From: Parcubacteria group bacterium GW2011_GWA2_42_14
GTDB lineage: Bacteria > Patescibacteriota > Minisyncoccia > Sungbacterales > GWA2-42-14
NCBI GenBank assembly: GCA_000998135.1
Contig: LCCV01000004.1
Span: forward strand, 21,681 to 85,680
Direction: 5' to 3'
DNA: 64,000 nt
Notes under the pieces: model-generated
Told to the model about the DNA's origin: nothing
Seen by the model: the letters and a program-made list of their open reading frames with translations, nothing else
Databases searched by the model: none
Made by a program: the position numbers and the translations under genes
In this document: piece after piece, positions 1 through 64,000 of the stretch
Layout: each line of letters opens with the position of its first letter
Numbering within the stretch: the first letter of the stretch is position 1

Positions 1-564
1 ATAATTTTTGAAGCCGGCAGTGCGCACCTTTTCAAGTTTTGCCCTTTCTTCGTTGGTAAATAAGGGACCGTTGATATGGAAACTGCGATGAAGAATATGA
101 ATTGATTCTCCCGGATAAACCATGTAAGCCGGACCGCCCCGGAAAATAAGGCGCTGGCCGCCCTCTTCAAGCCGTTCAAGAACCGCGCTATCAGCTCCTG
201 CCTTAAACAAAACCCTTACCGGTGTTTTCACTGAAACAGGATGATTTAATCTCAAATCCAGATTTTTGGTATTGGAAGTGTCAACCCACTTAACTCTGGC
301 TTGTCGCCCTTTGGCGTCAAACCACAGAGGCACCGTTGGTCCGAAACCGGCTATAGACTTTAGCTCTTTTTCGAGTTCCGGATTATTAATCATAGCGCTA
401 TTCAAGCGAATACCGGCAAGCCGGTTGTCATTGGCAAACTTGGAAAAATGGGGAAAACTCGGCCACAGCGTTACCATCAGCTTAAGCGGTTTTAATAAAA
501 CGGCCTCCGGAATTTTGTTTTTCGAGAGGCCCGGTATCAACTTTTTTAAGAGGCTCGGATTCAT
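1..564 (-). CDS. hypothetical protein. N-terminal part only; the 3' end lies beyond the window start
   Basis: Reverse-strand ATG at 562-564 opens a frame that stays open to position 1 (MNPSLLKKLIPGLSKNK...). No motif recognised. Confidence 0.4.
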   Translation of the reverse strand, partial: MNPSLLKKLIPGLSKNKIPEAVLLKPLKLMVTLWPSFPHFSKFANDNRLAGIRLNSAMINNPELEKELKSIAGFGPTVPLWFDAKGRQARVKWVDTSNTKNLDLRLNHPVSVKTPVRVLFKAGADSAVLERLEEGGQRLIFRGGPAYMVYPGESIHILHRSFHINGPLFTNEERAKLEKVRTAGFKNY

Positions 565-569
565 TTCCG

Positions 570-1541
570 TTATTCCTTTTTGGATTTGCGCGTTACCGAA
601 TGTCCATCTCCCAAACGGCGTTTGGAATCATTTGCCGACGGCAAGGCGTGAACGGTGCGAAGCGCTGTATAAACACTCTTAACCTGTTCCGGCTTCTGCC
701 GATCTTCAAGTTCCTTTTTGAAGTATTTAACCCTTCCGGCTTCTTTGGCCATAATGCCAAAAATCACATCAACCACACGTTCCGGATCGCCCAGAAGAGC
801 AATGTGGTCTTCGCCGACCAAGTCAGCCCAATCTTCATGAACTCTCTTAGTGGTTCCTGTCAGCGGGCCATCGCTAAGATGATCATCGCCGTATGGTTTC
901 TGAACAAAGTAAACGGAATAATGCTGTTTTAGTTCTTCAAAAACTTGGTCTGTCTTGATTTTTTGTTTGGTATTAATATGTGCCAATGTTTCGGCTTGGT
1001 TAGGGTCTACATAATTATACGGAGATTCGTCGCCGATAAAAATTAAAAGCGGTCTTATGGCATTAGGCATATTCACGTTTCTCGCGTAATAAAGAGCGGC
1101 AAGTTCATAACTTTCCTGGGTTGTTCCTCCGCCCTGACCCTCAATGACAAGCTCCTTTAGTCTTACGGCAAGATCAGTGCCCTTGGCAAATGGGCGAACC
1201 TGCAGCGGATAATCCTCGCCATTATGCGCGTCTCCGATAGCGCCCCAACTAATTTCTACGTCCTTTCCCATATATTCTGTCTTGGCTTCATGTTCCAGAT
1301 ACGGAAGTTTAGAAAACATAGTTGCCGGCCACTCTCCCATTGAACCTGTTTGGTCGGTAATAATTACCAAAGGATTGGTGCTTTCGGTAGAAAGTTTTTT
1401 GGGAACAAGATCTTTTGCCTTAACACCCTTGCTTACCGCCTTGCTGTAACTGCCTGCCGCATAACTCCGATAACTCCGGCGGGCACTGTCAAAATCATGA
1501 CCCGACCATACACCCGGACTATAATCGCCTGCTTCAGACAT
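570..1541 (-). CDS. von Willebrand factor A (vWA) domain protein, TerY-like
   Basis: 323-aa ORF. MIDAS-like motif LVIITDQTGSMGE (DxTGS). Divergent from the adjacent kinase/PP2C pair. Confidence 0.7.
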   Translation of the reverse strand: MSEAGDYSPGVWSGHDFDSARRSYRSYAAGSYSKAVSKGVKAKDLVPKKLSTESTNPLVIITDQTGSMGEWPATMFSKLPYLEHEAKTEYMGKDVEISWGAIGDAHNGEDYPLQVRPFAKGTDLAVRLKELVIEGQGGGTTQESYELAALYYARNVNMPNAIRPLLIFIGDESPYNYVDPNQAETLAHINTKQKIKTDQVFEELKQHYSVYFVQKPYGDDHLSDGPLTGTTKRVHEDWADLVGEDHIALLGDPERVVDVIFGIMAKEAGRVKYFKKELEDRQKPEQVKSVYTALRTVHALPSANDSKRRLGDGHSVTRKSKKE

Positions 1542-1800
1542 GGTTTTTTTTCCTTGTTTTTAAAGGTCTAACTGTATAATTATTAGTACTCTATTACCAA
1601 AATAATGTCAAGCCCCGTTAGAGGTTTAAAATTGTCTCCTTACCTGCTTTAGTGTAAGACGTAAGCCGCATTCGCTGTAGGTCTAATTTAAACTAATGTC
1701 TAATTTCGAACCTCTAACGGGGCAAGGCCTGCGGCTTGACAATTAAAAATTATCGTATATTATATAACAAATGATAGTTCGTTAAAAATCAGGAGGATTT

Positions 1801-2841
1801 ATGGCGCGCTTGGAAACCATTGGAAATCTTTATGAGGTTTTGGAAGTAAGCCCCAATGCTTCGGAAGAAGTAATGCGAGCTGCGGCCAAGGCATTAATGG
1901 TAAAATACCATCCTGATAGAGGAGGAGATGTTAATCGTTTTAAAGATGTAAGTTCAGCGCTGGAAATTCTTACCGACCCCAAAGCGCGGGCTCGGCTGGA
2001 AAATAATTTTAGAGATATGAGCGGAAAGGTTGTCGGTGAATATCGCATTTTGGCAAAGATTGCCGAAGGCGGTTTTGGAAAAACCTATAAAGCAGAACAC
2101 ATTGCCGTAGGAGAGCCCGTTTGCATCAAACACTGCCATAATCTGGATAAATTAGATGAAGCGATTCTCATAGAAGAGACAAAAATTATGTGGGACCTGC
2201 GCCATTTCTCCATTCCGGCGATTCGGGGAATCTTAAGGATGCCGGATAAAAAACTGGCCATGGTTATGAGTTATATTCCGGGACCGACTCTCGCCCAAAT
2301 CATAGAAAAGGTTTCCGAAAAAAATGAAGAACTCGACCCCGAACACGTCGCCTGGATTACGGAAAGAGTTCTTAACGCGCTTAGATATATTCACTATCAG
2401 GGTGTTGTGCACGGCGATCTTAAGCCCCATAATATCATCATTGAACCGGATAAACATTTAGCGTCTCTGGTTGATTTCGGTCTTGCCAAAATCAAACCAA
2501 AAGCCAAGTCGGGCAATAAGGGCTATACCGAATTATTTTCGGCTCCCGAGGTAATAGACGGAGGAACGATACTTCCGGAATCCGACTTTTACAGTTTGGG
2601 AATGACGATGATATATGCTTTATCGGGGGACGTAGGGCATTTGTTTAGAAAAGAAGTGCCCCGGCATACTCCCGAACCAATGAAAAAGTTTATTTCAAGA
2701 CTGATTGTGCGTAATCCATTATCAAGGCCGAAATGGCCCAAGGATCCCAATGCCCCTGACCCCTGGGACGAATTCCTTGAAGTAAGAAAAGAATCGTTTG
2801 GCAGAAACCGTTCAAAGTTAAAACCCATCCCCGGATTTTAG
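1801..2841 (+). CDS. J-domain (DnaJ-like) fused to Ser/Thr protein kinase
   Basis: N-terminal YEVLEVSPNASEEVMRAAAKALMVKYHPDRGGD with the HPD motif. Kinase motifs GFGKTY, HGDLKPHNIII, DFGLAK and APE. RBS aggagg upstream. Confidence 0.75.
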   Translation: MARLETIGNLYEVLEVSPNASEEVMRAAAKALMVKYHPDRGGDVNRFKDVSSALEILTDPKARARLENNFRDMSGKVVGEYRILAKIAEGGFGKTYKAEHIAVGEPVCIKHCHNLDKLDEAILIEETKIMWDLRHFSIPAIRGILRMPDKKLAMVMSYIPGPTLAQIIEKVSEKNEELDPEHVAWITERVLNALRYIHYQGVVHGDLKPHNIIIEPDKHLASLVDFGLAKIKPKAKSGNKGYTELFSAPEVIDGGTILPESDFYSLGMTMIYALSGDVGHLFRKEVPRHTPEPMKKFISRLIVRNPLSRPKWPKDPNAPDPWDEFLEVRKESFGRNRSKLKPIPGF

Positions 2842-2891
2842 CAACCATGTTATCCCTTAAACAGCAACAATGGGCATAAGAGAACATACTC

Positions 2892-3635
2892 ATGAAAAAC
2901 ACAATCACCCGGGCTCAAAGGCGGGGTTCACGAGATTATCAGGAAGATTATTATTATTTTTCCCGTATGGAAACGGCGGAACTTAATGGATGGATGCTTG
3001 CGGTAATGGATGGCCATGATGGTAAAGAGGTGGCAGAGTTTTGCCGGGAAGAAATCGGTAAACTATTTGAAATTATCAACCCGGACGAGACGGAACCAAA
3101 GCTTCGCCGTCTCGTGAGCGAACTGAATTCTCGCACCGCAAACTTCCAAGCCGGTTCAACGCTTTCCGTTGCCGTCATTCTCGAAAGCCATTTTATGGCG
3201 TCAATCGCGATTCTGGGAGATTCCCCTGTTGTAGTATTTGATAAGCATGGAAAACTCCATGCAAGTCCTGAACACAATGTTCGTTCGAATCCCGAAGAAC
3301 GCGCGGCCGTTGAAAAACGGGGCGGTGTGTATAGCGACGGATATATTTTTACCCGAGAAAGCAATAACGGCCTTCAACTTAGCAGGGCTCTGGGAAATGC
3401 GCATCTTAACGAAATTCTTTCGCGCGAACCCGATATCTATACAATTTCCGACCCGCAATGGGTACTGGTTGCATCAGATGGGGTTTTTGACCCGTCTCAC
3501 GAACATACTTCCCATCTTCTTGAAGAAATAAAACAGCACGCCATGAATAATGCTTCGGCGGAAGATATTGTGCGGTGGGCGGAAATTCGCGGATTGGAAG
3601 ATAACGCCACGGCCATTGTCTGGAGTTTACCGTAA
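2892..3635 (+). CDS. PP2C-family Ser/Thr protein phosphatase
   Basis: MLAVMDGHDG motif and a C-terminal VASDGV motif. 247 aa, immediately downstream of the kinase. Confidence 0.7.
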   Translation: MKNTITRAQRRGSRDYQEDYYYFSRMETAELNGWMLAVMDGHDGKEVAEFCREEIGKLFEIINPDETEPKLRRLVSELNSRTANFQAGSTLSVAVILESHFMASIAILGDSPVVVFDKHGKLHASPEHNVRSNPEERAAVEKRGGVYSDGYIFTRESNNGLQLSRALGNAHLNEILSREPDIYTISDPQWVLVASDGVFDPSHEHTSHLLEEIKQHAMNNASAEDIVRWAEIRGLEDNATAIVWSLP

Positions 3636-3655
3636 AAATAAAAATCCCGCGGTTA

Positions 3656-3679
3656 ACCCCGCGGTTTTTAAATTTCTCA
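3656..3679. terminator. intrinsic terminator, bidirectional
   Basis: CCGCGG-TTAACC-CCGCGG hairpin followed by a T-run. It sits between convergent genes. Confidence 0.5.
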
Positions 3680-3692
3680 ATCCGGGCTTTTG

Positions 3693-4238
3693 TCACTCAA
3701 TAAAATCAAGTTCGTCTAAAGATTTTTCGTAGCCGTCAATGGCCTTGTCAATTTCTTGGCGAGAAACAGGCCGGTTGGGGTCATGAGCTATTAAATTCCT
3801 GATTTTGTGCGCTTCCCACAATTCATCAATGGAATTAAGTTTGGAGCGGTCAAATTGTTTCAGCCGTTCTCCCATAGTTTCTCCCTGAAGGCCGATACGC
3901 TTCAGTAAATCGTCCGTAATGGAGTCGGCTTCAATTACGGCGAGTTTCCAGTCGGATGGATTGGGAGAGGCGGCTTTGTCCAAAACGCTTTGCCATTTTT
4001 GGGAAACATCAGTTTTCATGGAATCCGGAATTTTTCCGAAACTTTCTTCAACTATTTCTTCTATCGCTTCAAGCGCGGTTTTTTTAGGGCGGCGCAAACG
4101 GAAAAATAGAACATTTATATAAACGATGGCGGCAAAAAATATTATGGAAAAAAAACCGGCAAAAATTTTAATCCAAAAAATCAGGGTTTCTCCGCCCGAA
4201 GAATAAAACCAGTCTAAAAAGTTAAAATAAAGTTCCAT
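3693..4238 (-). CDS. hypothetical membrane protein
   Basis: 181 aa with hydrophobic N-terminal segments. No recognised domain. Confidence 0.4.
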   Translation of the reverse strand: MELYFNFLDWFYSSGGETLIFWIKIFAGFFSIIFFAAIVYINVLFFRLRRPKKTALEAIEEIVEESFGKIPDSMKTDVSQKWQSVLDKAASPNPSDWKLAVIEADSITDDLLKRIGLQGETMGERLKQFDRSKLNSIDELWEAHKIRNLIAHDPNRPVSRQEIDKAIDGYEKSLDELDFIE

Positions 4239-4454
4239 AATTGAATTGGTACTGATTGAAACTTGTTTCTTGCTTCGTTCGAAACGAAACTCATAGAAAC
4301 TAAATCTTCCGTCATTCTTCTCCCCCTAATACTTAGGAAGTAGGAATTAAAGAGGGTGGAGTTAATTTCGCGAGTCCCGAGCACGCCGAGGGATGAGCAA
4401 GTTTCTATTAATTTTTATGAATATTTTGAATGCCGAAAAACAGAGTTGGAAATC

Positions 4455-5918
4455 TCATAAAATTTTTTCCAATTGCGCGGCTATATTAAAAACTCTATCC
4501 TCCTGAAACCACGGGGCGATAAACTGGATTCCGACCGGCAATTTTTTACCTTCTTGCTCAACCCCTCGGCCATGCTCGGGGTAAACCCATCCGGCATTCA
4601 TGGAAAGGCCGGGCAAGCCCGCTAAATTGACGGCAACCGTGTAAATATCGGCCAAATACATTTTTAACGGGTCATCAGTTCTTTCTCCGAATTTAAACGC
4701 GGGGGTCGGAGAGGTCGGCCCGGCAATGATATCAACTTCTTTAAACGCTTTTTCAAAATCTTCTTTAATTAACCGCCTGACTTTCTGGGCCTTAAGATAA
4801 TAAGCGTCATAATAACCGGCGGAAAGCGTATATGTTCCGAGCATTATCCGTCTTTTTACTTCATCTCCAAAACCCTCGGCCCGCGTTTTAGCGTAGATAT
4901 CGTATAAACTTGTTTCTTGTCTCTTGTCGCTTGTCACTAATCCATACCGGATTCCATCAAACCGCGCGAGATTAGCCGATACTTCCGCCGGCATAATTAT
5001 ATAGTATGCGGCTAAAGCATATTCAGATATAGGCAAAGATATTTCCTTTATTTCATGGCCCAAGTCCTGAAGTTTTTTTATCGCATCACGTACAATTTTT
5101 TCTACATCAGAATCAAGGCCCTGACCAAAATACTCTTTAGGCAGTCCGATTTTGAATTTAAGATTTGGGATTTGGGATTTGGGATTTGATTCGACAGTTG
5201 TCGAATCTAACGGGTCTTTTCCCTTAATCACATCAAAAACAATTTTGGCGTCTTCAGCTGTTTTGGTTAAAGGACCGATTTGGTCAAGCGAAGAAGCCAT
5301 TGCTATAAGACCAGAACGCGAAACCATGCCATAAGTCGGTTTTAGGCCCACAACTCCGCAAAAAGAGGCGGGCTGACGGATGGAGCCACCGGTATCAGAC
5401 CCAAGGGCGGAAATACACATGTTTGCCGCAACAGCCGCGGCAGAACCGCCGGAAGAGCCGCCCGGAACGCAAGATGGGTCATGGGGATTTTTAGTCGGTT
5501 TAAATGCGGAATTTTCGGTTGAAGAACCCATGGCAAATTCATCCATATTGGTTCTGCCCAAAAAAATCGCACCTGTTTTTTTCATACGGGCAATAGCAGT
5601 CGCGTCATAGGACGCTTCGTAGTTTTCCAAAATTTTTGACGCGGCCGAGACACGTTTTCCCTCAATAAAAATATTGTCTTTAACAGCAAAAGGAATGCCC
5701 CAAAGAGGGGGCAATTCGTTAAAATCGGACGTTGCTCCATCCAGCCGTTTTGCTTCATTAAGCGCGTCTTCCCCATAGACCTCGAGATAGGCATTCAGTT
5801 CTTTATTTTTATCAATCGCTTTCAGGCAATCAGAAACAAGCTCTGCTATGGAAAATTTTTTGCTCCGTAAACCATCCTGAACTTGTTTAATTGTTAATTC
5901 GCAAAGCTCCATTCTCAT
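4455..5918 (-). CDS. gatA: Glu-tRNA(Gln)/Asp-tRNA(Asn) amidotransferase subunit A
   Basis: Amidase signature GGSSGGSAAAVA. 487 aa. Ends in TGA. Contains a repeat-derived in-frame insert (5148-5220). Confidence 0.9.
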   Translation of the reverse strand: MRMELCELTIKQVQDGLRSKKFSIAELVSDCLKAIDKNKELNAYLEVYGEDALNEAKRLDGATSDFNELPPLWGIPFAVKDNIFIEGKRVSAASKILENYEASYDATAIARMKKTGAIFLGRTNMDEFAMGSSTENSAFKPTKNPHDPSCVPGGSSGGSAAAVAANMCISALGSDTGGSIRQPASFCGVVGLKPTYGMVSRSGLIAMASSLDQIGPLTKTAEDAKIVFDVIKGKDPLDSTTVESNPKSQIPNLKFKIGLPKEYFGQGLDSDVEKIVRDAIKKLQDLGHEIKEISLPISEYALAAYYIIMPAEVSANLARFDGIRYGLVTSDKRQETSLYDIYAKTRAEGFGDEVKRRIMLGTYTLSAGYYDAYYLKAQKVRRLIKEDFEKAFKEVDIIAGPTSPTPAFKFGERTDDPLKMYLADIYTVAVNLAGLPGLSMNAGWVYPEHGRGVEQEGKKLPVGIQFIAPWFQEDRVFNIAAQLEKIL

Positions 5919-6006
5919 AAGGCGACTCTAACGACTCGAATTTTGCACACGAATGACTCGAATAAGTTATTAGAGTCATTCGAGTGTAATTCGTATATTG
6001 GAGTCG

Positions 6007-6333
6007 CTAATTAAATACTGACTTCACTTTCACAAATCCCTCTTTATGCTCCGGCGCGGCTTTTACGAGCTGAGCCACTTTTGACAATTTTTCTTCATGG
6101 TTAAAAGCATTTTCAATAATTTCATCTTTCCTCATGCAATTTATTAAATCTGTTCCGCCGGTAAGCGGCGCGACATTTTCCGTATTCACTTCATTTAATT
6201 TCGTCACAAAATTCAAAACCGCCGAAAGGTCTTTTTCGTTTTTCTCTTCCTCTGCCGGAGTTAAATCTATGCGGGCAAGTTTGGAAATATGCTGAACGTC
6301 TTTTTTTGAAATAGCCATTGTTTTTGTCTCCAA
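6007..6333 (-). CDS. gatC: amidotransferase subunit C
   Basis: 108 aa; MAISKKDVQHISKLARIDL... is a typical GatC N-terminus. Lies upstream of gatA on the same strand. Confidence 0.75.
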   Translation of the reverse strand: METKTMAISKKDVQHISKLARIDLTPAEEEKNEKDLSAVLNFVTKLNEVNTENVAPLTGGTDLINCMRKDEIIENAFNHEEKLSKVAQLVKAAPEHKEGFVKVKSVFN

Positions 6334-6417
6334 TCATTCACTAATTTTATTCGCGAATATTCGCGAAATAATTCGCAATTGATTAGTGATTTTGGAGATA
6401 TTCAGAAACCCTTTTTA

Positions 6418-6774
6418 TCAGTTCCGAAGGGTCAATATTGGTTTTACCAAAAAATCCACGATATTAAGTTTTTCGGTGGCTTCGCGATATTCTTCGCGGC
6501 CGTAATTCGTAAGCATCATTACCGGAATTTTTTTAAACTCTCCTTGTTCCTCATTATTTTTAAAACATCTAAGCCGTCAAGTTTCGGCATGCGTATATCA
6601 AGAATCACAAAATCCGGGTTTTTCCTGTTGAATAAGCTCAGGGTCTTCTTTTCCATCCTTGGCAAGCAAAACCTCCATCCCTTTGTTATTAAAGAGTTTT
6701 TTATAAAGAGTCAGAAGCACCGGGTCGTTGTCAACAACCAAGATTATTTTCTTTGTTTCGTTTTCTTGGGGCAT
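6418..6774 (-). pseudogene. CheY-like response-regulator receiver domain with two compensating frameshifts
   Basis: N-terminal (MPQENETKKIILVVDNDP...EKP) and C-terminal (EFKKIPVMMLTNYGREEY...FLVKPI) segments are in one frame. The central DFVILDIRMPKLDGLDVLKIMRNKE segment is in the +1 frame. The frame-1 reading hits TGA after KPGFCDS. Confidence 0.5.
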
Positions 6775-6844
6775 ATAGTTTTAATGATAAATTACCTTAA
6801 TACAAAAATCAATTCTTTAAATTCCAAAATTTGGATTCATAATC

Positions 6845-6958
6845 TCAAAAAATCCAAAATCCTAATACCCAAATCCCGAATAAATTCAAATTTTAAAATT
6901 CAAAATAGTTTCAACATTTGGTCATTCGGGATTTGAAATTTTGAATTTGGGATTTCAA
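6845..6958. repeat. MITE-like repeat, family F1 (AAATCCCAAATCCCGAATAAATTCAAATTTTAAAATTCAAAAT ... inverted partner)
   Basis: Internal inverted repeat. Homologous copy at 10631-10752. Fragments lie inside gatA and gatB. Confidence 0.65.
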
Positions 6959-6987
6959 TATGCTGAATTTGTTTACTATTTATGGCT

Positions 6988-9219
6988 TCATTTAATAATA
7001 TTTAAAAATTCTTCCTCACTCAATATTTTTACTCCAAATTTCATGGCCTTATTATATTTTAAACCCGGATTTTCACCAGCAACGACATAATCAGTTTTTT
7101 TGTTTACACTTTCAGATATTTCTCCGCCCAAATTGCGGATTTTTCCTTTGGCTTCGTCTCGCGTGAACGATTCTAATTCCCCGGTCAGAACAAACGTTTT
7201 ATCTTTAAACTTGTGTTTTTTTGGTTTTTGGGATTCAATTTTAATTTTTAAGCCAGCTTTTTTAAACCTGTTTAAAAGTTCCCGATTTTTTTTGTCCCGG
7301 AACCAGTTATAAATGCTTTTGGCAACGACACCGCCTATGTCTCGGATTTTTTCCAGTTTTTCCGGTGAGGCCAAATTTAAAGCATTAATTGAACCGAAAT
7401 TTTTGGCAAGGTCAATTGCCGTTTCTTCTCCGACATGATGAATTCCGAGAGAATAAATAAAACGGTTTAATTCAATCGTCCTTTTTTGATTTATGGACGC
7501 GATTAACTTAGAGGCGGATTTTTCGGCAAAACGCTCCAGCGGCTCCAGTTCTTCTTTTTTCAGAGTAAAAATATCAGCCGCGTTTTTAATCAGTCCCGAT
7601 TCAATCAGCGCGTCAATTATTTTCGGGCCGAGACCCTGTATATCAAAAGCTTTTTTGGAAATAAAATGATAAAGTTTTTCGCGCTCTACCGCGCCGCAAT
7701 TTTTATTGGAGCAGTAATAGGCAACGCTAAATTCCTGTTTCTTGTCAGCGCTTTCTATTTTTTTTACCGGCGAGTTGCATACGGGGCAATGAAGCGGCAT
7801 ATGAAATTCTTTCGCGTTTTTTGGGCGCAGACGCCGCAAAACTCCGGTAACCGCGGGAATCACGTCTCCGGCCCGTTCGACTATGACCGTATCGCCGGTT
7901 CTCACATCAAGTCGGCGAATTTCATCTATGTTATGAAGAGTGGCATGAGTAACGGTTACTCCGCCTATTCTTACCGGTTTTAATGTTGCCACCGGAGTTA
8001 AAACTCCGGTTCTTCCGACCTGAACGATTATATTCTTAACAATGGTTGTCGTTTCCTCGGCAGGAAATTTGAAAGCGATAGCGCCTCTCGGAGCTTTTCC
8101 CACAATTCCTAATTTTTCAAAAATTTTTCCGTTATTTATCTGTATCACTACGCCATCAATTAAAAAGGGAAGTTTTTCCCTTTTTCTTCCGACCTCTTTC
8201 CAAAATTCAATAATTTCGTTCGTGTTTTTACAATGTTTCGTAAGCGGTACTGTAGGGAAACCAAGTATTCTCATAATTAAATGTTCTTCCTCGTGGGTTT
8301 CTTGGCCGAGATTCGTAACCAAATCCCAGGCAAAGAATTCAAGGTTTCTTGACGCGGTAATTTTTGGATTAAGCTGTCTTATGGAGCCCGCGGCGATATT
8401 TCGGGGATTGGCAAAAACCGGCAACCCTTTCTTTTTCTGTTCCTTGTTTGCCGCGTTAAACGCGTCTTTGGGCATATAAACTTCGCCTCTTACTTCAATT
8501 TCAGTAATTTTATGGATTGATGAGAGGAATTGCTTAACGCGCGGATATTTTTCAAGAATAATTTTTATTTCCTTGTGTTTTTTGGATAATTCTACGATAT
8601 TTTTTTGTATGCTCAGCGGGATTGATTCCACTGTTTTTAAGTTTTCCGTAACGTCTTCGCCGGTAATTCCGTCTCCGCGGGTTGACCCCGTTAGAAGTTT
8701 AAATAAAATGTTACTTGATTCAAGGGGCATAAGGCGAAAGCCGTTTTGCTTTAAGCTGTTATTGTCATAGTTGGCGTGTTGCCGGACTCCTAACCGGATT
8801 GAGCCGGTTTTAAAAACGCCGTTTTTATAAATGAGAGATACGGCAAAACCGTCGCCCTTGGCTTCGGCAAAATAATCTAATTCTGAAACATGAAACTTGA
8901 AATCTGAAACAAGTTTTTTGATACGGGTTTCCCATTCATGAAGTTCTTCTTCGGAAAAAGCGTCATTTAAAGAAGTCATGCGAACCGTATGCGCAACTTT
9001 TCTGAATTTTTCCAAAGGATTGCCGCCGACCCTTTGCGTCGGCGAATCCGGTGTTAAAAACTCGGGGAACTGTTTTTCGAGTTTCATCAGTTCGTTTTTT
9101 AGGGAATCCAAAGCGGCGTCGGAAATTTCCTGTTTGTCCAAGACATGATAAAGATAGCGGTGATAATTGATTTCTTTTTTTAGTTTTTCTATGCGATCAA
9201 AAACCCTTTTTTTATCCAT
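6988..9219 (-). CDS. ligA: NAD-dependent DNA ligase
   Basis: 743 aa. Adenylation K-x-DG region, Cys4 zinc finger (CPVCNSP...CSNKNCG), HhH and C-terminal BRCT. Ends in TGA. Confidence 0.9.
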   Translation of the reverse strand: MDKKRVFDRIEKLKKEINYHRYLYHVLDKQEISDAALDSLKNELMKLEKQFPEFLTPDSPTQRVGGNPLEKFRKVAHTVRMTSLNDAFSEEELHEWETRIKKLVSDFKFHVSELDYFAEAKGDGFAVSLIYKNGVFKTGSIRLGVRQHANYDNNSLKQNGFRLMPLESSNILFKLLTGSTRGDGITGEDVTENLKTVESIPLSIQKNIVELSKKHKEIKIILEKYPRVKQFLSSIHKITEIEVRGEVYMPKDAFNAANKEQKKKGLPVFANPRNIAAGSIRQLNPKITASRNLEFFAWDLVTNLGQETHEEEHLIMRILGFPTVPLTKHCKNTNEIIEFWKEVGRKREKLPFLIDGVVIQINNGKIFEKLGIVGKAPRGAIAFKFPAEETTTIVKNIIVQVGRTGVLTPVATLKPVRIGGVTVTHATLHNIDEIRRLDVRTGDTVIVERAGDVIPAVTGVLRRLRPKNAKEFHMPLHCPVCNSPVKKIESADKKQEFSVAYYCSNKNCGAVEREKLYHFISKKAFDIQGLGPKIIDALIESGLIKNAADIFTLKKEELEPLERFAEKSASKLIASINQKRTIELNRFIYSLGIHHVGEETAIDLAKNFGSINALNLASPEKLEKIRDIGGVVAKSIYNWFRDKKNRELLNRFKKAGLKIKIESQKPKKHKFKDKTFVLTGELESFTRDEAKGKIRNLGGEISESVNKKTDYVVAGENPGLKYNKAMKFGVKILSEEEFLNIIK

Positions 9220-9284
9220 GTTTACAAAATTAAAAATGAGTGTGTTTTTACTAACCAGTGAAGGCGCAATATCCTTATTCGGTT

Positions 9285-9396
9285 ACCCGGCCCTAATTCC
9301 GAAAATAGTTTACCGCTATGCCATAAGTTAAATCGCGGTATCGCCCGCGGCTTACTTTTTATAAGCGCAGAATTATAACTTAAGAATTAGAGCCGG
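9285..9396. repeat. MITE-like repeat, family F2 (ACCCGGCCCTAATTCCGAA ... GAATTAGAGCCGGG)
   Basis: About 112 bp with 14-bp terminal inverted repeats. Second copy at 18602-18713. Confidence 0.6.
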
Positions 9397-9466
9397 GTTA
9401 AGGTTGGGCAGCCGCAATTTTTTCGTCCTTTGATAAGCTCAGGACTTAAAATTGCGGGCCAAGCAC

Positions 9467-10621
9467 TTAACACTGCCACGCCGGATCTCCCGGGTCTCCG
9501 GTCGGCTTTTTATAGTTATATTCCTTTAAAACTTCATTATCCTGAAGGGTTTTTGAAAAAATTTTTATTTCATCCATAATTCCCTGGAAATTCTGGGCTA
9601 AATTATCAATATTTAATCCGAGTCGCAGCGGTTCATTGCCCTGAGTCAGACTTTCTCCGCGGGGGATAGGAGAGCCTAAAATAATGCCGTTTATATAAAA
9701 TCTTACCTGCGACCCGTCGTAAGTAACCGCGGCATGCGTCCACCTGTTGAGGGTGGTTGCTCCGACCGCGGCGGAATCAGTCGTGAATTCCGTTCCGGCC
9801 GAATCTTTAAATTTAAAACGCAAGTTAAAATTTCCGGTTACCGGCTGGAACAGATAAAAACCGTATGTTTCTTCGGTAGCCCCCGCTCCTTTTTTTAAAA
9901 TAGTTTTGTATCCGTTGACAGCGCTTTTATTACAAACCCAGGAGGTTATGGAAATCGGCCAGTTGAGATTTATGCTTGATGAATTTGGAAACGTTACGCG
10001 GTCATTTTCCGTGTCAAAATACTGCAGTGCTCCGCCGAATACTACCAGCGGAATCGTATTTTGTCTTATTGGGTCTTCTGTTTCAACGCTTGTGGAAAGA
10101 CCCAAAACGCCGTCATTATCGTTGGCCGTCCAGTCAAAAACCGTTTGGCTTGATTCATTGTCAAATCTCCACCAGCCCGCCAAGTTCTCTGCTTCAAGCA
10201 TGGGATACTTAAAAAAGAACGAGCGCTTGGAAAGAAATGAGGAAGTTGTGTCACAGGGCGATCCTCCCGGATATTGTCCTACTCCTAGAATTTCAGTGTA
10301 GCCGGTTCCGGTTTTTTTTGACACTTTTACCGAATTGCAGGCGTTGTTGGAGGCGGTTATTAGCGGGGTGGTCCAGCAATCGTTTGAAAGATTCTGACAA
10401 ATGGCACGGGAAACTCTGTCAAGATAAACCGTTTTTTCAACTATTTCGTCAGCCGCGTAAAGCGCGAAAAACGATGCTCGTATGTCGCCGGAAAGCATAA
10501 GTTCGCTGTAAATAATATCAAATATTCCGAGGGAAATTGAGAGCATTAAAGAGAGCAAAAAGACGGTAAGGAGAAGACTTATACCTCGTTCTTTTTTTAA
10601 TTTTTTCTGCCGCGCTTTCAT
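9467..10621 (-). CDS. pilus-associated protein: N-terminal hydrophobic pilin-like segment plus C-terminal LamG (concanavalin-like) domain
   Basis: MKARQKKLKKERGISLLLTVFLL... N-terminus. C-terminal RFYINGI...FQGIMDEIKIF resembles LamG. Last gene of the pilin operon. The upstream in-frame ATG at 10660 lies inside repeat F1. Confidence 0.5.
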   Translation of the reverse strand: MKARQKKLKKERGISLLLTVFLLSLMLSISLGIFDIIYSELMLSGDIRASFFALYAADEIVEKTVYLDRVSRAICQNLSNDCWTTPLITASNNACNSVKVSKKTGTGYTEILGVGQYPGGSPCDTTSSFLSKRSFFFKYPMLEAENLAGWWRFDNESSQTVFDWTANDNDGVLGLSTSVETEDPIRQNTIPLVVFGGALQYFDTENDRVTFPNSSSINLNWPISITSWVCNKSAVNGYKTILKKGAGATEETYGFYLFQPVTGNFNLRFKFKDSAGTEFTTDSAAVGATTLNRWTHAAVTYDGSQVRFYINGIILGSPIPRGESLTQGNEPLRLGLNIDNLAQNFQGIMDEIKIFSKTLQDNEVLKEYNYKKPTGDPGDPAWQC

Positions 10622-10630
10622 ATTGTTTTT

Positions 10631-10752
10631 AAATCCAAAATCCCAATATCTAAATCTCAAATAAATTCAAATTTCAAAATTCAAATTAGTTTCGGCATTT
10701 GGTCACTTGATTTTTGATATTATTTAGGATTTGAGATTTTGAATTTGGAATT
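10631..10752. repeat. MITE-like repeat, family F1 (second copy)
   Basis: Aligns with 6845-6958 over about 115 bp. Confidence 0.65.
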
Positions 10753-10763
10753 TTAAAGGAATT

Positions 10764-11342
10764 TTAAAGGTTGACATCTCTCACTCTCTGCGTTACCGTT
10801 GTCTGCAAATTCATCGTGGTGTAAAGCCGGAGCTTGGGGTCAAAGGCCTTGGCTTTGAAAGAAATGGTTAAGCGGGGCTGGCCGTCATCGCCGGCAGAGT
10901 CAGTTCCGGTAACCCTTATGATTAACGTTTCAACAATAACTTCCGGCGCGGTTACCGGAGTGCCGTTGGCGCAATCGGGGTCAGTTGTCCAATTGTTTAT
11001 TTTATAAATTCCGCCTGGTAAATCGGGGTCGGGTCCGCTCGGACCATCGGGGTCGGGCGGGTCATAAAAAGCATATCCTATCGCGTTATTGAACTGGTCG
11101 CGAAAATTAATTTGGGTATTGCTTTGTCCGTTGCAGGCCTCAAGCAAAAAACCGGTTCCGGTTCTTATTTCTTTGGTAATGGATTCAATCCCGAATCTGA
11201 CGTTATCCACGACATTTTGAATGGCCGCGGCTTTATATTGGGCGTTTTTGGCGGCAACTAAAATATTGGCGGTTACCATCGCCACGAAAGCAAAAATTCC
11301 CAAAGCTACGGTTGTTTCAAGAAGTGATACTCCGCGTTTCAT
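10764..11342 (-). CDS. type IV pilin-like (minor pilin or pseudopilin)
   Basis: MKRGVSLLETTVALGIFAFV: class III signal, G then VSLLE with Glu at +5. Confidence 0.65.
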   Translation of the reverse strand: MKRGVSLLETTVALGIFAFVAMVTANILVAAKNAQYKAAAIQNVVDNVRFGIESITKEIRTGTGFLLEACNGQSNTQINFRDQFNNAIGYAFYDPPDPDGPSGPDPDLPGGIYKINNWTTDPDCANGTPVTAPEVIVETLIIRVTGTDSAGDDGQPRLTISFKAKAFDPKLRLYTTMNLQTTVTQRVRDVNL

Positions 11343-11409
11343 GAATCATTAATCATGAACCATAAATCATTAACTACTTGTTCAATGTTTTATGTTCCAA
11401 GTATAAAGT

Positions 11410-12078
11410 TTATCTCCAATTATATAATATCTCCGTTTGCACGAGCGTGCGCGAAATCGAGCCGTCCTGCCAAAGTATGGTAACATCTACTTTTATACGG
11501 TCCGAAGCGGGAATAGTGGTGCTTGTGCCGGAACAAGGCGCGGGACCGGGAGGGTCAATACAGACGGTTTCAGGACCAGGGTCAGAAATAGTTATTTTCC
11601 TTTTAAAAGTAGTAACTTGCGGATTAGGGTCGGCAAGGCAGCTGTAGGCGTATAATCCGTAGTTGGGATAAGTGGCTGTTGGCGGAGTTTGGCAGAAATT
11701 CAAAAAACGACCGGAGGCGCCGAAAGCAATAAGTCTTGGTTCAGCGTCAGTTAAATCATAAGTTGCGTCAACTTCCCAATTTCCGTTGGCAAGGGTTGTG
11801 CAGTTAGAAGAAGTATCGGTAATTGCCCTCCAATCAGGATCAGGGTTTTCATCGAAGTCAGCTCCGTCAGGTCCTACGCAAGACGCAAGAACATTGGAAT
11901 CCCGGAAATAACGAATCATTTCAATTCCTTCCTGCGCCAAGTTGGCGGCGACCAGACGATTTTTCGCGGATTTGGAGGAAAGAATGCCCCGGGATATAAG
12001 CATAAACGGACCGATAACGGCGGCAATAATAATGGTAAGAGCGACGATGGATTCAATTATGGTGAAACCCTTCTTCAT
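11410..12078 (-). CDS. type IV pilin
   Basis: MKKGFTIIESIVALTIIIAAV: canonical prepilin peptidase site G/FTIIE. Confidence 0.75.
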   Translation of the reverse strand: MKKGFTIIESIVALTIIIAAVIGPFMLISRGILSSKSAKNRLVAANLAQEGIEMIRYFRDSNVLASCVGPDGADFDENPDPDWRAITDTSSNCTTLANGNWEVDATYDLTDAEPRLIAFGASGRFLNFCQTPPTATYPNYGLYAYSCLADPNPQVTTFKRKITISDPGPETVCIDPPGPAPCSGTSTTIPASDRIKVDVTILWQDGSISRTLVQTEILYNWR

Positions 12079-12145
12079 GAATCATGAATCATGAATCATG
12101 AATCATGTTTTATATTACATGTTCCATGTTTCATGTTTCATCATA
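12079..12145. repeat. heptamer tandem repeats (ATGAATC)x4 and (CATGTTY)x3 abutting the pilin start codon
   Basis: Read directly from the sequence. A degenerate version lies at 11341-11375, upstream of the second pilin. Confidence 0.8.
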
Positions 12146-13465
12146 TTATGGTATTTTACTCCACAACTCCTTAATTCGCGAGCCAATTCCAGATTTCTCT
12201 TCTAATTTACCCGAAACAATTTGATGTTTCTTAAGCTCGTTTTCAAAATCTTCCCGCGTTAAATTTTTTGCGCCAACACCGCTGAACTCTTTGATAGATT
12301 CAAACGGCAAACCAAACTTTTCATAAAAGTAAAAGGCAATCGGAGCATCAATCAATGAATTTTCGGATTTCTTTTTTAACAGCTCTTTCAGCCCCTTAGC
12401 CATCATTTCCGTGAAACCAAGGCGCTCTTTTTTTATTATATCATTTATAATCCTGATTGAGTCCGCCGGATTTTTAAAATCGCTGTTATAAAGTTTAACC
12501 ATTTTTTCAATAATTTCTTCAAACAGACCTTCTGTAATTTTTATCAATCTTTCGTATACGAATAATCTTCTTAATAAATTCCGGATGCCGATTTTAAGCA
12601 ATTGTTCCGATTCGCCAGCCGGAATTTCGTTGGCCAGAAAACAAACGGCGCGAAGATGGTCTACCGCGATTCTTTTTTGCCGTTCCGTTAAAGCGGTATT
12701 TTGAAGCGGCAAAAATAGGCCATCAAAAATATCGGTTTCAAAAACATTTGATTTTCCATTGGCAACGGCGGTTAATCTTTCGAGGCCGGTAACGCTCGCA
12801 ATGCCTTGAACATCAAGACGTTCAATTTTTCTAATATTTTTTCCGGAAATAAGTTTTTTGTGCGTATCCGGAAAATAATAATCAACAAACACAACGTTCC
12901 AGACGCCAATATCTTTTATATAAATTTCGGAGGTAGAGCCGCAAATTCCTTCGTCGCCGGCCGGCCCCCAAAAATTTTCTTTCAGGCCGAGCCGCTGGAT
13001 ATAAGTTGCCCCGAGTTCTTTCCATATATATTCTGAATCTTTATCCAAAGAAAAACCGGAACCTCCGCTAAAAATCGTCACGTAATCTATGAAAATATTC
13101 AGATTTTTGAAAAAATCGCTTGTTATTTTTATGGCGGTTTGTTTTTTGTATCCGCCAAAAGTTAAGGCCGTGAGCATTTCAAAAAAAGTAAGATGCGAAT
13201 TATCGCCGACATTTTCGGCGTCTTCCGGACGAAAACAGTATTGGGAAGAAACCGCGTTGGGCGCCCCTAGCGGCTTATTTAGGCGCGGTTCAGGGTCGTC
13301 CAGGGGATTGATTTCTGACTTGAAATATTTTTCAAAATATTCAATGCCGGAAGAAGTTAAAAGTTTTTTTTGGTTATCAAAAATAAGAGGAGCCGATGGA
13401 ACAAAAATATGTTCCCGTCTTTCAAAAAATTCAAAAAAGCGCCGTTTTAAATCATGACTCTTCAT
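12146..13465 (-). CDS. alanyl-tRNA synthetase catalytic-domain-like protein (truncated, divergent)
   Basis: 439 aa aligns to the AlaRS N-terminal region: N-term ...FFE...H..VPS, HLTFFEMLTALTFGGY, NFWGPAGDEGICGSTSEIY, VWNVVFVDY and TGLERL. It lacks the GGKHND block, and the conserved Asp before TGMGLER is Val. No editing or C-Ala domains follow. Confidence 0.6.
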   Translation of the reverse strand: MKSHDLKRRFFEFFERREHIFVPSAPLIFDNQKKLLTSSGIEYFEKYFKSEINPLDDPEPRLNKPLGAPNAVSSQYCFRPEDAENVGDNSHLTFFEMLTALTFGGYKKQTAIKITSDFFKNLNIFIDYVTIFSGGSGFSLDKDSEYIWKELGATYIQRLGLKENFWGPAGDEGICGSTSEIYIKDIGVWNVVFVDYYFPDTHKKLISGKNIRKIERLDVQGIASVTGLERLTAVANGKSNVFETDIFDGLFLPLQNTALTERQKRIAVDHLRAVCFLANEIPAGESEQLLKIGIRNLLRRLFVYERLIKITEGLFEEIIEKMVKLYNSDFKNPADSIRIINDIIKKERLGFTEMMAKGLKELLKKKSENSLIDAPIAFYFYEKFGLPFESIKEFSGVGAKNLTREDFENELKKHQIVSGKLEEKSGIGSRIKELWSKIP

Positions 13466-13568
13466 TACTTAAATTCTACAATATATGGCTATTTTTACCA
13501 CAGTAAAAATATTTGGCCTCGCAATGCGCCGCGTTGATTTTTCTTGACTTTTCCGATATAATTGTATC

Positions 13569-15473
13569 ATGGAAAATGGCTTCCTCAAAGAAAAATACGG
13601 CCTGCATAAAAGTCCGGAGGTGGAGCAAGCCGCAAAACGGACGGAAGTTCGCACAGGCGAAAAGGTTCCACAAAACCCGGAGACACGCATCCAAAACTAC
13701 CTTGATCGCTTGCAAAATATCATCAACCCCAAGGAATTAGGGGGGCATCCGAACTTCGATAGATGCGAACGGAATTTAGAAATGCTAAAACACTCCCTTT
13801 ACGATAAATTCGTCATCAAGCCGGAGGAAATTCCCGAGGGTTATTTTGAAAATCAACGCCGCCTTGCCCGCGAGCAGGGTCATGGCGATATTGAAATCAC
13901 GCGAGATATGCGCGATCGGTTTGCCGAAGTAATCGTTTCCGATCAAAGAAGCACTCTTGATAACTGGGTTGACTATCTCGCCTCACCGGACGCGACATAT
14001 CCAGACTGGCTTAAGTACTATGCCATAAGAAGCGTTCTTAGTATGGGCGAGTTTGATAAGGATAAAAAACAATTCACAAAACGCTCTAAAGGAACAACTA
14101 AACCATTCCCAGACCTCAATCGCGAAGCGTTGGCGTATGTGCTTGATGCGATTGAGAAAAAATACAAAGGAGAAAAACCCGGCCTTGTCGTAATTGAAGC
14201 CGAAGACAAAGACAAATTTGAGAAACTTCTGCAAGGCGAAAACTTTGCCAAGCTTTACACTTGGGCGATTGAAAAAGTAACTCCCGCATCTAAGGAAGCG
14301 CTCGCTGATACTCGCGGGAAATGGGTGAAATATCTAAAAAGACAGGATCACATGCCGCTTGTGAAATCCCTTCAGGGCCATGGCACCAATTGGTGCACGG
14401 CCGGAGAATCAACCGCCAAAGCGCAACTCGAAAACGGCGATTTTTACGTCTACTACTCATTAGACAAAGACGGCAAACCAACCATCCCGAGAGCTGCCAT
14501 TCGTATGAAAGAAGACCGGATTGCAGAGATTAGGGGTGTTGCTGATAAAGAACAGAATATGGATCCGTATATCACGCCCGTAGTTGAAGCCAAGCTCAAA
14601 GAATTTCCCGACGGCAAAGTATACGAGAAGAAAACACTCGACATGAAAACACTTACGGTAATTGAACAAAAAACTAAGACTGGTGAAAAATTAACGAAAG
14701 CTGATCTCCTTTTTCTCTACGAAATCAATACGTTCATCGAGGGCTTCGGTTTTCATCCTGATCCGCGTATAGCAGAGTTGCGAGCGCAAAGAAATATAAA
14801 AGAAGATATGCCAGTTGTTTTTGAATGTACTCCAGAACAAATCACGTACACTCCGGACGGTATCAATGAAAACACCAAAGCATATGTTGGCAAGCTCGAG
14901 CCAGGCATATTCCAAAAGTTGCCGGAGAATCTTGAACATATTTACACTTCCTTTCCAAAAAATAAAATCCGCAAGGAAAATATAGAAATCGGTGGCAAGA
15001 CCGCTGAACAATTATTAAACGAGCTGGAACAAGCCGGCATCATAACCGATTTCGCTAAAGATATGTTTCGAAGTCGCGACTTTGTTGCAAGTAAAAATAT
15101 CGAAAGCGCAACTCTCATCCGCCTAACCGTCGCCGACCTTGGATTTACGACAGACGTTAACAACAATAAGATCTACCAGCGGGCAGAAGAACTTGGTTTG
15201 GAACTATGTCCATCCGATGTCGGACCTCATTATTATCTCAAACATCAAAATCAGCCGAGGAACAAGATTAACGAATGGGTGGAAATCGGCATGAAGCAAA
15301 TAAACGCCCATGGCGAACAGTGCGTATTCTTGCTGGCACGCTCCTTCGACGGTATGTGGCGAGATGGCGTTGTGTCCAGATCTGATGACTGGCGTAGTAG
15401 TCCGAACCATAGGATTGTGTTCCGTTTTCGTCGTTCGACCCCTTCGATAAACTCAGGGCATGCAAACTCATGA
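13569..15473 (+). CDS. hypothetical protein, 634 aa, with GC content noticeably above its neighbours
   Basis: Long clean ORF. No domain recognised. GC is roughly 45-50% locally against about 35-38% in flanking genes. Confidence 0.5.
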   Translation: MENGFLKEKYGLHKSPEVEQAAKRTEVRTGEKVPQNPETRIQNYLDRLQNIINPKELGGHPNFDRCERNLEMLKHSLYDKFVIKPEEIPEGYFENQRRLAREQGHGDIEITRDMRDRFAEVIVSDQRSTLDNWVDYLASPDATYPDWLKYYAIRSVLSMGEFDKDKKQFTKRSKGTTKPFPDLNREALAYVLDAIEKKYKGEKPGLVVIEAEDKDKFEKLLQGENFAKLYTWAIEKVTPASKEALADTRGKWVKYLKRQDHMPLVKSLQGHGTNWCTAGESTAKAQLENGDFYVYYSLDKDGKPTIPRAAIRMKEDRIAEIRGVADKEQNMDPYITPVVEAKLKEFPDGKVYEKKTLDMKTLTVIEQKTKTGEKLTKADLLFLYEINTFIEGFGFHPDPRIAELRAQRNIKEDMPVVFECTPEQITYTPDGINENTKAYVGKLEPGIFQKLPENLEHIYTSFPKNKIRKENIEIGGKTAEQLLNELEQAGIITDFAKDMFRSRDFVASKNIESATLIRLTVADLGFTTDVNNNKIYQRAEELGLELCPSDVGPHYYLKHQNQPRNKINEWVEIGMKQINAHGEQCVFLLARSFDGMWRDGVVSRSDDWRSSPNHRIVFRFRRSTPSINSGHANS

Positions 15474-15550
15474 CCAGCAAGAAAAATTCAAAAATTTAGT
15501 ATTTCTCATTGTTGACCCCTTATCTTTTTGTTTTTTAATTCTTTTTTTGA

Positions 15551-15579
15551 TTGAAATGTGTTTGCCTTTTTGCTATAAT
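15551..15579 (+). promoter_or_regulatory. putative sigma70-like promoter for gyrB (TTGAAA, 17 nt, TATAAT)
   Basis: Hexamers with 17-bp spacing about 80 bp upstream of the gyrB start. Confidence 0.4.
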
Positions 15580-15602
15580 TAAAAAAGAATCCTTGATTAT
15601 GA

Positions 15603-17801
<2,199 letters not shown>

Positions 17802-17844
17802 CATGGGTTTTATTATGAGTATAATTATAGTAGAGATTAATAAG

Positions 17845-17862
17845 GGCCCGCGGGCCTTTTAA
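17845..17862. terminator. intrinsic terminator after gyrB
   Basis: GGCCCGCGGGCC palindrome followed by TTTT. Confidence 0.5.
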
Positions 17863-17910
17863 AAGTGGCCTTTTTAATGCCGAATTATAAATGATGAATG
17901 GCTGAATAGG

Positions 17911-17938
17911 ATAATTCATAATTTATAATTCATAATTC
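17911..17938. repeat. heptamer tandem repeat (ATAATTC / ATAATTT)x4 abutting the secE start
   Basis: Read directly. Same motif family as 25347-25376. Confidence 0.8.
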
Positions 17939-18124
17939 TTGTTCACTAAAGTATTAACATTTTTTCAAGAAGTTCAGGTTGAGATGAAAAAAGTTACCTG
18001 GCCGACGCGTCCCCAGGCGGTAAATTACACCATCGCCGTTATTGGCATTTCCATCGGAGTGGCCGCTTTTTTAGGCGGGCTTGATTATGTTTTTCAGTTT
18101 ATTTTGAATACGTTTATTTTGTAA
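17939..18124 (+). CDS. secE: preprotein translocase subunit SecE
   Basis: ...FFQEVQVEMKKVTWPTRPQAVNYTIAVIGI... matches the SecE pattern and sits upstream of nusG. A TTG start is implied; an ATG at 17984 is the alternative. Confidence 0.65.
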   Translation: MFTKVLTFFQEVQVEMKKVTWPTRPQAVNYTIAVIGISIGVAAFLGGLDYVFQFILNTFIL

Positions 18125-18161
18125 ATATTGCTAATCAATCGCTAATTTTTTTTGCGAATAT

Positions 18162-18587
18162 TTGCGAAAATTAATTTGTGATTGTTTGGGGATTAATAAT
18201 ATGTCAGAAAAAGAATTCGGTTATCGCGACGGCGGCCTGCCCGGGCCGGAAGAAATTTCTGATGAAGTAAGGCGAACCAAGGAAAAGAAGGGGGCATATC
18301 GTAAAGATTTTTTGGCGGTTGAAAATATTCCCAATTGGTTTACTGATATCGGCGAGGAACGGGAAGATGAAAAAAGCCCGGAAGAAACGGGATGGAAAGA
18401 ATTGGTTGATGATTTTAAAACGCTTTCAGTTGCGGTCCAGCAGGAGTTGCTTCAGGATATGCAATCTAAGATGAAAAGAAATTTTTTCAAAACTAAAAAA
18501 GAAATGCTGGTTCTTTTTCGATACTTGGTTGATAGAAATTTGGAGGTCATAAGGAGAGGAGAGAGAATTAAAAGACAAAAGAAGTAA
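18162..18587 (+). CDS. hypothetical acidic protein inserted between secE and nusG
   Basis: 141 aa, rich in E/K. No recognised domain. Confidence 0.4.
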   Translation: MRKLICDCLGINNMSEKEFGYRDGGLPGPEEISDEVRRTKEKKGAYRKDFLAVENIPNWFTDIGEEREDEKSPEETGWKELVDDFKTLSVAVQQELLQDMQSKMKRNFFKTKKEMLVLFRYLVDRNLEVIRRGERIKRQKK

Positions 18588-18601
18588 TTATTTATTAGTA
18601 T

Positions 18602-18713
18602 ACCCAGCCCTAATTCTGAATTTAGTTTGTCAATAGGCAAGAGATTAAAACGCAGTATCACCTGGCGGCTTGCAACTGAAATCTGTCAAAGGATTATTTA
18701 GAATTAGAGCCGG
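18602..18713. repeat. MITE-like repeat, family F2 (second copy)
   Basis: Aligns to 9285-9396 including both terminal inverted repeats. Confidence 0.6.
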
Positions 18714-18792
18714 GCGCTAAAATTTATTGCTAAAAATTCTTCGTTGTTGAAAATATTATATTTCACAACTGGAATTTTTAGATAAATTTTGC

Positions 18793-19338
18793 ATGCCAAA
18801 GCAAACAGGAGAATTCGGCAGGAATTGGTACGCGGTTCACACCTATTCCGGATATGAGGACGCTGTTGCGAGAAACCTGAAACAGCGCATTGAGTCCTTG
18901 GGAATGGAAGATAAGATTTTCAGCGTACTTGTCCCCACCGAGAAAAAAATTAAAATAAAGCATGGAAAACGAAAAATAGTCGAGGAAAAAATTTATCCCG
19001 GCTATGTTTTGGTTGAAATGATTGTTACCGATGATTCCTGGTATGTGGTGCGAAATACCCCCCGTGTTACCGGTTTTGTCGGCTCGGGTACCACCCCGAC
19101 ACCTTTGTCGCCGGAAGAAATGGATATTTTGCAGAAAAGAATGGGAGTGGATGAGCCGAAATTTAAGATTGAGGTCGGTATCGGGGATCCGATAAAAATT
19201 ACCGACGGTCCATTTAAGGATTTTGACGGTAAGGTTTCAAGTATTGACGAAGAGCGGGGAAAGGTTAAGGTATTGGTTAATATGTTCGGGAGAAATACGC
19301 CGGTAGAACTGGACTCGCTACAGATTAAAAAACTGTAG
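18793..19338 (+). CDS. nusG: transcription termination/antitermination factor NusG
   Basis: NWYAVHTYSGYEDAVARNL NGN domain and a C-terminal KOW motif. Confidence 0.85.
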   Translation: MPKQTGEFGRNWYAVHTYSGYEDAVARNLKQRIESLGMEDKIFSVLVPTEKKIKIKHGKRKIVEEKIYPGYVLVEMIVTDDSWYVVRNTPRVTGFVGSGTTPTPLSPEEMDILQKRMGVDEPKFKIEVGIGDPIKITDGPFKDFDGKVSSIDEERGKVKVLVNMFGRNTPVELDSLQIKKL

Positions 19339-19406
19339 AACGTTGAGTGTGAAGTGTAGAATGTGGTTTTTTCTGCATCTACTCTCTACCATCTACTTTT
19401 GAAACA

Positions 19407-19829
19407 ATGGCAAAGCCAATTAAAACAATATTAAAACTTCAATTGCCTGCCGGAGCCGCAACGCCTGCCCCTCCGGTAGGAACAGCTTTGGGGCCGCATG
19501 GAATAAACCTCGGCGATTTTGTCAATAAATATAATCAGGCAACCCAGAATATGAAAGGAGATATTGTTCCGGTTGAAATTACGATTTATGAAGACCGCTC
19601 TTTTGATTTTAAATTAAAAACTCCTCCTGCCTCTGATTTATTGCGAAAAGCCGCCGGAATTGAAAAGGGCTCCGGCGCTCCCAATAAAAACAAAGTAGGC
19701 AAAGTGACTAAAGAAGACATTCGCAAAATTGCCGAGAAAAAAATGGTTGATTTGAATGCCGAATCAGTTGAGGCCGCCGAAAAAATAATTGCCGGTACTG
19801 CCCGAAGCATGGGAATAGAGGTCAAATAA
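19407..19829 (+). CDS. rplK: 50S ribosomal protein L11
   Basis: [34 protein letters not shown]... Confidence 0.9.
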
Positions 19830-19852
19830 AAAAAGATATTTTATAAATACGA

Positions 19853-19882
19853 AACAGGCCCGGACGGCCTGTTTTGTTGTTT
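19853..19882. terminator. intrinsic terminator after rplK
   Basis: AACAGGCCCGGACGGCCTGTT hairpin followed by a T-rich run. Confidence 0.5.
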
Positions 19883-19947
19883 GACTTTAGATTATAGCTT
19901 ATCTACTATTTTAAACAGGTCTTTGATTGCCAAAAAAGGTTTAAAAA

Positions 19948-20580
19948 ATGAGCGAGCAGGAAAAGCTTAGCGGGCCCAAGGAAAATGTAATGGTTGTGCA
20001 TAAAGATGATATTTTCAAGCATGGGGAATGGCAGGGGTTAAATGACAGAAATTTTATGAAACTTCTAGATATTGTAAGGCAGAAGCATACTTTCTTGCCT
20101 CGCTGGGATGTGGAAGACGACCCGCAATGGCAGCAGATTATTCCTTTCGGCATATTCGTTGCCCAAAAGCATATTTTTTCTTATGTTAAAGCCGGAGGTT
20201 CTTCGGAAAAGCGTTTGGTCGGCGAAAGATTTGTGGGAATTGCCGGACATCTTCGGCAAAGCGATTATGTTGATTATGGCAGTTTGCTGCAATGGTTTGA
20301 GCGTGAATGGAATGAAGAAATCAGATATGAGGGTTCACCTTTTGTCTGGCCGATTGGAGTCATTCATGATACATCGCGGCCGGTTTCTGCTTGCCATCTG
20401 GCCTTTATTTTTCTCCTTTATGGAAGCAAGATGAATTTACGAATTAAGGCCTTTGAAGAAATAACCGAAGCAAAATTTTTGACTTTGGACGAGTTCGATG
20501 GAGTGTCTCCAGCCGTTGATAACTGGAGCCGGGCGGTTTTGGAGTATCTGAAGCAAAATCGTAATTTGCTCGCATTATAA
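19948..20580 (+). CDS. hypothetical protein occupying the usual rplA position
   Basis: 210 aa. No L1 similarity. Function unknown. Confidence 0.4.
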   Translation: MSEQEKLSGPKENVMVVHKDDIFKHGEWQGLNDRNFMKLLDIVRQKHTFLPRWDVEDDPQWQQIIPFGIFVAQKHIFSYVKAGGSSEKRLVGERFVGIAGHLRQSDYVDYGSLLQWFEREWNEEIRYEGSPFVWPIGVIHDTSRPVSACHLAFIFLLYGSKMNLRIKAFEEITEAKFLTLDEFDGVSPAVDNWSRAVLEYLKQNRNLLAL

Positions 20581-20646
20581 TAATTTATCACCTGTGCACA
20601 ACAGGTGTTTTTAATTTTTGGGGAATTGATACTATAATGGATAACA

Positions 20647-21291
20647 ATGAGCTGGTTAAAACAAAAACCATTATTCATAGTTTTTGAAGGCGGAGAGGGT
20701 TCGGGAAAAACCACCCAGACCCGTCTTTTATATACCAGCATGAAAAGAGCCGGCAGGATGGTTATGTATACGGATGAGCCCGGGGCAACGCTTAAGGGGT
20801 TTCAAATTCGTTCCATTCTTTTGGATAAAGATACCGAGCCCCTGGATTCTATGGCCGAATTTTTGCTTTTTGAAGCGGATAGGGCTCAGCACGTATCATT
20901 GATTTTGAAACCGGCGTTAGAAAAGGGAAGCGATATAGTATGCGACAGGTTTTCGCCTTCAACCTTTGCTTATCAGGGATACGCCCGCGGTCTTGAAGCA
21001 AAATATCTTTCAGAAATGAAGCGGGTGGATGCTATTGCCCGCCAAGGCCTTGAGCCGGATTTATACATTCTTCTTGATTTGGATCCAGCAAAAGGACTTC
21101 GCCGCATTAAGGGACAAAAAACCCGTTTTGAAGAAGAGCGGATTGATTTTCATAAAAAAATACGGCAAGGATTTTTAAAACAGGTTCGCCAAAGTCCGAG
21201 AAAATGGTTTATGGTTGACGCAACCAAGCCGATTGAAACGGTTCATGAAGAAATTTGGAAGAAAGTGGCCAAACTAATTTTGAAGAGTTAA
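20647..21291 (+). CDS. tmk: thymidylate kinase
   Basis: P-loop FIVFEGGEGSGKTTQ, a DRF/DR motif and an LID-region arginine. Confidence 0.85.
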   Translation: MSWLKQKPLFIVFEGGEGSGKTTQTRLLYTSMKRAGRMVMYTDEPGATLKGFQIRSILLDKDTEPLDSMAEFLLFEADRAQHVSLILKPALEKGSDIVCDRFSPSTFAYQGYARGLEAKYLSEMKRVDAIARQGLEPDLYILLDLDPAKGLRRIKGQKTRFEEERIDFHKKIRQGFLKQVRQSPRKWFMVDATKPIETVHEEIWKKVAKLILKS

Positions 21292-21332
21292 GTAAAAGGT
21301 CTTTAAGCCCTTTTTGTTTCAGAACCAGTATA

Positions 21333-21437
21333 GACCTTTTGCAAAATAAGGTTTATTCCCAAAATTTTATTCCCTGAGCCTGTCGAAGGGTAAAATTTTG
21401 GCTTAAAATCAAGGTATGTCTTCGACAAGCTCAGACA
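21333..21437. repeat. MITE-like repeat, family F4 (GACCTTTTGCAAAATAAGG ... CCTGAGCCTGTCGAAGGGTAA ... GGTATGTCTTCGACAAGCTCAG)
   Basis: Inverted repeats CTGAGCCTGTCGAAGG / CTTCGACAAGCTCAG. Other copies at 31021-31163 and 56984-57050, and a fragment at 58199-58222. Confidence 0.65.
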
Positions 21438-21472
21438 ATAATGAATAATAGTCTTATTTTGCAAAGGGTCTT

Positions 21473-23185
21473 ATGAATGATAAATATCCAATTGAAAAAT
21501 TCGCGCCCTTATTTCAGGCCGATGAATATTCGGCAGAAGAACGCTTGCTTCTTTCTCCTTTTTTCACCAATCTTGATAAATCGGTTTATGTTCCGCTTAT
21601 TTTAGCGCCCGAGCTTATCGGGGCCTTGTGTTCCAGAACCAGCCGCACGGCCGAAGACCTTCGTTTGATTTACCTGCGTGAGTTCGTGGATCCTTTTATA
21701 AATCCGGTGCGGGAAGAAAAGGATACGAATGCGTTGTGGGAAGAAAAAGTGAGTTACGGCAAAAACCTTAAGGCCTTCATTGAATTTCTCAAAGGCCATT
21801 CGGTTTTGGATATTTTTTCCAATCCCAAAGCCCGCGCCTTTTACATAAAGTGGCTTGCCGAATACGGCGATGATTCCATAGCCCAGATGGCGGGCGGCCA
21901 TTTGATTTTTTGGGGATTGTCGCAATTAGCTATCAAACATTTTGAGGGCCAGCGTATTGCTTTGGCGCCCATTGAAAAATCAACCCGCTATGTTGATTAT
22001 TCTAAAAAGATTAAAGGGCATTATTTGTATTATACTGACCCGACGTTCGAGGACCTGAACCTTAAAAATGATTATGAAATGGCTATGGACGGGCTTTTTG
22101 ATACTTATACCGCTCTTTTGCCGCGTTTGATTGAACGGCTGTCCAAAAAATATCCTGAAGAAAAACCGTATGTTTTGAAAGCAAAAGCATTTGATACCCT
22201 GCGCGGGCTTTTGCCTGTCTCAACCCTTTCCCAGGTTTCTTTTTTCGGAAACGGCCAGTCGTTTGAACACATGATCAGCCGGTCGCTTCGCCATTCATTG
22301 GGGGAAATAAGGTGGGCGGGGGAGAGGGCGCTGGAAGAATTAAATCAGATAACCCCTTCGTTTTTGCGAAGAGTAAAGGATGATGAGAAAAAAGCGATAG
22401 TTGGGGCGTATCAGGAATATTTAGCAAATAAAGGTAGGCGGGTAAAAGAATTCGTGCCGCGTTTATTTGAAGATAATTTGGTTTCCCCGATGCCGGATGC
22501 GGATGTAAAACTTGTTGAATATGACTCGGAAGGCGAATCTAAAATTATCGCGGGGATTCTGTATTCCAGCCCCAATAATCACCGAAGTTGGGATGAATTA
22601 TTAAGCAAGGTTTCGGGAGTGAGCAGAGAAGAAAGGCGGGCTATACTCGCGGCTTATTTGGACGGAAGAGCGCAAAGATGGCAGAAAGTCGGACGCGCTT
22701 TTGAAAACGCATACGTGAGATTTGAAATAACAATGAATATCGGAGCATGGCGCGATTTGCATCGCCACCGGATGCTTACGCAAATGCGCCAGAATTTTTC
22801 CTGTTTTCACGGCTATGATCTTCCCCAAGAAGTCATTGAGGCGGGGTTTGAAGCGGAGTTTCGAAAAGCGATTGAACGCGCCGAGAATGTTTTTTCCAAA
22901 ATATTTAAGCGCGATGAGGACTTGGCGCAATATGCGGCAACGTTTGCCCACCGCCTCCGTTTTATGCAATGGGAAAATTTGCGGGAGTGTTTCTGGGAAA
23001 TGGAACTTCGCACCATTCCCGAGGGCCATCCCGATTACCGCCATATTGAGCAGAAAAAATTCAAGCTTGTTGAAAAAATATATCCGCTTATTGCCGAGTA
23101 TATGCTTGTGAATATGGGAGAATATGATTTTGCCAGAAGGGGGCAGGAAGAAAAAATTCAGAAAAAAATGGAAAAGTTATTGTAG
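21473..23185 (+). CDS. thyX: FAD-dependent thymidylate synthase ThyX-like, long form
   Basis: RHR motif (WRDLHRHRMLTQMRQNFS) and adjacency to tmk. The 570-aa length resembles long-form ThyX. Confidence 0.5.
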   Translation: MNDKYPIEKFAPLFQADEYSAEERLLLSPFFTNLDKSVYVPLILAPELIGALCSRTSRTAEDLRLIYLREFVDPFINPVREEKDTNALWEEKVSYGKNLKAFIEFLKGHSVLDIFSNPKARAFYIKWLAEYGDDSIAQMAGGHLIFWGLSQLAIKHFEGQRIALAPIEKSTRYVDYSKKIKGHYLYYTDPTFEDLNLKNDYEMAMDGLFDTYTALLPRLIERLSKKYPEEKPYVLKAKAFDTLRGLLPVSTLSQVSFFGNGQSFEHMISRSLRHSLGEIRWAGERALEELNQITPSFLRRVKDDEKKAIVGAYQEYLANKGRRVKEFVPRLFEDNLVSPMPDADVKLVEYDSEGESKIIAGILYSSPNNHRSWDELLSKVSGVSREERRAILAAYLDGRAQRWQKVGRAFENAYVRFEITMNIGAWRDLHRHRMLTQMRQNFSCFHGYDLPQEVIEAGFEAEFRKAIERAENVFSKIFKRDEDLAQYAATFAHRLRFMQWENLRECFWEMELRTIPEGHPDYRHIEQKKFKLVEKIYPLIAEYMLVNMGEYDFARRGQEEKIQKKMEKLL

Positions 23186-23293
23186 AGGAACGGGCTTTAT
23201 TTTTGACAAGCTTGATATTATATGATACATAATTTTTAGATTCTTAACATATGCTCATTGCGGTTTTTAAGAAAAAAAGGGGGGTGATGCCGT

Positions 23294-24301
23294 ATGGCTA
23301 TAGTTGCCATTGATACTCAAAAATGCATTGAAGTTGCGCGGCACATCCGCGAAAATGGCGGAGTTCCGCCTGATAGAGAAGACCCGATGCTGTATTCTTT
23401 TCCTGTCGAAATTGTCCATAATGCCTGGTTTGCTATGGTGGGTATCAACCAGCAGACAACTCCTGTGGTTGGGCTAGCTCTTCGCGGTTCGGTAAACGGA
23501 GTTAAGCTTCGCGGGTGGGACTATCTTTTACAGAAAGCCATTTTTGCGTCAAATCAAAATTACGGCATGTTCAGCGTTGATTGGTTTTTGAATGTAACGC
23601 CGGATTCTCTACGGGCGCTATATCATGACCAAGAAGAAGGCGATACGCTCAATCAGGCGGAAGCGAGGGCAATGCTTTTGAATGACCTCGGCGCTTTTTT
23701 GAAAAGAAAAAAATGGGAAAGCATTCACGAAGCATATCTTGAATCAGGAGGATATCTTGTAAGAAGCGACGGCAAGGGCATTATTCAGGTTATTGCGGGA
23801 GCAAAAGCTTATCAGGATCCTGTTCAGAAAAAGGCCTATTATTTTTTGGCTATCATGAAAAACGAAGAATTATGGCGGTATAAGGATATTTTGAATCTTG
23901 GTCCGCCGGTTAATTATCACGAACAACGGCTGCATCTTCGTTTGGGCACTATAAAAATAATTGATGCTGAGTTTGAAAGAAAAATCCGCAATCGCGAAAA
24001 TATTACCGACCAGGAAGACATTGAAATCCGTTTTGCGGTCAGGCGCGTGATTGAATTTATATCCCAGCTTCTTGAAGCAACGCCGTCTTCCGAGCATTAC
24101 CAATTATGGAACCATGCGCGCAATTGTTGTAGTCGTGATAATCCTCATTGCGCCGGTTGCGGGTCCGGATGCAAACTTCCCGAACGTTATCGTGTTTCGG
24201 GAGTTGTTCAATGCCTTTTTGCTCCGGTTTGTAAAAGCGCGGGACTTGGACTAAAGAATATACTTATTGAGCCGCGGCTTGATGATACGATTTGGCAGTA
24301 A
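23294..24301 (+). CDS. hypothetical protein with a C-terminal Cys cluster
   Basis: CCSRDNPHCAGCGSGC near the C-terminus suggests a metal or Fe-S site. Otherwise unassigned. Confidence 0.4.
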   Translation: MAIVAIDTQKCIEVARHIRENGGVPPDREDPMLYSFPVEIVHNAWFAMVGINQQTTPVVGLALRGSVNGVKLRGWDYLLQKAIFASNQNYGMFSVDWFLNVTPDSLRALYHDQEEGDTLNQAEARAMLLNDLGAFLKRKKWESIHEAYLESGGYLVRSDGKGIIQVIAGAKAYQDPVQKKAYYFLAIMKNEELWRYKDILNLGPPVNYHEQRLHLRLGTIKIIDAEFERKIRNRENITDQEDIEIRFAVRRVIEFISQLLEATPSSEHYQLWNHARNCCSRDNPHCAGCGSGCKLPERYRVSGVVQCLFAPVCKSAGLGLKNILIEPRLDDTIWQ

Positions 24302-24310
24302 GTAGAATTA

Positions 24311-24338
24311 TATCGGCAGAAAAAAATGCCGATTTTTT
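24311..24338. terminator. intrinsic terminator
   Basis: ATCGGCAG-AAAAAAA-TGCCGAT followed by TTTTTTT. Confidence 0.55.
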
Positions 24339-24477
24339 TGTGGATAACTTCTTGTCTTTTTTTTGCATCTATGATACTTCTTAAATTGCGGTCTTTGACG
24401 ATCGCAACATAATAAAAGCTCTAATCTCGGCCAAACCCAAAGCTGCAAAAAGCAGCTCGGCTAAAGGAGAAAAAACC

Positions 24478-25161
24478 ATGCCTTATGTTCCCAGCGAAAA
24501 AACAGTTCCGCCGGCAGAGGATAGAAAGATTCTTGACCCGGTTATTGAAGTTTTGGCAAAAGATGCGGCATCAAAGATAACCGACAATTCGTCTTTGATT
24601 CCTCTGTACAAAAACATCTTTTGTGAGGTAGCTTGTGAACTTTGGTTTTTATTGGATGGCGAAGCTACTTCCCATATTGGTCCCGCGAGGCATCTTGCTA
24701 GAACCATTTATGATGTAGCTAAAAAATATGGCTATTGGGGAGCGCATCAAGGCGAATTAAATTATTCAATTACTCGTTTTATCCAGCGCGTTCCGCAAAT
24801 TATGGTTGAACAAAAAAAATGGCTTGAAAAAGATGAACTTCGGTATTGGGTTTACGCTTCGACTACTGATGCTTTAATATCTGCCTCTCGGCATACGGAA
24901 GATTTGGGAATCGGTGTAAGTGGGGTTTTTGAAGATATTAAAGATGAATATAAGTGGAAAGTGAACCGGCCGTATGAGATTGCGCAGGTTATAAAGAGCG
25001 GCGATTGTTATGATGCGCCATATTATATGCGGATCGTTGAAATTGTAGATGAGGATGGAAGGCGTGTAAGTTATTTGGAAATTCCTTTACCACGAAGTGA
25101 TGAAACGCTTCATAAAGACGTTCTTGATTATGAATTGGTTTTGAGGAAAAAAACCAAATAA
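24478..25161 (+). CDS. hypothetical protein
   Basis: 227 aa, preceded by an aaaggag RBS. Confidence 0.4.
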   Translation: MPYVPSEKTVPPAEDRKILDPVIEVLAKDAASKITDNSSLIPLYKNIFCEVACELWFLLDGEATSHIGPARHLARTIYDVAKKYGYWGAHQGELNYSITRFIQRVPQIMVEQKKWLEKDELRYWVYASTTDALISASRHTEDLGIGVSGVFEDIKDEYKWKVNRPYEIAQVIKSGDCYDAPYYMRIVEIVDEDGRRVSYLEIPLPRSDETLHKDVLDYELVLRKKTK

Positions 25162-25175
25162 TTTTTTAGCGATAT

Positions 25176-25203
25176 GCCGCGTAAATTTTACGCGGTTTTT
25201 TTG
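25176..25203. terminator. intrinsic terminator
   Basis: CCGCGTAAATTTTACGCGG hairpin followed by TTTTTTT. Confidence 0.55.
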
Positions 25204-25346
25204 TTGTTTATCCAAAAAAATTTAAGGCATGAACTAAAATTAACACAGTCGGCAACGTTTTTTTGCAAAATTAGTTAAGGTCTGTTACTATGTATTGTAG
25301 ATATAGAGATTGTGAATTGTGTTATGAAATGCAGTTTTTACTCGTT

Positions 25347-25376
25347 TCATAATTCATAATTCATAATTCATAATTC
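25347..25376. repeat. heptamer tandem repeat (CATAATT)x4 abutting the GTG start of the next gene
   Basis: Read directly. Confidence 0.8.
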
Positions 25377-25802
25377 GTGAAAAGTGTGGTAATTTGCGGT
25401 TCACAACGATACAAAGAGGAAATTAAAAAATTTGCCAACCGGCTTAGGGAATTAGGCGTGCCTATTGTTTTTGAGCCGAATTTTGAGCGGCAACGGAAAA
25501 AAATGCTTGCGAAAGCCGAAAAAGAGCGATTGAAAATTAAATCATATAGAGACAGGGTACCCGCAATGGTGCATGAGCATTTTGATAGAATAAGAAAAGC
25601 AGATGTTGGATACTTCTATAATAAAAACGGTTATTTAGGAGTTAATTCAACGCTGGAACTCGGATTTGCCCACGGGAAAAATATGGTTATATACGCCCTT
25701 GAACCGGAAAGGGAGGTTGCCGAAGGAGGAGAAATCTGCCGTGATATTCTTTATACGGAAATAATTGAAACGCCGGAAGAATTAGTGAAGCGATTAATTT
25801 GA
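25377..25802 (+). CDS. nucleoside 2-deoxyribosyltransferase / DNPH1(Rcl)-like protein, paralog A
   Basis: Flavodoxin-like pattern: VVICGSQRY ... FYNKNGYLGVNSTLELGFAHGK (the conserved ...GT.(F)ELG.A.. glutamate motif) ... IYAL. GTG start. Paralogous to 27569-28027. Confidence 0.5.
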   Translation: MKSVVICGSQRYKEEIKKFANRLRELGVPIVFEPNFERQRKKMLAKAEKERLKIKSYRDRVPAMVHEHFDRIRKADVGYFYNKNGYLGVNSTLELGFAHGKNMVIYALEPEREVAEGGEICRDILYTEIIETPEELVKRLI

Positions 25803-25958
25803 CTCGCCACAAATACACTAATGACCACTAATTACACAAATACGTATTCGTGACATTCGTGAAATTTTCGTGTATTGGTGTCGATTAATTTTTGACTTTT
25901 AAAATATTCAGCGCTACTGATAAAGTAGCTCATTTTTAATTAATGAAGGCAAAGAAGT

Positions 25959-26474
25959 ATGTCTAAAATTTGCGATAACAAAAGCGCGGGCATTATTGTA
26001 CGGAAAAACGGCAGTATTTTGATGATTGAGCGAAAAAGATATCCTTTTGGTTTTGCTTTGCCCGCGGGACATCAGGACGGGGATACGCCCGAAAAAACCG
26101 CGGCTAAAGAATTGTCGGAAGAAACGGGATTGATTGCTGATAAATTGGAAAAAAAGCTGGAAATGTTTTTTAAGAATCCATGCAGGCGTGAAGGGTGAAC
26201 ACATCACGATTGGACGATTTTTGAGGCGAGCCGCTGGCATGGCGTTTTAAGGCCCTCGGACGAAGAAACCAAAAAAGTTTTTTGGGCCGATAACCTGGCG
26301 ATTTCCGGCCAGACAGCGCGATTTAAAGAATTTATGGGTAAAATCGGCATGGCGGTTGATTCTGAAAAGTTGCCGGAAATGACAAAATTGTTCAGTGAAA
26401 ATGAGTTATGGAAAGAAAATCCGGGTCTTGAGCCGGTAATGTATTTTTTGTTTAAGGAATTGGGAATTATTTAG
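25959..26474 (+). pseudogene. MutT-like Nudix hydrolase interrupted by an in-frame TGA at 26196-26198
   Basis: Nudix box GHQDGDTPEKTAAKELSEETGL. After the stop the same frame continues THHDWTIFEASRWHGVL..., a match to the MutT 'RHITLWFWLVERWEG' region. Confidence 0.6.
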
Positions 26475-26674
26475 GCGTAGAAATTTTAGGGCCCGGCCTT
26501 GATTTAAAAAGGCCGGGCCTTGTTTTTTGGGCGATTCCAATTTACGAATATCACACAAATGGCTCTAATATTTATTCGAGTCATTTGAGTTAATTTGGGT
26601 ATTAGAGTCGCTTTTTTGACTTTTTAATTTGATGATGCTACTTAATTGGTAAGCTCTTTGAAAGGAGGTATCCT

Positions 26675-27433
26675 GTGTCATACAAAAAGATTTTCCAGTA
26701 TCTTGACCGTGAGCAAAAAAATAATATTTTTAAATTGCTGAAAAAACATAAGAAAAGTTTGAAAAAGATTTTTATTGTAGTGTTTTATTCCATCGGTTCA
26801 ATACAGAATAAATATCAGGAGCGGCCCGGAGATAAAGGAAGGAACGGTGATTATGGGAGACGGTGGCGACAGGCCTTAGATAGATTGGTTGAAGCGAGGC
26901 AAGAAGAACTCATTAAATCCAGTGTTTTATTGGTTCATATTGACCCTACGAAACTTGATGTGATAGTTGCCAAAAAATCAATGCGAATTCTTCAGCCTCA
27001 GCTTAGGTCATTGCAAAAACAATTAAAGCTGGACCAGCTTCACAAGGCATTCAGCCCTATTAAGAAAAAAGAGTTGGAAGTGCTTTTGATGCGTGAAAAA
27101 AATATATTGGTTGTCGGCTGGATTCATTTGGCGGAAATGTATGTTTCCGGCGGCTCGGCCCAAGAAGTGATTGTGGCGGAATTGTTCGGAGTTCCCCTGT
27201 ATTTGAATTCTTCCGAAGATGTGGTGCAAAATTATAAATCCCGCCATGTTCTTGACAGTATTGCCGCAAGTAAAAAAGATGTGGTTAAGAGCCGCAATAT
27301 ATTTTATAACGCGGAAGACACTTTAAATAAGATTATTAAAGATATACCGCGTATCCGCCGGGAAAGAAGCATTCCGGCGCTGGGAAAGCTTTTTGTATAC
27401 GCGTGGAACAGAAAAATGACGGCTTTGAAATAG
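26675..27433 (+). CDS. hypothetical protein
   Basis: 252 aa, basic N-terminus. No domain recognised. Confidence 0.4.
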   Translation: MSYKKIFQYLDREQKNNIFKLLKKHKKSLKKIFIVVFYSIGSIQNKYQERPGDKGRNGDYGRRWRQALDRLVEARQEELIKSSVLLVHIDPTKLDVIVAKKSMRILQPQLRSLQKQLKLDQLHKAFSPIKKKELEVLLMREKNILVVGWIHLAEMYVSGGSAQEVIVAELFGVPLYLNSSEDVVQNYKSRHVLDSIAASKKDVVKSRNIFYNAEDTLNKIIKDIPRIRRERSIPALGKLFVYAWNRKMTALK

Positions 27434-27568
27434 TTGCAAAAAACGCTCGTAATTCTGCGGGCTTTTTTTATTGAATGGAGTGTGATATGCTTTAGAGACA
27501 AGTGACATGGGACATGCGACAAGGAAAATTAAACCCTTGTCTCCTGTCTCTTGTTTCATGTCGCTAAG

Positions 27569-28027
27569 ATGAAAAGCATTGTATTCTGTTCCAGTCAAAG
27601 ATTTAAGAAAGAGATGCGCGAATTTATTTTTGATTTGCGGAAATTATCCCAAGAAAAAGGGGCGCATCTTGTAATTTTTGACCCGGAATTTGAAGAGAAT
27701 CATGACTCGCTTAATTCCCTGCATGAAAAAGACAGGATGCGGAATGAAGAATATAAAAATACCGTTGCCGGAAGAGTTTATGACCATTTGTTCAGAAAAG
27801 TCCGGGTGGCGGATGTTTGTTTCATTTTTAACAAAGACGGGTATCTTGGCGCCAACACCAACGGCGAACTTTTTGCCGCGGCCGCTTTGGGAAAAACAAT
27901 TTATGCTTTGCACGAAAAAACTATGATGGGTCACTATCCGAATGATTTGTATGAGGAGCCGTCATCAAGAAAGCTGATTCATGAAGTTGTGGAAACGCCG
28001 GAGGAGTTGTGGAAAAGAATGGTTTAA
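27569..28027 (+). CDS. nucleoside 2-deoxyribosyltransferase / DNPH1(Rcl)-like protein, paralog B
   Basis: MKSIVFCSSQRF ... FNKDGYLGANTNGELFAAAALGK ... IYALHE ... TPEELWKR. Colinear with paralog A. Confidence 0.5.
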   Translation: MKSIVFCSSQRFKKEMREFIFDLRKLSQEKGAHLVIFDPEFEENHDSLNSLHEKDRMRNEEYKNTVAGRVYDHLFRKVRVADVCFIFNKDGYLGANTNGELFAAAALGKTIYALHEKTMMGHYPNDLYEEPSSRKLIHEVVETPEELWKRMV

Positions 28028-28310
28028 TAGTTTTATGTCTTGATAGTATAATGGCTGTATTAGGTCTTTGAAAAGGAAAAAATATCATGCCGCCGCCGCA
28101 ATTTTATATTCAATGGATAATAGCCATGGTTGGAGTTTTAATCGGCGGTATTGGCACTGGTTTGATTTTTCAAGGGTATTTAATTTTGGGGTTGGTGGTT
28201 GGCGCGATAGGATTGTTGATTTTTAATAAAGCATTAAGGCGTTCATAAAGAACGCTTTTTTTATTGGTTTTTTTATGGTATTTTAATAATGAGGATTAAG
28301 TTATATTAGT

Positions 28311-28390
28311 TGTCATCCTGAGGCCGTAGAGGCCGAAGGATCTCTTATTCGATTATTTTTTAGAGATTCTTCGCTTCGCTCAGAATGACG
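28311..28390. repeat. MITE-like repeat, family F3 (CGTCATTCTGAGG ... GAAGAATCTC ... GAGATTCTTC ... TCAGAATGACG)
   Basis: Nested inverted repeats. Other copies at 42337-42429 and 44187-44269. Confidence 0.6.
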
Positions 28391-29968
28391 TCAGAAAAAT
28401 TGGCAACCTATGCGCCAGTAATCGGCCTAGAAATTCACGCTGAACTAAACACCAAAACCAAGATGTTTTGCGATTCTTTGAATGACCCGGATGAAAAACA
28501 TCCCAATCTTAACATTTGTCCTGTTTGCATGGGGCATCCCGGAACTCTGCCCGTCATCAATCAGGAAGCGGTAAAAAAAGTAATTCAGGTGGGTTTGGCG
28601 CTGGGAGGAGAAATTCCGGAATTTTCGCAATTTGACAGGAAGAATTATTTTTATCCGGATTTGCCCAAGGGGTATCAGATTTCGCAATATAAGTATCCGC
28701 TTGTTCAAGGCGGAGTTTTAGAGATTGGCGGCAAGAAGATTCGCATTACCCGAATCCATCTTGAAGAAGATGCCGGGCGGCTTATTCATGAAGGAGGCCC
28801 TTCGACAAGCCCAGGGCGACAAGCTTCGCTTGTTGACTTTAATCGCGCGGGGCGGCCTCTTATGGAACTCGTAACCGAGCCGGATTTAAGAAGTGGAGAA
28901 GATGTTCGTGTTTTTGGGGAAAAGCTTCAGCAGATTTTGCGGTATGTCGGGGCTTCAAACGCTGACATGGAGAAAGGCGAAATGAGGGTTGAAGTGAATA
29001 TATCACTTCGACAAATCCCAAATCCCAAATCCCAAATCCCGAATAAATCCGAAATTCAAAATTCAAATGACCCAAACACCTTCGGTACTAAAGTAGAAAT
29101 TAAGAATATAAACTCATTCAAATACGCGGAGGATGCGGTGAATTATGAAATTAAAAGGCAGACGGAAATTCTTGAAAGCGGAGGGAAAATTGTTCAGGAA
29201 ACAAGAGGGTGGAATGAACGAAAGGGCGAGTCATTTTCCCAACGTTCTAAAGAAGAATCTCATGATTATCGCTATTTCCCCGAGCCGGATTTGCCCCCCT
29301 TGAATATTTCCCGTGAATTAGTTGAGGAATTAAAAGGTTCATTGCGTGAATTGCCGGAAGCAAAAAAATTAAGATTTATTGATGAATATGGTATTGACGC
29401 AAAACTGGCGGAAATAATTGTGCGTGAAAAAGCGTTGGCGGATTATTTTGAAAGCGTTGTTTCGGAAGTTAAAGAATGGGAAGCTTCTACTCCAGAAACG
29501 ATTAAGGTCCAACCTTCCGCGGGAGGTCAGACCCTGAACCTTGCTCGTCTGGCAGCCAATTTTATAACTGGCGATTTTTTGAAACTTTTGCATGAAACTT
29601 CGGCATCTGTTTCGGAAACCTTGATTACTCCTGAAAATTTCGGCGAATTTTTAACATACTTGGCCGAAGACAAAATTTCTTCAGCCGGCGCCAAAATAGT
29701 TTTTGAAGAAATGTTTAGGACGGGTGCTGACCCTTCGGAAATTATCCGCGATAAAAATATGCTGCAGGTAAAAGATAGTTCGGAACTGGAAGCAATAATT
29801 AAAAAAATTATTGAAGCCAACCCCAAACCGGTTGATGACTATAAAAAAGGTGCCCAAAATTCTTTGCAATTTTTGATGGGACAGGTAATGAAAGAAACAA
29901 AAGGGCGGGCTAACCCAAAAATGGTTCAGGACCTGATTCAAAAATTTATTGAAGTCAGACTTCCATAG
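28385..29968 (+). CDS. gatB: amidotransferase subunit B
   Basis: YAPVIGLEIHAELNTKTKMFC..., and a C-terminal GatB/YqeY-type domain. Contains a repeat-derived in-frame insert (29012-29068). Confidence 0.9.
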   Translation: MTSEKLATYAPVIGLEIHAELNTKTKMFCDSLNDPDEKHPNLNICPVCMGHPGTLPVINQEAVKKVIQVGLALGGEIPEFSQFDRKNYFYPDLPKGYQISQYKYPLVQGGVLEIGGKKIRITRIHLEEDAGRLIHEGGPSTSPGRQASLVDFNRAGRPLMELVTEPDLRSGEDVRVFGEKLQQILRYVGASNADMEKGEMRVEVNISLRQIPNPKSQIPNKSEIQNSNDPNTFGTKVEIKNINSFKYAEDAVNYEIKRQTEILESGGKIVQETRGWNERKGESFSQRSKEESHDYRYFPEPDLPPLNISRELVEELKGSLRELPEAKKLRFIDEYGIDAKLAEIIVREKALADYFESVVSEVKEWEASTPETIKVQPSAGGQTLNLARLAANFITGDFLKLLHETSASVSETLITPENFGEFLTYLAEDKISSAGAKIVFEEMFRTGADPSEIIRDKNMLQVKDSSELEAIIKKIIEANPKPVDDYKKGAQNSLQFLMGQVMKETKGRANPKMVQDLIQKFIEVRLP

Positions 29969-30018
29969 GTTGCCAGGGAAGTCGGACTTTCATAGTTCTA
30001 CAATAATAAGAAAATTTT

Positions 30019-31020
30019 ATGTCTTTGGAAAAATTAAAAACTTATTATTCCGAGAGCGCGGCTCGAGCCATGATTTCCGATTTTCCGGTTTGCCGGCCCA
30101 ATCAATCTGTTGAGGAGGCGCGTTCTTATATTTTGGAAGGAGCGAGGCACTTTGAAACCATTAATTATATTTATGTTATAGGAGACGATAAAAAGCTTCT
30201 CGGAACCGTTTCGCTCCGCGAACTTTTTCAGGCAGAAAAAGAGCGGAAGATTTCCGGCATCATGAAAACTGGTCCGGTTTTTCTTCATCCTCATTCTGAC
30301 CAGGAAAAAGCTGTTCTTTTGGCTTTGCATAATAATATCAAAGCTGTGCCGGTGGTTGACCAGAACCATATTTTATTGGGGATAATACCGTCCGACAAAA
30401 TACTCCAGATTCTGCATTCGGAACATGTGGAGGATCTTTTGAGGGTTGCCGGTATTACAAAATCAATTGAAGAGGTTGCGCATTTGGGCAAGGAATCTTC
30501 GTTTAAGCTCTTTGGACGCAGAATCCCCTCGCTTTTAATAGGCCTTTTTGCGGGCATTGTTGCCGCTTGGTGGATAAGCTCGTTTGAGCATATGATTGAG
30601 GCCGAGTTTCTTTTTGTCGCGTTTATTCCCGCTGTTGTTTATCTTTCTGACGCGGTAGGAACGCAGACGCAGATATTATTTATAAGAGATATGACTTTTG
30701 CCGAACTGTTTCGGACATCGTCTTATATTATCCAGGAATTGAAAGTTGGACTGTTAATATCCATTGCCCTTTCTATGCTTTTTATCGGCGGCGGATTCTT
30801 AATGGGCGGTTCCGTGCAATTTGCCGCAATATTAGTCATTACCGTCGTTTTATCGGTGTTTGCGGCCATGGCCGTATCGCTCTTTGTTCCGTGGCTTCTT
30901 ATTCGTCTGAAACATGACCCGGCCTTGGCTTCCGGCCCTTTTTCTACGGCAGTTTCCGATGTTTTTAGTCTTGTAATTTATTTCACGGTTGCTTCAGTGA
31001 TTTTGAATTTATTTTCTTAA
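30019..31020 (+). CDS. mgtE: magnesium transporter MgtE-like (CBS pair plus MgtE membrane domain, no N-terminal MgtE_N)
   Basis: CBS-like segments followed by five hydrophobic helices and the DPALASGPFSTAVSDVFSLVIYF motif. Confidence 0.65.
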   Translation: MSLEKLKTYYSESAARAMISDFPVCRPNQSVEEARSYILEGARHFETINYIYVIGDDKKLLGTVSLRELFQAEKERKISGIMKTGPVFLHPHSDQEKAVLLALHNNIKAVPVVDQNHILLGIIPSDKILQILHSEHVEDLLRVAGITKSIEEVAHLGKESSFKLFGRRIPSLLIGLFAGIVAAWWISSFEHMIEAEFLFVAFIPAVVYLSDAVGTQTQILFIRDMTFAELFRTSSYIIQELKVGLLISIALSMLFIGGGFLMGGSVQFAAILVITVVLSVFAAMAVSLFVPWLLIRLKHDPALASGPFSTAVSDVFSLVIYFTVASVILNLFS

Positions 31021-31163
31021 GACCTTTTGCAAAATAAGGATTATAGCCGAAATTTTTATGGTGAGCCCGTCGAACCATTATTCCCTGAGTATGTCGAAGG
31101 GTAATAGTTCAATAAACTCACTATAAAAATTTTGGCTTAAAATCAAGGTATGTCTTCGACAAG
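31021..31163. repeat. MITE-like repeat, family F4 (copy 2)
   Basis: Starts at the base after the mgtE stop and ends just before the partial tRNA copy. Confidence 0.65.
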
Positions 31164-31180
31164 CCCCGTTGAAATGTGGT

Positions 31181-31220
31181 GCGAGAATAGTTTAGTGGCA
31201 GAACGACTGCTTCCCAATCC
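31181..31220 (+). other. partial duplicate of the tRNA-Gly 5' half (about 40 nt, no T-arm)
   Basis: GCGAGAATAGTTTAGTGGCAGAACGACTGCTTCCCAATCC, compared with GCGAGATTGGTTTAGTGGTAAAACGAGTGCTTCCCAAGCA in the intact gene 56 nt downstream. Confidence 0.6.
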
Positions 31221-31236
31221 CCGTTAGAAATAGAAT

Positions 31237-31307
31237 GCGAGATTGGTTTAGTGGTAAAACGAGTGCTTCCCAAGCATTAGACAGGAGTTCGATTCTCCTA
31301 TCTCGCA
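31237..31307 (+). tRNA. tRNA-Gly (anticodon CCC)
   Basis: Manual fold: acceptor GCGAGAT/ATCTCGC with G1-C72, C2-G71, G3-C70; anticodon loop TTCCCAA; T-arm AGGAG-TTCGATT-CTCCT. No encoded CCA. Confidence 0.7.
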
Positions 31308-31480
31308 CAATAGTGGACTTTTCGCGCTTCGGCACATCAATCGCCGTTTCTATTTCAGAAAATCTGCGGGTTCTAACATCGTCTAATTGCCCGTATAGAG
31401 AAATGGAACTTTTTATTGCTGATTATTAAAATCTTCTGAGAAAGAAATGGTTTTTGAGTGGTCGGGTGAGGTTCTAACCA
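31308..31480. repeat. module X, copy 1, of a modular repeat of about 180 nt
   Basis: Shares GTGGAC...TTCAGAAA(T)CTCGCGGGTTCTAAC...TATAGAGAAA...TTCTGAGAAAGAAATGGTTTTTGAGTGGTCGGGTGAGGTTCTAAC with 32185-32368 and 33135-33450. Confidence 0.6.
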
Positions 31481-31623
31481 AAAACCTACTAGCTATTGAC
31501 TTATTTTTAGTTTTGTAATAGTCTTGATAATAGAAGTTTCAACCTACCCGAACCCCTCAAGCCGAGTGTTCGGCTTCAAAGGTAAATTTCGGCAAAAACA
31601 AACAGAGAAGGAGGGACCGAAAG

Positions 31624-32082
31624 ATGTTCGGAGTAATCATCGCGGTTTTGATCGGACTGTTTCAGTACATTTTTGTCACGAAGACGCCGGAGGCAATCTG
31701 GCTGACTTCCACGGGCTTTCTGTTTTGGTGGTACATAGTGTGGTCGTCAATCCTTGCCATCATCGTTTTCCTTGTGATGTTGGGTATCACTGGTGCCACG
31801 ACATTCGCGGCTGGATCCACTGGATACGGTGCTGGTAGCAAGTTGTTGCGGGGTATTGGTGGTTTTGTTGGAGGCGGAGCTCTTTCATTGCTGGTCGGTG
31901 TTTTGTTCTTCATTTCCGCTGGCCTAAAAATCGGAGGCATATACTTGCTTTCAACTGCAGTTGTACTTACCGAGCAGGGCTATGTGTGGAATACTACGAC
32001 TTTGATTTTCGGCACCCTTGCTTTGGTCGTTGGACTCATTATGAGCAAATCTTCAGGTTCTTCATCCTCGTCAAAATCCTAG
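31624..32082 (+). CDS. small Gly-rich integral membrane protein with a Ser-rich tail
   Basis: 152 aa with four hydrophobic segments and a ...SSGSSSSSKS C-terminus. Confidence 0.45.
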   Translation: MFGVIIAVLIGLFQYIFVTKTPEAIWLTSTGFLFWWYIVWSSILAIIVFLVMLGITGATTFAAGSTGYGAGSKLLRGIGGFVGGGALSLLVGVLFFISAGLKIGGIYLLSTAVVLTEQGYVWNTTTLIFGTLALVVGLIMSKSSGSSSSSKS

Positions 32083-32103
32083 ACTGGCGAGGCAAACGAG
32101 TTT

Positions 32104-32135
32104 GGCTGGTTGAGCGTATCAACCAGCCGTTTTTT
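32104..32135. terminator. intrinsic terminator
   Basis: GGCTGGTTGAGCGTATCAACCAGCC hairpin followed by TTTTTT. Confidence 0.6.
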
Positions 32136-32184
32136 ATGTAAAATCAGTTCGAGAGAGGTTCTAACATCGTCTATAAAAGTGCAC

Positions 32185-32368
32185 ACTAGTGGACCTTTAG
32201 CGTTCTTGCCGCGCGAAAAGTATTTAGACTTCAGAAATCTCGGAGGTTCTAACGCCGTCTCGTTGCTTGTATAGGGAAAGAGAAAAATTTTTAATTGTCA
32301 AAACCAATTCTTCTGAGAAAGAAATGGTTTTTGAGTGGTCGGGTGAGGTTCTAACTAAAAACCACGAG
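32185..32368. repeat. module X, copy 2
   Basis: See 31308-31480. Confidence 0.6.
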
Positions 32369-32447
32369 ACCTTGTATTTTTTAAGGGAATGATATAATAT
32401 TCTCTACAGAATAGAACACAACAGATACACATTAGGAGGTTTAGACG

Positions 32448-32819
32448 ATGGGAAAGATGGCTTTGCTCGCTGTTTTATTGAGTGTTTTCGTTTTGACCGC
32501 TTGCGACAATGCGCCGCGTTTACCACAAGGAACGCTTGTGAAAGAAGACAACGCAGAAATCCAGGCGCAGTTTGACCGACTTAGCAAAGATGAAACCGCT
32601 ACCGTCACAATCGGAGACGAACATGTAATGTTGATGGTTTTAAAAGATTTCATGAGTACGGACAACATCCGTGGTGTTGGTGGCGGTGATCCATGCAAAG
32701 CATACCGACTTACTGCGAAGGATGGGACAAAAGAAGTTGGGGTTGTCTGCAAAAGTATGCCGTTCGGCAAGAAGTGGGAACATCGCCCGTGGCGCGAATG
32801 GTTTCATTCACTTAGATAA
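32448..32819 (+). CDS. putative lipoprotein
   Basis: MGKMALLAVLLSVFVLTAC lipobox. 123 aa. Confidence 0.45.
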   Translation: MGKMALLAVLLSVFVLTACDNAPRLPQGTLVKEDNAEIQAQFDRLSKDETATVTIGDEHVMLMVLKDFMSTDNIRGVGGGDPCKAYRLTAKDGTKEVGVVCKSMPFGKKWEHRPWREWFHSLR

Positions 32820-33134
32820 TCGTCTAACAGCACAAGCGCCCTTGAGGACACAACCCCAGGGGCATTTTCTTTCAAAATCGAGGTTCTAACGTCGTCTATA
32901 AAAGTGCACCAAAATCTGATTTTCGGAAAATTGACCGACTTTTTCGTTGGCGGCGCAAAGCGCCGCCACCGAAATGGTCTGGAAATTTGCAATTCGTCAG
33001 ATTTTGGTGTGTCTTTACGGTTTGGCTCGAACTCATTTTATCCGAAATTCCTAAAAACTGACTGGAGGCCGCGCTTCGCGCGGAGAATCAGGAATTTTTG
33101 ATAAAATAGTTTCGAGCCGTACTGTAAAGATACA

Positions 33135-33450
33135 CAATAGTGGACTTTTAGCGCTTCGGCGCATCAATTGCCGTTTCTATTTCAGAAATCTCGCGGGTTC
33201 TCCTCCTTCGCTCTACGAGCTTCGGCGGACGCAGTAACACTTGCCTTGCCGTAGCTTCAGCGAAGGCAGGTCGTCTCGCTGCCCGCTTGCCCTGCCGTAG
33301 CTTTACGCGACTGCGTGCCACCTTAGCTTTAGCGGTGGAGCAAGGCGGGTATAGAGAAGTAGAACTTTTTATTGCTAAAAACTAAAATTTTCTGAAAAAG
33401 AAATGGTTTCTCAATGGTTTTGCAGAGGTTCTAACAAAAAAGCGGCTTGA
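33135..33450. repeat. module X, copy 3, with a GC-rich hairpin-rich insertion of about 150 nt (33201-33347)
   Basis: The module is split at CGCGGGTTCT | ... | GGGTATAGAGAAG. The insert contains repeated CC..GCCGTAGCTTYA..G hairpins. Confidence 0.55.
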
Positions 33451-33486
33451 TGTTATCGCGCCGCTATGGATAGTGGAATAGTGGTT

Positions 33487-34017
33487 TTAAGAATCTTCTT
33501 CGTCATACTCGATTTGTTGTTTTAAGATGCTCTCTTGAATATTGTTTGGTTTATCAACAGTCCAGTACTTCCAATGCGGCTTAATCCACCATGAATGAAA
33601 TTTAATGTTAACCCTGCCTTCAAAAAATATCTCCATCAGATGATCATCCAATACGATTCTTAAGAACGATCTTTCGGGCTCCGGAAGGGCGGGATCATAC
33701 GGATCAATTCCACGATTTAATATAACCATTTTTCCAACACCATCTTCCGTTGGCTCAATTCTCTCATATGCCAGAGAAAACCCCTTTTGATAATCATTCA
33801 AAAGAAAGTGAAACACCTCGCTTGAATCAATAAATAGATGCAGACCCGATTTGTTTTTTTTAAAAGTAAGCGTTCGGCCTTCTAATTTTTTATTGACCTT
33901 TACCGTACCGCCCATTGAGCCGACTAATCTAATATACAGCAAATCTACGGGATACTTGTCCAGACACAGCTTTAAATTTTTAAAATCTAACTTTTTTGGC
34001 ATCCAATATTGTTCCAT
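33487..34017 (-). CDS. hypothetical protein
   Basis: 176-aa ORF inside the repeat island. Confidence 0.4.
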   Translation of the reverse strand: MEQYWMPKKLDFKNLKLCLDKYPVDLLYIRLVGSMGGTVKVNKKLEGRTLTFKKNKSGLHLFIDSSEVFHFLLNDYQKGFSLAYERIEPTEDGVGKMVILNRGIDPYDPALPEPERSFLRIVLDDHLMEIFFEGRVNIKFHSWWIKPHWKYWTVDKPNNIQESILKQQIEYDEEDS

Positions 34018-34165
34018 CCGAAAACCCTCTAATTTTATATTTTGTAAAGTAACTTATCTGATATTACTTTAACGATATTAGACATTTTTGCAAATGAAAC
34101 AGGTTCTAACGTCGTCTATAAAAGTGCATAAAAAATTAAAACGGCCGTTAAAGCCGTTTTTAAAA

Positions 34166-34477
34166 TTAATTGTCCGGTGCCGAAGAAATTTTCAATTGCG
34201 CCATTCTTAATCTTGCGATAAGGCGTACGCGGAAATCCTCCGATTGGAAGGGGTTGTATTTTTTCGTGTCAATCTTGGTCACGATTCTTTCCCGTTCTTC
34301 AAGAAACCCCCGTTCGTCGCATTCATGCAGAAGTCCGAAATATCCGTCCCAAGCTTTTTCTTGGGTGATATTTTTGTTTTTAACCAGTTCATCCAGCAGT
34401 TTTTCATAATGCAAGATTTGGGCAAGGGCTTCGTTGTTCGTCAGTTTTTTTGCTTCAATTTCGTCAAAATCCATCAT
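34166..34477 (-). CDS. hypothetical protein
   Basis: 103-aa ORF, with a terminator-like hairpin just downstream at 34141-34161. Confidence 0.35.
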   Translation of the reverse strand: MMDFDEIEAKKLTNNEALAQILHYEKLLDELVKNKNITQEKAWDGYFGLLHECDERGFLEERERIVTKIDTKKYNPFQSEDFRVRLIARLRMAQLKISSAPDN

Positions 34478-34616
34478 ATTCCTCCTTGGCAGAATTTGTG
34501 CTGATTAAGAGGTAGCATAATTAATTCTTTTAAGCAATCTTGTCAGTGGATTTGATATTTGATTTTATTTATGCAACAAATGGGTTTATTGTTCGTTAAA
34601 AATTGCGGAGACACTG

Positions 34617-35504
34617 TTGAAAATAGTCATATCGGTTTTAGCCGCTATTTTTCTTTTCGCATTCGGTTCAGCGCTTCAGGCAAAGGAATTTTTGCGGGTG
34701 AAAGTATTATCTAAAAATACGCGTCCCGGCGATACCGTCATTATCAAACTTGATTCTTCCTACGAAATAAAAGAAGCGCGGGTTTTTACTGAATTTAACA
34801 GGCCTGCGCCGTGTTTTAATTTAGACCGGCAATGGTATTGTGTCGCGGGCATACCTTCGGCATATTCAAAAAAATCCATTGAGCTGATGTTTGATGTAAA
34901 AACAAAAGAGCCGTATTTCCTGATGATTAAAGAAGAAATTTCTGTCGGAAAAAAATCGTTTCCCAAAATTTCGTGGCCTTCTCCCTGGCCATTGTCCGGT
35001 CAGGCGGAAGCGCGTGTTTTTCGGGAAAAAGAAATGTTTAAAATAAAAATAGAAAATTCTTCAACCACATTCGTTCCGTCCGGCGCTTTTGCTTTACCCC
35101 TGGCCAAGATTAAAAAAGTTACTTCTCTTTTCGGAGAGCGCAGGGTTCGCCCCAAACCCCATCTTCCCAGAATTCATAATGGTGTTGATTTTAGGGCCAA
35201 AGCCGGTACGCCGGTTTACGCCCCCAATGACGGCGTTGTGGAAATTTCCGATGATTTTTATTTTGAAGGCGGATTTATTTTGCTTGACCATGGCGGCGGG
35301 ATAAAATCGAACTTCATGCATCTTTCTAAATTGTCGGTAAGGACAGGGGATAAAGTTTTGCGGGGACAGATTATTGGATATTCCGGAAAGACAGGGGCGG
35401 GGATTAGCGCTCCGCATCTTCATTTTGAAATTTGGGTTCATGATACTCCGGTTGACACGTTTAATTTTATTAAGGATTTTAACAAACTTATTTTCAAAAA
35501 ATAA
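34617..35504 (+). CDS. M23-family peptidase (LytM-like)
   Basis: Signal peptide. HNGVDF ... LDHGGGIKS ... APHLHFEIW, the HxxxD/HxH metal motifs. Confidence 0.75.
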   Translation: MKIVISVLAAIFLFAFGSALQAKEFLRVKVLSKNTRPGDTVIIKLDSSYEIKEARVFTEFNRPAPCFNLDRQWYCVAGIPSAYSKKSIELMFDVKTKEPYFLMIKEEISVGKKSFPKISWPSPWPLSGQAEARVFREKEMFKIKIENSSTTFVPSGAFALPLAKIKKVTSLFGERRVRPKPHLPRIHNGVDFRAKAGTPVYAPNDGVVEISDDFYFEGGFILLDHGGGIKSNFMHLSKLSVRTGDKVLRGQIIGYSGKTGAGISAPHLHFEIWVHDTPVDTFNFIKDFNKLIFKK

Positions 35505-35699
35505 GGATTGTTTTTATGAAATATCCGCACATTTAACGTGCGGTTTTTAATTTCACTGTTATTAGTTCTTTTTTAGGTATCTATTTATTTATCTATCGTC
35601 AGATAAATAGATACTTTTGGAAAAATGATAAGTAAATACGCGCTTTTTCAAGCGCGCGTATTTTTTTTTAAATTATGGAGATTGAACCTCCATAGATTA

Positions 35700-37814
35700 T
35701 TAATCTGACTCGTTGAATTGTTCGTTTTCAGATTCTTGCTGAGATGTTGATTCGGGTCCTTTATTTTTCATAGAAAACGGTTTGAACGGGTCGGTATTTT
35801 CCGGAAAAATCTCGCAGGAGCCGTCTTTGTAAATTTCATTCATTATTTTGATGAAGAGCGGTAAAATGTTTTTGCCGCCGGTTTCTTCCTCTCCGAGCGG
35901 TAATTTTTTATCAAACCCCATCCAGCCGCCAAAAATGTATGAAGGAGTAAAACCAATGAACCAGTTATCGGTTGCCTGCCCTTTTTCATTGGTGGCGGTT
36001 CCGGTTTTTCCCGCGGCCGGGCATTTGAATTCAGGATTTAATCTTTTCCAATTTGCCCGATAAGCAGTTCCGTGCCGGTATTCCACAACGCCGCGAAGGC
36101 CGCGAACCATTTGTAGCGCCGTTGATTCATCTAAAATCTTTTCATCTTCTTGCGGTTTATACCGTTCAATTTCTTTATCATTGCGGTCAAAAATTGTTTC
36201 AATCATGTAGGGTTCAATTTTTCCTCCAAAATTGGCAATTATGTTTATGGCTTTGGTTAAATCCATGAGAGTTACTTCGGAAGCGCCAATGGCTGTGGTC
36301 GGATAATCATAAAGCGCGGTGGAAATTCCCATTTTTTTCGCGAGTTCATTTACTTCTTTGATGTTTAGCAATTTGCATCGCGTTACCAGACAAACTGTGG
36401 CTGCATTTCGTGATTCCCAAAGCGCAATTTTTAATTCTGTTTCGCCGCGGTAACGCGGTATATTTTTATACGGGTAATTCTGAATGCATTTTTTGGGTTT
36501 ATCTTTGCCCATGTTGAGGCAGATGGTTCTTACGTCTTGGGTTTTGCATTTTCCTTCGCCTTCGTCATTGCAGTCAAGTTTGGCGCCGTTTTTAACGGCC
36601 GCCGTGTAAACAATCGCTTTGAAAGCGGAACCCGGTTGGCGTTTGGCCTGATAAACCCTGTCAAATTTATCCTGTTCAAAGTCCTCGCTGTTCACCCAGG
36701 CCTTTATTTCGCCGGTTGCTACCTGCATGATAACCAAAGCGCCTGTTATTTTTTCCGTTTTTTCTTCGGAAACCGGATGCCGTTTGTGATATTCGGCGAT
36801 TGCCTCTCCTACCGCCGTTTCAGCGAATTCCTGAAGATATTTGTTGATGGTGAGCTGGATTTTAAGTCCTCCCATCCATACTTCATTTTCATCGTAACGC
36901 AGTTTTAATTGTTGTCTGACATATTCCAAAATATGCGAATTGGGAAAGCGATGATTTTCTTGGGGCGGAGCCGGGGGCAGGGGATGTTTGATAAACGCGC
37001 TGAACTCTGCGTTGCTGATGATTTTTTCGTCCAGCAACTGTTTTAAAACGCGCGTTCTTAATTTTTCCGCTTTTTCTTTCATTCCTTCGTTGAACGGTGA
37101 GCGGCTGGGCGAACGTATGAGCCCTGCCAGCATGGCCGTTTCCGGGATTGTCAGTTCTTTGGCGCTTTTTTGAAAATACCAAAGCGAGGCGGCTTCCACT
37201 CCGAAATTGCCATTGCCGAGATACATATGATTAAGCCATAATTCCAAAATCTGTTCTTTGGACAAGTTTTTTTCAATATAATAGGCGATTACGGCCTTGC
37301 GTATTTTTTTTCTCCATAAAGATTGGCGCACTAAATTTTGTTCAACATCATTTTCTTGAATAACTGCGATTTGCGCGAGTTGTTGGGGAATGGTTGAAGC
37401 GCCCTCGGCCGGACGATGTTCTTTTATGTTTCGCAGGACGGAACGGTAAAGCGAGCAAGGGTCAACGGAAACATGGAATTTTTCAACAACGGAACGCGCA
37501 AGTCCACAGAAATTTCCTTCGGGCTCTTCGGCGAAGAATCGTTTGTCTTCGGCGGCAATGAATACCTTTTGTACGGTTTCTCCCATTTCCGAAAGCGGGA
37601 TTACTATTCTGTTTTCTTTGGCAAATCCCCCTATTTCTTCCCAATTTTCGTCATATACTATGGTTGTGGCCGGGGGCCGGTAATTTAGCAATGATTCCAT
37701 GTTGGGTTTGGCAAGAAGGTCGGAAAAATAATAAAACAGTAAGATGGCGAGCATTATTTTTAATGTAAATCCCACGCCAAAGATAATCAGCCACTTTTTC
37801 AGCCGTTTTTTCAT
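35700..37814 (-). CDS. penicillin-binding protein 1A (bifunctional transglycosylase/transpeptidase)
   Basis: GT51 motifs (EDKRFFAE, RSPSR-like block). Transpeptidase SxxK as PGSAFK, plus SxN and KTG(T) motifs. Confidence 0.85.
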   Translation of the reverse strand: MKKRLKKWLIIFGVGFTLKIMLAILLFYYFSDLLAKPNMESLLNYRPPATTIVYDENWEEIGGFAKENRIVIPLSEMGETVQKVFIAAEDKRFFAEEPEGNFCGLARSVVEKFHVSVDPCSLYRSVLRNIKEHRPAEGASTIPQQLAQIAVIQENDVEQNLVRQSLWRKKIRKAVIAYYIEKNLSKEQILELWLNHMYLGNGNFGVEAASLWYFQKSAKELTIPETAMLAGLIRSPSRSPFNEGMKEKAEKLRTRVLKQLLDEKIISNAEFSAFIKHPLPPAPPQENHRFPNSHILEYVRQQLKLRYDENEVWMGGLKIQLTINKYLQEFAETAVGEAIAEYHKRHPVSEEKTEKITGALVIMQVATGEIKAWVNSEDFEQDKFDRVYQAKRQPGSAFKAIVYTAAVKNGAKLDCNDEGEGKCKTQDVRTICLNMGKDKPKKCIQNYPYKNIPRYRGETELKIALWESRNAATVCLVTRCKLLNIKEVNELAKKMGISTALYDYPTTAIGASEVTLMDLTKAINIIANFGGKIEPYMIETIFDRNDKEIERYKPQEDEKILDESTALQMVRGLRGVVEYRHGTAYRANWKRLNPEFKCPAAGKTGTATNEKGQATDNWFIGFTPSYIFGGWMGFDKKLPLGEEETGGKNILPLFIKIMNEIYKDGSCEIFPENTDPFKPFSMKNKGPESTSQQESENEQFNESD

Positions 37815-37956
37815 CGGTTTTTGTCGTATTGAATTGTGAAGGTGCTATTCGTTAATGTATAATTTTTCGGCTAAAAGTCAAAGTTTGCAAAATATCTTTA
37901 ATTCTGCCACTTTTATAATTAGCTTCTTGTAAATTTAAAAATAGCGGAGGAGCATC

Positions 37957-38943
37957 ATGGAAAAAATAATTACCGGTTTTATTGCTGTTTTTTTGCTGTC
38001 TTTTGCCAATTCGGTTTTAGCCGAACCACACATACCGAAGCCGGATTCTTTTTCGGCAATTTCCCAGGAGCAATACCAAGAAATGTTGGAACAAATTCAG
38101 GCCCTTCAGGAAAAAGTAGAAACGCTGGAAAATTATATTCAGGCCATCGGCCGATTTTCTATTCCCAAAGAAATTGAATTCTGCGGGCAAAAAATGCCGA
38201 TTGATAAATGGTATGTCCGCGAGGAATTAGATAAGCAATTACTCGCCTTGAGTTATAACCGTAGGCAGGTGGTTACCTGGATGAAAAGATCGGGAAAATT
38301 TTTTCCGTACATGGAATCCGAATTAAAAAGGACGAAGCTGCCCGATTGTCTTAAATATTTGATTATTGCTGAATCAAGCTTGTTGGAAGATGCTTCTTCC
38401 CGGGCCGGGGCCAAAGGCATTGCGCAATTCATGAAAGAAACCGGACGGCTTTATAATCTTTCCTATTCGGAGTTTGTGGACGAGCGGATGAATTTTGAAA
38501 AATCAATTACTGCCGCTTTTTCACACCTTAGAGATTTGCATAATGAATTTGGAGATTGGCCGCTTGCTTTAGCAGGATATAACGCCGGAGCCGGAAAAGT
38601 TCGCGAAGTTAAGAGAGTACAAGGAGTAGGGGAATATTGGCGGATGCTCTTTTTGAATAAAAACGGAGTTTCGACCGAAACCAATTCTTATGTCTATAAA
38701 ATCATTGCGGTGAAATTGATTTTTGAAGACCCGAAGAGTTTTGGGTTTTTGCTTGGAGAAGACGATGTTTTTTTGACGCCGGAAACAAAAGAGATTGTTG
38801 TTGCGTTAAGCCGTCCCACTCTGCTTACGGATATCGCGCGCCGTTACCAAACGTCATTTTTTGAAATTAAAAAGCTTAACCCCTGGATCAGGGGGGCTAA
38901 TCTCGGAAAAGGAACGTGGAGGTTGAAAATACCCGCAAATTAA
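37957..38943 (+). CDS. lytic transglycosylase (Slt/MltE-like)
   Basis: Signal peptide. ESSL...AGAKGIAQFMKETG...AGYNAG lysozyme-like motifs. Confidence 0.7.
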   Translation: MEKIITGFIAVFLLSFANSVLAEPHIPKPDSFSAISQEQYQEMLEQIQALQEKVETLENYIQAIGRFSIPKEIEFCGQKMPIDKWYVREELDKQLLALSYNRRQVVTWMKRSGKFFPYMESELKRTKLPDCLKYLIIAESSLLEDASSRAGAKGIAQFMKETGRLYNLSYSEFVDERMNFEKSITAAFSHLRDLHNEFGDWPLALAGYNAGAGKVREVKRVQGVGEYWRMLFLNKNGVSTETNSYVYKIIAVKLIFEDPKSFGFLLGEDDVFLTPETKEIVVALSRPTLLTDIARRYQTSFFEIKKLNPWIRGANLGKGTWRLKIPAN

Positions 38944-39034
38944 CCACGTTAAAGGCCATAATACGGCCTTTTTTCATAAGCAACACCGAGTGTTGCTTAT
39001 TTGGCTGGCGGAAAATAATAGGTATAATGGATTT

Positions 39035-40348
39035 ATGAAGAAATATTTTATTGCCAGTTTGGCCTCTTTCGGAATTATCGGCGCTTTTTGGCTGTCTGCC
39101 AATTTTAATATTGTCAATATTTCCGGGCTGTGGAATAAAACGCCTTCGCAGGGCCTTGCTCAAAAAGAGGAAAAAACAAATGAACCGGAAAAACCGCGTG
39201 AAAAAACAAAAGAAGAATTGGTTGCCGAAGCCCTGGAAAAATCAAATAATATTAAAGGGGTTTATATGACCGCGGCCGTTGCCACCGACAATGGGGCCGC
39301 TTCCAAACGTCTTCGCCAATCACTTGTGGATTTGGTTAAGACAACGGAATTAAATGGGATTGTTATTGATATCAAAGAAACTGACGGGGTTTTTCTTCCA
39401 GAATCTCTGAAAAAATTTATTGAAGAATTGCATAAAGACGATATTTGGGTGATTGCGCGTTTGGTCGTTTTTAACGACACGGTTGAGGCCAAAGCAAATC
39501 CAAAAATAGCATTAAAACGCATCAATGGAAAATTATGGCTAGACCGGCGGGGAAATGGCTGGCTGGATCCGGCAAGTCAAGAGGCCTGGGATTATATTGC
39601 CGGAATTTCTAAAAAAGCAATTGATTATGGATTTGATGAGATTCAATACGACTATATAAGATTTCCATCTGACGGCGATACAAAAAATATTGTCTACCCT
39701 GTGTATAAATCTAAAACAACTCCTAAATATGTTGTCTTGAAATCATTTTTTGAATATATCAGCAAGGCATTGAAAGAATATAAACCCAGTATAATTCTTT
39801 CGGCTGACCTTTTTGGGTACGTGGCCACACAAGCTAATGATTTGGGAGTTGGGCAGAGAATTGAAGACATCGGCAACAGTTTTGATTATATTTCTTTTAT
39901 GCTTTATCCGAGCCACTATTATTCCGGTTTCCAGGTTCCGGCAGATTCTGTTCGCGGACTCCCCGCCGTTTATTTTCCCTACCGGGGAAAAGTCGTAAAA
40001 GATTTGGCTTCCAATCGGCCTTATGAAGTCGTGCATCGTTCATTGCTTTTCGCCATGGATATTTTGTCGGGAAGAGTTGCCACTTCATCTTTGGCTGGCG
40101 TTAACGCAAAAAAAATGGCTACTTCAACGTTGATTGTGCGGGAATCCGAAATTAAGCCGTTAAGCAAATCCCGGCTTCGGCCATGGCTTCAGGATTTTGA
40201 TTTGTCCGCCGACACTTCCAGAGGCATAAAGTACGACGTGGAAAAGGTCAGGGCGCAAATTATGGCCTCCGAAAACGCCGGCGCTTCCGGCTGGCTCTTG
40301 TGGAATCCGTCCAATGTTTATACTAAAGAAGCTTTGCAGTTAAAGTAG
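39035..40348 (+). CDS. putative TIM-barrel glycoside-hydrolase-like protein (GHL/DUF4015-type)
   Basis: N-terminal TM segment. IKGVYMTA... NGIVIDIKETDG ... FDEIQYDYIRFP pattern. Its last 27 codons are duplicated at 41773-41852. The upstream in-frame ATG at 38990 is a possible alternative start. Confidence 0.45.
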   Translation: MKKYFIASLASFGIIGAFWLSANFNIVNISGLWNKTPSQGLAQKEEKTNEPEKPREKTKEELVAEALEKSNNIKGVYMTAAVATDNGAASKRLRQSLVDLVKTTELNGIVIDIKETDGVFLPESLKKFIEELHKDDIWVIARLVVFNDTVEAKANPKIALKRINGKLWLDRRGNGWLDPASQEAWDYIAGISKKAIDYGFDEIQYDYIRFPSDGDTKNIVYPVYKSKTTPKYVVLKSFFEYISKALKEYKPSIILSADLFGYVATQANDLGVGQRIEDIGNSFDYISFMLYPSHYYSGFQVPADSVRGLPAVYFPYRGKVVKDLASNRPYEVVHRSLLFAMDILSGRVATSSLAGVNAKKMATSTLIVRESEIKPLSKSRLRPWLQDFDLSADTSRGIKYDVEKVRAQIMASENAGASGWLLWNPSNVYTKEALQLK

Positions 40349-40360
40349 ATTGTCCAGCTC

Positions 40361-40403
40361 TTGTAAATTAACCTCATTTCGATTATAATCGAAATGAGGT
40401 TAA
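40361..40403 (+). promoter_or_regulatory. putative autoregulated promoter: TTGTAA, 17 nt, TATAAT, with the -10 centred in a 16-bp perfect palindrome (TTAACCTCATTTCGAT|TATAAT|CGAAATGAGGTTAA)
   Basis: Read directly. Immediately upstream of the wHTH (AbiEi-like) gene. Confidence 0.5.
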
Positions 40404-40429
40404 TTTTTATCAATAAAAATCGAAACAAT

Positions 40430-41023
40430 ATGCTGAAAAAAGAAGCAATTTGGCGGGAAATTTTAATTCAGGCCCGAATGAATAAAAAGGCAATATTTAC
40501 CCAAAAAGAACTTGCGGCTTATTTTGGCTTTTCTCTAAGCACCGTTTTTAATGCCCTTAAAGTTTTACGGGCGGCGAACATTATATCGGTTAGCGGCAGG
40601 AATTTTCGTTTGGAATCATATCAAAAACTGCTTTATCTCTGGGCTTCGTTTAGGACATTTCGTAATGATTTAGCATATAGCGCGCGAATCGCGCTTGATC
40701 CAAAAAAGATAGAATCATCAGTTCCTCCCGACAGCGACTTTGGTCTTTATAGCGCGTCTGTTCTTTTATATCATATTGAGCCGGCTGACTACGACCATAT
40801 ATATCTGTATGCTGACGAGGCGCGCATCGCCGAAATTTTTGAACGATTTCCCGGGGCGGATCTTTCCTCCAAAAATCCTAATTTTTTTATTCTTAAAAAA
40901 GATCAATGGCTCACGCGGTATGCGGAAATGCCGCTTGAACAGATTTTTGTTGATATTTGGAATGCGCCGGAATGGTATGCAAAAGATTTTTTGAAAAATA
41001 TAGAGGATAAACTTTTGCCGTAA
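40430..41023 (+). CDS. winged-HTH regulator / antitoxin, AbiEi-like
   Basis: N-terminal wHTH (FTQKELAAYFGFSLSTVFNALKVLRAANII) plus a C-terminal domain. Paired with a downstream nucleotidyltransferase. The upstream in-frame ATG at 40394 is a possible alternative start. Confidence 0.45.
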   Translation: MLKKEAIWREILIQARMNKKAIFTQKELAAYFGFSLSTVFNALKVLRAANIISVSGRNFRLESYQKLLYLWASFRTFRNDLAYSARIALDPKKIESSVPPDSDFGLYSASVLLYHIEPADYDHIYLYADEARIAEIFERFPGADLSSKNPNFFILKKDQWLTRYAEMPLEQIFVDIWNAPEWYAKDFLKNIEDKLLP

Positions 41024-41035
41024 GGGCAATAGACC

Positions 41036-41128
41036 TGTTGCTTAATAATTTTTTGGGAAAATTTGATGCAAAAAACCCTTATTTTAAGCCACTAATTTTT
41101 TAAAAAAACGGCTAAAATCTTAATAGAC
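41036..41128. repeat. element F8 (AATAGACCTGTTGCTTAATA ... TTAATAGAC); its core is inverted relative to the copy at 55382-55478
   Basis: The central 70 bp is the exact reverse complement of the corresponding segment at 55400-55470. Flanked by TTAATA/TATTAA. Confidence 0.6.
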
Positions 41129-41140
41129 GAAATAATAAAT

Positions 41141-41764
41141 ATGGAACAATTTTGGCACAATATAATTACTGATAAGTCTTTTGTTTTTTTGCAGAAATTA
41201 AGAAAGAAGTTCAAATTTGTTTTAATCGGCGGCTGGGCGGTTTATTTTTATACCCATTCGCTTAAATCAAAGGATATTGATATCATCGTCAATTTTGAAG
41301 AACTGGGGCGTCTTCGTGAATCTTTTGACGTGAGAAAAAACGATCGGCTGAAAAAATATGAAATCCAGCAAGCCGGATTTGATATTGATATTTATGTTCC
41401 GCATTGGTCGGAACTCGGCCTGCCGCTTGAGGACGTTCTCAATACAGCAACGCTTATTGAGGGTTTTCGGGTTCCGGAAAAAGAGGTACTATTCGCGTTA
41501 AAACTATTTGCGTATTCACAAAGAAAATCTTCGCTAAAGGGAAAAAAAGATATGATTGATATCCTAAGTCTTTTATATTCTGGCGGTGCCCGGTTTCCAT
41601 CCCTTTTTAAAATAATTGAAAAATATAATGCCCGCGGCATCGGCGCGGAGCTTAAGGAGATTTTGACGACAGTTTTTGAAGTAAAAGAGTTAAATCTAAA
41701 CCGGAAGCATTTTTCGGACTTTAAGAAACCGATTCTCAAAGAATTGCAATCGAGAAATTTTTAA
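41141..41764 (+). CDS. nucleotidyltransferase-fold protein, AbiEii-like toxin candidate
   Basis: VLIGGWAVYFY ... KDIDIIV: an NTase G[GS] motif followed by DxD. Confidence 0.45.
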   Translation: MEQFWHNIITDKSFVFLQKLRKKFKFVLIGGWAVYFYTHSLKSKDIDIIVNFEELGRLRESFDVRKNDRLKKYEIQQAGFDIDIYVPHWSELGLPLEDVLNTATLIEGFRVPEKEVLFALKLFAYSQRKSSLKGKKDMIDILSLLYSGGARFPSLFKIIEKYNARGIGAELKEILTTVFEVKELNLNRKHFSDFKKPILKELQSRNF

Positions 41765-41772
41765 ATTTCCCT

Positions 41773-41852
41773 AATTATGGCCCCCGAAAACGCCGGCGCT
41801 TCTGGCTGGCTCTTGTGGAATCCGTCCAATGTTTATACTAAAGAGGCCTTAA
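41773..41852 (+). repeat. direct repeat: displaced duplicate of the 3' end of the GH-like gene (about 80 bp, about 95% identical to 40262-40336)
   Basis: ATTATGGCCCCCGAAAACGCCGGCGCTTCTGGCTGGCTCTTGTGGAATCCGTCCAATGTTTATACTAAAGAGGC compared with the gene copy; it would encode ...NVYTKEALRGR*. Confidence 0.7.
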
Positions 41853-41903
41853 GGGGCCGATAAATGTCTTTTAAAGGTCCCTGTTTTATGCTATAATGGG
41901 TAT

Positions 41904-42203
41904 ATGAAACTGCCGCCATTTCTCCATAAATATTTCTGGGATGTGGATTTTAAAAAATTGGATTCTAAAGCAGACGGTCAATATATTATTGAGCGCATTT
42001 TGGAATACGGGGACGAAAAGGCGGTTAATTGGCTGAAAAAAAATATTGAGCGCCGTTTTATCGTGTCAGTTTTAAAAAATTGCCGGTCCCTTTCTCCCCA
42101 AAGCGCTAATTTTTGGGCAGTTATTTTTAGGGTTCCGGCGGCTAAAGTTTTATGTTTAAATAAATCGTTTCTAGAAAGACGTTTTAATCACTGGATTTGG
42201 TAG
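41904..42203 (+). CDS. hypothetical protein
   Basis: 99 aa; weak call. Confidence 0.3.
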   Translation: MKLPPFLHKYFWDVDFKKLDSKADGQYIIERILEYGDEKAVNWLKKNIERRFIVSVLKNCRSLSPQSANFWAVIFRVPAAKVLCLNKSFLERRFNHWIW

Positions 42204-42336
42204 TTTGATTTATTTTGAAGACGCCGAAAAACAAAAAATGCCCCGTTTGATTAAAAACGTAAGTTGGCTCGCAGTCAAGAATTTTTTTGCAAGCGAAACA
42301 AGGCACATCTGCCTTGAGACTGATTGAACATTTTTT

Positions 42337-42429
42337 CGTCATTCTGACCCTGAGCGAGACGAAGGGGAAGAATCTTTTAATTAAGCCGCATTTGAGATTC
42401 TTCAGTCGTTCTGCTCCTTCAGAATGACG
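42337..42429. repeat. MITE-like repeat, family F3 (copy 2)
   Basis: CGTCATTCTGA ... TCAGAATGACG termini and the inner GAAGAATCT/AGATTCTTC repeat. Confidence 0.6.
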
Positions 42430-42502
42430 ACCGTATGATAATTATTCAACAGTACCGTTTTAGGAAGTTTATTATTTGAAATAAAAGTGTTATCATGAGT
42501 AT

Positions 42503-42808
42503 ATGCGTCTTGAACATTATCCTGTTGAAAAATTGAAAAAAGAGATTCTGGAAAGTATCGGTCGGCATCTTGACCTTTCGCAGTACCGGGTTTTTTTCTT
42601 TGGTTCGCGCGTTGCCGGCAAGGGCACAGACCGTTCGGATATTGATGTTGGTATTGAAGGAAAAGAGCCTGTGCCGTTTATAATTCTTGAGGATATAAAA
42701 GAAGATTTTGAGAAAATACCAACGTTATATAAAATTGACATAGTTGATTTTTGCCGTGTTGCGCCTAAATTTCGGGTGGTGGCGCTTCAAAAGGTGGAGT
42801 CGCTATGA
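42503..42808 (+). CDS. minimal nucleotidyltransferase (MntA-like antitoxin)
   Basis: FFGSRVAGKGTDRSDIDVGI (GS...DxD). Confidence 0.7.
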   Translation: MRLEHYPVEKLKKEILESIGRHLDLSQYRVFFFGSRVAGKGTDRSDIDVGIEGKEPVPFIILEDIKEDFEKIPTLYKIDIVDFCRVAPKFRVVALQKVESL

Positions 42809-42812
42809 AATT

Positions 42813-43202
42813 ATGACAAAATTTCAATCTCTCTATGAAGATTTTCGCAGCGCTCTTGAACGTTTTGACGAGATTCTAAAAGAACCCAAGAATGATATAG
42901 TGCGGGATTCCGCCATTAAGCGGTTTGAATTGGTTTTTGAGCTTGCCTGGAAAACAACTAAGGCTTATCTTGAAGATTACCATAATGGCACTTGCGTATC
43001 GCCACGCGAGTGTTTTCGCGAAGCATTTCGTATCGGCCTAATTGAACATGATGAACACTGGATAGGCATGACTGCCACGAGGAATTATACCGTGCATGCC
43101 TATAAACAAGCGCTTGCTGAAAAGATATATGTTGAGTTGCCTCAAACACTTATAATGTTTAAAAAACTCGCCGAAGCCTTCGAAAAAAATAAATCCGCTT
43201 AA
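42813..43202 (+). CDS. HEPN-domain protein (HepT-like toxin, HI0074 family)
   Basis: RDSAIKRFELVFELAWK ... TRNYTVHAY (Rx4-6H). Start lies within 8 nt of the MNT stop. The upstream in-frame ATG at 42744 overlaps the MNT gene and is probably not the real start. Confidence 0.7.
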   Translation: MTKFQSLYEDFRSALERFDEILKEPKNDIVRDSAIKRFELVFELAWKTTKAYLEDYHNGTCVSPRECFREAFRIGLIEHDEHWIGMTATRNYTVHAYKQALAEKIYVELPQTLIMFKKLAEAFEKNKSA

Positions 43203-43347
43203 GGAATGGCCTGTTATTCTTTTTTAACTCAGTTCGATTGTCGCCGAAATGAGTCTTTGTTTTATAGCAAAAAAGCGAAATGAATAAAGCTGTTTAATTA
43301 GGCATTAATCGTAAATAATTTTCCGATTTCAAAAGTTTCCAACGTAA

Positions 43348-44157
43348 CTAATAGGGAGTGAAGGTAAGGATAATACCCCATTCTTTTTTTGCCCATTCTT
43401 GTAGAGCTTTTAACTCGTGTTCAGTAACGCCCGCCGAATTGCTATAGAATTTTTCCTGCTTATCTTTTAATTGTAAGTCAAGAACAAATTCCATTGTTTC
43501 ATGGGGCAGCGCTATTAACAGTTCCTCGTCGGTTTTTCCTCGTTTTTTTTCGTATTGCAAGCTTTTTGTAATTTCTTCCATTTTAGGATGAGAAGGGTCT
43601 ACATCATATTCCCAAATCCCGGCAGGATCCAGTACCGAATGTTTTAACTGGTAACGCATCCCTTGTTCTTTCATAAAAATTTTTTGCCTAAGCAGGGTAA
43701 GAATGTCCGCGGAGGAAGGAAGGAACGGAAATTTTGTTTTTTTGTCGCGTTTAGCTTCTTGAATGGTTTCCGGAGGCAGTAGTTTTTTCTTTTCAGCCAT
43801 AAGAATGGGATGAGTATGGACAAAATGCATCATTTCTATTTTTGCGTCTTCCAGGAGCGGAAGTAGGTCTATGCTCTGGCCCATATCTTCCATCATAACC
43901 CCTTCAATATTAAGCCAGCCCTCGGTTTTATTTTTTTTAACGTACGCAAAAAACCTTTCTTGTTTTTCTTCAAATACTGCCGTCCTTAAACGGTCGAGGC
44001 CCTGTGCAAACGTTTCATTAAAGAATTCTCTCGCGGGCAATAATTTTTCCAGTTCCGCCAGAGCGCGTTTGGAAGAAAAAATTTCTGCAAAAAAAGCCCC
44101 GCCGGCCAAACCGGTTTTCAAAAATTCTCTTCGCGATAATTTTTCTTCCTCGGCCAT
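43348..44157 (-). CDS. secreted protein with a twin-arginine (Tat) signal peptide
   Basis: MAEEEKLSRREFLKTGLAGGAFFAEIF...ALA. The called ORF extends N-terminally into repeat F3, so I take the start at the Tat-motif Met. Confidence 0.45.
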   Translation of the reverse strand: MAEEEKLSRREFLKTGLAGGAFFAEIFSSKRALAELEKLLPAREFFNETFAQGLDRLRTAVFEEKQERFFAYVKKNKTEGWLNIEGVMMEDMGQSIDLLPLLEDAKIEMMHFVHTHPILMAEKKKLLPPETIQEAKRDKKTKFPFLPSSADILTLLRQKIFMKEQGMRYQLKHSVLDPAGIWEYDVDPSHPKMEEITKSLQYEKKRGKTDEELLIALPHETMEFVLDLQLKDKQEKFYSNSAGVTEHELKALQEWAKKEWGIILTFTPY

Positions 44158-44186
44158 AATGATTGCGTTAATTATGTTGAAATAGT

Positions 44187-44269
44187 CGTCATTCTGAGGC
44201 CGCAGCCGAAGAATCTCAACAAAATTTGTAAGATTCTTCCCCTTCGCACCGCTCATGGTCAGAATGACG
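44187..44269. repeat. MITE-like repeat, family F3 (copy 3)
   Basis: As above. Confidence 0.6.
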
Positions 44270-44369
44270 CGCTAGCTATACGGCCCCAGAGCGAGTACTA
44301 TTTCAACAGACACTAACTAAACAGCGATAGGAAATTAGGTGCAACCTGTTGGCGGCATTCGAGCGCTGA

Positions 44370-45635
44370 CTAAAAGTAAGATAGCGGTATAAATTTAATT
44401 TTGGTTTTGCCGATTTTTTCTTCTCCCAGATAATCTTTGGTTAAAATCAGAGCCGTCGGGGGTTTAAATTTTTCTATAAAACTAAATAAACTTTTGCCGA
44501 CTAATCGCTTAGAAACATATTTAATTTCTATCGGATAAACCGACTGTTCTTTTTCAATGATAAAATCCACCTCGGCCTTGGCTTTGGTGCGCCAGTATTT
44601 AATGTGCCCGCCAAAGAAATTTTTAAGCAGGATAAATCCATAGTTTTCCGCGAGATTTCCCGCGTCATTTCTTAGTTCTAAGGCGCGCCAATCCGCTAAA
44701 GAATAATTTCTCAATCCCAAATCATTAAAATAAACTTTGGGATTTTTAACCAATTCCGTCCGTTTATTGACAAAAAACGGAAGGACAAAAGAAACAACAT
44801 AAGTTTTAACCAATATATTTAAATGTTTTTTGAGTTCCGGATAGTTCAGGCCCGAGGCATTAGATAATTCTTGATATTTAACAATGCGGCCAATTTGCCC
44901 CGCCAGAAATTTCCCTAATCTTTCAAGTTCCAGGTCGGTCGCCAAACGAAGAAGTTCCTTAATATCTTTTAAAAGATATTTTTCATAGATGCTTTCTAAA
45001 ATCTTTTTTTTCTCCTCCGGCTTCTCCGATAAAACCGCCGCCGGATAACCGCCGAAAATCATATATTCTTCAAGCAGTCCGGCCAATTTTGCATTTATTT
45101 CCCGGCCAAAAACATTACGCAGGTCAAAATCAAAAATGTCGCCGTGGGGCATACTCTCCAAAAGATTATATATTTCTTTGTCGCGCGCTAATAAAAATTC
45201 CCTGAAGGAAAAGGGGTTGAGCGGGAATTCAATAAGCCGTCCCACCATATATTTGCCGGTCTGAAAAGTTAGTTCCAGCGACGACGACCCGGAAATAATA
45301 AATTTTACCGGCGTAGTGTCGTAGAGATACTTTAATTTCTGGCCTCCTTCCAGGCCGTACTGGAATTCGTCAATAAAAACGACTTCATACTGTTGAACTA
45401 TTTTTTTGAAATCTTCAATGTTCTGGTTAAACAATTCTAAATCCGCCCTTTTTTCAAAAGTAATAAACCTGATTTTTTGTCCTTCCCGCTTAATCCGGTC
45501 AGCTAAATTTTCAATAAAGGTTGTTTTGCCAGCCTGCCTTGGTCCGACAATGGAAATGGCTTCTTTTCTGGCCAAAAATGGCTCTATAACAGCTTCCAAT
45601 TGCCTCGGTATATAAATAATCCTGCTATTATTCAT
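44370..45635 (-). CDS. AAA-family ATPase (AAA_14 / DUF4143-type)
   Basis: Walker A GPRQAGKTT, a Walker B FIDEFQ-like motif, and a C-terminal DUF4143-like region. Confidence 0.65.
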   Translation of the reverse strand: MNNSRIIYIPRQLEAVIEPFLARKEAISIVGPRQAGKTTFIENLADRIKREGQKIRFITFEKRADLELFNQNIEDFKKIVQQYEVVFIDEFQYGLEGGQKLKYLYDTTPVKFIISGSSSLELTFQTGKYMVGRLIEFPLNPFSFREFLLARDKEIYNLLESMPHGDIFDFDLRNVFGREINAKLAGLLEEYMIFGGYPAAVLSEKPEEKKKILESIYEKYLLKDIKELLRLATDLELERLGKFLAGQIGRIVKYQELSNASGLNYPELKKHLNILVKTYVVSFVLPFFVNKRTELVKNPKVYFNDLGLRNYSLADWRALELRNDAGNLAENYGFILLKNFFGGHIKYWRTKAKAEVDFIIEKEQSVYPIEIKYVSKRLVGKSLFSFIEKFKPPTALILTKDYLGEEKIGKTKIKFIPLSYF

Positions 45636-45877
45636 AATATATATATTTTAGCAGGGTTATAATTTTAGTCAAGTTAGTTATTCACAGGCACAGAACTCTA
45701 CACGCAAAAGAGAATCGTCCCAGTTTTTTTAAGCGACGCGGCCACCGAGTATTCTTTTGCCAATTTTTAAGAAGAGGAAATTGGTTGCCTTGGTGCCCGG
45801 CGCTATATTTGACTTTTTTAGCCACACTATGCTATAATTAAAGTGCTGTAAAAATCCTACAAAAGGGGGTAGCAGCA

Positions 45878-46279
45878 ATGGTCTTTGTCAGAAATTTAGC
45901 GTTTTTTGTTGTTCTTATTGCGGTTCTGTCGTTTGTTTTTGTTTTACCCGTGTTTGCCGAGTCAAATTTTCAGCCACAGAACTTGATTGGCGAATGGTGG
46001 GCTGATTGGAATTATAGAAATATTGTGAGCGGTAAGTTATTTTTGACTATATTATCCGTTGAAGGAATAAAAGTTTCCGGTAAGTTCGAGCTTACCGGCG
46101 CTAAGGCACCAAATGAAGAATTTAAAGATGGCATTCTCGAAGGGAATACGCTTAAGATTACAACTGAATATCAGTATATTGAACTTGTTTTTGAAGGTAA
46201 GACGTTGTCTGGTTTTGCCTTGAGCGATCCTTATAAGGCAACGCGTTCAGAAATTAAAAATGGCGTTAAGGTAAAATAA
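45878..46279 (+). CDS. hypothetical secreted protein
   Basis: N-terminal signal peptide (FFVVLIAVLSFVFVLPVFA). Confidence 0.4.
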   Translation: MVFVRNLAFFVVLIAVLSFVFVLPVFAESNFQPQNLIGEWWADWNYRNIVSGKLFLTILSVEGIKVSGKFELTGAKAPNEEFKDGILEGNTLKITTEYQYIELVFEGKTLSGFALSDPYKATRSEIKNGVKVK

Positions 46280-46454
46280 AGATAGAAATTGAAAAGGGCC
46301 CCCCTCCCCTTTTTATTTTTCATTCTAAAAATTTTAGTGTTCTGTATTTTTGCTGCGTAGTTTGAATTAAAAATAATTTTAAAAATAAATTGCCCGTCAT
46401 GCAGTTAAGCCCTCTTTTGTAGAGGACCGTTCTGCATGACGGGCCAGTTCTTGA

Positions 46455-46895
46455 CTAAGCGCCCTCCTTTGAGGTTCTTTTGAACTCGAAAGTGCCGCTG
46501 TCGTATTTGTTTTTGTACGTTCCTCTAATGAGGAGCGGATTGACAAGCCAGAACATCATTTCAGTGCTGTTATCGAGGGTACCGATATCGCTGGAAGGAG
46601 CGTCAATCAGGATTTTGCCGTTCTCGAATTTTCCGATTGACATGGAGGAGTACGGCGGGGCAGGCGGTTCGGGCGTTTGAAACATCACCACCGTTACGGT
46701 ATTTGTTTCGGTGTCTGGAGCAAAAGCTGCATGCACCGGCGCATTATCGTGTTTTGGAGCGTCCGAAACCCATTTTCCGGTCCAGATGCCCTGGAAAAGC
46801 ATGATATTGAATTCTTCCGCGGTCGCCGGTAGAACGGTAAACAGCGAGATGAGTAGTGAAACGGTAAGCGAAAGAGCGGCGTTTTTCTTCAACAT
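46455..46895 (-). CDS. hypothetical secreted protein
   Basis: Signal peptide (LSLTVSLLISLFTVLPATA). Confidence 0.4.
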   Translation of the reverse strand: MLKKNAALSLTVSLLISLFTVLPATAEEFNIMLFQGIWTGKWVSDAPKHDNAPVHAAFAPDTETNTVTVVMFQTPEPPAPPYSSMSIGKFENGKILIDAPSSDIGTLDNSTEMMFWLVNPLLIRGTYKNKYDSGTFEFKRTSKEGA

Positions 46896-47223
46896 TGAAT
46901 CCCTCTTATTCTTGTTGTTGGTATGTTTAGATTGTTGTGGAAGAACCTCTTATTTTATTATATCAAAATTAAATAAATTTGTCAATAGTATTGACATAAT
47001 TCGCGCATTTATTGTTGAATTGGTATGATTTTAAGCCATTTTATGAGTATACTAAAAATTTAAAATAAGTCTACCAATTGTAAAATAGATAGAATTTTAC
47101 AAAAGCATATTGTATAAAGCAACCGGTGGTAAAAGTGGTGGAAAAATCCTTATTAATATTTTGTTTGACAAGTAAGTAAATATAGTGCTATTTTGGTGTA
47201 AGCGCTTTAACAATGGTTAAGGA

Positions 47224-48126
47224 TTGGGTATGAAACTTTTAGGCACCGGCCTTGCGCTTCCTTCAACGGAGGTCAAGAATGAAGATATCGCTTTTATACT
47301 GCCATCAGATGTTATAGAACGAAAGACAGGTATTCGATCTCGATACATAGTTAGCGACGAAACCGTGAGCCAGATGGCTGCAAAAGCTGTTAGGGAAGCT
47401 TGCCAATCAGCCAAGCTTCCCATTGAAGACATTCAGCATATTGTTTGTTCAACTAATTCAGGAGAACAATGGGTGCCGCCTACGGTTGCTCGCGTTGCCA
47501 GGCATCTAGGATATTGCGGTCCCGGTTTTGATATCAATGCGGCGTGTGTCGGAAGCATTACGGCTTTGCGTCTCGCGCTTTTTTTGCCAAGTCCGTCTGC
47601 TGTTGTAGCTACCGAGCATGTAACGCCTTTTACCGTGCAGCAACCAGGCGATTGGCCTTCTGTTATTTTTGGTGATGGAGCTGGTGCGGCAGTTATTGAA
47701 GCAGGAAAGTCGCTAATTGGATGGGTTGGCGGCATGAATCCCGAAGGCCACGACTGGATTCAAGTTCCAAAAGGCGGGTACTGCCAGATGAATGGGCCAA
47801 AACTTTTAGAATCTGCGATTCCGCTTATGACCGCCGCACTTACTAATGCCGCTAAGCAGTGTGGTTTACATCCTAAAGAGCTGGATATAATTATACCGCA
47901 TCAGGCAAATCTTCGGATTATAGAAGCATGCATGCAAAAATGGAACGTTTCATCCGAGCGAGTGATAATAACAGTAGATAAATTCGGGAATACTTCTTCT
48001 GCCTCTGTCTTAATGGCGCTTGCCTGGGCGAATCTACATGGAAAGATCAGACGCGGTCAGTGGATTGGCTTAGTTGGATTTGGAGCAGGTCTTATATGGG
48101 AAGCATTGGTGACACGATTGGAATAA
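47224..48126 (+). CDS. 3-oxoacyl-ACP synthase III (FabH)-like condensing enzyme
   Basis: Active-site Cys context NAACVGS, plus HQAN and GNTSSAS motifs. 300 aa. Confidence 0.7.
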   Translation: MGMKLLGTGLALPSTEVKNEDIAFILPSDVIERKTGIRSRYIVSDETVSQMAAKAVREACQSAKLPIEDIQHIVCSTNSGEQWVPPTVARVARHLGYCGPGFDINAACVGSITALRLALFLPSPSAVVATEHVTPFTVQQPGDWPSVIFGDGAGAAVIEAGKSLIGWVGGMNPEGHDWIQVPKGGYCQMNGPKLLESAIPLMTAALTNAAKQCGLHPKELDIIIPHQANLRIIEACMQKWNVSSERVIITVDKFGNTSSASVLMALAWANLHGKIRRGQWIGLVGFGAGLIWEALVTRLE

Positions 48127-48162
48127 TTTATATAAACAAAACCCAACAAAGGAGGAACCACA

Positions 48163-48936
48163 ATGCAAGCATTGCTTTTGGATAATACTGCGGTGGACGA
48201 GGTGATGAAATTTTATAAGACAAATGCAGAAGACGAGGTTCTTTATCCACGAAATCCAGATTGGATAAAAGAACATTTAGGAGATGATTTCTTTTTAACC
48301 GGCATTCTGACGGGCGAGGGTGAAGAGTTGATTGCTGTGGCATGGATGGCTAAGTTGAAAAATTTTGTTTACTTTACGGTTGAGAACGAAAAACTTTTTA
48401 TCAGAAACGACGGCAGTTATGCATACAGCGGCGGATGGTATATTAGGCCTGATTATCGCGGTATGGGAATGTTTAAGCTGCTTGCCGCTACAGTCAATCT
48501 ATTTTGGTTCACTAAAATAAACAAGAATGAATCTGTTCCTTTGTGGGGGCGGATGGTGGGACAGAAGGATGCGGATGGTAGCCCGCTTTTTTGGAACCGA
48601 GTCGGCGAAAGAGTAACAGGGTTACCTTATCATGAACTTTTAGCGCTTCCTTTCGGAACCATGGAGCAAGTAATTTTTGACAGCTGGCCGAAAGATCCCA
48701 TACCTTTGACATGCATCCCGCAGGACATTCTTCGGCAGACGCTGGGTAAAACTCATGAGTCTTTGACCGGCCCTCTTAATCAATTCATTAGGTGGGGGTG
48801 TATAGAAGTTACCGATCGTTTTGTGCCCACGTCTCTTAATCGTTTTCATGTTACTACTAAAAATAGCATTTCTGATCCGGAAAAATTTTTTTATCAAGCG
48901 CTTTCCAAAGTTCTTAATTCCATAAGTGCTGCCTAG
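48163..48936 (+). CDS. hypothetical protein, possibly a GNAT-fold N-acyltransferase
   Basis: 257 aa. No firm motif. The call rests on gene context (downstream of the FabH-like gene) and is weak. Confidence 0.3.
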   Translation: MQALLLDNTAVDEVMKFYKTNAEDEVLYPRNPDWIKEHLGDDFFLTGILTGEGEELIAVAWMAKLKNFVYFTVENEKLFIRNDGSYAYSGGWYIRPDYRGMGMFKLLAATVNLFWFTKINKNESVPLWGRMVGQKDADGSPLFWNRVGERVTGLPYHELLALPFGTMEQVIFDSWPKDPIPLTCIPQDILRQTLGKTHESLTGPLNQFIRWGCIEVTDRFVPTSLNRFHVTTKNSISDPEKFFYQALSKVLNSISAA

Positions 48937-49030
48937 AAAATTCTATCAGTGAAATGTTCGTATAAAAATAAGGCCAGTCGCAATGTGACTGGCTTTTTCT
49001 TGGTAATTTTTCTCAGGGTTTGTACCATTT

Positions 49031-50308
49031 TCAGATGTTTTGGAAAGGTTTAATAATTTCGGCTGGAGGAAGTATGCGGCTGCCTTTTAGCGAAACATCA
49101 TATTTTATCTCAATCGGTTTTATGCGTTTTCGCCGTATTGCGTCGCCGAGCGATTCAGTTGGCGATATGCGCACCTCCCGTTCCAAGATTTCTTTGATGG
49201 TGCTTGTAATAAACGGGGTTGGTTCGTTGATTGGCCGGATGGTGAGGCATAAAAAGAGCAGAAGAAGATTATTTTCCGTAATTTGTTCTATTTGCAGTTC
49301 AAAATCTTCGGTAAAAAATCCCGTAAGTTTTCCAAGCGCCCGTTTTATCGCTTCTTCCCGAAATACAAAGTTTCCGATTTTATATGATTTTTCCGAGTCC
49401 CGGGGGCCAATTACGCCGATTGTTCCATCAGAAAATCCGCATGAACATTTAAAGCCGTTTTTTATAATCATACGGTCTCCCGTATTATATCGTATGAGGG
49501 GTGCAGGAAGCTGGTGAAGCGCTGTAACGATGGATAAGCCGTTAACCGTCTCGAAAATAAAATCTTGAGTATTAAGATGATAAGCGTTCGGGCTTATAGC
49601 TTCTAAGGTGGCGCAAAGAGAAGATCTCATGCCCATAGATGACGGCCCCTCGGTCATGGCGTAGATATAAAGTATTAGCGCTCTTGGATAAACGTGTTTT
49701 AAAAGTGAAATGGCGGCGGAGGTGAGCGGTTCGCCTGTAAGATACAGAAACATAATGTGCGATGGTGAATATCCTTGTTGTTCCAGTGTTTTGGCAAAAG
49801 ATACTGCGGTTGATGGGCGGATACCCAGCCAGTCGACTTCCATTTCGCGCGCGATGTTAGCTGAAAGGATAAAATCGTTAATATCTCCCAAAGATATAAT
49901 AGAACCGGGTGGAAAAAATTGTCCCTGAAGTCCAGCGCCGATAGACGCCGCAGCATTACTTGCGGGTCGTAGCATGAGGCATGATTTGGGAGATTTATTA
50001 GTCAGTTTTTGAATAAAGTTATAATAAGGCGGTATAAAGTGGTGCGATTTAATAGTTATGAGGGGCCGTCCGCCGGTGCCGCTTGAAATATCGGCAAAGT
50101 AGTAGTAATTATTTGAGGTAAATATTGTTCGGTCCTGTACCGATATCGAAAGGAGGTCTTCTTTTGTCAAAATAGGAATTTTTTTTAAGTCATTGTCGTT
50201 TTGAAAATCTTTTTCAGGAAAAAATTCATTTCTTTTCCATAATTCACGATAAAAGTTTGAATTTTGCCATACATAATTTATGAGTTCAACGAGTTTAGTA
50301 GGTTTCAT
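49031..50308 (-). CDS. phenylacetate-CoA ligase (PaaK/CapK/F390-synthetase)-like adenylating enzyme, paralog 1
   Basis: SSGTGGRPL P-loop-like motif and YNTGD. Confidence 0.6.
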   Translation of the reverse strand: MKPTKLVELINYVWQNSNFYRELWKRNEFFPEKDFQNDNDLKKIPILTKEDLLSISVQDRTIFTSNNYYYFADISSGTGGRPLITIKSHHFIPPYYNFIQKLTNKSPKSCLMLRPASNAAASIGAGLQGQFFPPGSIISLGDINDFILSANIAREMEVDWLGIRPSTAVSFAKTLEQQGYSPSHIMFLYLTGEPLTSAAISLLKHVYPRALILYIYAMTEGPSSMGMRSSLCATLEAISPNAYHLNTQDFIFETVNGLSIVTALHQLPAPLIRYNTGDRMIIKNGFKCSCGFSDGTIGVIGPRDSEKSYKIGNFVFREEAIKRALGKLTGFFTEDFELQIEQITENNLLLLFLCLTIRPINEPTPFITSTIKEILEREVRISPTESLGDAIRRKRIKPIEIKYDVSLKGSRILPPAEIIKPFQNI

Positions 50309-50314
50309 GTTATT

Positions 50315-51607
50315 TTATTTTAACACAGCCATATCAATAATTGGCCTAAATTTACCCAAATTAGATGGGTGCTCTAGGTGTCCAACTGTTTTTATTTGAA
50401 AACTTATTTCACTGCCGATGATAGAACGAAATACATTAGAAAGTTGTTGTTGGGCAGAATTATCAAATGACGGCTGTGGTATGATTCGTATTTCTAGGAA
50501 ATCCGTAGAAAGTTTAACGATTTGATATTGTAAAATCTTATTGCAAAATTTGTTGAATATTTCGGCAATTTCAAAATGGTGAATTTTTCTAGGTCCGATA
50601 TTTAAAAAAAGACCAAGCCGTCCATCTATTGTGAATCGTTCTGTTTCAAGGCCGCAGGGGCAGTTATTTTCTAAAATACGCCCGTAATCTCCGGTATCGT
50701 AGCGTATGAAAGGCATATTGTAGTTATTTAGGTCAGTTAGGATTATTCTTCCGCCTTTTTCCGGTGGTACTTGACGGCCGTTTTCATCCACTGTTTCCAA
50801 AATAAATGATTCGCTATTTAAATGAAAATCTTTATGATATTTACACTCAACGCCCACCGCCCCTAATTCTTCTAGTCCGTATTTATTATATAATTCACAT
50901 TGAAGCGTTTTTTCAATAAATACTCTTTGAGAGGAATGCAGCATTTCGCCGTATGATAGTGCGTATTTAAATTTAAGCTGGCTTCCAGGCCCCTTTTCCG
51001 TTATTAACCTGCTTAACTCTATTAATATAGATGGATAGCTTTGAATTATATCCGCATCATGTTGTCTTATAAGTGTTATGACACCCCCGGGGTTTTTAAG
51101 AAAATCCGCAACCGAAATAAAGAGCCGTTGGGGACTGGATGCGGGACTCATACGGATGTTTATTATTTTTGTTTTTCGTATAATATGAGTAAGTGGTATT
51201 CCTGTCCAGTATAAAAATCTTAGTGATAGAAAATCTGCATAAGCAGTTTGCGGCGAGAAAGAGGCGGGAATGAATTTGAAAGGTTCCCCTGTTGAGCCGG
51301 AAGTATGTTTCCATGGTAGCGTTTTTGATACCTCATTATTTATATAATATTCCTGCGGCTTATTCTTGAATACCCTTTTATTTATAATAGGGAGTTGTTT
51401 AAGAATATCAGAATTTGTTATATCCGTTAATTTTAAACCATTAGTATCCCATAAATCATGATATAAAGATATGTTTTTGTAAGCGTAAGCAGTGAGTTTT
51501 TGTAATTTTTTCTCCTGCCATTTTTTTATAACCCACTTTGGCATAGCGTGTATGTCTTTCCAAACCTCAAACCGCGCGCGTTCCATATTTTTTTCTAAGA
51601 TGTTCAT
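50315..51607 (-). CDS. PaaK/CapK-like adenylating enzyme, paralog 2
   Basis: TSGSTGEPFKF and YDTGD. Confidence 0.65.
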   Translation of the reverse strand: MNILEKNMERARFEVWKDIHAMPKWVIKKWQEKKLQKLTAYAYKNISLYHDLWDTNGLKLTDITNSDILKQLPIINKRVFKNKPQEYYINNEVSKTLPWKHTSGSTGEPFKFIPASFSPQTAYADFLSLRFLYWTGIPLTHIIRKTKIINIRMSPASSPQRLFISVADFLKNPGGVITLIRQHDADIIQSYPSILIELSRLITEKGPGSQLKFKYALSYGEMLHSSQRVFIEKTLQCELYNKYGLEELGAVGVECKYHKDFHLNSESFILETVDENGRQVPPEKGGRIILTDLNNYNMPFIRYDTGDYGRILENNCPCGLETERFTIDGRLGLFLNIGPRKIHHFEIAEIFNKFCNKILQYQIVKLSTDFLEIRIIPQPSFDNSAQQQLSNVFRSIIGSEISFQIKTVGHLEHPSNLGKFRPIIDMAVLK

Positions 51608-51734
51608 AGGATGTTAAAATAAAAAAGTAAAAGTAATTGCGGCGCAATAAGGGTATTTTTGGAGTATTTAACAGCAGTTGACCGGTATGTTTAAAAAATA
51701 TTTGATAAAAAATATTTTTATCTATTCCCCCATC

Positions 51735-53048
51735 ATGACAGAATTTTCTCTGTTTATTCCGTCGCAATTAAAATTATTTGCCGGAGAATTGAATAGTGCC
51801 GTATGGAATTGGGCCGCTGCTGAATCTAGAAAATTTTTTGAAGATAGCGACTGGCAGGAATTGGTATTTATTAAGCTTAGAAACATACTTGTTCATGCCG
51901 GCAGAAATGTTCCGTACTGGCGGAGAATTTTTAGGGAAATCGGTTTTAATCCCCAAAAATTTAAAAACTTTGAAGATTTTCAAAAGTTGCCTGTTATTAC
52001 CAGAAAAAAACTAAAAAAAATTCCTATTGAAGAATTAATCGCAAAAAATATTTCAAAAAAATATTTTATACAAGCAGCTACTTCCGGTTCTACCGCCGAA
52101 CCGTTAAAATTTTTTCAAGACGGAAAGATAATTTTATTGCGCCGTCTGTTTCTTTTTTACGAATTAAATTATCCTAATTTTCGTGACGGTCCTTTTTTGT
52201 TAATTGGCCTTCAGACCATAAGGCATTTAAACGGATTGGGGTATCAAGTAGGCGGACATAAGTTGGAAGACGATAATTGGCGGATAAAGATTTTTTATCC
52301 GAACATCCGTTCTTTCCGTCCACGATACATTCTTTCCACCCCATCTTATTTAAAGAGATTTATTTTTTTTTGTCAACGAGATGGTTTTACGGTTGACAGA
52401 TTGGCCGGGGTTTTTTGTTATGGGGAACATTTTGGAGAAGAAGAGCGGCGAAGTGTTGAAGCATTCCTTGGTTGCCCTGCTTATGCTGTTTACGGTTCAC
52501 AAGAATGTTCGCTTATTGCCAGTCAATGCGCTAAATATAATTATCATGTAGCCCCCTGGATGAATTATGTTGAAATCATTGATGATAATGATAAACCGGT
52601 TTCTAGGGGTGTTTTAGGCAGAATTGTTATTACGTCACTTATGAATGAAACAATGCCTTTTATTCGTTATCAACTGGGGGATTTGGGCCGTTTAAGCAGC
52701 GGTAAGTGTTTATGCGGCAATTCGAGTCCAATTATTGAAATTGAGGGCAGGATTGTCGGTAATATAGAATTTTCTGATGGTACGGCCTTTCCATTATATC
52801 CCATATTGCAATATTTGGCAGATCATTATTCATCGGAAATTAAACAATTTCAGATTGAACAAATGTCTAAATTTCGGTTAATCTTTAGATACATCCCAAT
52901 GTATACCGGACAATCTTTAGATTTTGAGCGGGTGATGACAGAATACTTAAATTCCATAGTTAGGAATAGGATGGACATTAAGATGGAGGTCATTGATTAT
53001 ATTTTTCCGAACCAAAATGGAAAAACTCCTATATTTATAAAAAGATAA
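51735..53048 (+). CDS. PaaK/CapK-like adenylating enzyme, paralog 3
   Basis: TSGSTAEPLKF and YQLGD. Confidence 0.6.
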   Translation: MTEFSLFIPSQLKLFAGELNSAVWNWAAAESRKFFEDSDWQELVFIKLRNILVHAGRNVPYWRRIFREIGFNPQKFKNFEDFQKLPVITRKKLKKIPIEELIAKNISKKYFIQAATSGSTAEPLKFFQDGKIILLRRLFLFYELNYPNFRDGPFLLIGLQTIRHLNGLGYQVGGHKLEDDNWRIKIFYPNIRSFRPRYILSTPSYLKRFIFFCQRDGFTVDRLAGVFCYGEHFGEEERRSVEAFLGCPAYAVYGSQECSLIASQCAKYNYHVAPWMNYVEIIDDNDKPVSRGVLGRIVITSLMNETMPFIRYQLGDLGRLSSGKCLCGNSSPIIEIEGRIVGNIEFSDGTAFPLYPILQYLADHYSSEIKQFQIEQMSKFRLIFRYIPMYTGQSLDFERVMTEYLNSIVRNRMDIKMEVIDYIFPNQNGKTPIFIKR

Positions 53049-53059
53049 TTTTTTTGGAA

Positions 53060-53173
53060 ATGATTCAGGATAAAAATATAACGCCGGTGATAATTCTAGC
53101 CGCGGGCCGAGGCCGGCGGCTGATGCCGTTTACGGCGGACAGGCCGAAGTGTTTGGTGGCGGCTGGAAAGTAG
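53060..53173 (+). pseudogene. truncated duplicate of the 5' end of the NTP-transferase gene at 55495
   Basis: Encodes MIQDKNITPVIILAAGRGRRLMPFTADRPKCLVAAGK*. The DNA is about 90% identical to 55540-55615. Confidence 0.6.
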
Positions 53174-53248
53174 GGTTGGTGGCGATTGGCATAATAAAAG
53201 ATTTTTGGCTTTTTTGAATTTTGCTTTTGGTTGTGATAGAATAAAGCA

Positions 53249-54115
53249 ATGGATAAGCAAAACGGGTTAATAAGAAAACTAAAAGAGTATTTTGAAAAGC
53301 GCGATGACGTGGCGATGGCTTTTTTATTCGGGTCGCGGGCCGAAGATCGGCGGCATTCCGGTTCCGACTGGGATATTGCCGTATATTTTAAACCAGAGGT
53401 GGAACGAACCGAATGGGAAGAACATAACCGCGAGTACCCGGAAGAAACCCGTGTCTGGGGCGACTGTGTTGATATTTTAAAAACGGATAAAGTGGATTTG
53501 CTAGTGCTTAATCGGGCCCCAGCTACCATTGCCGATTCGGCCATACGCGGCGTCCCGTTAGTGGTAAAAGACCGCGGACTCTGGTTAGAGTTTATGCTTA
53601 TTATTACCAGCGCTGCTGAAGATTTGAGAGAATTTGCCCGTGATTATTACGAAATTTATATGCGCTCAAAATCTCTTACCTTGCGCGACGCGGAGAGATT
53701 AGGCAGAATTATTGAGTTTATTAATAATCAAATGACTCTTTATTCGGTTTTTCGCGAGCTTACTTTTGGAGAATACGAGAAGGATTTGATTAAACGCGGA
53801 GCGGCAGAGCGCTGGGTTGAGAATATGGTTAACTCGACAATGGATATTTCTAAAATAGTTCTTTCCTCCAGCAAAAAGCCCATGCCTTACGGCTATGCGG
53901 ACACGATTCGCGTTGCTCTGCTTTATTTAAACATTAATGATGGGTTTTGGCAAAAATTTTTGGATTGGGTTAAGCTCCGGAACGCTTTGGCTCACGAATA
54001 TACTGATATTAAGTGGAAGAAAATTGAAGATTTTGCCAAAACCAGCGAACCTTATTTTCAGACCTTAGTTAAATCAGCCCAAACATTTTTGGAAAGAGAA
54101 AGAGAAGGCGTTTAG
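53249..54115 (+). CDS. fused minimal nucleotidyltransferase + HEPN (DUF86) protein
   Basis: N-terminal FLFGSRAEDRRHSGSDWDIAVY (GS...DxD). C-terminal LRNALAHEY (Rx4-6H). Confidence 0.65.
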   Translation: MDKQNGLIRKLKEYFEKRDDVAMAFLFGSRAEDRRHSGSDWDIAVYFKPEVERTEWEEHNREYPEETRVWGDCVDILKTDKVDLLVLNRAPATIADSAIRGVPLVVKDRGLWLEFMLIITSAAEDLREFARDYYEIYMRSKSLTLRDAERLGRIIEFINNQMTLYSVFRELTFGEYEKDLIKRGAAERWVENMVNSTMDISKIVLSSSKKPMPYGYADTIRVALLYLNINDGFWQKFLDWVKLRNALAHEYTDIKWKKIEDFAKTSEPYFQTLVKSAQTFLEREREGV

Positions 54116-54142
54116 CGTTAAAAATCCTCAATAAATCTCAAT

Positions 54143-54205
54143 AAAATTTTTCATCCCGCCACTCTAGCCAAGGGCGGGATTTATCAAGTTTCATTGATAT
54201 TTTAA
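54143..54205. repeat. hairpin repeat F7 (TTTTTCATCCCGCC-loop-GGCGGGATTTATCAA)
   Basis: 8-bp stem ATCCCGCC/GGCGGGAT. Second copy at 55262-55322. Together they bracket the 54533-55245 gene pair. Confidence 0.6.
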
Positions 54206-54532
54206 TTTCGTCCGCAAGAATTCCCCGCGGCAAGCCGCGGGGATGAATTGCGGAGCACGAAATTAACCCAGCACCAAGTTTTTCGATAATCTTCTGATAA
54301 CGCAATTGCAAGCCGCAGGCGATTCCGTGAAATAAACAAGTGATTTAAGATAACCGTTTTCGAACTTTGGCGCTGGGTAATGAATATAAAATAAGATACC
54401 CCGCGTCGCTTGGCGCGGGGTGACAATAAATTCATTAAGCGAAGGCCGTCGTAAAAGAAGGGCGTAAAACGGCAGAAAGTGGATGATAGAGGGAGTTTGA
54501 CCAGGAATCAATAGGTATGATACAGTTTATAT

Positions 54533-54766
54533 ATGGTTATATTAACGCAAAAAAAACGTTTTAAATCACGCGAGCTTATTATTGATTTTGAAAGGTATCG
54601 CGGTCAACACGTGGCGATTTTTAATAATCGCGTAATCGGACGGGGCTCTTCCGCGACGGAGGCAATTAAGGAGGCTTTGCGTTTTTCTCCTCGCCTCGAG
54701 CGTTCTCAATTGATACTATTTTTCGTTCCTAAACAGCCGATTTTTATCTACTTTTTTCAAGCATGA
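54533..54766 (+). CDS. small hypothetical protein, cotranscribed with an aspartic protease
   Basis: 77 aa. Its stop overlaps the downstream start (ATGA). Confidence 0.3.
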   Translation: MVILTQKKRFKSRELIIDFERYRGQHVAIFNNRVIGRGSSATEAIKEALRFSPRLERSQLILFFVPKQPIFIYFFQA

Positions 54767-55245
54767 CAAGTATGAAGGGAATAATTTATCCGTATCGTAT
54801 ACGGCTGCGCTATGATGGCGGCATTGAAACTTTGCCGCTTATTTTATCCAGAATTAAATATGAACGCGGCGAACCTTTGACTGTTCTTTGCCTTTTGGAT
54901 TCCGGCGCGCAGGTCTCATTGCTTTCTAAAGCTGACGCAGACGAACTTAATATTGTTTTGGCTGATGGAGAAAAAATGGTTGTGGGCGGGGTTGGTGGTG
55001 AAGAAATAATTGGCTATCGGCACAATATTACTATTGATATTGGGGGAGTATCGTTTAGCGCGCCTGCTGTTTTCGCGATACGTGACGATGTGCCAAGAGT
55101 GCTTGGACGAGATGGCGTCTTTAATAATTTTTTCATTATTTTTGATGAAAAACGGCGCCGCGCCGCGCTCTTAAAATATCAAGCGGCTGCGATTACCGTG
55201 ATGGAAAAAGAAATTTTTAGTCGATTACCGATTGAGCCGCTATGA
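54763..55245 (+). CDS. retropepsin-like (clan AA) aspartic protease
   Basis: LLDSGAQVSLL contains the D-S-G-A catalytic motif; about 160 aa. Confidence 0.55.
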   Translation: MTSMKGIIYPYRIRLRYDGGIETLPLILSRIKYERGEPLTVLCLLDSGAQVSLLSKADADELNIVLADGEKMVVGGVGGEEIIGYRHNITIDIGGVSFSAPAVFAIRDDVPRVLGRDGVFNNFFIIFDEKRRRAALLKYQAAAITVMEKEIFSRLPIEPL

Positions 55246-55261
55246 GTTTTTTGATTCCCTA

Positions 55262-55322
55262 AAAGATTTTTCATCCCGCCCCTTATTTAATGGCGGGATT
55301 TATCAAATTTTACCGATGTTTT
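55262..55322. repeat. hairpin repeat F7 (copy 2)
   Basis: Same stem as 54153-54180 with a different loop. Confidence 0.6.
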
Positions 55323-55381
55323 TATGGCCGGTCTATTAAGCAAATGTTAGTATTATTGCACTCGCGGATGGCGTTTCCTAT

Positions 55382-55478
55382 AATAGACCTGTTGCTTATT
55401 AAGATTTTAGCCGTTTTTTTAAAAAATTAGTGGCTTAAAATAAGGGTTTTTTGCATCAAATTTTCCCAAAAAATTATT
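55382..55478. repeat. element F8 (copy 2; core inverted relative to 41036-41128)
   Basis: See 41036-41128. Confidence 0.6.
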
Positions 55479-55494
55479 AATGCGGAACAAAGCC

Positions 55495-56286
55495 ATGGTT
55501 TCAAAACCGGAAAAATCTAAGCATGATATACGCGTTTTAATCCTTGCCGCGGGCCGAGGCCGGCGGCTGATGCCTTATACGGCGGACAGGCCCAAGTGTT
55601 TGGTGGAGGTAGGTGGCCGGCCGATTTTATTTTATCAGCTGCGGGCTCTGGAAAAACACGGCATTAAAAACGTTGTTATAGTTGTCGGTTATCAGGCGGA
55701 AAAAATCAAAGATTATGTTCGCGATAATTTTTCCGGTTTAAAAGTTGAGTTTGTTTATAATCCTGATTACTTATCCACTAACGATATTTATTCATTGTAT
55801 CTGGCGCGTTCTTATTTGAATGACGGCGTTATTATTCTTGATTCCGATGTTTTGTTTCATTCGAAAATGCTTTCCGAATTATCAGAGTATCATTCCGGTC
55901 GAAGCGCTATTTGTGTCAGAGTCGGCAGCTGCGGAGACGAAGAAATGAAAGTGGGGGTTAATTCCAAAGGGATGGTCGTTCGCCTTAGTAAGGGCTTGCC
56001 GCCTGAAGAAACAGTTGGTGAGTCCATGGGAATATCTTTTTTTTCAGATAAATTTTCAAATTATCTCTCGCGTACCTTGGAAAAGATTATTGATATGGGC
56101 GGGATTCTTTTATATAGAGAGGCGGCAATTGAAAGAGTTATTTCTGAACATGCGGAACCATTGCATCTTTTGAATATAAGCCGGTATCCCGCTATTGAAA
56201 TTGATTTTCCGGAAGACATAGAAAGAGCCGAGAAAGAGATTTTGCCGCAAATAATTGGTGAATTTAAATTGACACAGTATAGATAA
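55495..56286 (+). CDS. sugar-phosphate / phospho-alcohol nucleotidyltransferase (NTP_transferase fold)
   Basis: ILAAGRGRRLMPYTADRPKCLVEVGGRPIL signature (G-x-G-x-R-L). The upstream in-frame ATG at 55480 is a possible alternative start. Confidence 0.65.
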   Translation: MVSKPEKSKHDIRVLILAAGRGRRLMPYTADRPKCLVEVGGRPILFYQLRALEKHGIKNVVIVVGYQAEKIKDYVRDNFSGLKVEFVYNPDYLSTNDIYSLYLARSYLNDGVIILDSDVLFHSKMLSELSEYHSGRSAICVRVGSCGDEEMKVGVNSKGMVVRLSKGLPPEETVGESMGISFFSDKFSNYLSRTLEKIIDMGGILLYREAAIERVISEHAEPLHLLNISRYPAIEIDFPEDIERAEKEILPQIIGEFKLTQYR

Positions 56287-56306
56287 TTATAGTAATGTGA
56301 AGACAT

Positions 56307-56537
56307 ATGACAACCAAAATCCTTATTTTAAAAGAAGCAAAGCTTTCGTTGCCCAAGTCGTGGCGTGGTTCTGAAATATTGATGCGGACGGAAGGCGATA
56401 TGCTGGTCGTAAAAAAAATCCTGAAGTCGCCGGGGCCGATTTTTGATGAGCCGGCAACACGGACCTTGGAATTGCTTGGAAGGCGCGTATCGGCCAAAAC
56501 CATCCGTGAGGCGGTACGTTGGGCCAGAAAGCGGTAA
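56307..56537 (+). CDS. AbrB/MazE-type antitoxin (VapB-like)
   Basis: 76 aa, immediately upstream of the PIN gene. Small basic C-terminus. Confidence 0.45.
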   Translation: MTTKILILKEAKLSLPKSWRGSEILMRTEGDMLVVKKILKSPGPIFDEPATRTLELLGRRVSAKTIREAVRWARKR

Positions 56538-56540
56538 TTT

Positions 56541-56963
56541 ATGCTGGTTGTGCTTGATACAAACGTTGTCGTTTCCGCGATTTTATGGAAAGGGCGCCTT
56601 GCTCCTTTATTTGAACTTCTTAACCGGCGCGTCCTCACGCCCTGTTTCAATCCAGAAACCGTTGCTGAACTTTTCCGCGTAGCAGACTATCCGCATATTT
56701 TTAAGCAGTCCCGGCGCATGGGCACTGATTTGAAATCTGTTTTTGCCCGAGTCGTTGAGGCGGGTATTGTGGTGGAGGACGTAAAAATTTCCGAAACGGT
56801 TCCGGATGATCCATCTGATGAAAAGTTTCTTGCCTGTGCCGTAGTAGCACGGGCAAATTTTATTATATCCGGAGACAGCCATTTGCTCCGCCTCGGAATG
56901 TTTCGCGATATTCCTATTCTTTCACCGAGAATGTTTTTGGCAATTTTTAAAAAGGAAATTTAA
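56541..56963 (+). CDS. PIN-domain ribonuclease toxin (VapC-like)
   Basis: MLVVLDTNVVVSA... with acidic residues in the D...E...D...D pattern. Confidence 0.65.
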   Translation: MLVVLDTNVVVSAILWKGRLAPLFELLNRRVLTPCFNPETVAELFRVADYPHIFKQSRRMGTDLKSVFARVVEAGIVVEDVKISETVPDDPSDEKFLACAVVARANFIISGDSHLLRLGMFRDIPILSPRMFLAIFKKEI

Positions 56964-56983
56964 AAGACAGAGTTTTGTATTAG

Positions 56984-57050
56984 AGACCTTTTGCAAAATA
57001 AGCTTTCGCGTTTTTATTGTCTGAGCTTGTCGAAGACATACTTTAATTTT
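56984..57050. repeat. MITE-like repeat, family F4 (partial copy 3)
   Basis: GACCTTTTGCAAAATAAG ... CTGAGCTTGTCGAAGACATAC. Confidence 0.55.
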
Positions 57051-57081
57051 ATAAGATTTTATGCTGAAATTTTACCCTTCG

Positions 57082-58188
57082 ATGAAAATGAATGACCTCT
57101 TTTTAAATTTTAAGATCCTGCTGTCGTTTTGGGACATAATCAAGCGGCGGGATTTTATTTTGGGCAAGGCCGTCAAAGATTTTGAGAAGAAACTCGCGTT
57201 ATATCTTGAAGCGCCTTATGTTTTAGGAGTGGCCAGCTGCACCGACGCACTGATTCTATCCTTAAAGGCGCTTGGCATCGGGCATGGGGACGAAGTAATT
57301 GTTCCGGCCGTCAGTTTTTTTTCAACTGCCGGAGCGGTTTCCTGGGTTAACGCCAAACCGGTTTTTGTTGATATTGAAGAAAAAAGTTTTAATATCAACT
57401 CGGATTTAATTGAAAAAGTCATTATGCCAAAAACTAAAGCGATAATTGTTGCGCATCTTGCCGGTAGAATGGCAGCTCTGGAAAAAATTTCTGCTCTTAC
57501 AGGAAAGTATAATTTATATTTAATTGAAGACGCGGCTCAAACTCTCGGCGCTAAATATAAAAATCGCCATATCGGATATTACGCCGATTTGGCTTGTTTA
57601 AGTTTTAATCCCCAAAAAATTCTTTCGGCTTACGGCGACGGCGGAGCGATTGTGACCGGACAAACCGCACTGGCGGAAAAAATTTCTATGATGAGAATGT
57701 ACGGAGCTAACGGCTATAAAGAAGTAAGTTTTCGCCACCCGATTGCCGGTGTTTCCAGCCGATTAAGTTCTTTTCAGGCGGCCGTATTAAATATAAAACT
57801 TGACCAATTGAACAAAATTATTGAAAAATGGAGGAAAAATTATTTTTTGTACTCGGAACTTTTGAGGGGCGTTGACAGCATCGTTCTTCCGGAAACCCCT
57901 TCCGAGGACTATTACATTAACGGTTATCGTTTTATTATTTTAACAAAAAAAAGAGATGAATTGCTTAAATACCTAAGAGATAATAGGGTAGATGCGCGCA
58001 GCCACTATTCGGTTCCGCTTCCTTATCTTGGCGCGTTTGAGTATTTGAATTATAAAAAGGGTGATTTTCCGGTTGCCGAAAAATTTGCCGAAGAATCCCT
58101 GGCGCTTCCTTTAAGCCACAGGATATCGGAATCGGAAATGCGCCATATCGCTGATTTAATAAGGAAATTTTTTGAGGTTATCGAATAA
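57082..58188 (+). CDS. DegT/DnrJ/EryC1/StrS-family PLP-dependent sugar aminotransferase
   Basis: FILGKAVKDFEKKLALYLEAPYVLGVASCTDAL, and a PLP-lysine region ...SFNPQKIL... The upstream in-frame ATG at 57061 is a possible alternative start. Confidence 0.8.
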   Translation: MKMNDLFLNFKILLSFWDIIKRRDFILGKAVKDFEKKLALYLEAPYVLGVASCTDALILSLKALGIGHGDEVIVPAVSFFSTAGAVSWVNAKPVFVDIEEKSFNINSDLIEKVIMPKTKAIIVAHLAGRMAALEKISALTGKYNLYLIEDAAQTLGAKYKNRHIGYYADLACLSFNPQKILSAYGDGGAIVTGQTALAEKISMMRMYGANGYKEVSFRHPIAGVSSRLSSFQAAVLNIKLDQLNKIIEKWRKNYFLYSELLRGVDSIVLPETPSEDYYINGYRFIILTKKRDELLKYLRDNRVDARSHYSVPLPYLGAFEYLNYKKGDFPVAEKFAEESLALPLSHRISESEMRHIADLIRKFFEVIE

Positions 58189-58311
58189 TTTAGTTATTGC
58201 CTGAGCTTGTCGAAGGCATACAAATAAGAATTTATAAAATAAGGTAGTCCCTCGACTCCGCTCGGGGAATATTCAATAGTTTCTTTTGCTGTTTGACGCG
58301 TTTTAAATATT

Positions 58312-58593
58312 TTGTTAATATACGCATATATGGTTAAAATTATTTCGTTGGACAAAATAGAGAATAATTTGACTGGTTTTTTTGGAGGTTTGCAAAGAAA
58401 TTCTTATGTGGTGGTGAAAAAAAACGGCAAGACGATTGCCGGTATTATTAATGCCGAGGAAATGGAGGATTTTTTAGACGCGCGTGATTTGTCTCTGCAA
58501 AAACAAATTAGGCGAAGTTATCGGGAGTTTAAAGGCGGTAAAGCCAAGCCAGCGCGTATTCTTCTTCAAAAAATTACTGCAACAGGAAAATAA
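58312..58593 (+). CDS. Phd/YefM-like antitoxin candidate
   Basis: 93 aa, directly upstream of and abutting the RelE/ParE-like gene. Confidence 0.4.
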   Translation: MLIYAYMVKIISLDKIENNLTGFFGGLQRNSYVVVKKNGKTIAGIINAEEMEDFLDARDLSLQKQIRRSYREFKGGKAKPARILLQKITATGK

Positions 58594-58875
58594 ATGGCAA
58601 AGTATATTGTTTTAACAACTTCGCTTTTTGACCGAGAAGCCGGGAAACTCGCTAAATTCCATAGGAATATCACCGATGTTTTATCCTCGGTGATTTTTGT
58701 TTTGGAAAACGACCCTTTCAATAATTCACGGCATTATGATATTCGTAAACTAGAAAGCGTTAAACACGGAGAAGGTCAGTTTCGAATTCGCTTAGGACAA
58801 TGGCGGATCCGCTATGATGTGGAGGATGATAAGGTTATTCTTTATTCTTTTCGCGACCGTAAAGAAGGGTATTGA
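58594..58875 (+). CDS. RelE/ParE-family toxin
   Basis: C-terminal WRIRYDVEDDKVILYSFRDRKEGY, typical of RelE/ParE. Confidence 0.6.
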   Translation: MAKYIVLTTSLFDREAGKLAKFHRNITDVLSSVIFVLENDPFNNSRHYDIRKLESVKHGEGQFRIRLGQWRIRYDVEDDKVILYSFRDRKEGY

Positions 58876-58894
58876 AAATAGAGTTTGTTTATAC

Positions 58895-60214
58895 ATGGAA
58901 CAAAAATATTTGTTTGAAGAAAACCCGAATCCCAATGCCAAAATCGCTTTTGTAGTTTGGAACGCTAATGATTTTTATGTTTATAAGGATGTTTACAAGC
59001 ATCTTCCCGAGGCGGAAATTGTTGTTAGCGATACATTTTATAGCCCTATTTGGCAAAGAGGCGATGAACATATTACAGATTTAATTAATCTTTTGAAACG
59101 TCACGGCGTTAATTGGCGGGTTATAAGGCATCTTAATTTGAGCGATGAAAAGGAAAAAGAAATAATTGAAAATTTTTTCGCGAAATATGAAATAATTGTT
59201 GCTCTTCGATTATGGACGCCACTAGCAACAGCAATGTTCAATAGCTGGCTTTTTAAGAAAAAAAGCGTATTGATGAATTACGGAGCGGGCAAAGATATTA
59301 TTACCTTTGCTCCGTGGGTTGCCCACTTTAACATTGTATTGAGCGATGGACCGCGCGAGCATCATTATTTTAATCTTTTAAGCAATTCTTATATTGTTGG
59401 CGTGCCGAAGTATGATAATTGGTTTAGTCAGACAATTGATTCAGTTAAAATTGAACAAATAAAAAACCGTTTGGACCCCGCCAAAAAAACATTGTTGTAT
59501 CTTCCAACTCATAGCGCTTTTTCATCGCTTTATAAATTTAGTGATGCCGTCATATCTTTGGCGGATAAATATAATATTTTAATCAAGTTGCACTATTTAA
59601 ACTCCATTACTGAAGAAAATATTGTAAAAAAATTCAAAGAGCATAAAAAAATTTTTCTTTTTGATGAAAAGGATGACCTCTTACCATTATTTTGTCTTGC
59701 CGATGCTGTTTTAAGCGATTCGTCGTCAGCGTCGCTTGAAGCGATATTGGTGGATAAACCGTTGGTAATTCTTGACACCCAGGAAGATGAGAAAAACATG
59801 ACCGAGGAAAAAGAGTATAATGGATTATGGTATTCCTCCGGCCAGGTTTACTCTAAAAGCATTGAACAGCAGATTAAAAAGCCGGAAATGGCGGTTGGCG
59901 AAGTTGTTAAGAATCCCGAAGAAGTGGGGGTGGCTGTTGCAAGGTCCTTTGGAGCGGAACCCCGGTTTAAGGAGAATAGAAAAAGATTGCGCGATGAGCT
60001 TTTTTCTTACAACGACGGAAAATGCGGGGAACGCGCCGCTGGTGTCATTAGAAAATATCTTCATGGTGAAATAAAACCGGAGCCGCCGATGCTCGGCATG
60101 GCCATCCGCAGTTATTTTTCTTCTCAGGCCAAAGAATATCAATTGAAATTGCGTAAGAAAGAGAAAGAGATAGAGTGGTTGAAAGAAATAGCGGCAGGGC
60201 GTAAAAAGATTTAG
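58895..60214 (+). CDS. CDP-polyol phosphotransferase, TagB/TagF-like, paralog 1
   Basis: [13 protein letters not shown] motif region. Paralogous to 61712-63070 end to end (both start ..NPNPNAKI.F and end [11 protein letters not shown]). The upstream in-frame ATG at 58814 is a possible alternative start. Confidence 0.55.
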
Positions 60215-60227
60215 AAACAAAATTTAT

Positions 60228-60989
60228 ATGATTTCGCGCCACAAACATTATATAAAAACAGCGCTGGTTACAGGCGGGGTTGAGGGTATCGGTCGGGCTG
60301 TTGTTTTGCGTCTGGTAGACGACGGTTTTCGGATTGCCATAAATTATAAAGATGCAAAAACAAAAAATTATGCCGAATTACTGGCTGAAAATTTAAGAAA
60401 GAAAAACGCCGATTTTATGATTATCAAAGCGGATATATCTCAAGAAAAACAGGTAAGAGAAATGATGCGAATAATCAAGAATAGGTTCGGCGGTTTGGAT
60501 GTTGTTGTAAATAACGCTGGAATAAATCAAACCGAAATTTTTGCCAAGCTTGATTTAAGGCGCTTTAATGATGTTTTGCAAACAAATTTGTTCGGTTCCG
60601 TTTTGGTTACGAAACATGCTTTGCCGCTTTTGAAAAAATCAAATGACCCGCGAATAATTTTTATTTCTTCGGTTAATTCTTTTATCGGCTCTCCTCATAG
60701 GGCCGCTTATATCGTTTCTAAAAGCGGAATTTTGGGCTTGTCCCGGGCTTTGGCCGCGGAGCTTGCCCCGAAAATTTTGGTAAATACGGTGGTGCCGGGA
60801 TATATTGATACCAAGATGTTTCATAAATTCAGTAGGGGTCCTGTCGGCGAAAAAATAAAAAAAATTCCACTGGGAAGAATAGGAAGGCCGGAAGAAGTGG
60901 CGTCGGTTGTATCTTTTCTTTGCTTTCAAGATGCCTCTTATATTACCGGGCAATGCATCCACGTAAACGGAGGACTTTATTTTTCATGA
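60228..60989 (+). CDS. short-chain dehydrogenase/reductase (SDR)
   Basis: [11 protein letters not shown] Rossmann motif, NNAG, and the YxxxK catalytic pair (YIVSK). Confidence 0.8.
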
Positions 60990-61705
60990 TTTCTAAAAAT
61001 AAAATAAAAAAAATTAGGGTTGTGGCAATTTTATTGGCGGGAGGAAGGGGTGAAAGAATGGGAGGCGTTTTTAAACAGTTTTTAAAAATTAGCGGGAAGC
61101 CGGTCTTTTTTTATTCTTTGGAGAAATTGATTGACAATGAATTTATTAACGAAATTATTGTCGTTGTTCCCGAACAAAAAGTAAATTATACTAAACGTCT
61201 TATTGAAAAAAAATTAAATAATGCAAAAGTTAGGGTTATTCCGTGTGAAAAAACGCGAAAATTATCGTCTTCGCGCGTAATTTTTGATTTTAAAAAAAGA
61301 GAATGTCCGCCGGATTATGTCATTTTTCACGATGCCGCCCGCCCGGCAATTTCTGAACGCATAGTCAATAGTGTTATTTGCGAAGCCGTTCGTTGCGGCG
61401 GGGCGGTTGTTGCCGGAAAAGCGGCCGACCTTATTTTTGAAGCCGGAAGCGGGTATATACATCGCGCCATACCCAAAGAAATGGCGTATTGTGGTTTTAC
61501 TCCGCAATGTTTTCGGTTCAAAGACCTATATGAGGCGCATAAAAAATCTGCCGATAAAAAAATTTTTGATTCGGCGGATAATATTGAACTTTTATTGCGT
61601 TTTTCCAAAAAATGCCGTATTAAACTAATTGAGTATTCGCGGCCCATTCATAAAATTACTTTTTCGTACGATATCGCGATGATTAAGCAGTTTTTAAAAA
61701 AATGA
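60986..61705 (+). CDS. IspD/TarI-like cytidylyltransferase (CDP-polyol synthesis)
   Basis: [27 protein letters not shown]. 4-nt ATGA overlap with the SDR gene. Confidence 0.6.
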
Positions 61706-61711
61706 CGCTCT

Positions 61712-63070
61712 ATGGAAATTGGTTTGAATAAAAAATATCAAGATAATCCCAATCCAAACGCAAAAATCGGGTTTGTTATTATGTACCCTTTTCAGTTTAA
61801 CGTGTTTAAGAATGTATACGAGCGCCTTAAAGATGAAGCGGAGTTTATTATTGATGGCGGCCGATTTTTTCCTAATCCGCCGCCTCCGGAAATTATTGAA
61901 AACTGCATTAGAACTTTACAAGAACAAGGCGTTTATTTCAGGGTTCTTTATTATGAAGATTATCGGCGCCAAAAATACCTTGTGGATTTTTTTTCAAATT
62001 ATAAGGCGTTAGTAGGGTTATGGAGAAGCGGCTGTCTGGTTATTCCCCAGACCGATAAGGCGCGCAAGGTTCATATGAATTATGGCGCGGGAAAGGAACT
62101 TACTATGTTTTGGTCGCGACACCGGGATTGGGATTTGTATCTTTGCTTGGGGCCGCGCGTATATGAGATTATTAAACTTTTTACCTGGGCGGAAATTGTC
62201 GGCTACCCGAAATTTGACGATTGGTTTAATGATACCGTGGACGAAAACGCGGTTTCAGAAATTAAAAAAAAATTGGACCCTTCAAAAAAAACGGTTCTTT
62301 ACCTTCCGACTCACGGAGACCTTTCTTCAATAGACGCGCTTGCCGGCGAGCTTAGAAAAAATACATCACTTTATAATATTTTGGTGAAGCCCCATTATTA
62401 CACTCCATTGGAAGAACCTGACCGCATAAAGAAATTGCAACATAATGGTATTATCCTTTTTCAGGATGAAAGTGATACCTTGCCGTTTTTTAAGGTTGCG
62501 GATGCCGTTGTGAGCGACAATTCCAGCGCTATTTTTGACGCCATTTTGGCCGATAAGCCGGTTGTGGTTACCGATTTTTTGTCGGAAGAGTATTTAAATG
62601 ATGAGCATAAAAAACTGAAATCTTTTCGTTTCCGCCTGCCTGAGGGCGCCCTGACTTATTCGCAAAGTATTGAACAGAGAATAAAGCGCGACGGTTCGGT
62701 GGTTGCCCTAAAAAAAGCGGCAGAATTTAAAAATGCGGTGGAACAGGCATTGGCCGACGGCCAACAGTTTCAAGAAGCAAGAAAAAAGTTGCGGGAAGAA
62801 ATTTTTGCTTTCAATGACGGAAAATGTGGGGAGCGCGCGGCTTGCGCGATTCAGAAACTTATTTCTTTGGAACGCCTTCCGGAAAAACCGATTTTGTATC
62901 ATGTGTTTGAAGCGGAGTATCAGGTGTTTAGAGAATATTCAAACGCGCTTAGCAAAACCGGTCCGTCAGGCAGAAGCATAATGGATTATTATAGCTCAAG
63001 AGCGGTTTTTCGAATAAAGTCCCTGCCGTTTTTTAAGCGCGTGGCAACTGTCATAAAAGAGTTTTTTTAA
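61712..63070 (+). CDS. CDP-polyol phosphotransferase, TagB/TagF-like, paralog 2
   Basis: KKTVLYLPTHGDLSS. Paralogous to 58895-60214. Confidence 0.55.
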   Translation: MEIGLNKKYQDNPNPNAKIGFVIMYPFQFNVFKNVYERLKDEAEFIIDGGRFFPNPPPPEIIENCIRTLQEQGVYFRVLYYEDYRRQKYLVDFFSNYKALVGLWRSGCLVIPQTDKARKVHMNYGAGKELTMFWSRHRDWDLYLCLGPRVYEIIKLFTWAEIVGYPKFDDWFNDTVDENAVSEIKKKLDPSKKTVLYLPTHGDLSSIDALAGELRKNTSLYNILVKPHYYTPLEEPDRIKKLQHNGIILFQDESDTLPFFKVADAVVSDNSSAIFDAILADKPVVVTDFLSEEYLNDEHKKLKSFRFRLPEGALTYSQSIEQRIKRDGSVVALKKAAEFKNAVEQALADGQQFQEARKKLREEIFAFNDGKCGERAACAIQKLISLERLPEKPILYHVFEAEYQVFREYSNALSKTGPSGRSIMDYYSSRAVFRIKSLPFFKRVATVIKEFF

Positions 63071-63261
63071 CTGTTTGTCTGCGAAAACAAGCGATAGTGA
63101 AGTTTGAACAGCAACAAACAGTTAACCCCTCACCAATCTTGTGGTTGCCTTGGGCCGGAATTCAAAAAGCCGAGAACACTTTTCCGGTGTTCGAGGCGAA
63201 TGCTGTGAGATTATTCCTTGTTTATTCTTACAGTTTTTTTGAGATTGGTGAGGGGTTAATT

Positions 63262-64000
63262 TCATCTGTTTTTTATTATCATATATTTTCCGAGCCACAG
63301 GCAGGCATTTATGTTTATTTCAAGAAAAATAAAAAATAATGCCTGCGAAATTGTTTTTTGAAAAATTTCATCGTTCAGGGCTTTTATAATATGTGATGTT
63401 CCGGCAAGAGCGCGCCAGAGAGAAGTTTTGAATGAAGTATTGAACACCGGGCATGTCGGATGAATTTTTGAAATAAGAAAGCAATCATATCCAACGCGAA
63501 GCCAGTATCTGACAAATTTTCTAAAATTAAAGTCGGCCTCGTGCGGAATGAATACGGGACGATAGAGAAGGGGCGCGCCGAGCTTGTGGAGTCGGATTTT
63601 AAGTTCCCAATCGTTGAATGTTCTTAAATTATGGTTGAACCCGCCGCAATCCAAAAGCGCCTGTTTTCGGTAACATACGTTTGCCGTATCGCCGCAATTG
63701 TTGAAAGGGCTCATTGTAGCGGACTTGCATTCGGCTTTCATATAAGGAAGCCGCCGCCAGAACATAAATGTGTCATAACGGCTTGGTTCGGCTCCGTTAT
63801 CGCGATGCGGTTTTTTCCATCCGCCGACGGCGATGCATTCCTTATTAGTTTCAAACGCGCTGAGGAATTGGTATAGCCATTCCGGAGGAGCGATGCAGTC
63901 GTCATCGGTTATAGCTATGAATTCTCCACCCGAGGAGAGTATTCCCGCGTTTCTGGCAAACGAAGAGCCGAGATTTTTTTCAAGCGTTATCAGGGTAATG
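63262..64000 (-). CDS. family-2 glycosyltransferase (3' part; the 5' end lies beyond the window)
   Basis: The reverse frame continues past 63765 to the window end with ...GEFIAITDDDCIAPPEW... (DxD). Confidence 0.55.
   Translation of the reverse strand, partial: ITLITLEKNLGSSFARNAGILSSGGEFIAITDDDCIAPPEWLYQFLSAFETNKECIAVGGWKKPHRDNGAEPSRYDTFMFWRRLPYMKAECKSATMSPFNNCGDTANVCYRKQALLDCGGFNHNLRTFNDWELKIRLHKLGAPLLYRPVFIPHEADFNFRKFVRYWLRVGYDCFLISKIHPTCPVFNTSFKTSLWRALAGTSHIIKALNDEIFQKTISQALFFIFLEININACLWLGKYMIIKNR

Follow-up and report, generated by a model that had tools for sequence, protein, structure and literature searches.

How do two subunits of one enzyme come to carry the same peptide? In the 64,000-nt stretch of the groundwater Parcubacteria group bacterium GW2011_GWA2_42_14 genome analyzed here (the window), the genes for GatA and GatB both contain a tandem heptanucleotide tract, and the original prediction took this as one mobile repeat exapted into both. 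Domain content confirms both hosts. The gatA gene (4455..5918, minus strand) encodes a 487-aa amidase subunit with the amidase-signature domain PF01425, 60–79% identical to GatA orthologs and matching structure 4WJ3_A (E=5.6e-145). The gatB gene (28385..29968, plus strand) encodes 527 aa with the GatB_N cradle (PF02934) and the GatB_Yqey tail (PF02637); it matches orthologs and the structures 3AL0_B (E=6.6e-132) and 3H0L_B, and its AF2 model reaches TM 0.75–0.88 to GatB chains in structures. The ORF 6007–6333 adjoins gatA; in the syntenic locus of the sister genome, a GatC gene (PF02686) occupies that position.

The gatA tract (5145..5193, minus strand) lies in a hypervariable linker between DSTT and IGLPKEYF and is built as (AAATCCC)3 AAATCTT AAATTCAAAATC; its sense strand, TCAAATCCCAAATCCCAAATCCCAAATCTTAAATTCAAAATCGGA, is translated to ESNPKSQIPNLKFKIG. 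The gatB tract (29012..29077, plus strand) has the form (CAAATCC)4 CGAATAAATCCGAAATTCAAAATTCAAATGACC, that is, CAAATCCC four times followed by GAATAAATCCGAAATTCAAAATTCAAATGACC, translated to RQIPNPKSQIPNKSEIQNSND. TRF reports a 7-nt unit with 3.9 copies in gatA and 4.7 in gatB, and AAATCCCAAATCCC with at most one mismatch occurs 6 times against 0.13 expected. NPKSQIPN is indeed encoded in both genes, from sense-strand (AAATCCC)n runs, and the two AAATCCC tracts in the ~52 kb of coding sequence of the window both fall inside Gat subunits. TRF and lag-7 scans also identified a second gatA tract (4906..4943, minus strand) with AGACAAG-type units in the sense strand and the peptide TSDKRQETS, in a region 3 aa longer than in P. 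aeruginosa GatA. This unit differs by no more than one mismatch from the one that makes up the arms of an intergenic hairpin with GAGACAA/TTGTCTC units (27493..27561, plus strand; match at 27494–27521). A small perfect palindrome just upstream of the first gatA tract, GATTCGAC-AACT-GTCGAATC, is not conserved in the sister genome and was taken as coincidence.

The shared peptide follows from the length of the repeat unit. As 7 = 1 mod 3, a heptamer runs through all three frames over 21 nt and gives the same peptide whatever the frame: each of the three sense frames of (AAATCCC)n yields cyclic KSQIPNP, the antisense frames yield GIWDLGF, and stops are absent in all six. The two genes had been thought to read the repeat in the same frame; in fact the first A of AAATCCC stands at phase 2 of the codon in gatA but at phase 1 in gatB. 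Coding copies elsewhere are in the polar sense orientation in 12/13 cases. Because all sense frames give one cyclic peptide, the phases differ and the sense orientation recurs elsewhere, the identity of NPKSQIPN gives no information about exaptation; the shared peptide was nearly certain once both genes held a tract. The headline of exaptation into two subunits is thus reduced to arithmetic and should not be carried further. The statement that point changes in gatB remove a stop of the raw repeat is literally true, as the intergenic copies contain stops in the gatB frame, yet this is survivorship, guaranteed in an intact essential gene. The general rule, that a stop-free heptamer encodes one peptide in every frame, accounts for recurrent low-complexity segments of the KSQIPNP/GIWDLGF type, both in CPR proteins and in spurious ORFs of metagenome annotations.

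We compared both sites with 120 orthologs. The GatA linker slice measures 41 residues here and 41–79 in the others, and is 5 residues shorter than in P. aeruginosa GatA (4WJ3_A); gatA has therefore gained no net length, and the term insertion does not apply to it. The linker is hypervariable, and 7-aa periodic peptides occur in many orthologs. For gatB, on the other hand, the description as a lineage-specific extra segment at a probable surface loop is supported. Here ~17 aa are added at the tip of the β11–β12 hairpin of the cradle domain, where ~60% of orthologs have a bare 5-residue turn and ~40% have diverse inserts, and the insert is absent from solved structures. The AF2 model renders it as a low-pLDDT, non-regular excursion between strands 200–210 and 236–242, with pLDDT <50 at residues 222–233. 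The gatB segment is thus lineage-specific extra sequence at a predicted surface turn.

We infer from the intact frames that these segments are translated. It is scarcely credible that they are missing from the mature protein, whether as an assembly artefact, an intervening sequence or through translational bypass. Insertions in rRNA genes are well known from CPR genomes, and inserts at the GatB turn of related loci include several perfect hairpins or tandem repeats at the DNA level; whole perfect hairpins lie in-frame at this turn in three other lineages (L017, L032 and L044). However, all 81 GatB loci examined are in-frame at the turn, with no stop or frameshift, which rules out an untranslated intervening sequence or bypass, and the coding copies of the window lack RNA structure (gatB insert, −2.8 kcal/mol, z +1.1). 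Several independent assemblies and samples (NCBI, JGI, ENA) have both inserts in identical form, and the sister genome has them too, so that an assembly artefact is ruled out as well.

The tracts resemble a family of intergenic hairpins, F1. The first copy, F1a (6836..6962, minus strand, ~30 nt 3' of the ligA stop), is an imperfect hairpin with heptamer arms AAATCCN/NGGATTT, an inner GGTCATT/AATGACC core and a U6 run. The second, F1b (10617..10756, minus strand), lies between two co-directional minus-strand genes. At 127 and 139 nt they align to each other over their full length with ~85% identity and a conserved loop. The transcribed strand of F1a is predicted to fold at −35.6 kcal/mol (z −4.1, 0/200 shuffles) and F1b at −31.9 kcal/mol (z −4.8). 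A search of Rfam at the gathering threshold returned the tRNA at 31237–31307 only and no known RNA family for the elements. The 64 kb contain two full and two partial copies of F1, and similar two-armed hairpins occur in many contigs. The coding copies of the window are single arms without the hairpin; the gatB insert corresponds to one arm of an F1-type element. The family thus comes in two forms: complete hairpins with both arms, located in short spacers at the 3' ends of genes, and one-armed pieces inside genes.

Several comparisons support a relationship of the gatA and gatB tracts with F1, judged from their alignments, over an origin as independent microsatellites. The gatB tract aligns gap-free over ~68 nt with the left arms of F1a and F1b, and blastn-short matches it to the intergenic element over 55 nt (85%, E=1e-6); F1b matches the gatA insert of the sister genome at 91% over 55 nt (E=4e-10). 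The tracts have a composite order in common: three to four AAATCCN units, units of the AAAT(T/C)CA type and then, in gatB, the AATGACC core. This architecture, including the non-repetitive junction CCCGAATAAAT and the AATGACC core, is colinear between gatB, the sister gatA, F1a, F1b and contigs from other samples. The core stands beside AAATYCN arms in 3/8 arms of the window (0.03 expected) and in 7/96 low-GC arms (0.45 expected). Birth in situ, by local slippage on a chance AAATCC-like seed in AT-rich loop codons and unrelated to the intergenic elements, is accordingly unlikely in our view. [quoted passage not shown] Slippage alone, however, does not reproduce the colinear composite with its junction and core, and no copy-number polymorphism was seen among close strains (4 GatB and 5 full-length GatA members): the insert is identical in 4/4 members of the GatB cluster and in all 5 full-length members of the GatA cluster (6 members, a 193-aa fragment being left out). 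More distant relatives differ in insert length.

The derivation from the left arm of F1 (6845–6958, 10631–10752) that had been proposed is upheld as regards relatedness, by the gap-free alignment and the composite order; the label of MITE is not, since neither a TSD nor a discrete TIR nor a transposase was demonstrated. In a true MITE insertion, F1 would be a non-autonomous transposon mobilized in trans, and whole elements would have entered the two genes, with one arm disappearing afterwards. We regard this as possible but doubtful. F1a and F1b are discrete palindromes of ~125–140 nt with a conserved loop, present in multiple dispersed copies in one genome, and the complete in-frame hairpins at the GatB turn of other lineages are of the kind that such a transposon could leave. 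One of these palindromes (L044) is present a second time within its own locus, and the sister gatA has the same run plus 84 in-frame nt (a difference of 28 aa), a block that contains GC-rich hairpins. Against this, neither a duplication nor a terminal TA was evident at the gatA and gatB junctions in the alignments inspected, no transposase was identified in the 64-kb window, and, in place of fixed TIRs, the arms consist of tandem heptamers whose unit varies. In the sister genome, the orthologous ligA-3' spacer holds a different hairpin, neither F1 nor an empty site. When 17 other GatB inserts were compared with the window, using flanks of up to 20 kb, a second copy in the own genome was found only for the window and L044, a comparison that is underpowered.

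Under functional exaptation, both subunits would have recruited a KSQIPNP-type peptide, perhaps to serve these reduced-genome bacteria as a flexible tether rich in Pro, Asn and Gln that aids partner binding, GatCAB assembly or the formation of the transamidosome. The gatB insert is well conserved, which speaks for this idea and could mean constraint rather than neutrality. The sister genome has an insert of equal length with 63/66 nt identical; length and junction are kept in a 65%-identical ortholog, the insert is recognizable in a 52%-identical one, and the GatB of P0010 has the exact junction and length of the window gatB. At the nucleotide level the insert is 95% identical to the sister, against 84% for the rest of the gene, which places it in the top 8% of windows; as 8% of equal-sized windows match it, exceptional conservation is not supported. 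Further points in favor of exaptation are that both AAATCCC tracts of the coding sequence reside in Gat subunits, that heptamer tracts are enriched in gatB (see below) and that another GatA has the run at the same linker. However, the identity of the peptide is arithmetic, the two sites are either free of inserts or hold unrelated ones in orthologs, and at the linker there is a difference of 28 aa from the sister GatA. The GatB insert is non-regular and of low confidence in AF2, and its insertion point does not figure among the elements described as forming the tRNA acceptor pocket (PMC2811023). The KSQIPNP peptide also occurs in at least eight unrelated protein families, and in the precedent of the palindromic elements of Rickettsia (RPEs) the effect of an element in a protein gene is reported to be neutral to slightly detrimental. 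Taken together, we consider exaptation very unlikely. An NJ tree of 119 GatBs, built to tell a single gain from recurrent gains, has the insert carriers scattered, in a star-like and unsupported topology.

Heptamer repeats extend well beyond these two genes. In the window, 6–10 tracts were detected at lag 7 against none at lags 4–6 and 8–9, and 0.02 in shuffles. Besides those described above, they include a weaker tract in ligA (8882..8911, minus strand; TGAAACA-type on the plus strand, peptide SDFKFHVSE), located where this LigA and that of the sister genome differ, a heptamer-arm hairpin (ATGAAAC)3/(CATGATT)4 (12068..12146, minus strand) that runs into the start codon of gene 11410–12078, and a related heptamer-arm hairpin at 11336–11409. 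Across 80 Patescibacteria loci (1.19 Mb) we counted 76 lag-7 tracts, 36 of them in CDS, compared with 0, 2, 18 and 9 tracts at lags 5, 6, 8 and 9. Period-7 tracts are thus a hallmark of Patescibacteria genomes. Twelve of the 36 CDS tracts lie in gatB, which makes up ~12% of the coding nucleotides, a ~3-fold enrichment that may call for more than permissiveness. Stop-free units amount to 85% in CDS versus 33% in intergenic tracts; a match of CDS to intergenic units within genomes is suggestive only (P=0.09). Counting as coding hosts only low-GC or Pfam-confirmed genes, as high-GC metagenome ORFs are distrusted for their chance stop-free stretches, we found the AAATCCC run in-frame in at least eight Pfam-confirmed families: GatA (at the same linker), Peptidase_M24 (Map), class-I aaRS, GyrA-C, Sua5, MnmA, Mur ligase and sortase. 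An in-frame repeat in essential genes is therefore hardly unusual, contrary to the original prediction. We found no description of tandem AAATCCC/GGGATTT, or of SSR, REP or MITE elements in CPR, in the open-access literature searched, where absence is not proof. Arrays of period 7 and hairpins with heptamer arms thus seem to pervade the genomes of Patescibacteria, apparently as a feature that had not been described.

We consider it probable that the segments in gatA and gatB are what remains, in-frame, of single arms from a dispersed family of hairpin repeats, and that they represent tolerated, probably near-neutral DNA rather than an exapted module. The heptamer arrays would originate and change in length by replication slippage in steps of 7 nt, and copies would spread by some copy-paste route, such as transposition, template switching or gene conversion. 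Within a gene, a copy would survive only under three conditions: a length divisible by 3, a position in an unconstrained surface loop, and a unit that is stop-free in every sense phase, since 7 = 1 mod 3 means that all three phases are read. AAATCCC in sense orientation would give a polar, proline-containing (KSQIPNP)n that suits loops, and the GatB β11–β12 turn and the GatA DSTT...IGxPKEYF linker may be permissive sites that were colonized repeatedly across the phylum. With permissive loops and a stop-free, frame-independent unit, the identical NPKSQIPN in two subunits would be a by-product. The two sites amount to a natural insertion-tolerance experiment, and a map of them, with up to ~27–38 extra residues tolerated, is relevant wherever CPR marker proteins are aligned, placed in phylogenies or subjected to structure prediction. 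More tentatively, and at somewhat less than even odds in our judgment, tandem-heptamer-arm hairpins may form an undescribed class in Patescibacteria and, judging by high-GC contigs, in other phyla too. AAATCCC/GGGATTT would be its commonest unit here, with the AATGACC core in CPR-like genomes, and its members would spread within genomes and repeatedly colonize the same loops of essential translation and replication enzymes (the GatB turn, the GatA linker, Map, class-I aaRS, GyrA and others).

Several known systems share some of these properties. REP and REPIN sequences, according to PMC3116915 and PMC3733652, are short imperfect palindromes at gene 3' ends, with hairpin-forming doublets and singlets, for which roles in termination and mRNA stability have been proposed. 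By analogy only, F1 is similar in its palindromes at gene 3' ends and its hairpin doublets and single arms, but its arms are heptamer arrays, much longer than the 20–40-nt GTAG/CGTC-tagged palindromes with their RAYT transposase. The TAACTGA direct repeats of Beggiatoaceae, cyanobacteria and Bacteroidetes form arrays immediately upstream of start codons, and it was noted that translated heptamers yield a repeating 7-residue peptide and that stop codons limit their placement in ORFs (MacGregor, 2015; PMC4679880). The (CATGATT)4 and (TTCATAA)4 arrays of the window, directly before start codons, are alike in position. Unlike AAATCCC, which is stop-free in six frames and found inside essential genes, TAACTGA has forward stops and is essentially intergenic.

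Over-represented heptameric SSRs, to which the cyanobacterial STRR heptamers belong, are a further parallel. GGGAATC in Xanthomonas and GGGGA(T/C)T in Nostoc are reported in PMC4692102 (citing a 2007 survey as its ref. 33) to occupy mainly the short spacers close to gene ends, in some cases as inverted stem-loop pairs, to vary in array length and sequence between relatives, and to be under-represented in coding regions. The Patescibacteria tracts likewise consist of tandem 7-nt units, and period 7 is in strong excess compared with the neighboring periods. They differ in that about half of them lie in CDSs, and in their A+T-rich, C-strand AAATCCC units, coupled to the AATGACC core in low-GC contigs.

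The closest precedent is that of the RPEs, described in studies of 2000 and 2002 as palindromic repeats of ~100–150 nt, both intergenic and fused in-frame in housekeeping genes at fold-compatible positions, and read as tolerated selfish DNA (summarized in PMC10969869; PMC2229807). Like these, F1 is a dispersed palindrome of ~125–140 nt with a predicted long stem-loop in a reduced-genome host, and copies of it are fused in-frame into conserved protein genes whose frames are intact. Unlike RPEs, its arms are tandem heptanucleotides that give a frame-independent, 7-aa periodic peptide, the gene copies in the window are single arms rather than whole palindromes in an ORF, and the hosts are Patescibacteria in which the same GatB turn and GatA linker are hit repeatedly across the phylum. 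By this analogy, the best reading is that of selfish or slippage-prone tolerated DNA, filtered by stop-freeness and loop permissiveness, as a putative CPR analogue of the Rickettsia protein-coding palindromes. If the tandem-heptamer-arm hairpins are indeed a class of their own, they would be a phylum-scale counterpart of that system, in which a 7-nt unit frees the peptide from the reading frame.

The window derives from a Parcubacteria lineage, Candidatus Sungbacteria (CPR), and the products of its gatB (28385–29968, + strand) and gatA (4455–5918, − strand) genes are identical or nearly identical to the MAG proteins KKS38249.1 and KKS38225.1, respectively. The genes gatC (6007–6333) and ligA (6988–9219) are also located on the − strand. 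The heptamer runs quoted in the original prediction are present in both genes: at 5145–5193 the sense strand of gatA reads TCAAATCCCAAATCCCAAATCCCAAATCTTAAATTCAAAATCGGA (peptide ESNPKSQIPNLKFKIG), and at 29012–29077 gatB contains four CAAATCC units followed by CGAATAAATCCGAAATTCAAAATTCAAATGACC (peptide RQIPNPKSQIPNKSEIQNSND). At ≤1 mismatch, AAATCCCAAATCCC occurs six times in the window, against 0.13 expected. The inserts are invariant in all four GatB cluster members and in all five full-length GatA members read, and a shorter GatB member is truncated only at the N-terminus. Because the compared members stem from assemblies of NCBI, JGI and ENA, the inserts are neither assembly artefacts nor strain-variable.

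The peptide NPKSQIPN, common to both subunits, had been attributed to a single repeat frame and to exaptation. An (AAATCCC)n array is stop-free in all six frames; each of the three sense frames encodes a cyclic permutation of KSQIPNP and every antisense frame encodes GIWDLGF. Because 7 = 1 mod 3, all three codon phases are passed within 21 nt (three heptamers), and strand is the sole free variable for the encoded peptide. gatA has the first A of the unit in codon phase 2, whereas gatB has it in phase 1; the frames are thus in fact different, which is irrelevant for the outcome. With a tract present in both genes, a common NPKSQIPN is expected; the identity of the two peptides is heptamer arithmetic, exaptation of a common peptide is unsupported, and the gatA/gatB finding itself is ordinary once this is seen. 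On low-GC metagenome contigs, among the matches listed, the polar AAATCCC strand is the sense strand in 12 of 13 reliable coding hosts (P = 0.003), with a mean hydropathy of −1.49 versus +0.84 for the other strand.

Two intergenic copies of a hairpin family with heptamer arms, F1a (6836–6962) and F1b (10617–10756), can be aligned from end to end, and the alignment extends through the non-repetitive loop TAGTTTC..CATTTGGTC. F1a is located 3′ of the ligA stop, at a distance of approximately 30 nt, and has a U6 run at its end. On the transcribed (−) strand the copies fold at −35.6 kcal/mol (z −4.1) and −31.9 kcal/mol (z −4.8), and none of 200 shuffles was as stable. A search of Rfam returned no matching family, and RNA folding of the gatA and gatB coding copies revealed no structure. 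The gatB insert aligns gap-free with the left arms of both F1 copies over approximately 68 nt, across the non-heptamer junction CCCGAATAAAT (local match 55 nt, 85%, E = 1e-6). An AATGACC core, translated as the peptide signature NSNDP, NSNDQ or PNDQS, follows AAATYCN arms in three of eight cases in the window (0.03 expected) and, among the matches listed, in 7 of 96 cases on low-GC contigs (0.45 expected); on high-GC contigs it does so in 1 of 168 (0.39 expected), without association. The colinear matches and the core indicate that the coding tracts share descent with a single arm of one particular element family, which bears out the proposed repeat derivation; an origin as independent microsatellites is contradicted by the shared arm architecture, junction included, and by the core. 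The raw F1a and F1b copies run into stops in the frame of gatB; the absence of this stop from gatB had been correctly noted, yet it is guaranteed by survivorship. MITE status was not established, as the alignments inspected show no target-site duplication, no transposase was identified, and the ligA-3′ spacer of the sister genome (L081–L084; protein identity 86% for GatB, 79% for GatA) contains a different heptamer-flavoured hairpin, neither F1 nor an empty site.

The predicted insertion in gatB was confirmed: at the turn NISLRP.G.E.FGTKVEIKNI, which is tight in ~60% of 120 GatB orthologs, the window protein has ~17 residues beyond these orthologs and beyond Aquifex 3H0L_B and Thermotoga 3AL0_B. 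In the AF2 model (pLDDT 83.4, pTM 0.80; TM 0.75–0.88 versus GatB chains) the segment lies between strands 200–210 and 236–242, with pLDDT <50 at 222–233. The acceptor pocket of S. aureus GatB comprises α3, the β12–α3 and β13–β14 loops and the 3-10 turn K183–E186, which is located between α2 and β11 and reads U1-A72 (PMC2811023). Matching our sequence to this numbering suggests that the K183–E186 turn corresponds to DMEKG, just upstream of the insert, and would place the insert at the β11–β12 tip, outside the pocket elements listed in that study. At the DNA level, this turn is occupied in other lineages by in-frame inserts, which are perfect hairpins in loci L017, L027, L032, L044 and L070 and tandem arrays in L018, L005, L026 and L028. 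The site is permissive, being in frame and without stops in 81 of 81 loci examined, and insert carriers are scattered over a GatB NJ tree that is star-like and without support values. One Patescibacteria clade (a subset of L029–L078, e.g., L038 10580–10651) has a conserved, apparently structured extension of ~24 aa here (VQEKGKWEY.NGQI.P.G.YKLNP), so the turn is lengthened by ordinary protein evolution also, and not by repeats alone.

The insertion claimed for gatA was not borne out. The stretch from DSTT to IGxPKEYF is a linker that is hypervariable in all orthologs; the tract fills it without net gain in length (41 residues in the aligned slice versus 41–79 in orthologs), and the linker is five residues shorter than in P. 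aeruginosa GatA. In the sister gatA, the same heptamer run is accompanied by an in-frame block of 84 nt with additional AAATTCA units and GC-rich hairpins, and this longer version matches F1b at 91% identity over 55 nt (E = 4e-10). The block (L082 10621–10704, within the heptamer tract) contains the GC-rich mini-hairpins TCCGCTGAAGGCGGA and TGCCTGCCAGCAGGCA, encodes SAEGGSLPASRHGASGG, and is possibly a second small element, in nested position; comparable G/S/R-rich inserts are present in other GatA and GatB orthologs.

The pattern extends beyond these two genes. Many short spacers in the window contain imperfect hairpins with arms of 3–4 heptamers in tandem, the unit varying among them (AAATCCC; GAATCAT/CATGTTT; GTGTAGA/TCTACTC; GAGACAA/TTGTCTC). 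The window contains 6 stretches repeating with a 7-nt period (lag-7 tracts) under strict settings and 10 under relaxed ones, versus 0 at lags 4–6 and 8–9 and 0.02 in shuffles; those in coding sequence are in gatA (2), gatB (1) and, weaker, ligA (1). Across 80 GatB loci of Patescibacteria (1.19 Mb in total) we found 76 lag-7 tracts (36 in CDS), compared to 0, 2, 18 and 9 at lags 5, 6, 8 and 9. Stop-freeness acts as a filter: 85% of units in CDS lack stops on one strand or both versus 33% of intergenic units, of which ~4% are stop-free on both, as AAATCCC is. A metagenome scan for (AAATCCC)3 yielded at least 120 stretches (GC 0.20–0.69). Among the matches listed, many are two-armed hairpins (−35 to −73 kcal/mol), and Pfam-confirmed in-frame hosts on low-GC contigs are GatA, at the same linker, Peptidase_M24, class-I aaRS, the GyrA C-terminal domain, Sua5, MnmA, Mur ligase and sortase. 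Contigs of GC 0.6–0.69 (within L087–L206) that are clearly not Patescibacteria contain two-armed AAATCCC/AAACCCC + GGGATTT hairpins of −58 to −73 kcal/mol without the AATGACC core (e.g., L203 5380–5530, L124 85–210, L171 410–530); hairpins with AAATCCC arms are therefore not confined to one lineage. Gene callers would render these as KSQIPNP…GFGIWDL "proteins".

We consider it probable that the gatA and gatB segments represent DNA that is tolerated and either selfish or prone to slippage. Arrays would grow by slippage, the element would have dispersed by some route, spacer hairpins may serve as terminators or stabilisers, and the segments would be near-neutral in the proteins. A functional role of the segments, which we regard as very unlikely, would fit how well the gatB insert is conserved: that of the sister is of equal length and identical at 63 of 66 nt, versus 84% for the remaining gene, and 8% of equal-sized gatB segments reach the level of the insert. 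It would also fit a 65%-identical ortholog that retains the insert with identical junction and length (nucleotide identity 79%, versus 66% gene-wide), and the ~3-fold enrichment of tracts in gatB, which accounts for ~12% of coding nucleotides and contains 12 of the 36 CDS tracts, at three hot spots. Two of these match other low-pLDDT regions of the AF2 model.

Several other features were observed in the window. Directly before TRGDG, a conserved motif of the NAD-ligase adenylation domain, ligA has a 117-nt (39-aa) in-frame insertion without heptamer array (8683–8799, −; IRLGVRQHANYDNNSLKQNGFRLMPLESSNILFKLLTGS), absent from the sister LigA (…FKTGSTRGDG…); its flanks form a TGS…TGS duplication (ACCGGCTCA / ACGGGGTCA) resembling a target-site duplication, and no second copy was found in the window or in 206 related and metagenome loci. 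Between ligA and gatC (~6340–6790, −), a response-regulator gene is interrupted by three indels of one base each, all at homopolymer runs (frames 0>1>0>2), which would make it a pseudogene or else point to homopolymer errors in the assembly; the sister gene is intact (130 aa, PF00072, L082 8907–9299), and a mechanically called ORF overlying this region (6379–6936, +) was rejected as spurious. Heptamer arrays abut start codons at 12079–12145 and 11343–11409 (− genes) and 25346–25376 (+ gene): (CATGATT)4 adjoins the ATG of gene 11410–12078 and base pairing with (ATGAAAC)3, which immediately precedes it, can produce a hairpin over the start; (TTCATAA)4 extends up to the start of gene 25377–25802. 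These arrays resemble the TAACTGA repeats that precede start codons in Beggiatoaceae (PMC4679880) and may have a role in translational control. Non-heptamer dispersed repeats lie at 31020–33500, 21330–21441, 56984–57082 and 58194–58225, and include TTATTCCCTGAGCCTGTCGAAGGG-type palindromes and AGACCTTTTGCAAAATAAGG; three repeats of ~70 nt occur around 31306–33418, near a tRNA (31237–31307), and a perfect 84-nt inverted repeat has its arms 14 kb apart (41042–41125 and 55397–55480).

The lineage-wide heptamer-hairpin phenomenon behind the gatA and gatB tracts is moderately interesting and apparently undescribed, as we found no description of heptamer-arm hairpins or tracts in CPR in the open-access literature searched. 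According to PMC4692102, heptameric SSRs are over-represented in bacteria, with slippage put forward as the cause; in Xanthomonas and Nostoc they lie mainly between genes and are depleted in coding sequence. MacGregor, 2015 (PMC4679880) had already pointed out that heptamer arrays are translated into peptides with a 7-residue period and that stops limit them. The nearest precedent for the repeat segments in gatA and gatB is provided by the Rickettsia palindromic elements. Unlike in the known systems, the arms here are built of heptamers, the gene copies are single-arm, the unit is stop-free in six frames, half of the tracts are in CDSs, and the same loops are used recurrently across a phylum.

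What the first reader, a model, noticed from the sequence alone, without database searches (positions are those of the whole stretch)
12146..13465. Stand-alone, divergent AlaRS catalytic-domain paralog next to the pilin operon
The 439-aa protein aligns along the AlaRS aminoacylation domain, with the HTFFEML, NFWxMGD..CG.C.EI, WNxVF and TG.GLER blocks recognisable. It stops before the editing and C-Ala domains. It also lacks the GGKHND alanine-binding block and the Asp before TG(M)GLER. This is either a split AlaRS, as reported for Nanoarchaeum, or a catalytically altered AlaRS-like paralog with a different role.
Basis: partly seen in the sequence, partly recalled or inferred. Interest (0 to 1): 0.55.

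Follow-up and report, generated by a model that had tools for sequence, protein, structure and literature searches.

The report
Truncated AlaRS-like gene, altered active site
A groundwater CPR bacterium carries a shortened copy of the enzyme that loads alanine onto tRNA; it has lost the residues needed to bind alanine yet is still kept by selection, so it is probably a repurposed "pseudo-synthetase" rather than a working or split AlaRS.

Summary
The ORF at 12146-13465 (-) is real. It encodes a 439-aa homolog of the AlaRS catalytic and tRNA-recognition domains (Pfam PF01411, 168 bits; model TM 0.73-0.80 to AlaRS fragments). It ends before any editing domain and heads an apparent operon with three type IV pilin-like genes.

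The missing GGKH block is not special: all CPR "small-AlaRS" lack it. Truncation alone is not special either, because "mini" forms with intact active sites occupy the canonical alaS slot in other CPR genomes.

The active site is what differs. E209G, D235A, T236S and G237V (E. coli numbering) are fixed in this protein and its only two relatives (64-67% identical), while about 117 CPR relatives are invariant at E209, D235 and G237. The ATP framework (R69, F90, R242, W170, V214) is kept.

dN/dS of 0.16-0.20 shows purifying selection. The gene lies outside the conserved mnmA-alaS-infA-rpsM block.

Best reading: a lineage-specific paralog that no longer activates alanine. A split AlaRS is not supported. 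I could not establish whether the same genome has a canonical alaS; that is the decisive open test.

The parts
12146..13465 (-). AlaRS-like gene, 439 aa plus stop (P0001; NCBI 'hypothetical protein A3G49_02215', Ca. Sungbacteria RIFCSPLOWO2_12_FULL_41_..)
   Evidence: ORF; PF01411 at 168 bits; exact database match on 23 contigs; AlphaFold model pLDDT 89, pTM 0.87, TM 0.73-0.80 to AlaRS catalytic fragments.
12731..13465 (-). Class II catalytic core (aa 1-245). Retains motif-2 Arg79 (=R69), Phe95 (=F90), Trp166 (=W170), Val192 (=V214), Gly227-Leu-Glu-Arg230 (motif 3, =R242). Has Gly187 (=E209), Ala223 (=D235), Ser224 (=T236), Val225 (=G237).
   Evidence: Alignments with 117 CPR homologs and with deposited human and Methylomonas AlaRS. 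Residue roles from PMC12143591.
12791..12799 (-). Codons for Ala223-Ser224-Val225, which replace the invariant Asp-Thr-Gly (D235-T236-G237) of the alanine pocket
   Evidence: D and G are invariant in 117/117 relatives; the trio has A-S-V. Confirmed against 9jc7 and human sequences.
12905..12907 (-). Codon for Gly187, which replaces the invariant Glu (E209) of the xEIWN strand
   Evidence: E in 116/117 relatives; G in all three orthologs.
12218..12730 (-). Helical tRNA-recognition (ATL) domain (aa 246-416). The PSN..GY acceptor-stem loop is remodelled with a 2-aa insertion; the N303 equivalent is E/N/G in the trio.
   Evidence: Only 74% of >=90%-conserved columns are retained, against 94-100% in controls.
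12146..12217 (-). C-terminal tail (aa 417-439, ..EEKSGIGSRIKELWSKIP) plus stop codon. Conserved within the trio, low model confidence. It takes the place of the linker into the editing domain.
13480..13507 (-). Promoter-like site (TTTACT-16-TATATT) just upstream of the start codon
   Evidence: Consensus scan only; the number of sites is not above shuffles.
11410..12078 (-). Pilin-like gene 1 (222 aa, MKKGFTIIE.. prepilin N-terminus)
   Evidence: NCBIfam IV_pilin_GFxxxE 17.1 bits against a cutoff of 16.3; weak PilV match. 62-69% identical ortholog in the same position in L008.
10764..11342 (-). Pilin-like gene 2 (192 aa)
   Evidence: Weak match to prepilin peptidase-dependent protein. 77-82% identical ortholog in L008.
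9467..10660 (-). Pilin-like/LamG gene 3 (397-aa ORF; called as 384 aa in public records)
   Evidence: Laminin_G_3 at 78 bits; TafC family 68 bits, below cutoff. 82% identical ortholog in L008.
9334..9349 (-). First terminator-like hairpin on the - strand downstream of the four genes; likely end of the operon
   Evidence: Consensus scan. None lies between the AlaRS-like gene and the pilin-like genes.
12075..12107 (.). Heptanucleotide tandem repeat (4.7 copies) in the 67-nt spacer, running into the ATG of pilin-like gene 1
   Evidence: Same copy number in six assemblies; absent from the ortholog locus.

Best explanation
This is a lineage-specific extra copy (paralog) derived from the Patescibacterial 'small-AlaRS'. 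It has lost the editing domain and has a remodelled alanine pocket.

Shown:
- It keeps the AlaRS fold and the ATP-binding framework: motif-2 Arg, the stacking Phe, the motif-3 GLER Arg, W170 and V214.
- It has replaced the acidic residue that holds the substrate's alpha-amino group (D235A), the pocket glycine (G237V), the invariant Glu of the EIWN strand (E209G) and the acceptor-stem recognition loop.
- These changes are fixed in three orthologs.
- The gene is under purifying selection, though a weaker one than on canonical alaS.
- It sits outside the conserved alaS neighbourhood, at the head of an apparent operon with three type IV pilin-like genes.

Inferred:
- It no longer makes alanyl-adenylate or Ala-tRNA(Ala).
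- The organism's real AlaRS is encoded elsewhere.
- The protein acts as a pseudo-synthetase, meaning a ligand-binding (ATP/nucleotide or RNA) or regulatory module comparable in principle to HisZ, co-expressed with the pilin-like genes.
For: - Homology and fold.
- Active site: E209G, D235A, T236S and G237V are fixed in all three orthologs, whereas 116-117 of 117 CPR relatives and the E. coli, human and Methylomonas enzymes keep E, D and G. D235 is described as the essential alpha-amino binder (PMC12143591).
- R69, F90, V214 and R242 are retained, and their ATP/Ala roles are documented.
- Only 66% (catalytic) and 74% (helical) of >=90%-conserved columns are kept, against 94-100% in controls, including intact mini forms.
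- NCBIfam alaS score is 184 bits, against about 320 for the intact 423-aa mini form P0033 over the same span.
- dN/dS is 0.16-0.20, against <=0.05-0.09 for canonical Sungbacterial alaS. The catalytic domain is no better conserved than the helical one.
- Canonical alaS in Sungbacteria, Ryanbacteria and other Parcubacteria lies in an mnmA-alaS-X-Y-infA-rpsM block. None of that block is in the window, and none of the window's neighbours flank canonical alaS in 80 relatives.
- The family is a single 50%-identity cluster among 1.84 billion representatives, and the next hit is a canonical small-AlaRS.
- The order AlaRS-like gene then three pilin-like genes is conserved in ortholog locus L008, and no terminator-like site lies between them.
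- HisZ is the precedent for an aaRS paralog without adenylation activity (PMC9437257).
Against: - No canonical alaS from the same genome was found. It was not among the top 120 hits of three named-database searches, not in the window, and not within 10 kb of its left edge. The paralog status therefore rests on synteny and biochemical expectation, not on a second gene in hand.
- The tree does not resolve where the trio branches, because of a long-branch problem.
- The retained ATP-site residues and the fixed, non-random pocket substitutions would also fit a new catalytic specificity rather than a non-catalytic role.
- The Tupanvirus mini-AlaRS works without the canonical N/D tRNA-recognition residues (PMC10036535), so loss of N303 alone proves nothing.
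- The role of E209 in Mg2+/ATP chemistry is inferred from its invariance and from general class II knowledge. It was not read from a paper here.
Confidence: 0.6

Rival explanations
1. Re-specified enzyme. The paralog is still an adenylate-forming ligase but activates a different small carboxylate, plausibly one without an alpha-amino group since D235 is gone. It would transfer it to an acceptor other than tRNA(Ala), possibly the co-encoded pilin-like proteins.
For: - ATP-site residues R69, F90, R242, G239 and E241 are all retained.
- Pocket substitutions (M43I, Q44E, T172A, E209G, D235A, T236S, G237V) are identical in all three orthologs rather than drifting.
- Purifying selection acts on the catalytic domain.
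- Operon linkage with the pilin-like genes is conserved.
- There are precedents of aaRS paralogs with new acceptors (PMC9437257).
Against: - Loss of the invariant E209, and G237V filling the already tiny pocket, argue against any adenylation chemistry.
- N212 and F89 vary within the trio.
- No carrier protein, transferase or biosynthetic gene is nearby.
- The linkage to the pilin-like genes may be only positional.
Confidence: 0.2
2. Sole, still functional AlaRS. This lineage's only alaS moved, lost its editing domain (like other CPR mini forms) and evolved an unorthodox way of binding alanine.
For: - No canonical alaS from the same MAGs turned up in any search.
- Mini forms without an editing domain do serve as the apparent only alaS in other CPR genomes.
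- The gene is under purifying selection.
- The viral mini-AlaRS is active despite non-canonical tRNA-recognition residues.
Against: - D235, G237 and E209 are invariant across all other AlaRSs examined, and D235 is described as essential.
- dN/dS is 2-3 times that of canonical alaS, and the catalytic core is not the best conserved part.
- The position is non-orthologous.
- All my searches for a second copy were limited to top-120 lists or to flanks of at most 10 kb, so absence is weak evidence.
Confidence: 0.08
3. Non-functional relic. A partial duplicate of alaS on its way to being lost.
For: - Many invariant residues are lost and the rate is elevated.
- The distribution is extremely narrow.
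Against: - The reading frame is intact, with a conserved stop and tail, in three lineages that differ at dS about 0.9-1.4. dN/dS is 0.16-0.20.
- The fold is confidently predicted.
- The sequence is identical on 23 contigs.
Confidence: 0.07
4. Split AlaRS as in Nanoarchaeum. The catalytic piece is encoded here, the editing/C-terminal piece elsewhere, and they assemble into a normal enzyme.
For: - It stops exactly at the domain boundary before the editing domain.
- Split and truncated AlaRS forms exist in small-genome lineages.
Against: - Catalytic residues that a split enzyme must keep are replaced.
- No editing-domain ORF is adjacent or in the window.
- It is not in the alaS slot.
- The trio-specific conserved C-terminal tail replaces the linker.
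Confidence: 0.02

Closest known systems
CPR/DPANN 'small-AlaRS' (catalytic + tRNA-recognition/ATL + editing domain, no C-Ala; bioRxiv 10.1101/2023.05.29.542759; NCBIfam NF002436-type)
   Same: Clearly the parent family. It shares the 4-residue GGKH deletion, the NFWGP(T/A)G, FETD, DH.R and LRR blocks, and lineage-specific insertions. The best non-self hit is a canonical small-AlaRS (P0123), whose own closest matches are Sungbacterial.
   Different: No editing domain. E209G, D235A, T236S, G237V and a remodelled PSN..GY loop. About 1.0-1.1 substitutions per site from every canonical member. Located outside the mnmA-alaS-infA-rpsM block.
Mini-AlaRS (Tupanvirus TuAlaRS, PMC10036535) and the bacterial mini forms seen here (P0033, P0005, P0069 and others)
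   Same: Same two-domain architecture (catalytic plus tRNA-recognition, about 400-460 aa) ending just after the KHQ helix. TuAlaRS also lacks the canonical N/D G3:U70-recognition residues.
   Different: Those proteins keep motifs 1-3 and the alanine-pocket residues, and TuAlaRS is experimentally active. P0033 occupies the canonical alaS slot. The window protein has lost D235, G237 and E209 and sits elsewhere.
HisZ-type aaRS-like pseudo-paralogs (HisRS paralog lacking adenylation activity, regulatory subunit of HisG; PMC9437257)
   Same: A class II synthetase catalytic-domain paralog that keeps the fold but loses residues needed for amino-acid activation, and is kept by selection.
   Different: Different parent synthetase. 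No partner enzyme has been identified. The neighbours are pilin-like genes, not a biosynthetic operon. The resemblance is functional analogy only.
Split AlaRS of Nanoarchaeum equitans and free-standing AlaX editing proteins
   Same: Examples of AlaRS domains encoded as separate genes in reduced genomes.
   Different: Split halves keep catalytic residues and need each other. AlaX is the editing domain, not the catalytic domain. Neither description fits.

Membership tests
Alanine--tRNA ligase (AlaRS; PF01411, NCBIfam TIGR00344 / NF002436) | Homology and fold of the class IIc aminoacylation plus tRNA-recognition domains | tested here: met
   PF01411 at 168 bits. Foldseek TM 0.73-0.80 to AlaRS catalytic fragments 5knn, 1riq, 9jc7 and 3hxu.
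Alanine--tRNA ligase (AlaRS; PF01411, NCBIfam TIGR00344 / NF002436) | Score at or above the curated equivalog cutoff | tested here: not met
   183-184 bits against cutoffs of 457 and 529. A canonical small-AlaRS (L110) scores 564 and 532. An intact mini form scores 317-327. The shortfall is therefore partly truncation and partly divergence.
Alanine--tRNA ligase (AlaRS; PF01411, NCBIfam TIGR00344 / NF002436) | Acidic residue binding the substrate alpha-amino group (E. coli Asp235) and pocket Gly237 | tested here: not met
   Ala223 and Val225 in all three orthologs. D and G are invariant in 117/117 relatives and in the human and Methylomonas enzymes. Role from PMC12143591.
Alanine--tRNA ligase (AlaRS; PF01411, NCBIfam TIGR00344 / NF002436) | Invariant Glu of the xEIWN strand (E. 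coli Glu209) | tested here: not met
   Gly187 in all three orthologs; E in 116/117 relatives and in all 78 non-variant metagenome loci.
Alanine--tRNA ligase (AlaRS; PF01411, NCBIfam TIGR00344 / NF002436) | Class II motif-2 Arg, adenine-stacking Phe and motif-3 Arg (ATP site) | tested here: met
   R79, F95 and R230 align with R69, F90 and R242. Roles.
Alanine--tRNA ligase (AlaRS; PF01411, NCBIfam TIGR00344 / NF002436) | G3:U70-recognition residues (E. coli Asn303 and Asp400) | tested here: not met
   The N303 position is E/N/G in the trio, against N in 117/117 relatives, with a 2-aa insertion in the loop. The D400 position is E, as in most CPR enzymes. This is not decisive alone, because TuAlaRS is active without them.
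Alanine--tRNA ligase (AlaRS; PF01411, NCBIfam TIGR00344 / NF002436) | Alanine activation and tRNA(Ala) charging | not testable with these tools
   Needs ATP-PPi exchange and aminoacylation assays.
CPR/DPANN small-AlaRS | Three-domain architecture with a tRNA_SAD editing domain (HxxxH ... CxxxH) | tested here: not met
   No PF07973. The protein ends at the domain boundary, and no editing-domain sequence occurs in the window.
CPR/DPANN small-AlaRS | Position in the conserved mnmA-alaS-X-Y-infA-rpsM neighbourhood (Parcubacteria) | tested here: not met
   None of these genes is in the window or within 10 kb of its left edge. The flanks are gyrB and a 634-aa unknown on one side, and pilin-like genes and ligA on the other.
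Mini-AlaRS (Tupanvirus type / bacterial P0033 type) | Catalytic plus tRNA-recognition domains only | tested here: met
   439 aa ending after the KHQ helix, like P0033, P0005 and P0069.
Mini-AlaRS (Tupanvirus type / bacterial P0033 type) | Conserved motifs and alanine-pocket residues; demonstrated or presumed sole AlaRS activity | tested here: not met
   Pocket residues are replaced. 66% of conserved catalytic columns are retained, against 96% in P0033 and P0069.
Split AlaRS (Nanoarchaeum type) | A complementary fragment encoded in the genome, and intact catalytic residues | tested here: inconclusive
   No partner in the 64-kb window or the 10-kb flank, and the catalytic residues are not intact. 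The rest of the genome could not be searched.
aaRS-like pseudo-paralog (HisZ-like in principle) | Synthetase fold with loss of activation residues, maintained by selection | tested here: met
aaRS-like pseudo-paralog (HisZ-like in principle) | A canonical synthetase of the same specificity co-exists in the genome, and a defined partner or new role is known | tested here: inconclusive
   The canonical copy was neither found nor excluded. No partner is known; only the operon linkage to pilin-like genes is seen.

The most novel reading that the evidence does not exclude
This divergent, editing-less protein is the only AlaRS homolog in its lineage. In that case, either the organism charges tRNA(Ala) with an enzyme that lacks the universally conserved Asp235, Gly237 and Glu209 (a new active-site solution), or it has lost autonomous alanylation and depends on its host.
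Probability: 0.07. Interest if true: 0.9.

Novelty: new variant of a known kind. Interest (0 to 1): 0.42.

Why it matters
AlaRS is regarded as one of the most architecturally conserved synthetases. The review I consulted (PMC9437257) lists no true paralog of its catalytic domain; the free-standing AlaRS relatives I know of are the AlaX editing proteins.

A selected, active-site-remodelled copy of the AlaRS catalytic domain would add AlaRS to the synthetases that have spawned pseudo-enzymes or new ligases, such as HisZ, EpmA, GluQ-RS and AsnA.

It would also provide a natural experiment on which pocket residues can change while the fold and the ATP site persist.

Its reach is limited. The family is confined to three closely related uncultured groundwater populations, and no function is known.

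A practical lesson for annotation pipelines also follows. In CPR genomes, the missing GGKH block and the missing editing domain do not by themselves mark a non-functional AlaRS, whereas the D235/G237/E209 positions do separate this variant from the rest.

Tried and rejected
**Frameshift joining the ORF to an editing domain: rejected.** The gap to a pilin-like gene is 67 nt, there is no tRNA_SAD-like sequence in any frame of the window, and the stop and tail are conserved in three orthologs.

**Search for a same-genome canonical alaS: unresolved.**
- tblastn of the window found nothing.
- One scan of species-representative genomes with the closest canonical relative returned Sungbacterial alaS genes, but not contigs of the variant-bearing MAGs. 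The scan used peptide patterns specific to the query, so this absence means little.
- A Sungbacteria-profile search of the named database did not list the genome; its scores were flat from 1156 to 991 bits.
- Look-ups of candidates P0004, P0007, P0105, P0119 and P0005 all led to other assemblies.
- A synteny lead from L086 to the left edge of the window found no alaS in the next 10 kb.

**L110-type canonical alaS as the same-genome copy: not established.**
- Its tetranucleotide correlation with the window is 0.988, inside the window's own control range. A second locus carrying the same alaS gives only 0.968, no better than unrelated CPR loci.
- The protein is absent from the NCBI MAGs.
- No shared single-copy genes allow an exclusion test.
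- It is only 33% identical to the variant.

**Phylogenetic placement of the trio: unresolved.** The sister group changes between bootstraps because of long-branch attraction.

**Other negative checks.**
- Defence-system and phage-related roles: no PADLOC hit for the gene or its neighbours.
- T-box or other leader RNA: no Rfam hit except one tRNA-Gly elsewhere in the window.
- Phase variation through the heptamer repeat in the spacer: no copy-number variation in six assemblies.
- Pocket geometry from the model: coordinates are not exposed to scripts.
Full report
**Observation.**
- It matches Pfam tRNA-synt_2c over residues 6-422 (168 bits) and solved AlaRS catalytic fragments (E about 1e-30).
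- An AlphaFold model built on 51 homologs is confident (pLDDT 89, pTM 0.87) except for the last 23 residues. It superposes on human, A. aeolicus, Methylomonas and E. coli AlaRS aminoacylation fragments with TM 0.73-0.80.
- The exact protein is on record as a hypothetical protein of a Candidatus Sungbacteria MAG from Rifle groundwater. It is found on 23 independently assembled contigs, including two NCBI MAGs, always with the same neighbours.
- No frameshift could join it to an editing domain. The next gene starts 67 nt after its stop, and tblastn with full-length relatives finds no other AlaRS-like sequence in the 64-kb window.

**What is and is not unusual.**
- The missing GGKH(ND) block is a 4-residue deletion shared by every Patescibacterial AlaRS retrieved, and the motif-2 arginine next to it is retained. 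These roughly 550-600-aa enzymes (catalytic, tRNA-recognition and editing domains, no C-Ala) are the 'small-AlaRS' already described for CPR and DPANN (bioRxiv 10.1101/2023.05.29.542759).
- Stopping before the editing domain is not unique either. Many 400-450-aa forms with fully canonical motifs exist in CPR metagenomes.
- One of them, P0033, sits exactly in the canonical alaS slot (mnmA-alaS-497 aa-infA-rpmJ-rpsM-rpsK-rpsD-rpoA) with no editing gene after it. A viral mini-AlaRS of this architecture is experimentally active (PMC10036535).

**The distinguishing feature is the active site.** I aligned the protein with 117 CPR relatives and checked the result against deposited human and Methylomonas sequences. 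The query and its only two close relatives (P0002 and P0003, 64-67% identical) carry the following states.

| Position (E. coli numbering) | State in the trio | State in relatives |
|---|---|---|
| E209 | Gly | Glu in 116/117 |
| D235 | Ala | Asp in 117/117 |
| T236 | Ser | Thr in 112/117, Val in 5 |
| G237 | Val | Gly in 117/117 |
| N303 (PSN..GY acceptor-stem loop) | E/N/G, with a 2-residue insertion | Asn in 117/117 |

- M43I, Q44E and T172A are also fixed in the trio.
- The residues that paper assigns to ATP binding and to contact with the alanine methyl group (R69, F90, R242 and V214 in E. coli numbering), and also W170, are all retained.
- Overall, the protein keeps 66% of the catalytic-domain columns that are at least 90% conserved in CPR AlaRSs, and 74% of the helical-domain ones. 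Controls, including the other mini forms, keep 94-100%.
- On NCBIfam alaS models it scores 184 bits where the intact mini form scores about 320.
- None of 78 further AlaRS loci from metagenomes shares these substitutions.
- In an exhaustive search of 1.84 billion cluster representatives, the trio forms a single cluster at 891 bits. The next hit, at 327 bits, is a canonical small-AlaRS.

**Selection and origin.**
- Pairwise dN/dS among the three orthologs is 0.16-0.20, at dS about 0.9-1.4, and the stop and C-terminal tail are conserved. The gene is maintained, not decaying.
- The constraint is weaker than on canonical Sungbacterial alaS (dN/dS at most 0.05-0.09). Unlike the canonical enzymes, the catalytic domain is no better conserved than the helical domain.
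- The nearest canonical sequence by profile score (P0123) is itself closest to canonical alaS genes of other Sungbacteria MAGs, at up to 70% identity.
- A bootstrapped distance tree cannot place the trio. It sits on a stem about 1.0-1.1 substitutions per site from every canonical sequence.

**Genomic context.**
- In Sungbacteria, Ryanbacteria and other Parcubacteria, canonical alaS lies in a conserved block, mnmA-alaS-X-Y-infA-rpsM-rpsK-rpsD-rpoA.
- None of those genes occurs in the window or in the 10 kb beyond its left edge. None of the window's neighbours flanks canonical alaS in 80 relatives.
- The gene is instead followed on the same strand by three pilin-like genes at gaps of 67, 67 and 103 nt. 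One passes the prepilin GFxxxE cutoff and one has a LamG domain.
- No terminator-like site appears until after the third pilin-like gene.
- The same order, with 62-82% identical pilin-like proteins, is found in ortholog locus L008, although the upstream gene differs there.

**Interpretation.**
- The evidence best fits a lineage-specific duplicate of small-AlaRS that lost the editing domain and the ability to bind alanine, and is kept for another role.
- Given the loss of E209 together with D235 and G237, I consider a non-catalytic pseudo-synthetase most likely: a ligand- or RNA-binding or regulatory protein, HisZ-like in principle (PMC9437257).
- A re-specified adenylate-forming enzyme is the main rival, because the ATP framework is intact and the pocket substitutions are fixed rather than drifting.
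- A split AlaRS is not supported.
- A decaying relic is contradicted by the selection data.

**The open point.** I could not show that the same genome encodes a canonical alaS.
- Three named-database searches list only 120 hits each, and none came from the variant-bearing MAGs.
- Five candidate proteins traced to other assemblies.
- A canonical small-AlaRS contig from the same Rifle sample series (L110) has a tetranucleotide signature as close to the window as the window is to itself (r 0.988). A second locus with the same gene gives only 0.968, the protein is absent from the NCBI MAGs, and no shared single-copy genes allow an exclusion test.
- The reading that this is the lineage's only AlaRS homolog is therefore not excluded. 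I put it at about 7-8%. It would be remarkable if true.

**Novelty and score.**
- The aaRS-duplication review I consulted lists no true paralog of the AlaRS catalytic domain. Its AlaRS entry is the aa:carrier-protein ligases, which to my knowledge are SerRS-like.
- This makes the gene a new variant of a known kind, an aaRS-derived pseudo-paralog.
- The family is confined to three uncultured populations and has no known function, so I rate the interest as moderate.

Noticed in passing
L099:5001-6272 (GCA_016204105.1); also L100:166-1377, and proteins P0069, P0125, P0130, P0132, P0151, P0152: Natural bacterial 'mini-AlaRS' genes of 400-450 aa, with catalytic plus tRNA-recognition domains only and intact active-site motifs. 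P0033 occupies the canonical mnmA-alaS-infA-rpsM slot with no editing-domain gene after it. Some CPR bacteria therefore seem to run on an editing-less AlaRS, an architecture whose activity has so far been demonstrated only for the Tupanvirus enzyme.
   Followed up: partly
window 12075-12107: A perfect heptanucleotide tandem repeat (4.7 copies; a looser array extends to 12141) fills the spacer and runs into the ATG of the first pilin-like gene. Each unit contains an out-of-frame ATG. Copy number is identical in six assemblies and the repeat is absent from the ortholog locus L008, so there is no sign of phase variation.
   Followed up: yes
window 13569-15473 (+): A 634-aa ORF divergent from the AlaRS-like gene has no match in Pfam, NCBIfam or PADLOC. 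It is present in all assemblies of this population but not next to the ortholog in L008.
   Followed up: partly
window 6988-9219 (-): The NAD-dependent DNA ligase (LigA, 743 aa) appears to carry an insertion of about 40 aa (..IRLGVRQHANYDNNSLKQNGFRLMPLESSNILFKLLTGS..) immediately before the conserved TRGDG motif of the adenylation domain. This was seen only in the translation.
   Followed up: no
L110:10001-11707 (JGI Ga0209541_10000651, 68.8 kb); also L181, L186: A canonical 569-aa small-AlaRS at about 39% GC, in a metG-like-tatD-alaS-621 aa-class II aaRS context. It comes from the same Rifle sample series, and its tetranucleotide signature matches the window (r 0.988). It could be the missing canonical alaS of this or a related population, but this is unproven.
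   Followed up: partly
L009-L031, L089-L099 (canonical alaS loci): In many Parcubacteria, alaS is embedded in a conserved block: mnmA-alaS-two unknown genes (about 380 and about 500 aa, no Pfam)-infA-(rpmJ)-rpsM-rpsK-rpsD-rpoA-rplQ. This makes a useful synteny anchor for telling the bona fide alaS from paralogs.
   Followed up: partly
window 4455-5918 (-), about 5.9-6.3 kb (-), 28385-29968 (+); L001:16801-17048: gatA and gatC lie next to ligA, while gatB is 22 kb away. This fits the indirect Asn/Gln-tRNA pathway usual in CPR. Two tiny ORFs (48 and 33 aa, the first with a Response_reg hit) between ligA and gatC look like remnants of a response-regulator gene.
   Followed up: no
L008:2098-2127: The public gene call for ortholog P0003 (433 aa) starts too late. 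An in-frame ATG 30 nt upstream gives MRSTELKRRF.., which matches the N-termini of the other two orthologs (443 aa).
   Followed up: yes

Follow-up and report, generated by a model that had tools for sequence, protein, structure and literature searches.

The window analyzed here, a 64,000-nucleotide stretch of a Candidatus Sungbacteria chromosome, contains four genes in the same orientation, in the order parA, a Nudix gene, a gene for a 252-residue protein, and parB, set within a nusG–rplK–tmk–thyX…gatB neighborhood of housekeeping and nucleotide metabolism genes (Table 1). As remarked in a preliminary description of this DNA, tmk and thyX lie a few kilobases away, and the two paralogs flank a MutT-like Nudix gene and the 252-residue protein; the gene order holds, but the Nudix gene is not intact, since an in-frame TGA breaks its reading frame. 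The genes are adjacent, as the earlier term "cluster" implied, yet they appear to constitute three terminated units rather than a single operon, because terminator-like hairpins split the stretch. The tandem repeat that precedes parA is possibly a promoter or regulatory element. The 53-residue ORF downstream of parB has no ORF match among 65 related loci by phmmer, and it is not known to be a functional part of the parA–Nudix–parB module. A glycosylase-like identity for the upstream protein p335 (23294–24301) was considered and rejected, as it had no supporting Pfam or PDB match.

Table 1. Features of the parA–parB locus, with positions counted from the first letter of the window.
Feature	Position	Strand	Description
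tmk	20647–21291		2–5 kb upstream of the module, with thyX
thyX	21473–23185		2–5 kb upstream of the module, with tmk
Tandem repeat (TTCATAA) × 4.4	25346–25376	+	Perfect; abuts the GTG start of parA
parA	25377–25802	+	141 aa, GTG start; divergent NDT/DNPH1 superfamily member
Nudix gene	25959–26477	+	MutT-like, Paceibacterota-specific subfamily; TGA-interrupted
TGA in Nudix frame	26196–26198	+	Codon 80, at a conserved Gly codon
Terminator-like hairpin	26487–26522	+	After the full-length Nudix frame; strong, 14-bp stem and T run
252-aa gene	26675–27433	+	Lineage-specific protein, GTG start
Terminator-like hairpin	27445–27462	+	3' of the 252-aa gene
parB	27569–28027	+	152 aa, ATG start; divergent NDT/DNPH1 superfamily member
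53-aa ORF	28087–28248	+	Hydrophobic, 3' of parB; gene call in same-population public assemblies
Terminator-like hairpin	28236–28258	+	Behind the 53-aa ORF

The parA and parB products, of 141 and 152 residues, are paralogs, as had been proposed from a shared C-G-S...-type pattern, with 37% identity (BLASTP, E = 5e-31). The quoted pattern reads C-G-S...GYLGVNSTLELGFAHGK in parA and corresponds to C-S-S...GYLGANTNGELFAAAALGK in parB, and the conserved motifs are C7-G-S9-Q-R11, E67-H68, and N82-K-x-G-Y-x-G-x-N90 in parA, and C7-S-S9-Q-R11, D72-H73, and N88-K-x-G-Y-x-G-x-N96 in parB. The start of parB was placed at the ATG at 27569; a TTG at 27551 and the M16 start of the public gene calls were both rejected, since 120 homologs agree with the ATG. 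The homologs of parA number 283 (71–99% identity and no Pfam domain among the matches listed), and those of parB number 359 (65–100% identity and mostly 152 residues among the matches listed). Median identities of 77% for parA and 65% for parB are comparable to those of NusG and ribosomal protein L11, a level of conservation that is unusual in a small metabolic enzyme and may reflect a macromolecular partner or substrate. Both proteins are publicly labeled "hypothetical", without a Pfam domain, and nothing was found in the literature on NDT-like proteins in Patescibacteria.

The fold, transitive profile matches, and motifs support the placement of both proteins in the NDT/DNPH1 (Rcl) superfamily, as first suggested, with no direct Pfam match. 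For PF05014, the family with which they had been associated, the direct match fails and the transitive one succeeds. The gathering threshold of 28.8 bits is reached neither by parA (12.8 bits, E = 0.13) nor by parB (14.9 bits, E = 0.031), and sub-threshold matches recur in 20 of 30 family members (best E = 0.0013). The parA/parB family profile retrieves 701 cluster representatives, and PF05014 is matched at E ≤ 1e-3 by 41 of 78 remote relatives (best 3e-11). Bridging members clear the PF05014 cut-off of 28.8 bits with 33–39 bits and match the parA/parB HMM with E values of 1e-23 to 1e-34; over the bridging members from loci L075, L078, and L081 together, the PF05014 scores span 31–39 bits. Neither paralog, nor the 252-residue protein, gave anything significant in Pfam, NCBIfam, PHROGs, or PADLOC, or in phmmer and profile searches of PDB sequences; the hhalign alignment of the parA/parB family with human DNPH1 is in register, yet non-significant (E = 0.08).

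The AlphaFold (AF2) model of parB has a pLDDT of 90.4, and 33 of its 34 best Foldseek matches in the PDB are NDT/DNPH1/Rcl chains, with probabilities of 0.98–1.00; E values among these 34 range from 1e-4 to 6e-3, with TM scores of about 0.5 and high rmsd. The odd one, 7m5h, was deposited as a "conserved protein" and has been counted among the 2-deoxyribosyltransferases (PMC12884076). As part of the best explanation, parA and parB are old paralogs that form a Paceibacterota-specific branch of the superfamily. LOG/PpnN enzymes, in turn, convert NMPs into base and ribose-5-phosphate on a related Rossmann-like fold, a net reaction equal to that proposed below for parA/parB. The parA/parB family differs from them in having no PF03641 match and no PGGxGTxxE motif, with GY(L/I)GxN(T/S)xxE found in the motif comparison, and LOG structures were not found within the 50 best Foldseek matches listed for the parB model.

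The candidate nucleophiles are Glu94 of parA (codon 25656–25658) and Glu100 of parB (codon 27866–27868). Conservation of this glutamate of the ELG motif, which the preliminary description had singled out as catalytic, is complete: the residue is invariant across both paralog families and aligns with DNPH1 E104, of which we take E98 of L. leichmannii NDT to be the counterpart. C7, S9, Q10, and R11 (parB numbering) are likewise invariant in both families together with E100. Residues F6-C7-S8-S9-Q10-R11 of parB lie opposite F25-C26-G27-S28-I29-R30 of DNPH1, and G94, which is invariant, and N96 are aligned with DNPH1 S98 and G100; a DNPH1-type 5'-phosphate pocket signature is thus present at the sequence level. 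The L. leichmannii residue at the G94-equivalent position is presumably D92, which binds the 5'-OH. The superfamily tyrosine on β1, which hydrogen-bonds the nucleophile (DNPH1 Y24, NDT Y7), is replaced by Val5 in both parA and parB; V and I predominate at this position in the wider family, and some members have T, C, or A. DNPH1 D80, the general acid/base on helix 3, where the superfamily has Asp or Asn, is 1–2 alignment columns away from D72, which is Glu in parA, and from H73, which is invariant, and, relative to DNPH1, the family has an extra segment at residues 40–66, with invariant P39, F41, E53, R56, and Y62. The roles of the DNPH1 residues are taken from a published study, in which the β1 loop binds the 5'-phosphate and a Tyr-to-Phe substitution in rat DNPH1 causes a 280-fold loss in kcat/KM (PMC10483697).

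These residues bear on whether parA and parB might be true nucleoside (deoxy)ribosyltransferases, which would exchange bases among (deoxy)nucleosides and so keep the salvaged precursors of DNA in balance, as in lactobacilli, with the nearby tmk and thyX in a deoxynucleotide supply role. The best structural matches are indeed bona fide NDTs, which share the covalent-catalysis Glu, PF05014 is the recurrent weak match, tmk and thyX stand in conserved synteny, and a Tyr-less archaeal family member is an N-ribosyltransferase (PMC7308715). However, the classical NDTs (PF05014; Lactobacillus, Chroococcidiopsis) act on nucleosides and possess Tyr7 together with Asp/Asn residues that bind the 5'-OH (PMC12884076), whereas parA/parB have Val5 and, at the Asp position, the invariant G94. 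The β1 loop is of the DNPH1-type C-x-S-x-R form, with an Arg typical of hydrolases, and the conserved partner enzymes hydrolyze NTPs, giving nucleotides and not nucleosides, so that base exchange between nucleosides is the less plausible activity and an unlikely one overall.

The Nudix protein, when read through the TGA, contains a PF00293 domain (E = 1.2e-13; 51.6 bits, with the cut-off at 21.1), and its subfamily has the invariant residues C5, H38, C75, and H83 and the motif NPCxREGGxHHxW. The Nudix box of the subfamily, G37-H-x-D-G-D...K-E51-L-x-E54-E55-x-G57-L with an invariant E-x-x-E-E core, is one residue shorter than the canonical G-x5-E-x7-R-E-U-x-E-E-x-G-U, with Lys in place of Arg and the first Glu missing. 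Its nearest solved relatives are of the 8-oxo-dGTPase/MutT/NUDX1 type, and ADPR pyrophosphatases are far weaker matches.

The linkage of this gene to parA/parB is real, and the co-occurrence of homologs with Nudix genes that had been envisaged is borne out: among 56 Paceibacterota loci, 40 have a Nudix gene immediately 5' of parB, and the gene after parA is a Nudix gene in 22 of 24; the spacing is often 8–60 bp, and the module keeps its synteny and a fixed chromosomal position across many Paceibacterota lineages. In L053, the place of the Nudix gene is taken by an NTPase_I-T gene (YjjX-type; PF01931, E = 2.9e-32), and in L078 a fusion of an NDT-like domain with NTPase_I-T has a Nudix gene, a Ham1 gene, and another NDT-like gene as neighbors. 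The remote NDT-like gene of L075 is paired with the same Nudix subfamily as in the window (E = 6e-46), one remote NDT-like relative additionally matches a MazG domain, and tandem NDT-like domains occur in relatives. The house-cleaning NTPases to which parA/parB are persistently linked represent at least three folds. A dCMP deaminase–Nudix–ThyA fusion in L081 was considered as a tie to dTMP synthesis and rejected, as its Nudix domain misses the window subfamily HMM and the link is only thematic.

The same genomic context weighs on two further explanations. Folds of the NDT-like and Nudix types are recurrent in conflict systems, and the remote relative in L075 is surrounded by small unannotated ORFs of a possibly phage-like nature, which would suit the nucleotide-targeting anti-phage defence or DNA-modification system that the preliminary description had offered as its second reading. 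No PADLOC match was obtained for six proteins at E values up to 1, no TIR/PF10137 match was found, PHROG matches are confined to the Nudix protein, and sensor, effector, and mobility genes are absent nearby; the fixed housekeeping location, the conserved synteny, and the very strong purifying selection, at NusG/L11 level, also speak against such a system, which is highly improbable. Another substrate, either NAD/ADP-ribose, in which case a Nudix ADPR pyrophosphatase would act after a TIR-like glycohydrolase, or one associated with nucleic acids or the ribosome, would explain why the proteins are as conserved as NusG and L11. The neighboring genes nusG, rplK, and gatB function in translation or transcription, the TIR and NDT folds are related, and one parB homolog bears the UniRef label [quoted passage not shown]. 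Yet PF10137/TIR was unmatched at E values up to 1 in 30 members, the top structures are NDT/DNPH1, the Nudix protein is nearest to the MutT type, and the replacement or fusion partners are NTPases, which together make a substrate of this kind improbable.

The reading that we favor, with a probability of roughly one half, and which agrees with the salvage or sanitation role first entertained, is that an NTP pyrophosphatase acts ahead of parA and parB as (d)NMP N-glycosidases in nucleotide sanitation or salvage; behind it stand the observed homology, fold, invariant residues, gene linkage, fusions, and gene replacement. The Nudix protein (elsewhere an NTPase_I-T or MazG-type enzyme) would hydrolyze a non-canonical or surplus (d)NTP, with a monophosphate as the assumed product, and Glu94 or Glu100 would then attack C1' of the sugar of a nucleoside 5'-monophosphate to release the free base and ribose- or deoxyribose-5-phosphate. 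Removal of the base would make the clearance irreversible, and would return base and sugar phosphate to a salvage-dependent cell. A simple hand-off from NTP to NMP is not assured for every partner, because E. coli YjjX-type NTPases are reported to yield diphosphates and not monophosphates. Both the substrate identity and hydrolase rather than transferase activity are predictions, as is a 5'-phosphate requirement, which is suggested by the C-x-S-x-R loop and the small residue at the NDT 5'-OH-binding Asp position. Ribonucleotides may be tolerated as well, given that the 2'-OH-excluding Tyr is absent. Counted against this explanation are the lack of a direct significant match, the TM score of about 0.5, the lost Tyr, the unclear Asp, the unusually high conservation, and the interrupted Nudix gene.

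The proposed logic is modeled on the mammalian DCTPP1–DNPH1 pair and the phage DutZ–DmtZ pair. DNPH1 acts downstream of DCTPP1, an NTP pyrophosphatase, and parA/parB would by analogy occupy the same position. DNPH1/Rcl and parA/parB have in common the fold, the nucleophile Glu in G-x-x-x-E-L-G, the β1 loop F-C-(G/S)-S-x-R, and a small side chain at the position of S98. In contrast, Tyr24 is Val in parA/parB, Asp80 has no clear match but a D/E-H pair nearby, residues 40–66 are extra, and two paralogs, whose pairwise similarity to DNPH1 is non-significant, take the place of one homodimer. The MilB/BcmB CMP (hydroxymethyl-CMP) N-glycosidases are also NMP hydrolases of the NDT superfamily; Phe takes the place of the Tyr in them, and the missing hydroxyl lets them accept ribonucleotides (PMC7308715). 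An Arg near β1 is reported to serve in their substrate recognition (PMC4081090). They differ in belonging to antibiotic biosynthesis clusters and in their Phe, whereas parA/parB have a housekeeping context, a Nudix partner, and Val. In Z-genome phages, the NTP hydrolase DutZ and the NDT-family dAMP hydrolase/transferase DmtZ are adjacent or fused (PMC12884076), as Nudix, NTPase_I-T, or MazG partners are with parA/parB; unlike the latter, the phage pair is viral and not a core cellular one, its partner is dUTPase-like and not Nudix, and DmtZ retains the Tyr/Asn/Glu triad and, besides hydrolysis, transfers deoxyribose-5-phosphate onto 2-aminoadenine.

By the example of DmtZ, parA and parB could be phospho(deoxy)ribosyltransferases that move (deoxy)ribose-5-phosphate to another free base, allowing direct interconversion of (d)NMPs without de novo synthesis, and a parA–parB heterodimer might combine two specificities. 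Such chemistry is natural in the superfamily and genetically coupled to an NTP hydrolase, and an obligate dimer fits two co-conserved paralogs and the tandem NDT-like domains of relatives. The conserved P39 after β2 may correspond to the water-excluding Pro that known transferases keep (PMC12884076). The Tyr that DmtZ keeps is nevertheless lost in parA/parB, and we give this activity little credence. A more speculative version, to which we assign as little, has parA/parB as a heteromeric base-exchange phospho(deoxy)ribosyltransferase with a Val/His/Glu site, a core salvage hub that would interconvert scavenged (d)NMPs with donors supplied by the NTPase; it would account for the ribosomal-protein-level conservation.

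Paceibacterota (Parcubacteria) are abundant, have tiny genomes, and lack de novo nucleotide synthesis, and parA/parB bear on the question of how they manage nucleotide pools. What is new is the placement of two Pfam-less "hypothetical" proteins in a divergent NDT/DNPH1 branch; together with the linked Nudix gene they provide testable leads and no demonstrated new system. If they are (d)NMP N-glycosidases, they would represent a bacterial counterpart of DCTPP1–DNPH1 sanitation or a route for recycling sugar phosphate and base, and their altered catalytic set, with Tyr lost and His conserved, would widen the known mechanisms of the superfamily.

In the genome studied here, the open Nudix ORF comprises only 79 residues, although each half of the full frame is still recognized by the family HMM (E = 2.5e-37 and 2.4e-33). 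At the TGA position, 29 of 44 homologs have Gly, most commonly encoded by GGA. A sequencing error was rejected, since the same 79-residue product is called in public same-population assemblies from at least seven samples. These assemblies are at least 99.96% identical over the covered part of the parA–parB stretch, and thus represent one near-clonal population and no proof of long-term retention of the TGA. Selenocysteine was rejected because the homologs carry Gly and not Cys and tRNA-Sec is absent from the window, and a genome-wide reassignment of TGA to Gly (code 25) because neighboring genes are long unbroken ORFs under code 11. The TGA is more likely to be a nonsense mutation of recent origin than a stop that is recoded or read through, and the Nudix step in this genome looks either disabled or reliant on stop-codon read-through. 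parA and parB are intact despite the interruption.

The 252-residue protein had been described as an orphan. Its ORF, whose GTG start is preceded by a Shine-Dalgarno sequence (AAGGAGG), stands, but the gene is rather a lineage-specific insertion into an older parA–Nudix–parB module: it was found in only 6 of 65 loci, and only 12 homologs were detected among 5.8 billion cluster representatives. The protein contains the motifs YSIGSIQNKY, GDYGRRWR, DPTKLD, and HLAE..SGGSAQE..GVPLY, and its AF2 model (pLDDT 86) has a flavodoxin-like α/β fold with helical inserts. Foldseek returned weak matches that include the NDT-like 7m5h, YtoQ, DNPH1, and phage NDTs, hhalign aligns the protein in register with parA/parB (E = 0.021), and 3 of the 12 family members have weak PF05014 matches; the 252-residue protein is possibly a third member of the NDT-like set, though a very divergent one.

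The two small paralogs, here called parA and parB, lie on either side of a Nudix gene and a gene for a 252-aa protein. They are clear paralogs, 37% identical from end to end (E 5e-31), and both carry the motif that the preliminary description had likened to nucleoside 2-deoxyribosyltransferase (NDT; PF05014) and DNPH1/Rcl, the 2'-deoxynucleoside 5'-phosphate N-hydrolase. That family assignment proves essentially right, through fold and transitive evidence rather than a direct PF05014 pass: PF05014 was the top or second match for parA and parB but fell well short of the threshold (E 0.13 and 0.031), and searches of NCBIfam, PHROGs and PDB sequences with the two proteins gave no match. PADLOC was likewise empty, and the idea that the genes form a defence system has no support. 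In the Foldseek comparison of the AlphaFold2 model of parB (pLDDT 90.4, pTM 0.86) with the PDB, NDT-family structures accounted for 33 of the first 34 matches (E 1e-4 to 6e-3, probability 0.98–1.00, TM about 0.5), including the NDTs of Chroococcidiopsis, Bacillus psychrosaccharolyticus, Desulfotalea, Trypanosoma, and Lactobacillus as well as DNPH1/Rcl of human and rat. A profile built from both paralog families and run against 1.84 billion cluster representatives retrieved 701 proteins. PF05014 is found at E ≤1e-3 in 41 of 78 remote relatives (best 3e-11), DUF4406 in six and Nuc_deoxyri_tr2 in six, and bridging proteins score 31–39 bits, above the PF05014 threshold, while matching the parA/parB HMM at E 1e-23 to 1e-34. 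Three independent lines, namely the predicted fold, the transitive profile matches, and the active-site alignment, place parA and parB in the NDT/DNPH1 superfamily, of which they are a divergent, uncharacterised branch.

The active-site alignment with human DNPH1, whose sequence was checked against PDB chains, was made by both hhalign and MAFFT, and the key motifs are in register in both. F6-C7-(S/G)8-S9-Q10-R11 stands opposite DNPH1 F25-C26-G27-S28-I29-R30, A-D-V opposite A-D-V, and the Glu regarded as catalytic in the preliminary description, which is indeed invariant (parB E100, parA E94), opposite the nucleophile E104. In DNPH1, E104 attacks C1' and is hydrogen-bonded by Y24, D80 is proposed to act as general acid/base, and the 5'-phosphate is contacted by the I29-R30-G31 backbone, the G100 backbone, and S98 (PMC10483697). 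The nucleophile and the phosphate-loop signature are retained in parA and parB, whereas two of the three positions of the triad differ: Val5 replaces Y24, and D80 has no clear counterpart, with D/E72 and the invariant H73 lying one or two columns off. Y92, Y62, and H73 are candidate contacts of Glu100. The position equivalent to S98 is an invariant Gly (G94); this pocket holds 5'-OH-binding residues in nucleoside-specific NDTs and small uncharged residues in hydrolases (PMC12884076). As loss of the Tyr hydroxyl accompanies the acceptance of ribo-substrates in this superfamily, in MilB/BcmB and an Archaeoglobus N-ribosyltransferase (PMC7308715), parA and parB may act on NMPs besides, or in place of, dNMPs.

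The source organism belongs to Candidatus Sungbacteria (Parcubacteria/Paceibacterota), and identical copies of parA and the 252-aa protein occur in Sungbacteria MAGs and in Parcubacteria bacterium GW2011_GWA2_42_14. The four genes described as a cluster are indeed adjacent on one strand, in a stretch with no sign of foreign base composition. However, the Nudix gene, the 252-aa gene, and the short ORF downstream of parB each have a terminator-like hairpin behind them, so that the four genes are predicted to form three transcription units rather than a single operon.

Features of the locus, in order along the window
Feature	Position	Strand	Remark
gyrB		+	first in order, before nusG
nusG	18793	+	
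rplK	19407	+	followed by a gene without known function
tmk	20647	+	
thyX, long form	21473-23185	+	570 aa; two Thy1 (PF02511) stretches
335-aa protein gene	23294-24301	+	between thyX and the DUF6899 gene
DUF6899 gene	24478-25161	+	PF21840, E 1.4e-9; directly 5' of parA
parA	25377-25802	+	
Nudix gene	25959-26477	+	PF00293 once the TGA is read through
252-aa gene	26675-27433	+	
parB	27569-28027	+	ATG start, 152 aa
53-aa hydrophobic ORF	after parB	+	
gatB	28385	+	followed by an mgtE-like gene

The start of parB at the ATG at 27569 matches the length of its homologs. Public calls for the same population begin at Met16 (137 aa) and lose 15 residues (27569-27613), thereby dropping the invariant C7, S9, Q10, and R11; several database homologs of parB are likewise cut to 137 aa.

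The order nusG-rplK-tmk-(thyX)-...-parA-Nudix-parB-gatB recurs across 65 related loci. A same-strand Nudix gene ends no more than 1.2 kb upstream of parB in 40 of the 56 loci with enough flank, and in 22 of 24 loci it lies within 400 bp after parA, so that the linkage to a Nudix gene is confirmed and reaches well beyond this genome. The usual gaps, 8–31 bp from parA to Nudix and about 50–60 bp from Nudix to parB, are what would be expected of an operon in these related genomes. There are two informative exceptions among the parA loci, one locus reading Nudix-Nudix-parA-parB (L015) and the other coming from a close Sungbacteria relative (L053), in which an NTPase_I-T gene (8440-8960), a YjjX-type non-canonical purine NTPase (PF01931, E 2.9e-32), stands between parA and the 252-aa gene; judged from its sequence, a non-orthologous nucleotide house-cleaning enzyme has taken the Nudix slot. 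Among eight sampled remote relatives, partners were found in three, two had informative flanks without a partner, and three lay on contigs shorter than 2 kb. A PF05014-positive 129-aa relative is followed after 12 bp by a Nudix of the window subfamily (E 6e-46; locus L075). In a second locus (L078, 1382-4275), a Nudix with an N-terminal winged-helix domain is followed by a 303-aa protein that joins an NDT-like domain to NTPase_I-T and by another NDT-like protein (PF05014, 38.8 bits); a gene for a Ham1-family ITPase lies close by on the opposite strand. The third (L081, 81-3393) encodes a 664-aa protein in which dCMP deaminase, Nudix, and thymidylate synthase (ThyA) are fused, followed by a dCTP deaminase/dUTPase-like gene and the NDT-like relative, with gatB downstream; its Nudix domain belongs to a different subfamily from that of the window. 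MazG is fused to one remote relative. Through adjacency, replacement, or fusion, the NDT-like domain is associated with house-cleaning enzymes that hydrolyse NTPs and have three unrelated folds; Ham1, a fourth, lies nearby in one locus. Both these NTPase partners and the phosphate-loop features argue against parA and parB being nucleoside transferases, which is the less likely reading.

A two-step scheme is proposed on the basis of the observed homology, fold, invariant residues, and gene linkage; its hydrolase chemistry, phosphate requirement, sugar preference, and substrates we infer. The Nudix enzyme or an equivalent NTPase would act first, on a (d)NTP that is non-canonical or in surplus, and presumably leave the monophosphate; parA and parB would then cut the N-glycosidic bond by way of a Glu-linked covalent intermediate, yielding free base and (deoxy)ribose-5-phosphate. 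The mammalian DCTPP1–DNPH1 pair follows the same two-step logic. What DNPH1 does is described in PMC12751057 and PMC10483697. The phage pair DutZ–DmtZ, whose genes adjoin or are fused, also shares this logic (PMC12884076), and DmtZ-like phosphoribosyl transfer is a possible alternative activity for parA and parB. The arrangement belongs to a known two-step type and does not amount to a system of a new kind. parA and parB may have different base specificities or form a heterodimer, the latter being plausible because tandem NDT-like domains occur in their relatives and the active sites of DNPH1 are dimeric (PMC10483697). Their catalytic set is altered and their conservation striking, in a group of bacteria that is still poorly understood, and parA and parB make a good, testable lead.

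Close homologs of parA and parB were found only in Parcubacteria lineages (Sungbacteria, Liptonbacteria, Brennerbacteria, Harrisonbacteria, Niyogibacteria, Giovannonibacteria, Nealsonbacteria, Wolfebacteria, and Kaiserbacteria); most have the length of the query, and every named one is annotated as hypothetical. Conservation across the 65 loci was taken, for each protein, as the median of the identities to the copy in the window, giving 77% for parA, 76% for NusG, 71% for L11, 65% for parB, 50% for GatB, 47% for ThyX, 45% for Nudix, and 28% for Tmk. Set against NusG, L11, GatB, ThyX, and Tmk, these values indicate unusually strong constraint on parA and parB, which is compatible with an oligomeric enzyme with many interfaces and may leave room for a macromolecular partner. 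A substrate such as NAD/ADP-ribose or a macromolecule, in place of free mononucleotides, would also fit such extreme conservation and may apply.

The MutT-like Nudix gene reported between the paralogs does encode the domain, but its frame is broken by a TGA at codon 80 (26196-26198), and a 171-aa Nudix protein emerges solely on read-through of this codon (PF00293, E 1.2e-13). The subfamily has invariant C5, H38, C75, and H83, the motif NPCxREGGxHHxW, a slightly short Nudix box that keeps the E-x-x-E-E core, and a helical C-terminal extension; its nearest solved relatives are of the MutT type (the Aquifex 8-oxo-dGTPase domain, NUDX1, and MutT). The TGA position is Gly in 29 of 44 homolog alignments, with GGA the most frequent codon, and a single G-to-T change explains the stop. 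The halves on either side still fit the family HMM strongly (E 2.5e-37 and 2.4e-33), and the strong terminator is placed 3' of the full-length frame. A 79-aa product recurs in the gene calls of at least seven assemblies, which stem from different samples, are at least 99.96% identical over the covered parts of the parA–parB stretch, and hence represent one population. The simplest reading is that this population recently acquired a nonsense mutation; stop-codon read-through may occur, while neither selenocysteine nor a genome-wide change of code is likely.

The 252-aa gene, which has its own Shine-Dalgarno sequence and terminator, lies outside the ancestral module. Its product has 12 homologs, and the gene is present in 6 of the 65 loci, all nearer relatives of the window by parB identity, standing between the parA/Nudix site and parB in five and upstream of Nudix in L011. 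The model (pLDDT 86.4) has a flavodoxin-like alpha/beta core with helical insertions, and its structure matches are weak, the recurrent NDT-like ones being 7m5h, YtoQ, DNPH1, and phage NDTs. Motifs akin to those of NDT-like families (beta1 Y-x-x-G-S-I, WR, DP, and S-G-G-S-A-x-E...G-V-P-x-Y), a weak but in-register hhalign match to parA/parB (E 0.021), and weak PF05014 matches in 3 of the 12 family members give roughly even odds that this is a third, highly divergent NDT-like protein.

Several side observations concern annotation and the surrounding genes. A 478-aa representative (P0262) joins a NeuB-family (sialic-acid-synthase-like) domain to a parA/parB-like C-terminal domain (E 1.8e-46), a fusion that could be a gene-call artefact. 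UniRef names are inconsistent and probably misleading for P0018 and P0131, in which Pfam detected neither a TIR nor a MazG domain: one parB homolog is named 'CD-NTase-associated protein 12/Pycsar effector TIR domain-containing', and parA 'MazG nucleotide pyrophosphohydrolase', the latter probably because of the relative with the MazG fusion. A perfect tandem repeat, (TTCATAA) x 4.4 at 25346-25376, abuts the GTG start codon of parA and is overlapped by two weak promoter-like matches. The usual ThyX is about half as long as the product here, and comparably long forms occur in related loci, such as L022, L023, and L053. The 335-aa protein, which had no match in Pfam, NCBIfam, or PDB sequences, bears a C-terminal cysteine cluster (CCSRDNPHCAGCGSGC) and has a counterpart in only one of the 65 loci (L001, 77% identity). 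The DUF6899 gene has homologs in 7 of the 65 related loci, where they likewise lie between tmk/thyX and the module of parA and parB.

Follow-up and report, generated by a model that had tools for sequence, protein, structure and literature searches.

A gatB loop insert in a Parcubacteria genome is probably one arm of a dispersed palindromic repeat

Where does the long loop in the GatB protein of this Parcubacteria bacterium come from, and does the motif NPKSQIPN that it shares with GatA say anything about the GatCAB enzyme? The question is raised by a single locus in the window, the whole stretch of 64,000 nucleotides analyzed here. Judged by sequence similarity, the host gene is gatB (28385..29968, plus strand), an ORF of 527 amino acids whose product resembles the solved GatB chain 3al0_B over its full length (E 7e-132); GatB homologues carry PF02934 and PF02637, the GatB_N catalytic domain and the GatB/YqeY tail. 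Between the conserved EVNISLR and GTKVEIKN blocks of this gene lie 24 in-frame codons, QIPNPKSQIPNKSEIQNSNDPNTF (29012..29083, plus strand). Two heptamer arrays delimited by Tandem Repeats Finder, (CAAATCC)x4.7 at 29012-29044 and (AAATTCA)x2.3 at 29052-29067, are joined by GAATAAATCCG, and the 3' end of the insert, AATGACCCAAAC, matches the loop start of a full palindrome. The same AAATTCAAATGACCCAAAC is present in the insert and in a non-genic copy of the repeat, L093.

A sequence-only reading of the window held that the EVNISLR block and the next one are contiguous in typical GatB. They are not, since a loop of about 7 residues (R plus PxGxExF) normally separates them, and this is the commonest state, found in 69 of 118 close homologues. 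In alignments to three solved GatB chains (3al0_B, 3h0l_B and 2df4_B) the insert corresponds to 17 gap columns, and the net gain is 17 amino acids, with a loop of 24 residues here versus 7 in the solved structures. In an AlphaFold2 model computed from 62 homologues, with a mean pLDDT of 84, residues 211-233 follow strand 200-210 and precede strand 236-242; they occupy the tip of a beta-hairpin, and the 10-residue blocks across the insert have pLDDT values of 68, 51 and 73. The comparison shows that, in the GatB cradle domain, the insert extends the loop at this hairpin tip to 24 residues, where about 7 are usual. In the folding analysis the insert DNA has no fold of its own, and it is a single arm that is not itself palindromic. 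A phmmer search of 1.84 billion representative proteins with the 30-aa insert peptide, a query that is too short and too biased in composition, returned one weak match.

The DNA of the insert has relatives elsewhere in the window. Allowing up to two mismatches, the 14-mer AAATCCCAAATCCC has 15 matches in the window against 1.8 expected, a count reached in none of 100 shuffles. Arrays of period 7 are in excess as well: Tandem Repeats Finder lists 15 rows where 1.6 are expected, and periods of 7, 14 or 21 account for 11 of the best 12. By blastn, the gatB insert is 85% identical over 55 nt to an intergenic locus, ig1 (6850-6904, E 6e-8), and it also aligns with a second one, ig2, at 10631-10686; in both cases it is the A-rich arm that is matched. 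With an nhmmer profile of the arm, the window yields six arms at four loci, one in gatA, two each in ig1 and ig2, and one in gatB, with E-values from 1.5e-14 to 2e-11, and nothing else. The intergenic loci are full imperfect palindromes of about 115-130 nt, each just downstream of a minus-strand gene: ig1 (6848..6960) lies 3' of the DNA ligase gene (6988..9219, minus strand), and ig2 (10627..10759) lies between the minus-strand genes 10764..11342 and 9467..10660. Their folds have z-scores of -3.9 (ig1, minus strand) and -4.8 (ig2), and on the minus strand the ig1 hairpin is followed by TTTTTT. It is this T-run after ig1, together with the position of the palindromes, that raises the idea of a terminator role. 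A consensus terminator scan misses both palindromes, whose stems are AT-rich and long, and an Rfam scan of the window has no match on them, a single tRNA being its only match.

The same arm is widespread outside the window. JGI metagenome contigs scanned for the exact arm pattern AAATCYNRAAYAAATYCRAAWTTYAAAATTC contain it in at least 118 stretches (119 matches listed), and such a search by exact pattern inflates the apparent sequence conservation of the family. Among the matches listed, 72 of 119 lie on the sense strand of stretches that run without a stop for at least 150 aa (phases 36:20:16), and a long antisense ORF is found at only 3. This bias towards the stop-free orientation, 72 versus 3 among the matches listed, argues for the predicted translation of the arm. 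Taken together, the 71 distinct host ORFs of these listed matches hit 90 Pfam families, among which are class I aminoacyl-tRNA synthetases (14), CysRS (5), glycosyltransferases (5), MnmA (4), GatA, GatB, SecA, TsaD, MiaA and Mur ligases (3 each), and PheS and UvrD (2 each). Alignment to solved homologues shows the element as extra sequence in MnmA and TsaD, an insertion of about 12-18 aa. Unrelated conserved genes thus carry the arm in frame at positions that the fold can accommodate, the site in the GatB loop being taken from the AlphaFold2 model. In TsaD and PheS orthologues among the matches listed, the element sits at the same site in different phases. These phase differences were considered as proof of independent insertions and set aside, as heptamer units gained in one array and lost in the other, in compensation, could also shift the inner frame.

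Genic and non-genic copies differ in extent. Under strict criteria, and among the matches listed, a second arm is detected in 1 of 72 genic copies and in 12 of 47 non-genic ones; visual inspection shows it in most of the non-genic copies listed, which run on through AAATGACCAAAAC, the loop and the T-rich arm. Full foldbacks also occur inside the 23S rRNA genes of L171 and L202. The anchored profile of the genic arms has a sharp left edge, with no conserved flank and no duplication, and gives, among the matches listed, a consensus arm of about 66 nt: (AAATCCG)x4, AAAC, AAATTC, (AAAATTC)x3, AAAA. This consensus has no stop in any of its three frames, which read KSEIRNPKSETNSKFKIQNSK, NPKSEIRNPKQIQNSKFKIQN and IRNPKSEIRNKFKIQNSKFK, whereas none of the three frames of its reverse complement is free of stops. 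The stops in the second arm would explain why half-elements are found in genes and full palindromes between genes and in 23S rRNA.

Beyond the metagenomes, a 24-nt core with up to four mismatches has 12 matches, and none in shuffles, in 1.19 Mb of sequence around gatB from 80 Patescibacteria species; the matches belong to Yanofskybacteria, Parcubacteria and Paceibacterota records. The best locus in the genome-contig scan is 62% identical. The flanks of two orthologous loci, L001 and L002, were searched and contain no intergenic copies. Viral contigs hold a single match to the family, which is therefore not typically phage-borne. With four loci in the window, the metagenome copies and the Patescibacteria loci, this is a dispersed multi-copy repeat family, referred to here as F1. 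The sequence-only reading had the insert in the right place, and its description of an F1-derived, in-frame insert in a gatB loop is borne out by homology to the dispersed repeat of the window.

Most probably, then, the gatB insert copies, in frame and on the sense strand, the A-rich arm and first loop bases of a dispersed imperfect-palindrome repeat. It would be translated into a flexible surface loop outside catalysis, and it would persist since the GatB loop tolerates it. Inside genes only single sense arms would survive, and full palindromes would be kept between genes, in terminator-like positions, and in rRNA. As to the copying into genes, the stable hairpin that lies directly 5' of many genic copies suggests a structure-directed step, either insertion targeted by a hairpin or polymerase stalling followed by template switching. 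A genic copy is half a palindrome, and neither an insertion intermediate nor a target-site duplication nor an associated enzyme was found, so 'mobile element' is a term that we infer from the distribution of the copies.

Could the loci instead have grown by themselves? If slippage had acted separately in gatB, in gatA and at the intergenic sites, without any copying from one locus to another, this would agree with the strong over-representation of period-7 arrays in the window. It would also agree with the lengths of the element, which among the matches listed fall into classes of 45, 52, 59, 66 and 73 nt, i.e. steps of 7, and with the orthologue L002 (65% identical), in which every unit is AAATCCG where the window has AAATCCC. 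This last observation fits either sub-families of a source element or homogenization within the array. Local microsatellite growth is nevertheless very unlikely. An AAATCCN array, an AAAC/GAAT junction, an AAATTC array and an AATGACC-AAAC loop start follow one another in this order in gatB, ig1 and ig2, and the same composite order is found in about 110 copies from other genes and genomes among the matches listed; independent slippage would not rebuild it. In addition, the arrays are identical in all strain-level variants of GatB and GatA, with no variation in copy number, and for this reason a phase-variable simple sequence repeat or contingency locus was also rejected.

The motif common to the two subunits led to the earlier suggestion of convergent co-option or co-selection on GatCAB. 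Under this explanation NPKSQIPN would be a selected, GatCAB-specific surface peptide, involved for example in partner binding or complex assembly. The motif is indeed present in GatA, and both genic copies of the window lie in GatCAB subunits. But three heptamers make 21 nt, or seven codons, and any frame of (AAATCCC)n encodes cyclic KSQIPNP; all three frames of the arm encode a nearly identical hydrophilic peptide rich in K, N, S, Q, I and P. The motif is common to GatA and GatB because their shared heptamer DNA gives KSQIPNP in every frame, and therefore neither convergence nor co-selection is needed. We infer that the identical peptide is a by-product of heptamer DNA. Nor is the insert a feature tailored to GatCAB, because dozens of essential genes in related uncultured bacteria, unrelated to one another, have the same repeat in frame, the arm being present in proteins of 90 Pfam families among the matches listed.

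The gatA copy points in the same direction. The gatA coding sequence (4455..5918, minus strand, 487 aa) does contain a related copy at 5135..5195 (minus strand), an incomplete arm composed of (AAATCCC)x3.9, AAATCTT and AAATTCAAAATC, which encodes SNPKSQIPNLKFKI; what follows the (AAATCCC)x3.9 array is AAATCTTAAATTCAAAATC. The gatB insert had been presented as the counterpart of a gatA insertion, and to this extent it is. However, compared with three solved GatA chains, the linker at the copy lacks 5 residues and, judging from this comparison, the copy brings no net insertion and no gain in length. In the closest relative, L085, whose GatA is 79% identical, the gatA arm is longer and is split by a nested GC-rich palindrome. 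The low pLDDT in the GatB loop of the AlphaFold2 model also speaks against a selected surface peptide, as do the closest non-self GatB sequences, which have either the canonical loop or unrelated inserts.

Relatives show how freely this loop changes. In the 118 close GatB homologues, the loop has the canonical 7-8 residues in 69 and at least 12 residues in 46. The inserts are of unrelated kinds: F1-like in 9 sequences, PTTNNQRPTT, QATGDKRQAE, EIADQRG..., and others, and the nearest relatives have an insert family of 33-34 aa. Many of these inserts are DNA palindromes, and that of L048 has further copies in its own locus. In a neighbor-joining tree without support values, read together with pairwise identities, F1 is scattered. 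The carrier P0001 is nearest to P0002-5, which have a different insert, and to P0008, which has the canonical loop; the carrier P0009 is 88% identical to P0051, with a canonical loop; the carrier P0010 is 87% identical to P0024, with a different insert; and P0022 and P0033 are 90% identical with unrelated inserts. Comparing the filled loop of P0009 with the canonical one of P0051, the change looks like a replacement rather than a clean insertion. These sequence comparisons point to repeated gain and replacement of GatB loop types. The GatA linker varies in relatives in the same way; like the GatB loop, it is a hypervariable landing site for repeats in this group.

Conservation also bears on the argument for selection on GatCAB. 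The check across strains that the sequence-only reading had proposed finds the gatB insert identical in four independently recorded strain-level sequences. In the syntenic orthologue L001 (88% identity across 356 aligned residues) the insert is kept over a divergence of dS ~0.8. The dN/dS check proposed in the same reading, run against L001, finds that 5 of the 72 nt differ, with one non-synonymous change and four synonymous ones; dN is 0.018 and dS 0.34 in the insert versus 0.088 and 0.84 in the rest of gatB; 13% of the 25-codon windows of gatB are at least as conserved. The numbers are small, and they suggest that a neutral loop would have changed more than the insert has, and that there is some constraint on the peptide or on the DNA. 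With 1 non-synonymous against 4 synonymous changes, small as these numbers are, the insert is therefore not in free drift, and it is old; this does not point to a role specific to GatCAB. A selected GatCAB surface peptide is, on balance, highly improbable.

The constraint might also act on the DNA itself. The repeat would then be a cis-element, such as a DNA-uptake or protein-binding signal, and its genic copies would be tolerated by-products. The high DNA conservation across genomes is in keeping with this, and so is a dS lower in the insert than in the rest of gatB, a difference that rests on 4 substitutions. The DNA uptake sequences (DUS) of Neisseria form inverted pairs downstream of genes, and the inverted pairs downstream of genes seen here are alike. 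An adjoining hairpin is enriched as well. The hairpin GTTGAAGTGAATATATCACTTCGA, with a 9-bp stem and a 5-nt loop, lies directly 5' of the gatB insert, in the EVNISLR codons (28988..29011, plus strand). At -9.1 kcal/mol it is matched in stability by only 0.8% of the 24-nt windows of gatB. It is also found, with identical synonymous positions, in the F1 carriers L001 and L002, and it is absent from the nearest non-carriers, P0003 and P0008 (-1.7 and -3.4 kcal/mol). Directly 5' of the gatA copy lies another hairpin, GTTAGATTCGACAACTGTCGAATC (5188..5211, minus strand), made in part of the conserved DSTT codons; its -9.9 kcal/mol puts it in the top 1.4% of gatA windows. For 62 genic metagenome copies among the matches listed, the upstream 24-nt window belongs to the most stable 10% of its gene in 34% of cases (binomial p 3e-7), versus 10% for downstream flanks. 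The hairpins differ in sequence, for instance among three TsaD orthologues. Across GatB loci, the EVNISLR codons of insert carriers show more pairing (p 0.009, not corrected for phylogeny). The 5' hairpin is a lead to the insertion mechanism, not an established part of it.

Against selection for a DNA-level signal, the density of four loci in 64 kb is low, the element is long at about 66 nt, and stop codons alone explain its orientation in genes. We consider such a cis-element to be very unlikely. A DNA uptake sequence in the strict sense, with a short core present about once per kb, was rejected for the same low density and length. Programmed translational bypass, as in T4 gene 60 or the mitochondrial byps, does not apply either, given the unmatched flanking CGA and GGT codons and the stop-free frame, and an intein or intron is dismissed on the absence of matching codons, the open frame and the orientation bias. 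An assembly or sequencing artefact is next to impossible: repeats of low complexity are error-prone in short-read assemblies, but identical proteins come from NCBI, JGI and ENA records and from several contigs, the reading frame is intact, and an orthologue from another sample has the insert with point differences.

Palindromic repeats in frame in genes have a known parallel. The Rickettsia palindromic elements (RPEs) are the closest analogue, and their behavior matches that of F1. RPE copies are also present in RNA genes, as F1 copies are in 23S rRNA here. As summarized in one account (PMC10969869), RPEs are palindromic dispersed repeats found in frame in many unrelated housekeeping genes (Ogata et al., 2000, 2002), and the peptides that they encode are predicted to be tolerated by the fold and function of the host protein. 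That account describes a palindromic dispersed family of 100-150 bp, between genes and in frame in housekeeping genes, for which it gives no known transposase (PMC10969869), all of which is like F1. The host here belongs to Patescibacteria and not to Rickettsia; no sequence relation is expected, and membership of an RPE family is not claimed. The gatB copy is not itself palindromic, unlike an inserted RPE; ig1 and ig2 are. F1 differs further in that its genic copies are single arms (a second arm in 1 of 72 among the matches listed), as every frame of the other arm is interrupted by stops. Its arm consists of two heptamer arrays with three open frames that give nearly the same peptide, its length varies by 7, and a hairpin is often found at its 5' edge. 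What sets F1 apart from RPEs is the single arm in genes, the frame-neutral heptamer arm and the frequent adjoining hairpin.

Other repeats resemble F1 in part. Small non-autonomous repeats of the MITE type, such as ERIC, Coxiella QMITE1 and those of Anabaena, can also form in-frame fusions with host ORFs (PMC10969869, PMC5896051). In contrast to them, no terminal inverted repeats around a distinct core and no target-site duplication were identified for F1, the whole element being a foldback, and no candidate for a parent insertion sequence was seen in the window. Heptanucleotide tandem repeats (STRR) were reportedly found in cyanobacteria by Mazel and colleagues in 1990. Beggiatoaceae have intergenic TAACTGA repeats (PMC4679880). 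These two share with F1 a genome-wide excess of period-7 tandem arrays, mostly intergenic, but they have other units, occur in other phyla and are not described as composite palindrome arms or as inserts that recur in frame in essential enzymes. In bacteria of the Candidate Phyla Radiation (CPR), insertions in rRNA genes (introns and encoded proteins) were reportedly described by Brown and colleagues in 2015. The same group of organisms thus tolerates insertions in highly conserved genes, although those are introns or encoded proteins and not a 66-nt coding repeat in protein genes. A non-exhaustive literature search found no description of F1 in CPR bacteria, and no match to its DNA or peptide consensus.

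A more far-reaching proposal goes beyond the origin of the gatB insert, and we put it forward tentatively, as a possibility that is rather less likely than not to hold. The arm may be an undescribed DNA-spreading unit of Patescibacteria, a frame-neutral, heptad-periodic segment of about 66 nt copied strand-specifically beside DNA hairpins into the loops of essential enzymes, and as foldbacks into rRNA genes and gene ends. Within this proposal, insertion would be directed by structure and not by sequence, or would take place through template switching at stalled forks.

Although the genomes of Patescibacteria are very small, copies of one conserved repeat occur in their essential, slowly evolving enzymes and in their 23S rRNA. 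Why the arm is tolerated has a ready explanation, since all of its frames are open and specify the same hydrophilic peptide. Such inserts inflate apparent divergence and loop lengths in CPR protein alignments and structure predictions, and they can pass for lineage-specific functional motifs, as happened with the motif of GatA and GatB. They also provide a marker for recent insertion events, and the hairpin beside many copies is a concrete handle on the insertion mechanism. If the proposal of a DNA-spreading unit is true, new surface loops would be made repeatedly across the phylum.

Tandem arrays with a period of 7 are strongly in excess across the whole window, where Tandem Repeats Finder returned 15 rows against the 1.6 expected from second-order Markov resamples. 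Among the rows with a score of at least 45, 11 of 12 have a period of 7, 14 or 21. Heptamers in tandem make up nearly all of two short spacers between co-directional genes (11343-11409 and 12079-12145) and of the stretch immediately 5' of a GTG start at 25377 (25346-25376). The units at these three sites are (TCATGAA)n and (TTCATAA)n, every one of which contains both an ATG and a TGA. These arrays call to mind the TAACTGA repeats that lie between genes in Beggiatoaceae (PMC4679880).

On the minus strand, gatA carries a (CTTGTCT)x3.9 array (4909-4935) that encodes ...SDKRQETS... and leaves the length unchanged with respect to solved GatA; a related array, CTTGTCTCATGTCT, lies at 27536-27562. 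GatB has a second, lineage-specific insertion of ~22 amino acids (residues 363-384, about 29471-29536), placed after the helical domain and before the YqeY tail, and its DNA includes the imperfect GC-rich palindrome GGTCCAACCTTCCGCGGGAGGTCAGACC. Small GC-rich hairpins such as CCTGCCTCGCCGACAGGCAGG and TCCGCCAGCCGGCGGA make up a second family, repeatedly nested in or beside the A-rich arms and encoding motifs such as SAGG, PADG and LAGRQA. This family is found in gatA of the relative L085 (10560-10690), in the gatB loop of L210, and in L139, L151 and L108.

Other GatB homologues carry inserts of their own. In another Paceibacterota genome (L048), the loop that receives F1 in the window holds a 63-nt double palindrome (10568-10630) that differs from the window's insert, and 25-26-nt copies of it, 100% identical, recur at 3977-4079 and 4749-4763 of the same locus. 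Repeat-like inserts are also present in some lineages in a second GatB loop, between GGxLxI and RIRITRxHLEED (proteins P0105, P0017 and P0057), that of P0105 being the F1-like FPNKSQISNSKDQKG. On a Patescibacteria contig (L006, 383-2623), the GatB match spans 2241 nt for ~519 query residues, a sign that the gene may contain a further large insertion somewhere along its length, such as an intein or an extra domain.

Between the ligase gene and gatC lies a response-regulator gene (6379-6800, minus strand), which appears truncated: its ORF (6598..6774) has only 58 amino acids, versus 130 in the L085 orthologue. A frameshift or a misassembly could account for the short ORF, or the gene could be a pseudogene; the plus-strand ORF 6379..6936 (185 amino acids) is probably spurious.

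At sites orthologous to the window's intergenic F1 palindromes ig1 and ig2, L085, whose GatA and GatB are 79% and 88% identical to those of the window, has ~120-nt foldbacks, each followed by a T-run (8716-8907 and 5048-5230). Their units, CTAATTA and ACCTAAT, are unlike those of ig1 and ig2, and the centre AAATCC-TAATGAC-AAATG is the sole part in common. This looks like concerted evolution of the arms within a genome. Full palindromic F1 copies also occur within the 5' portion of genes for 23S rRNA, identified by Rfam LSU matches, in L171 (about 4776-4806) and twice in L202 (5361-5391 and 5579-5609), so that F1 makes rRNA expansion hairpins as well.
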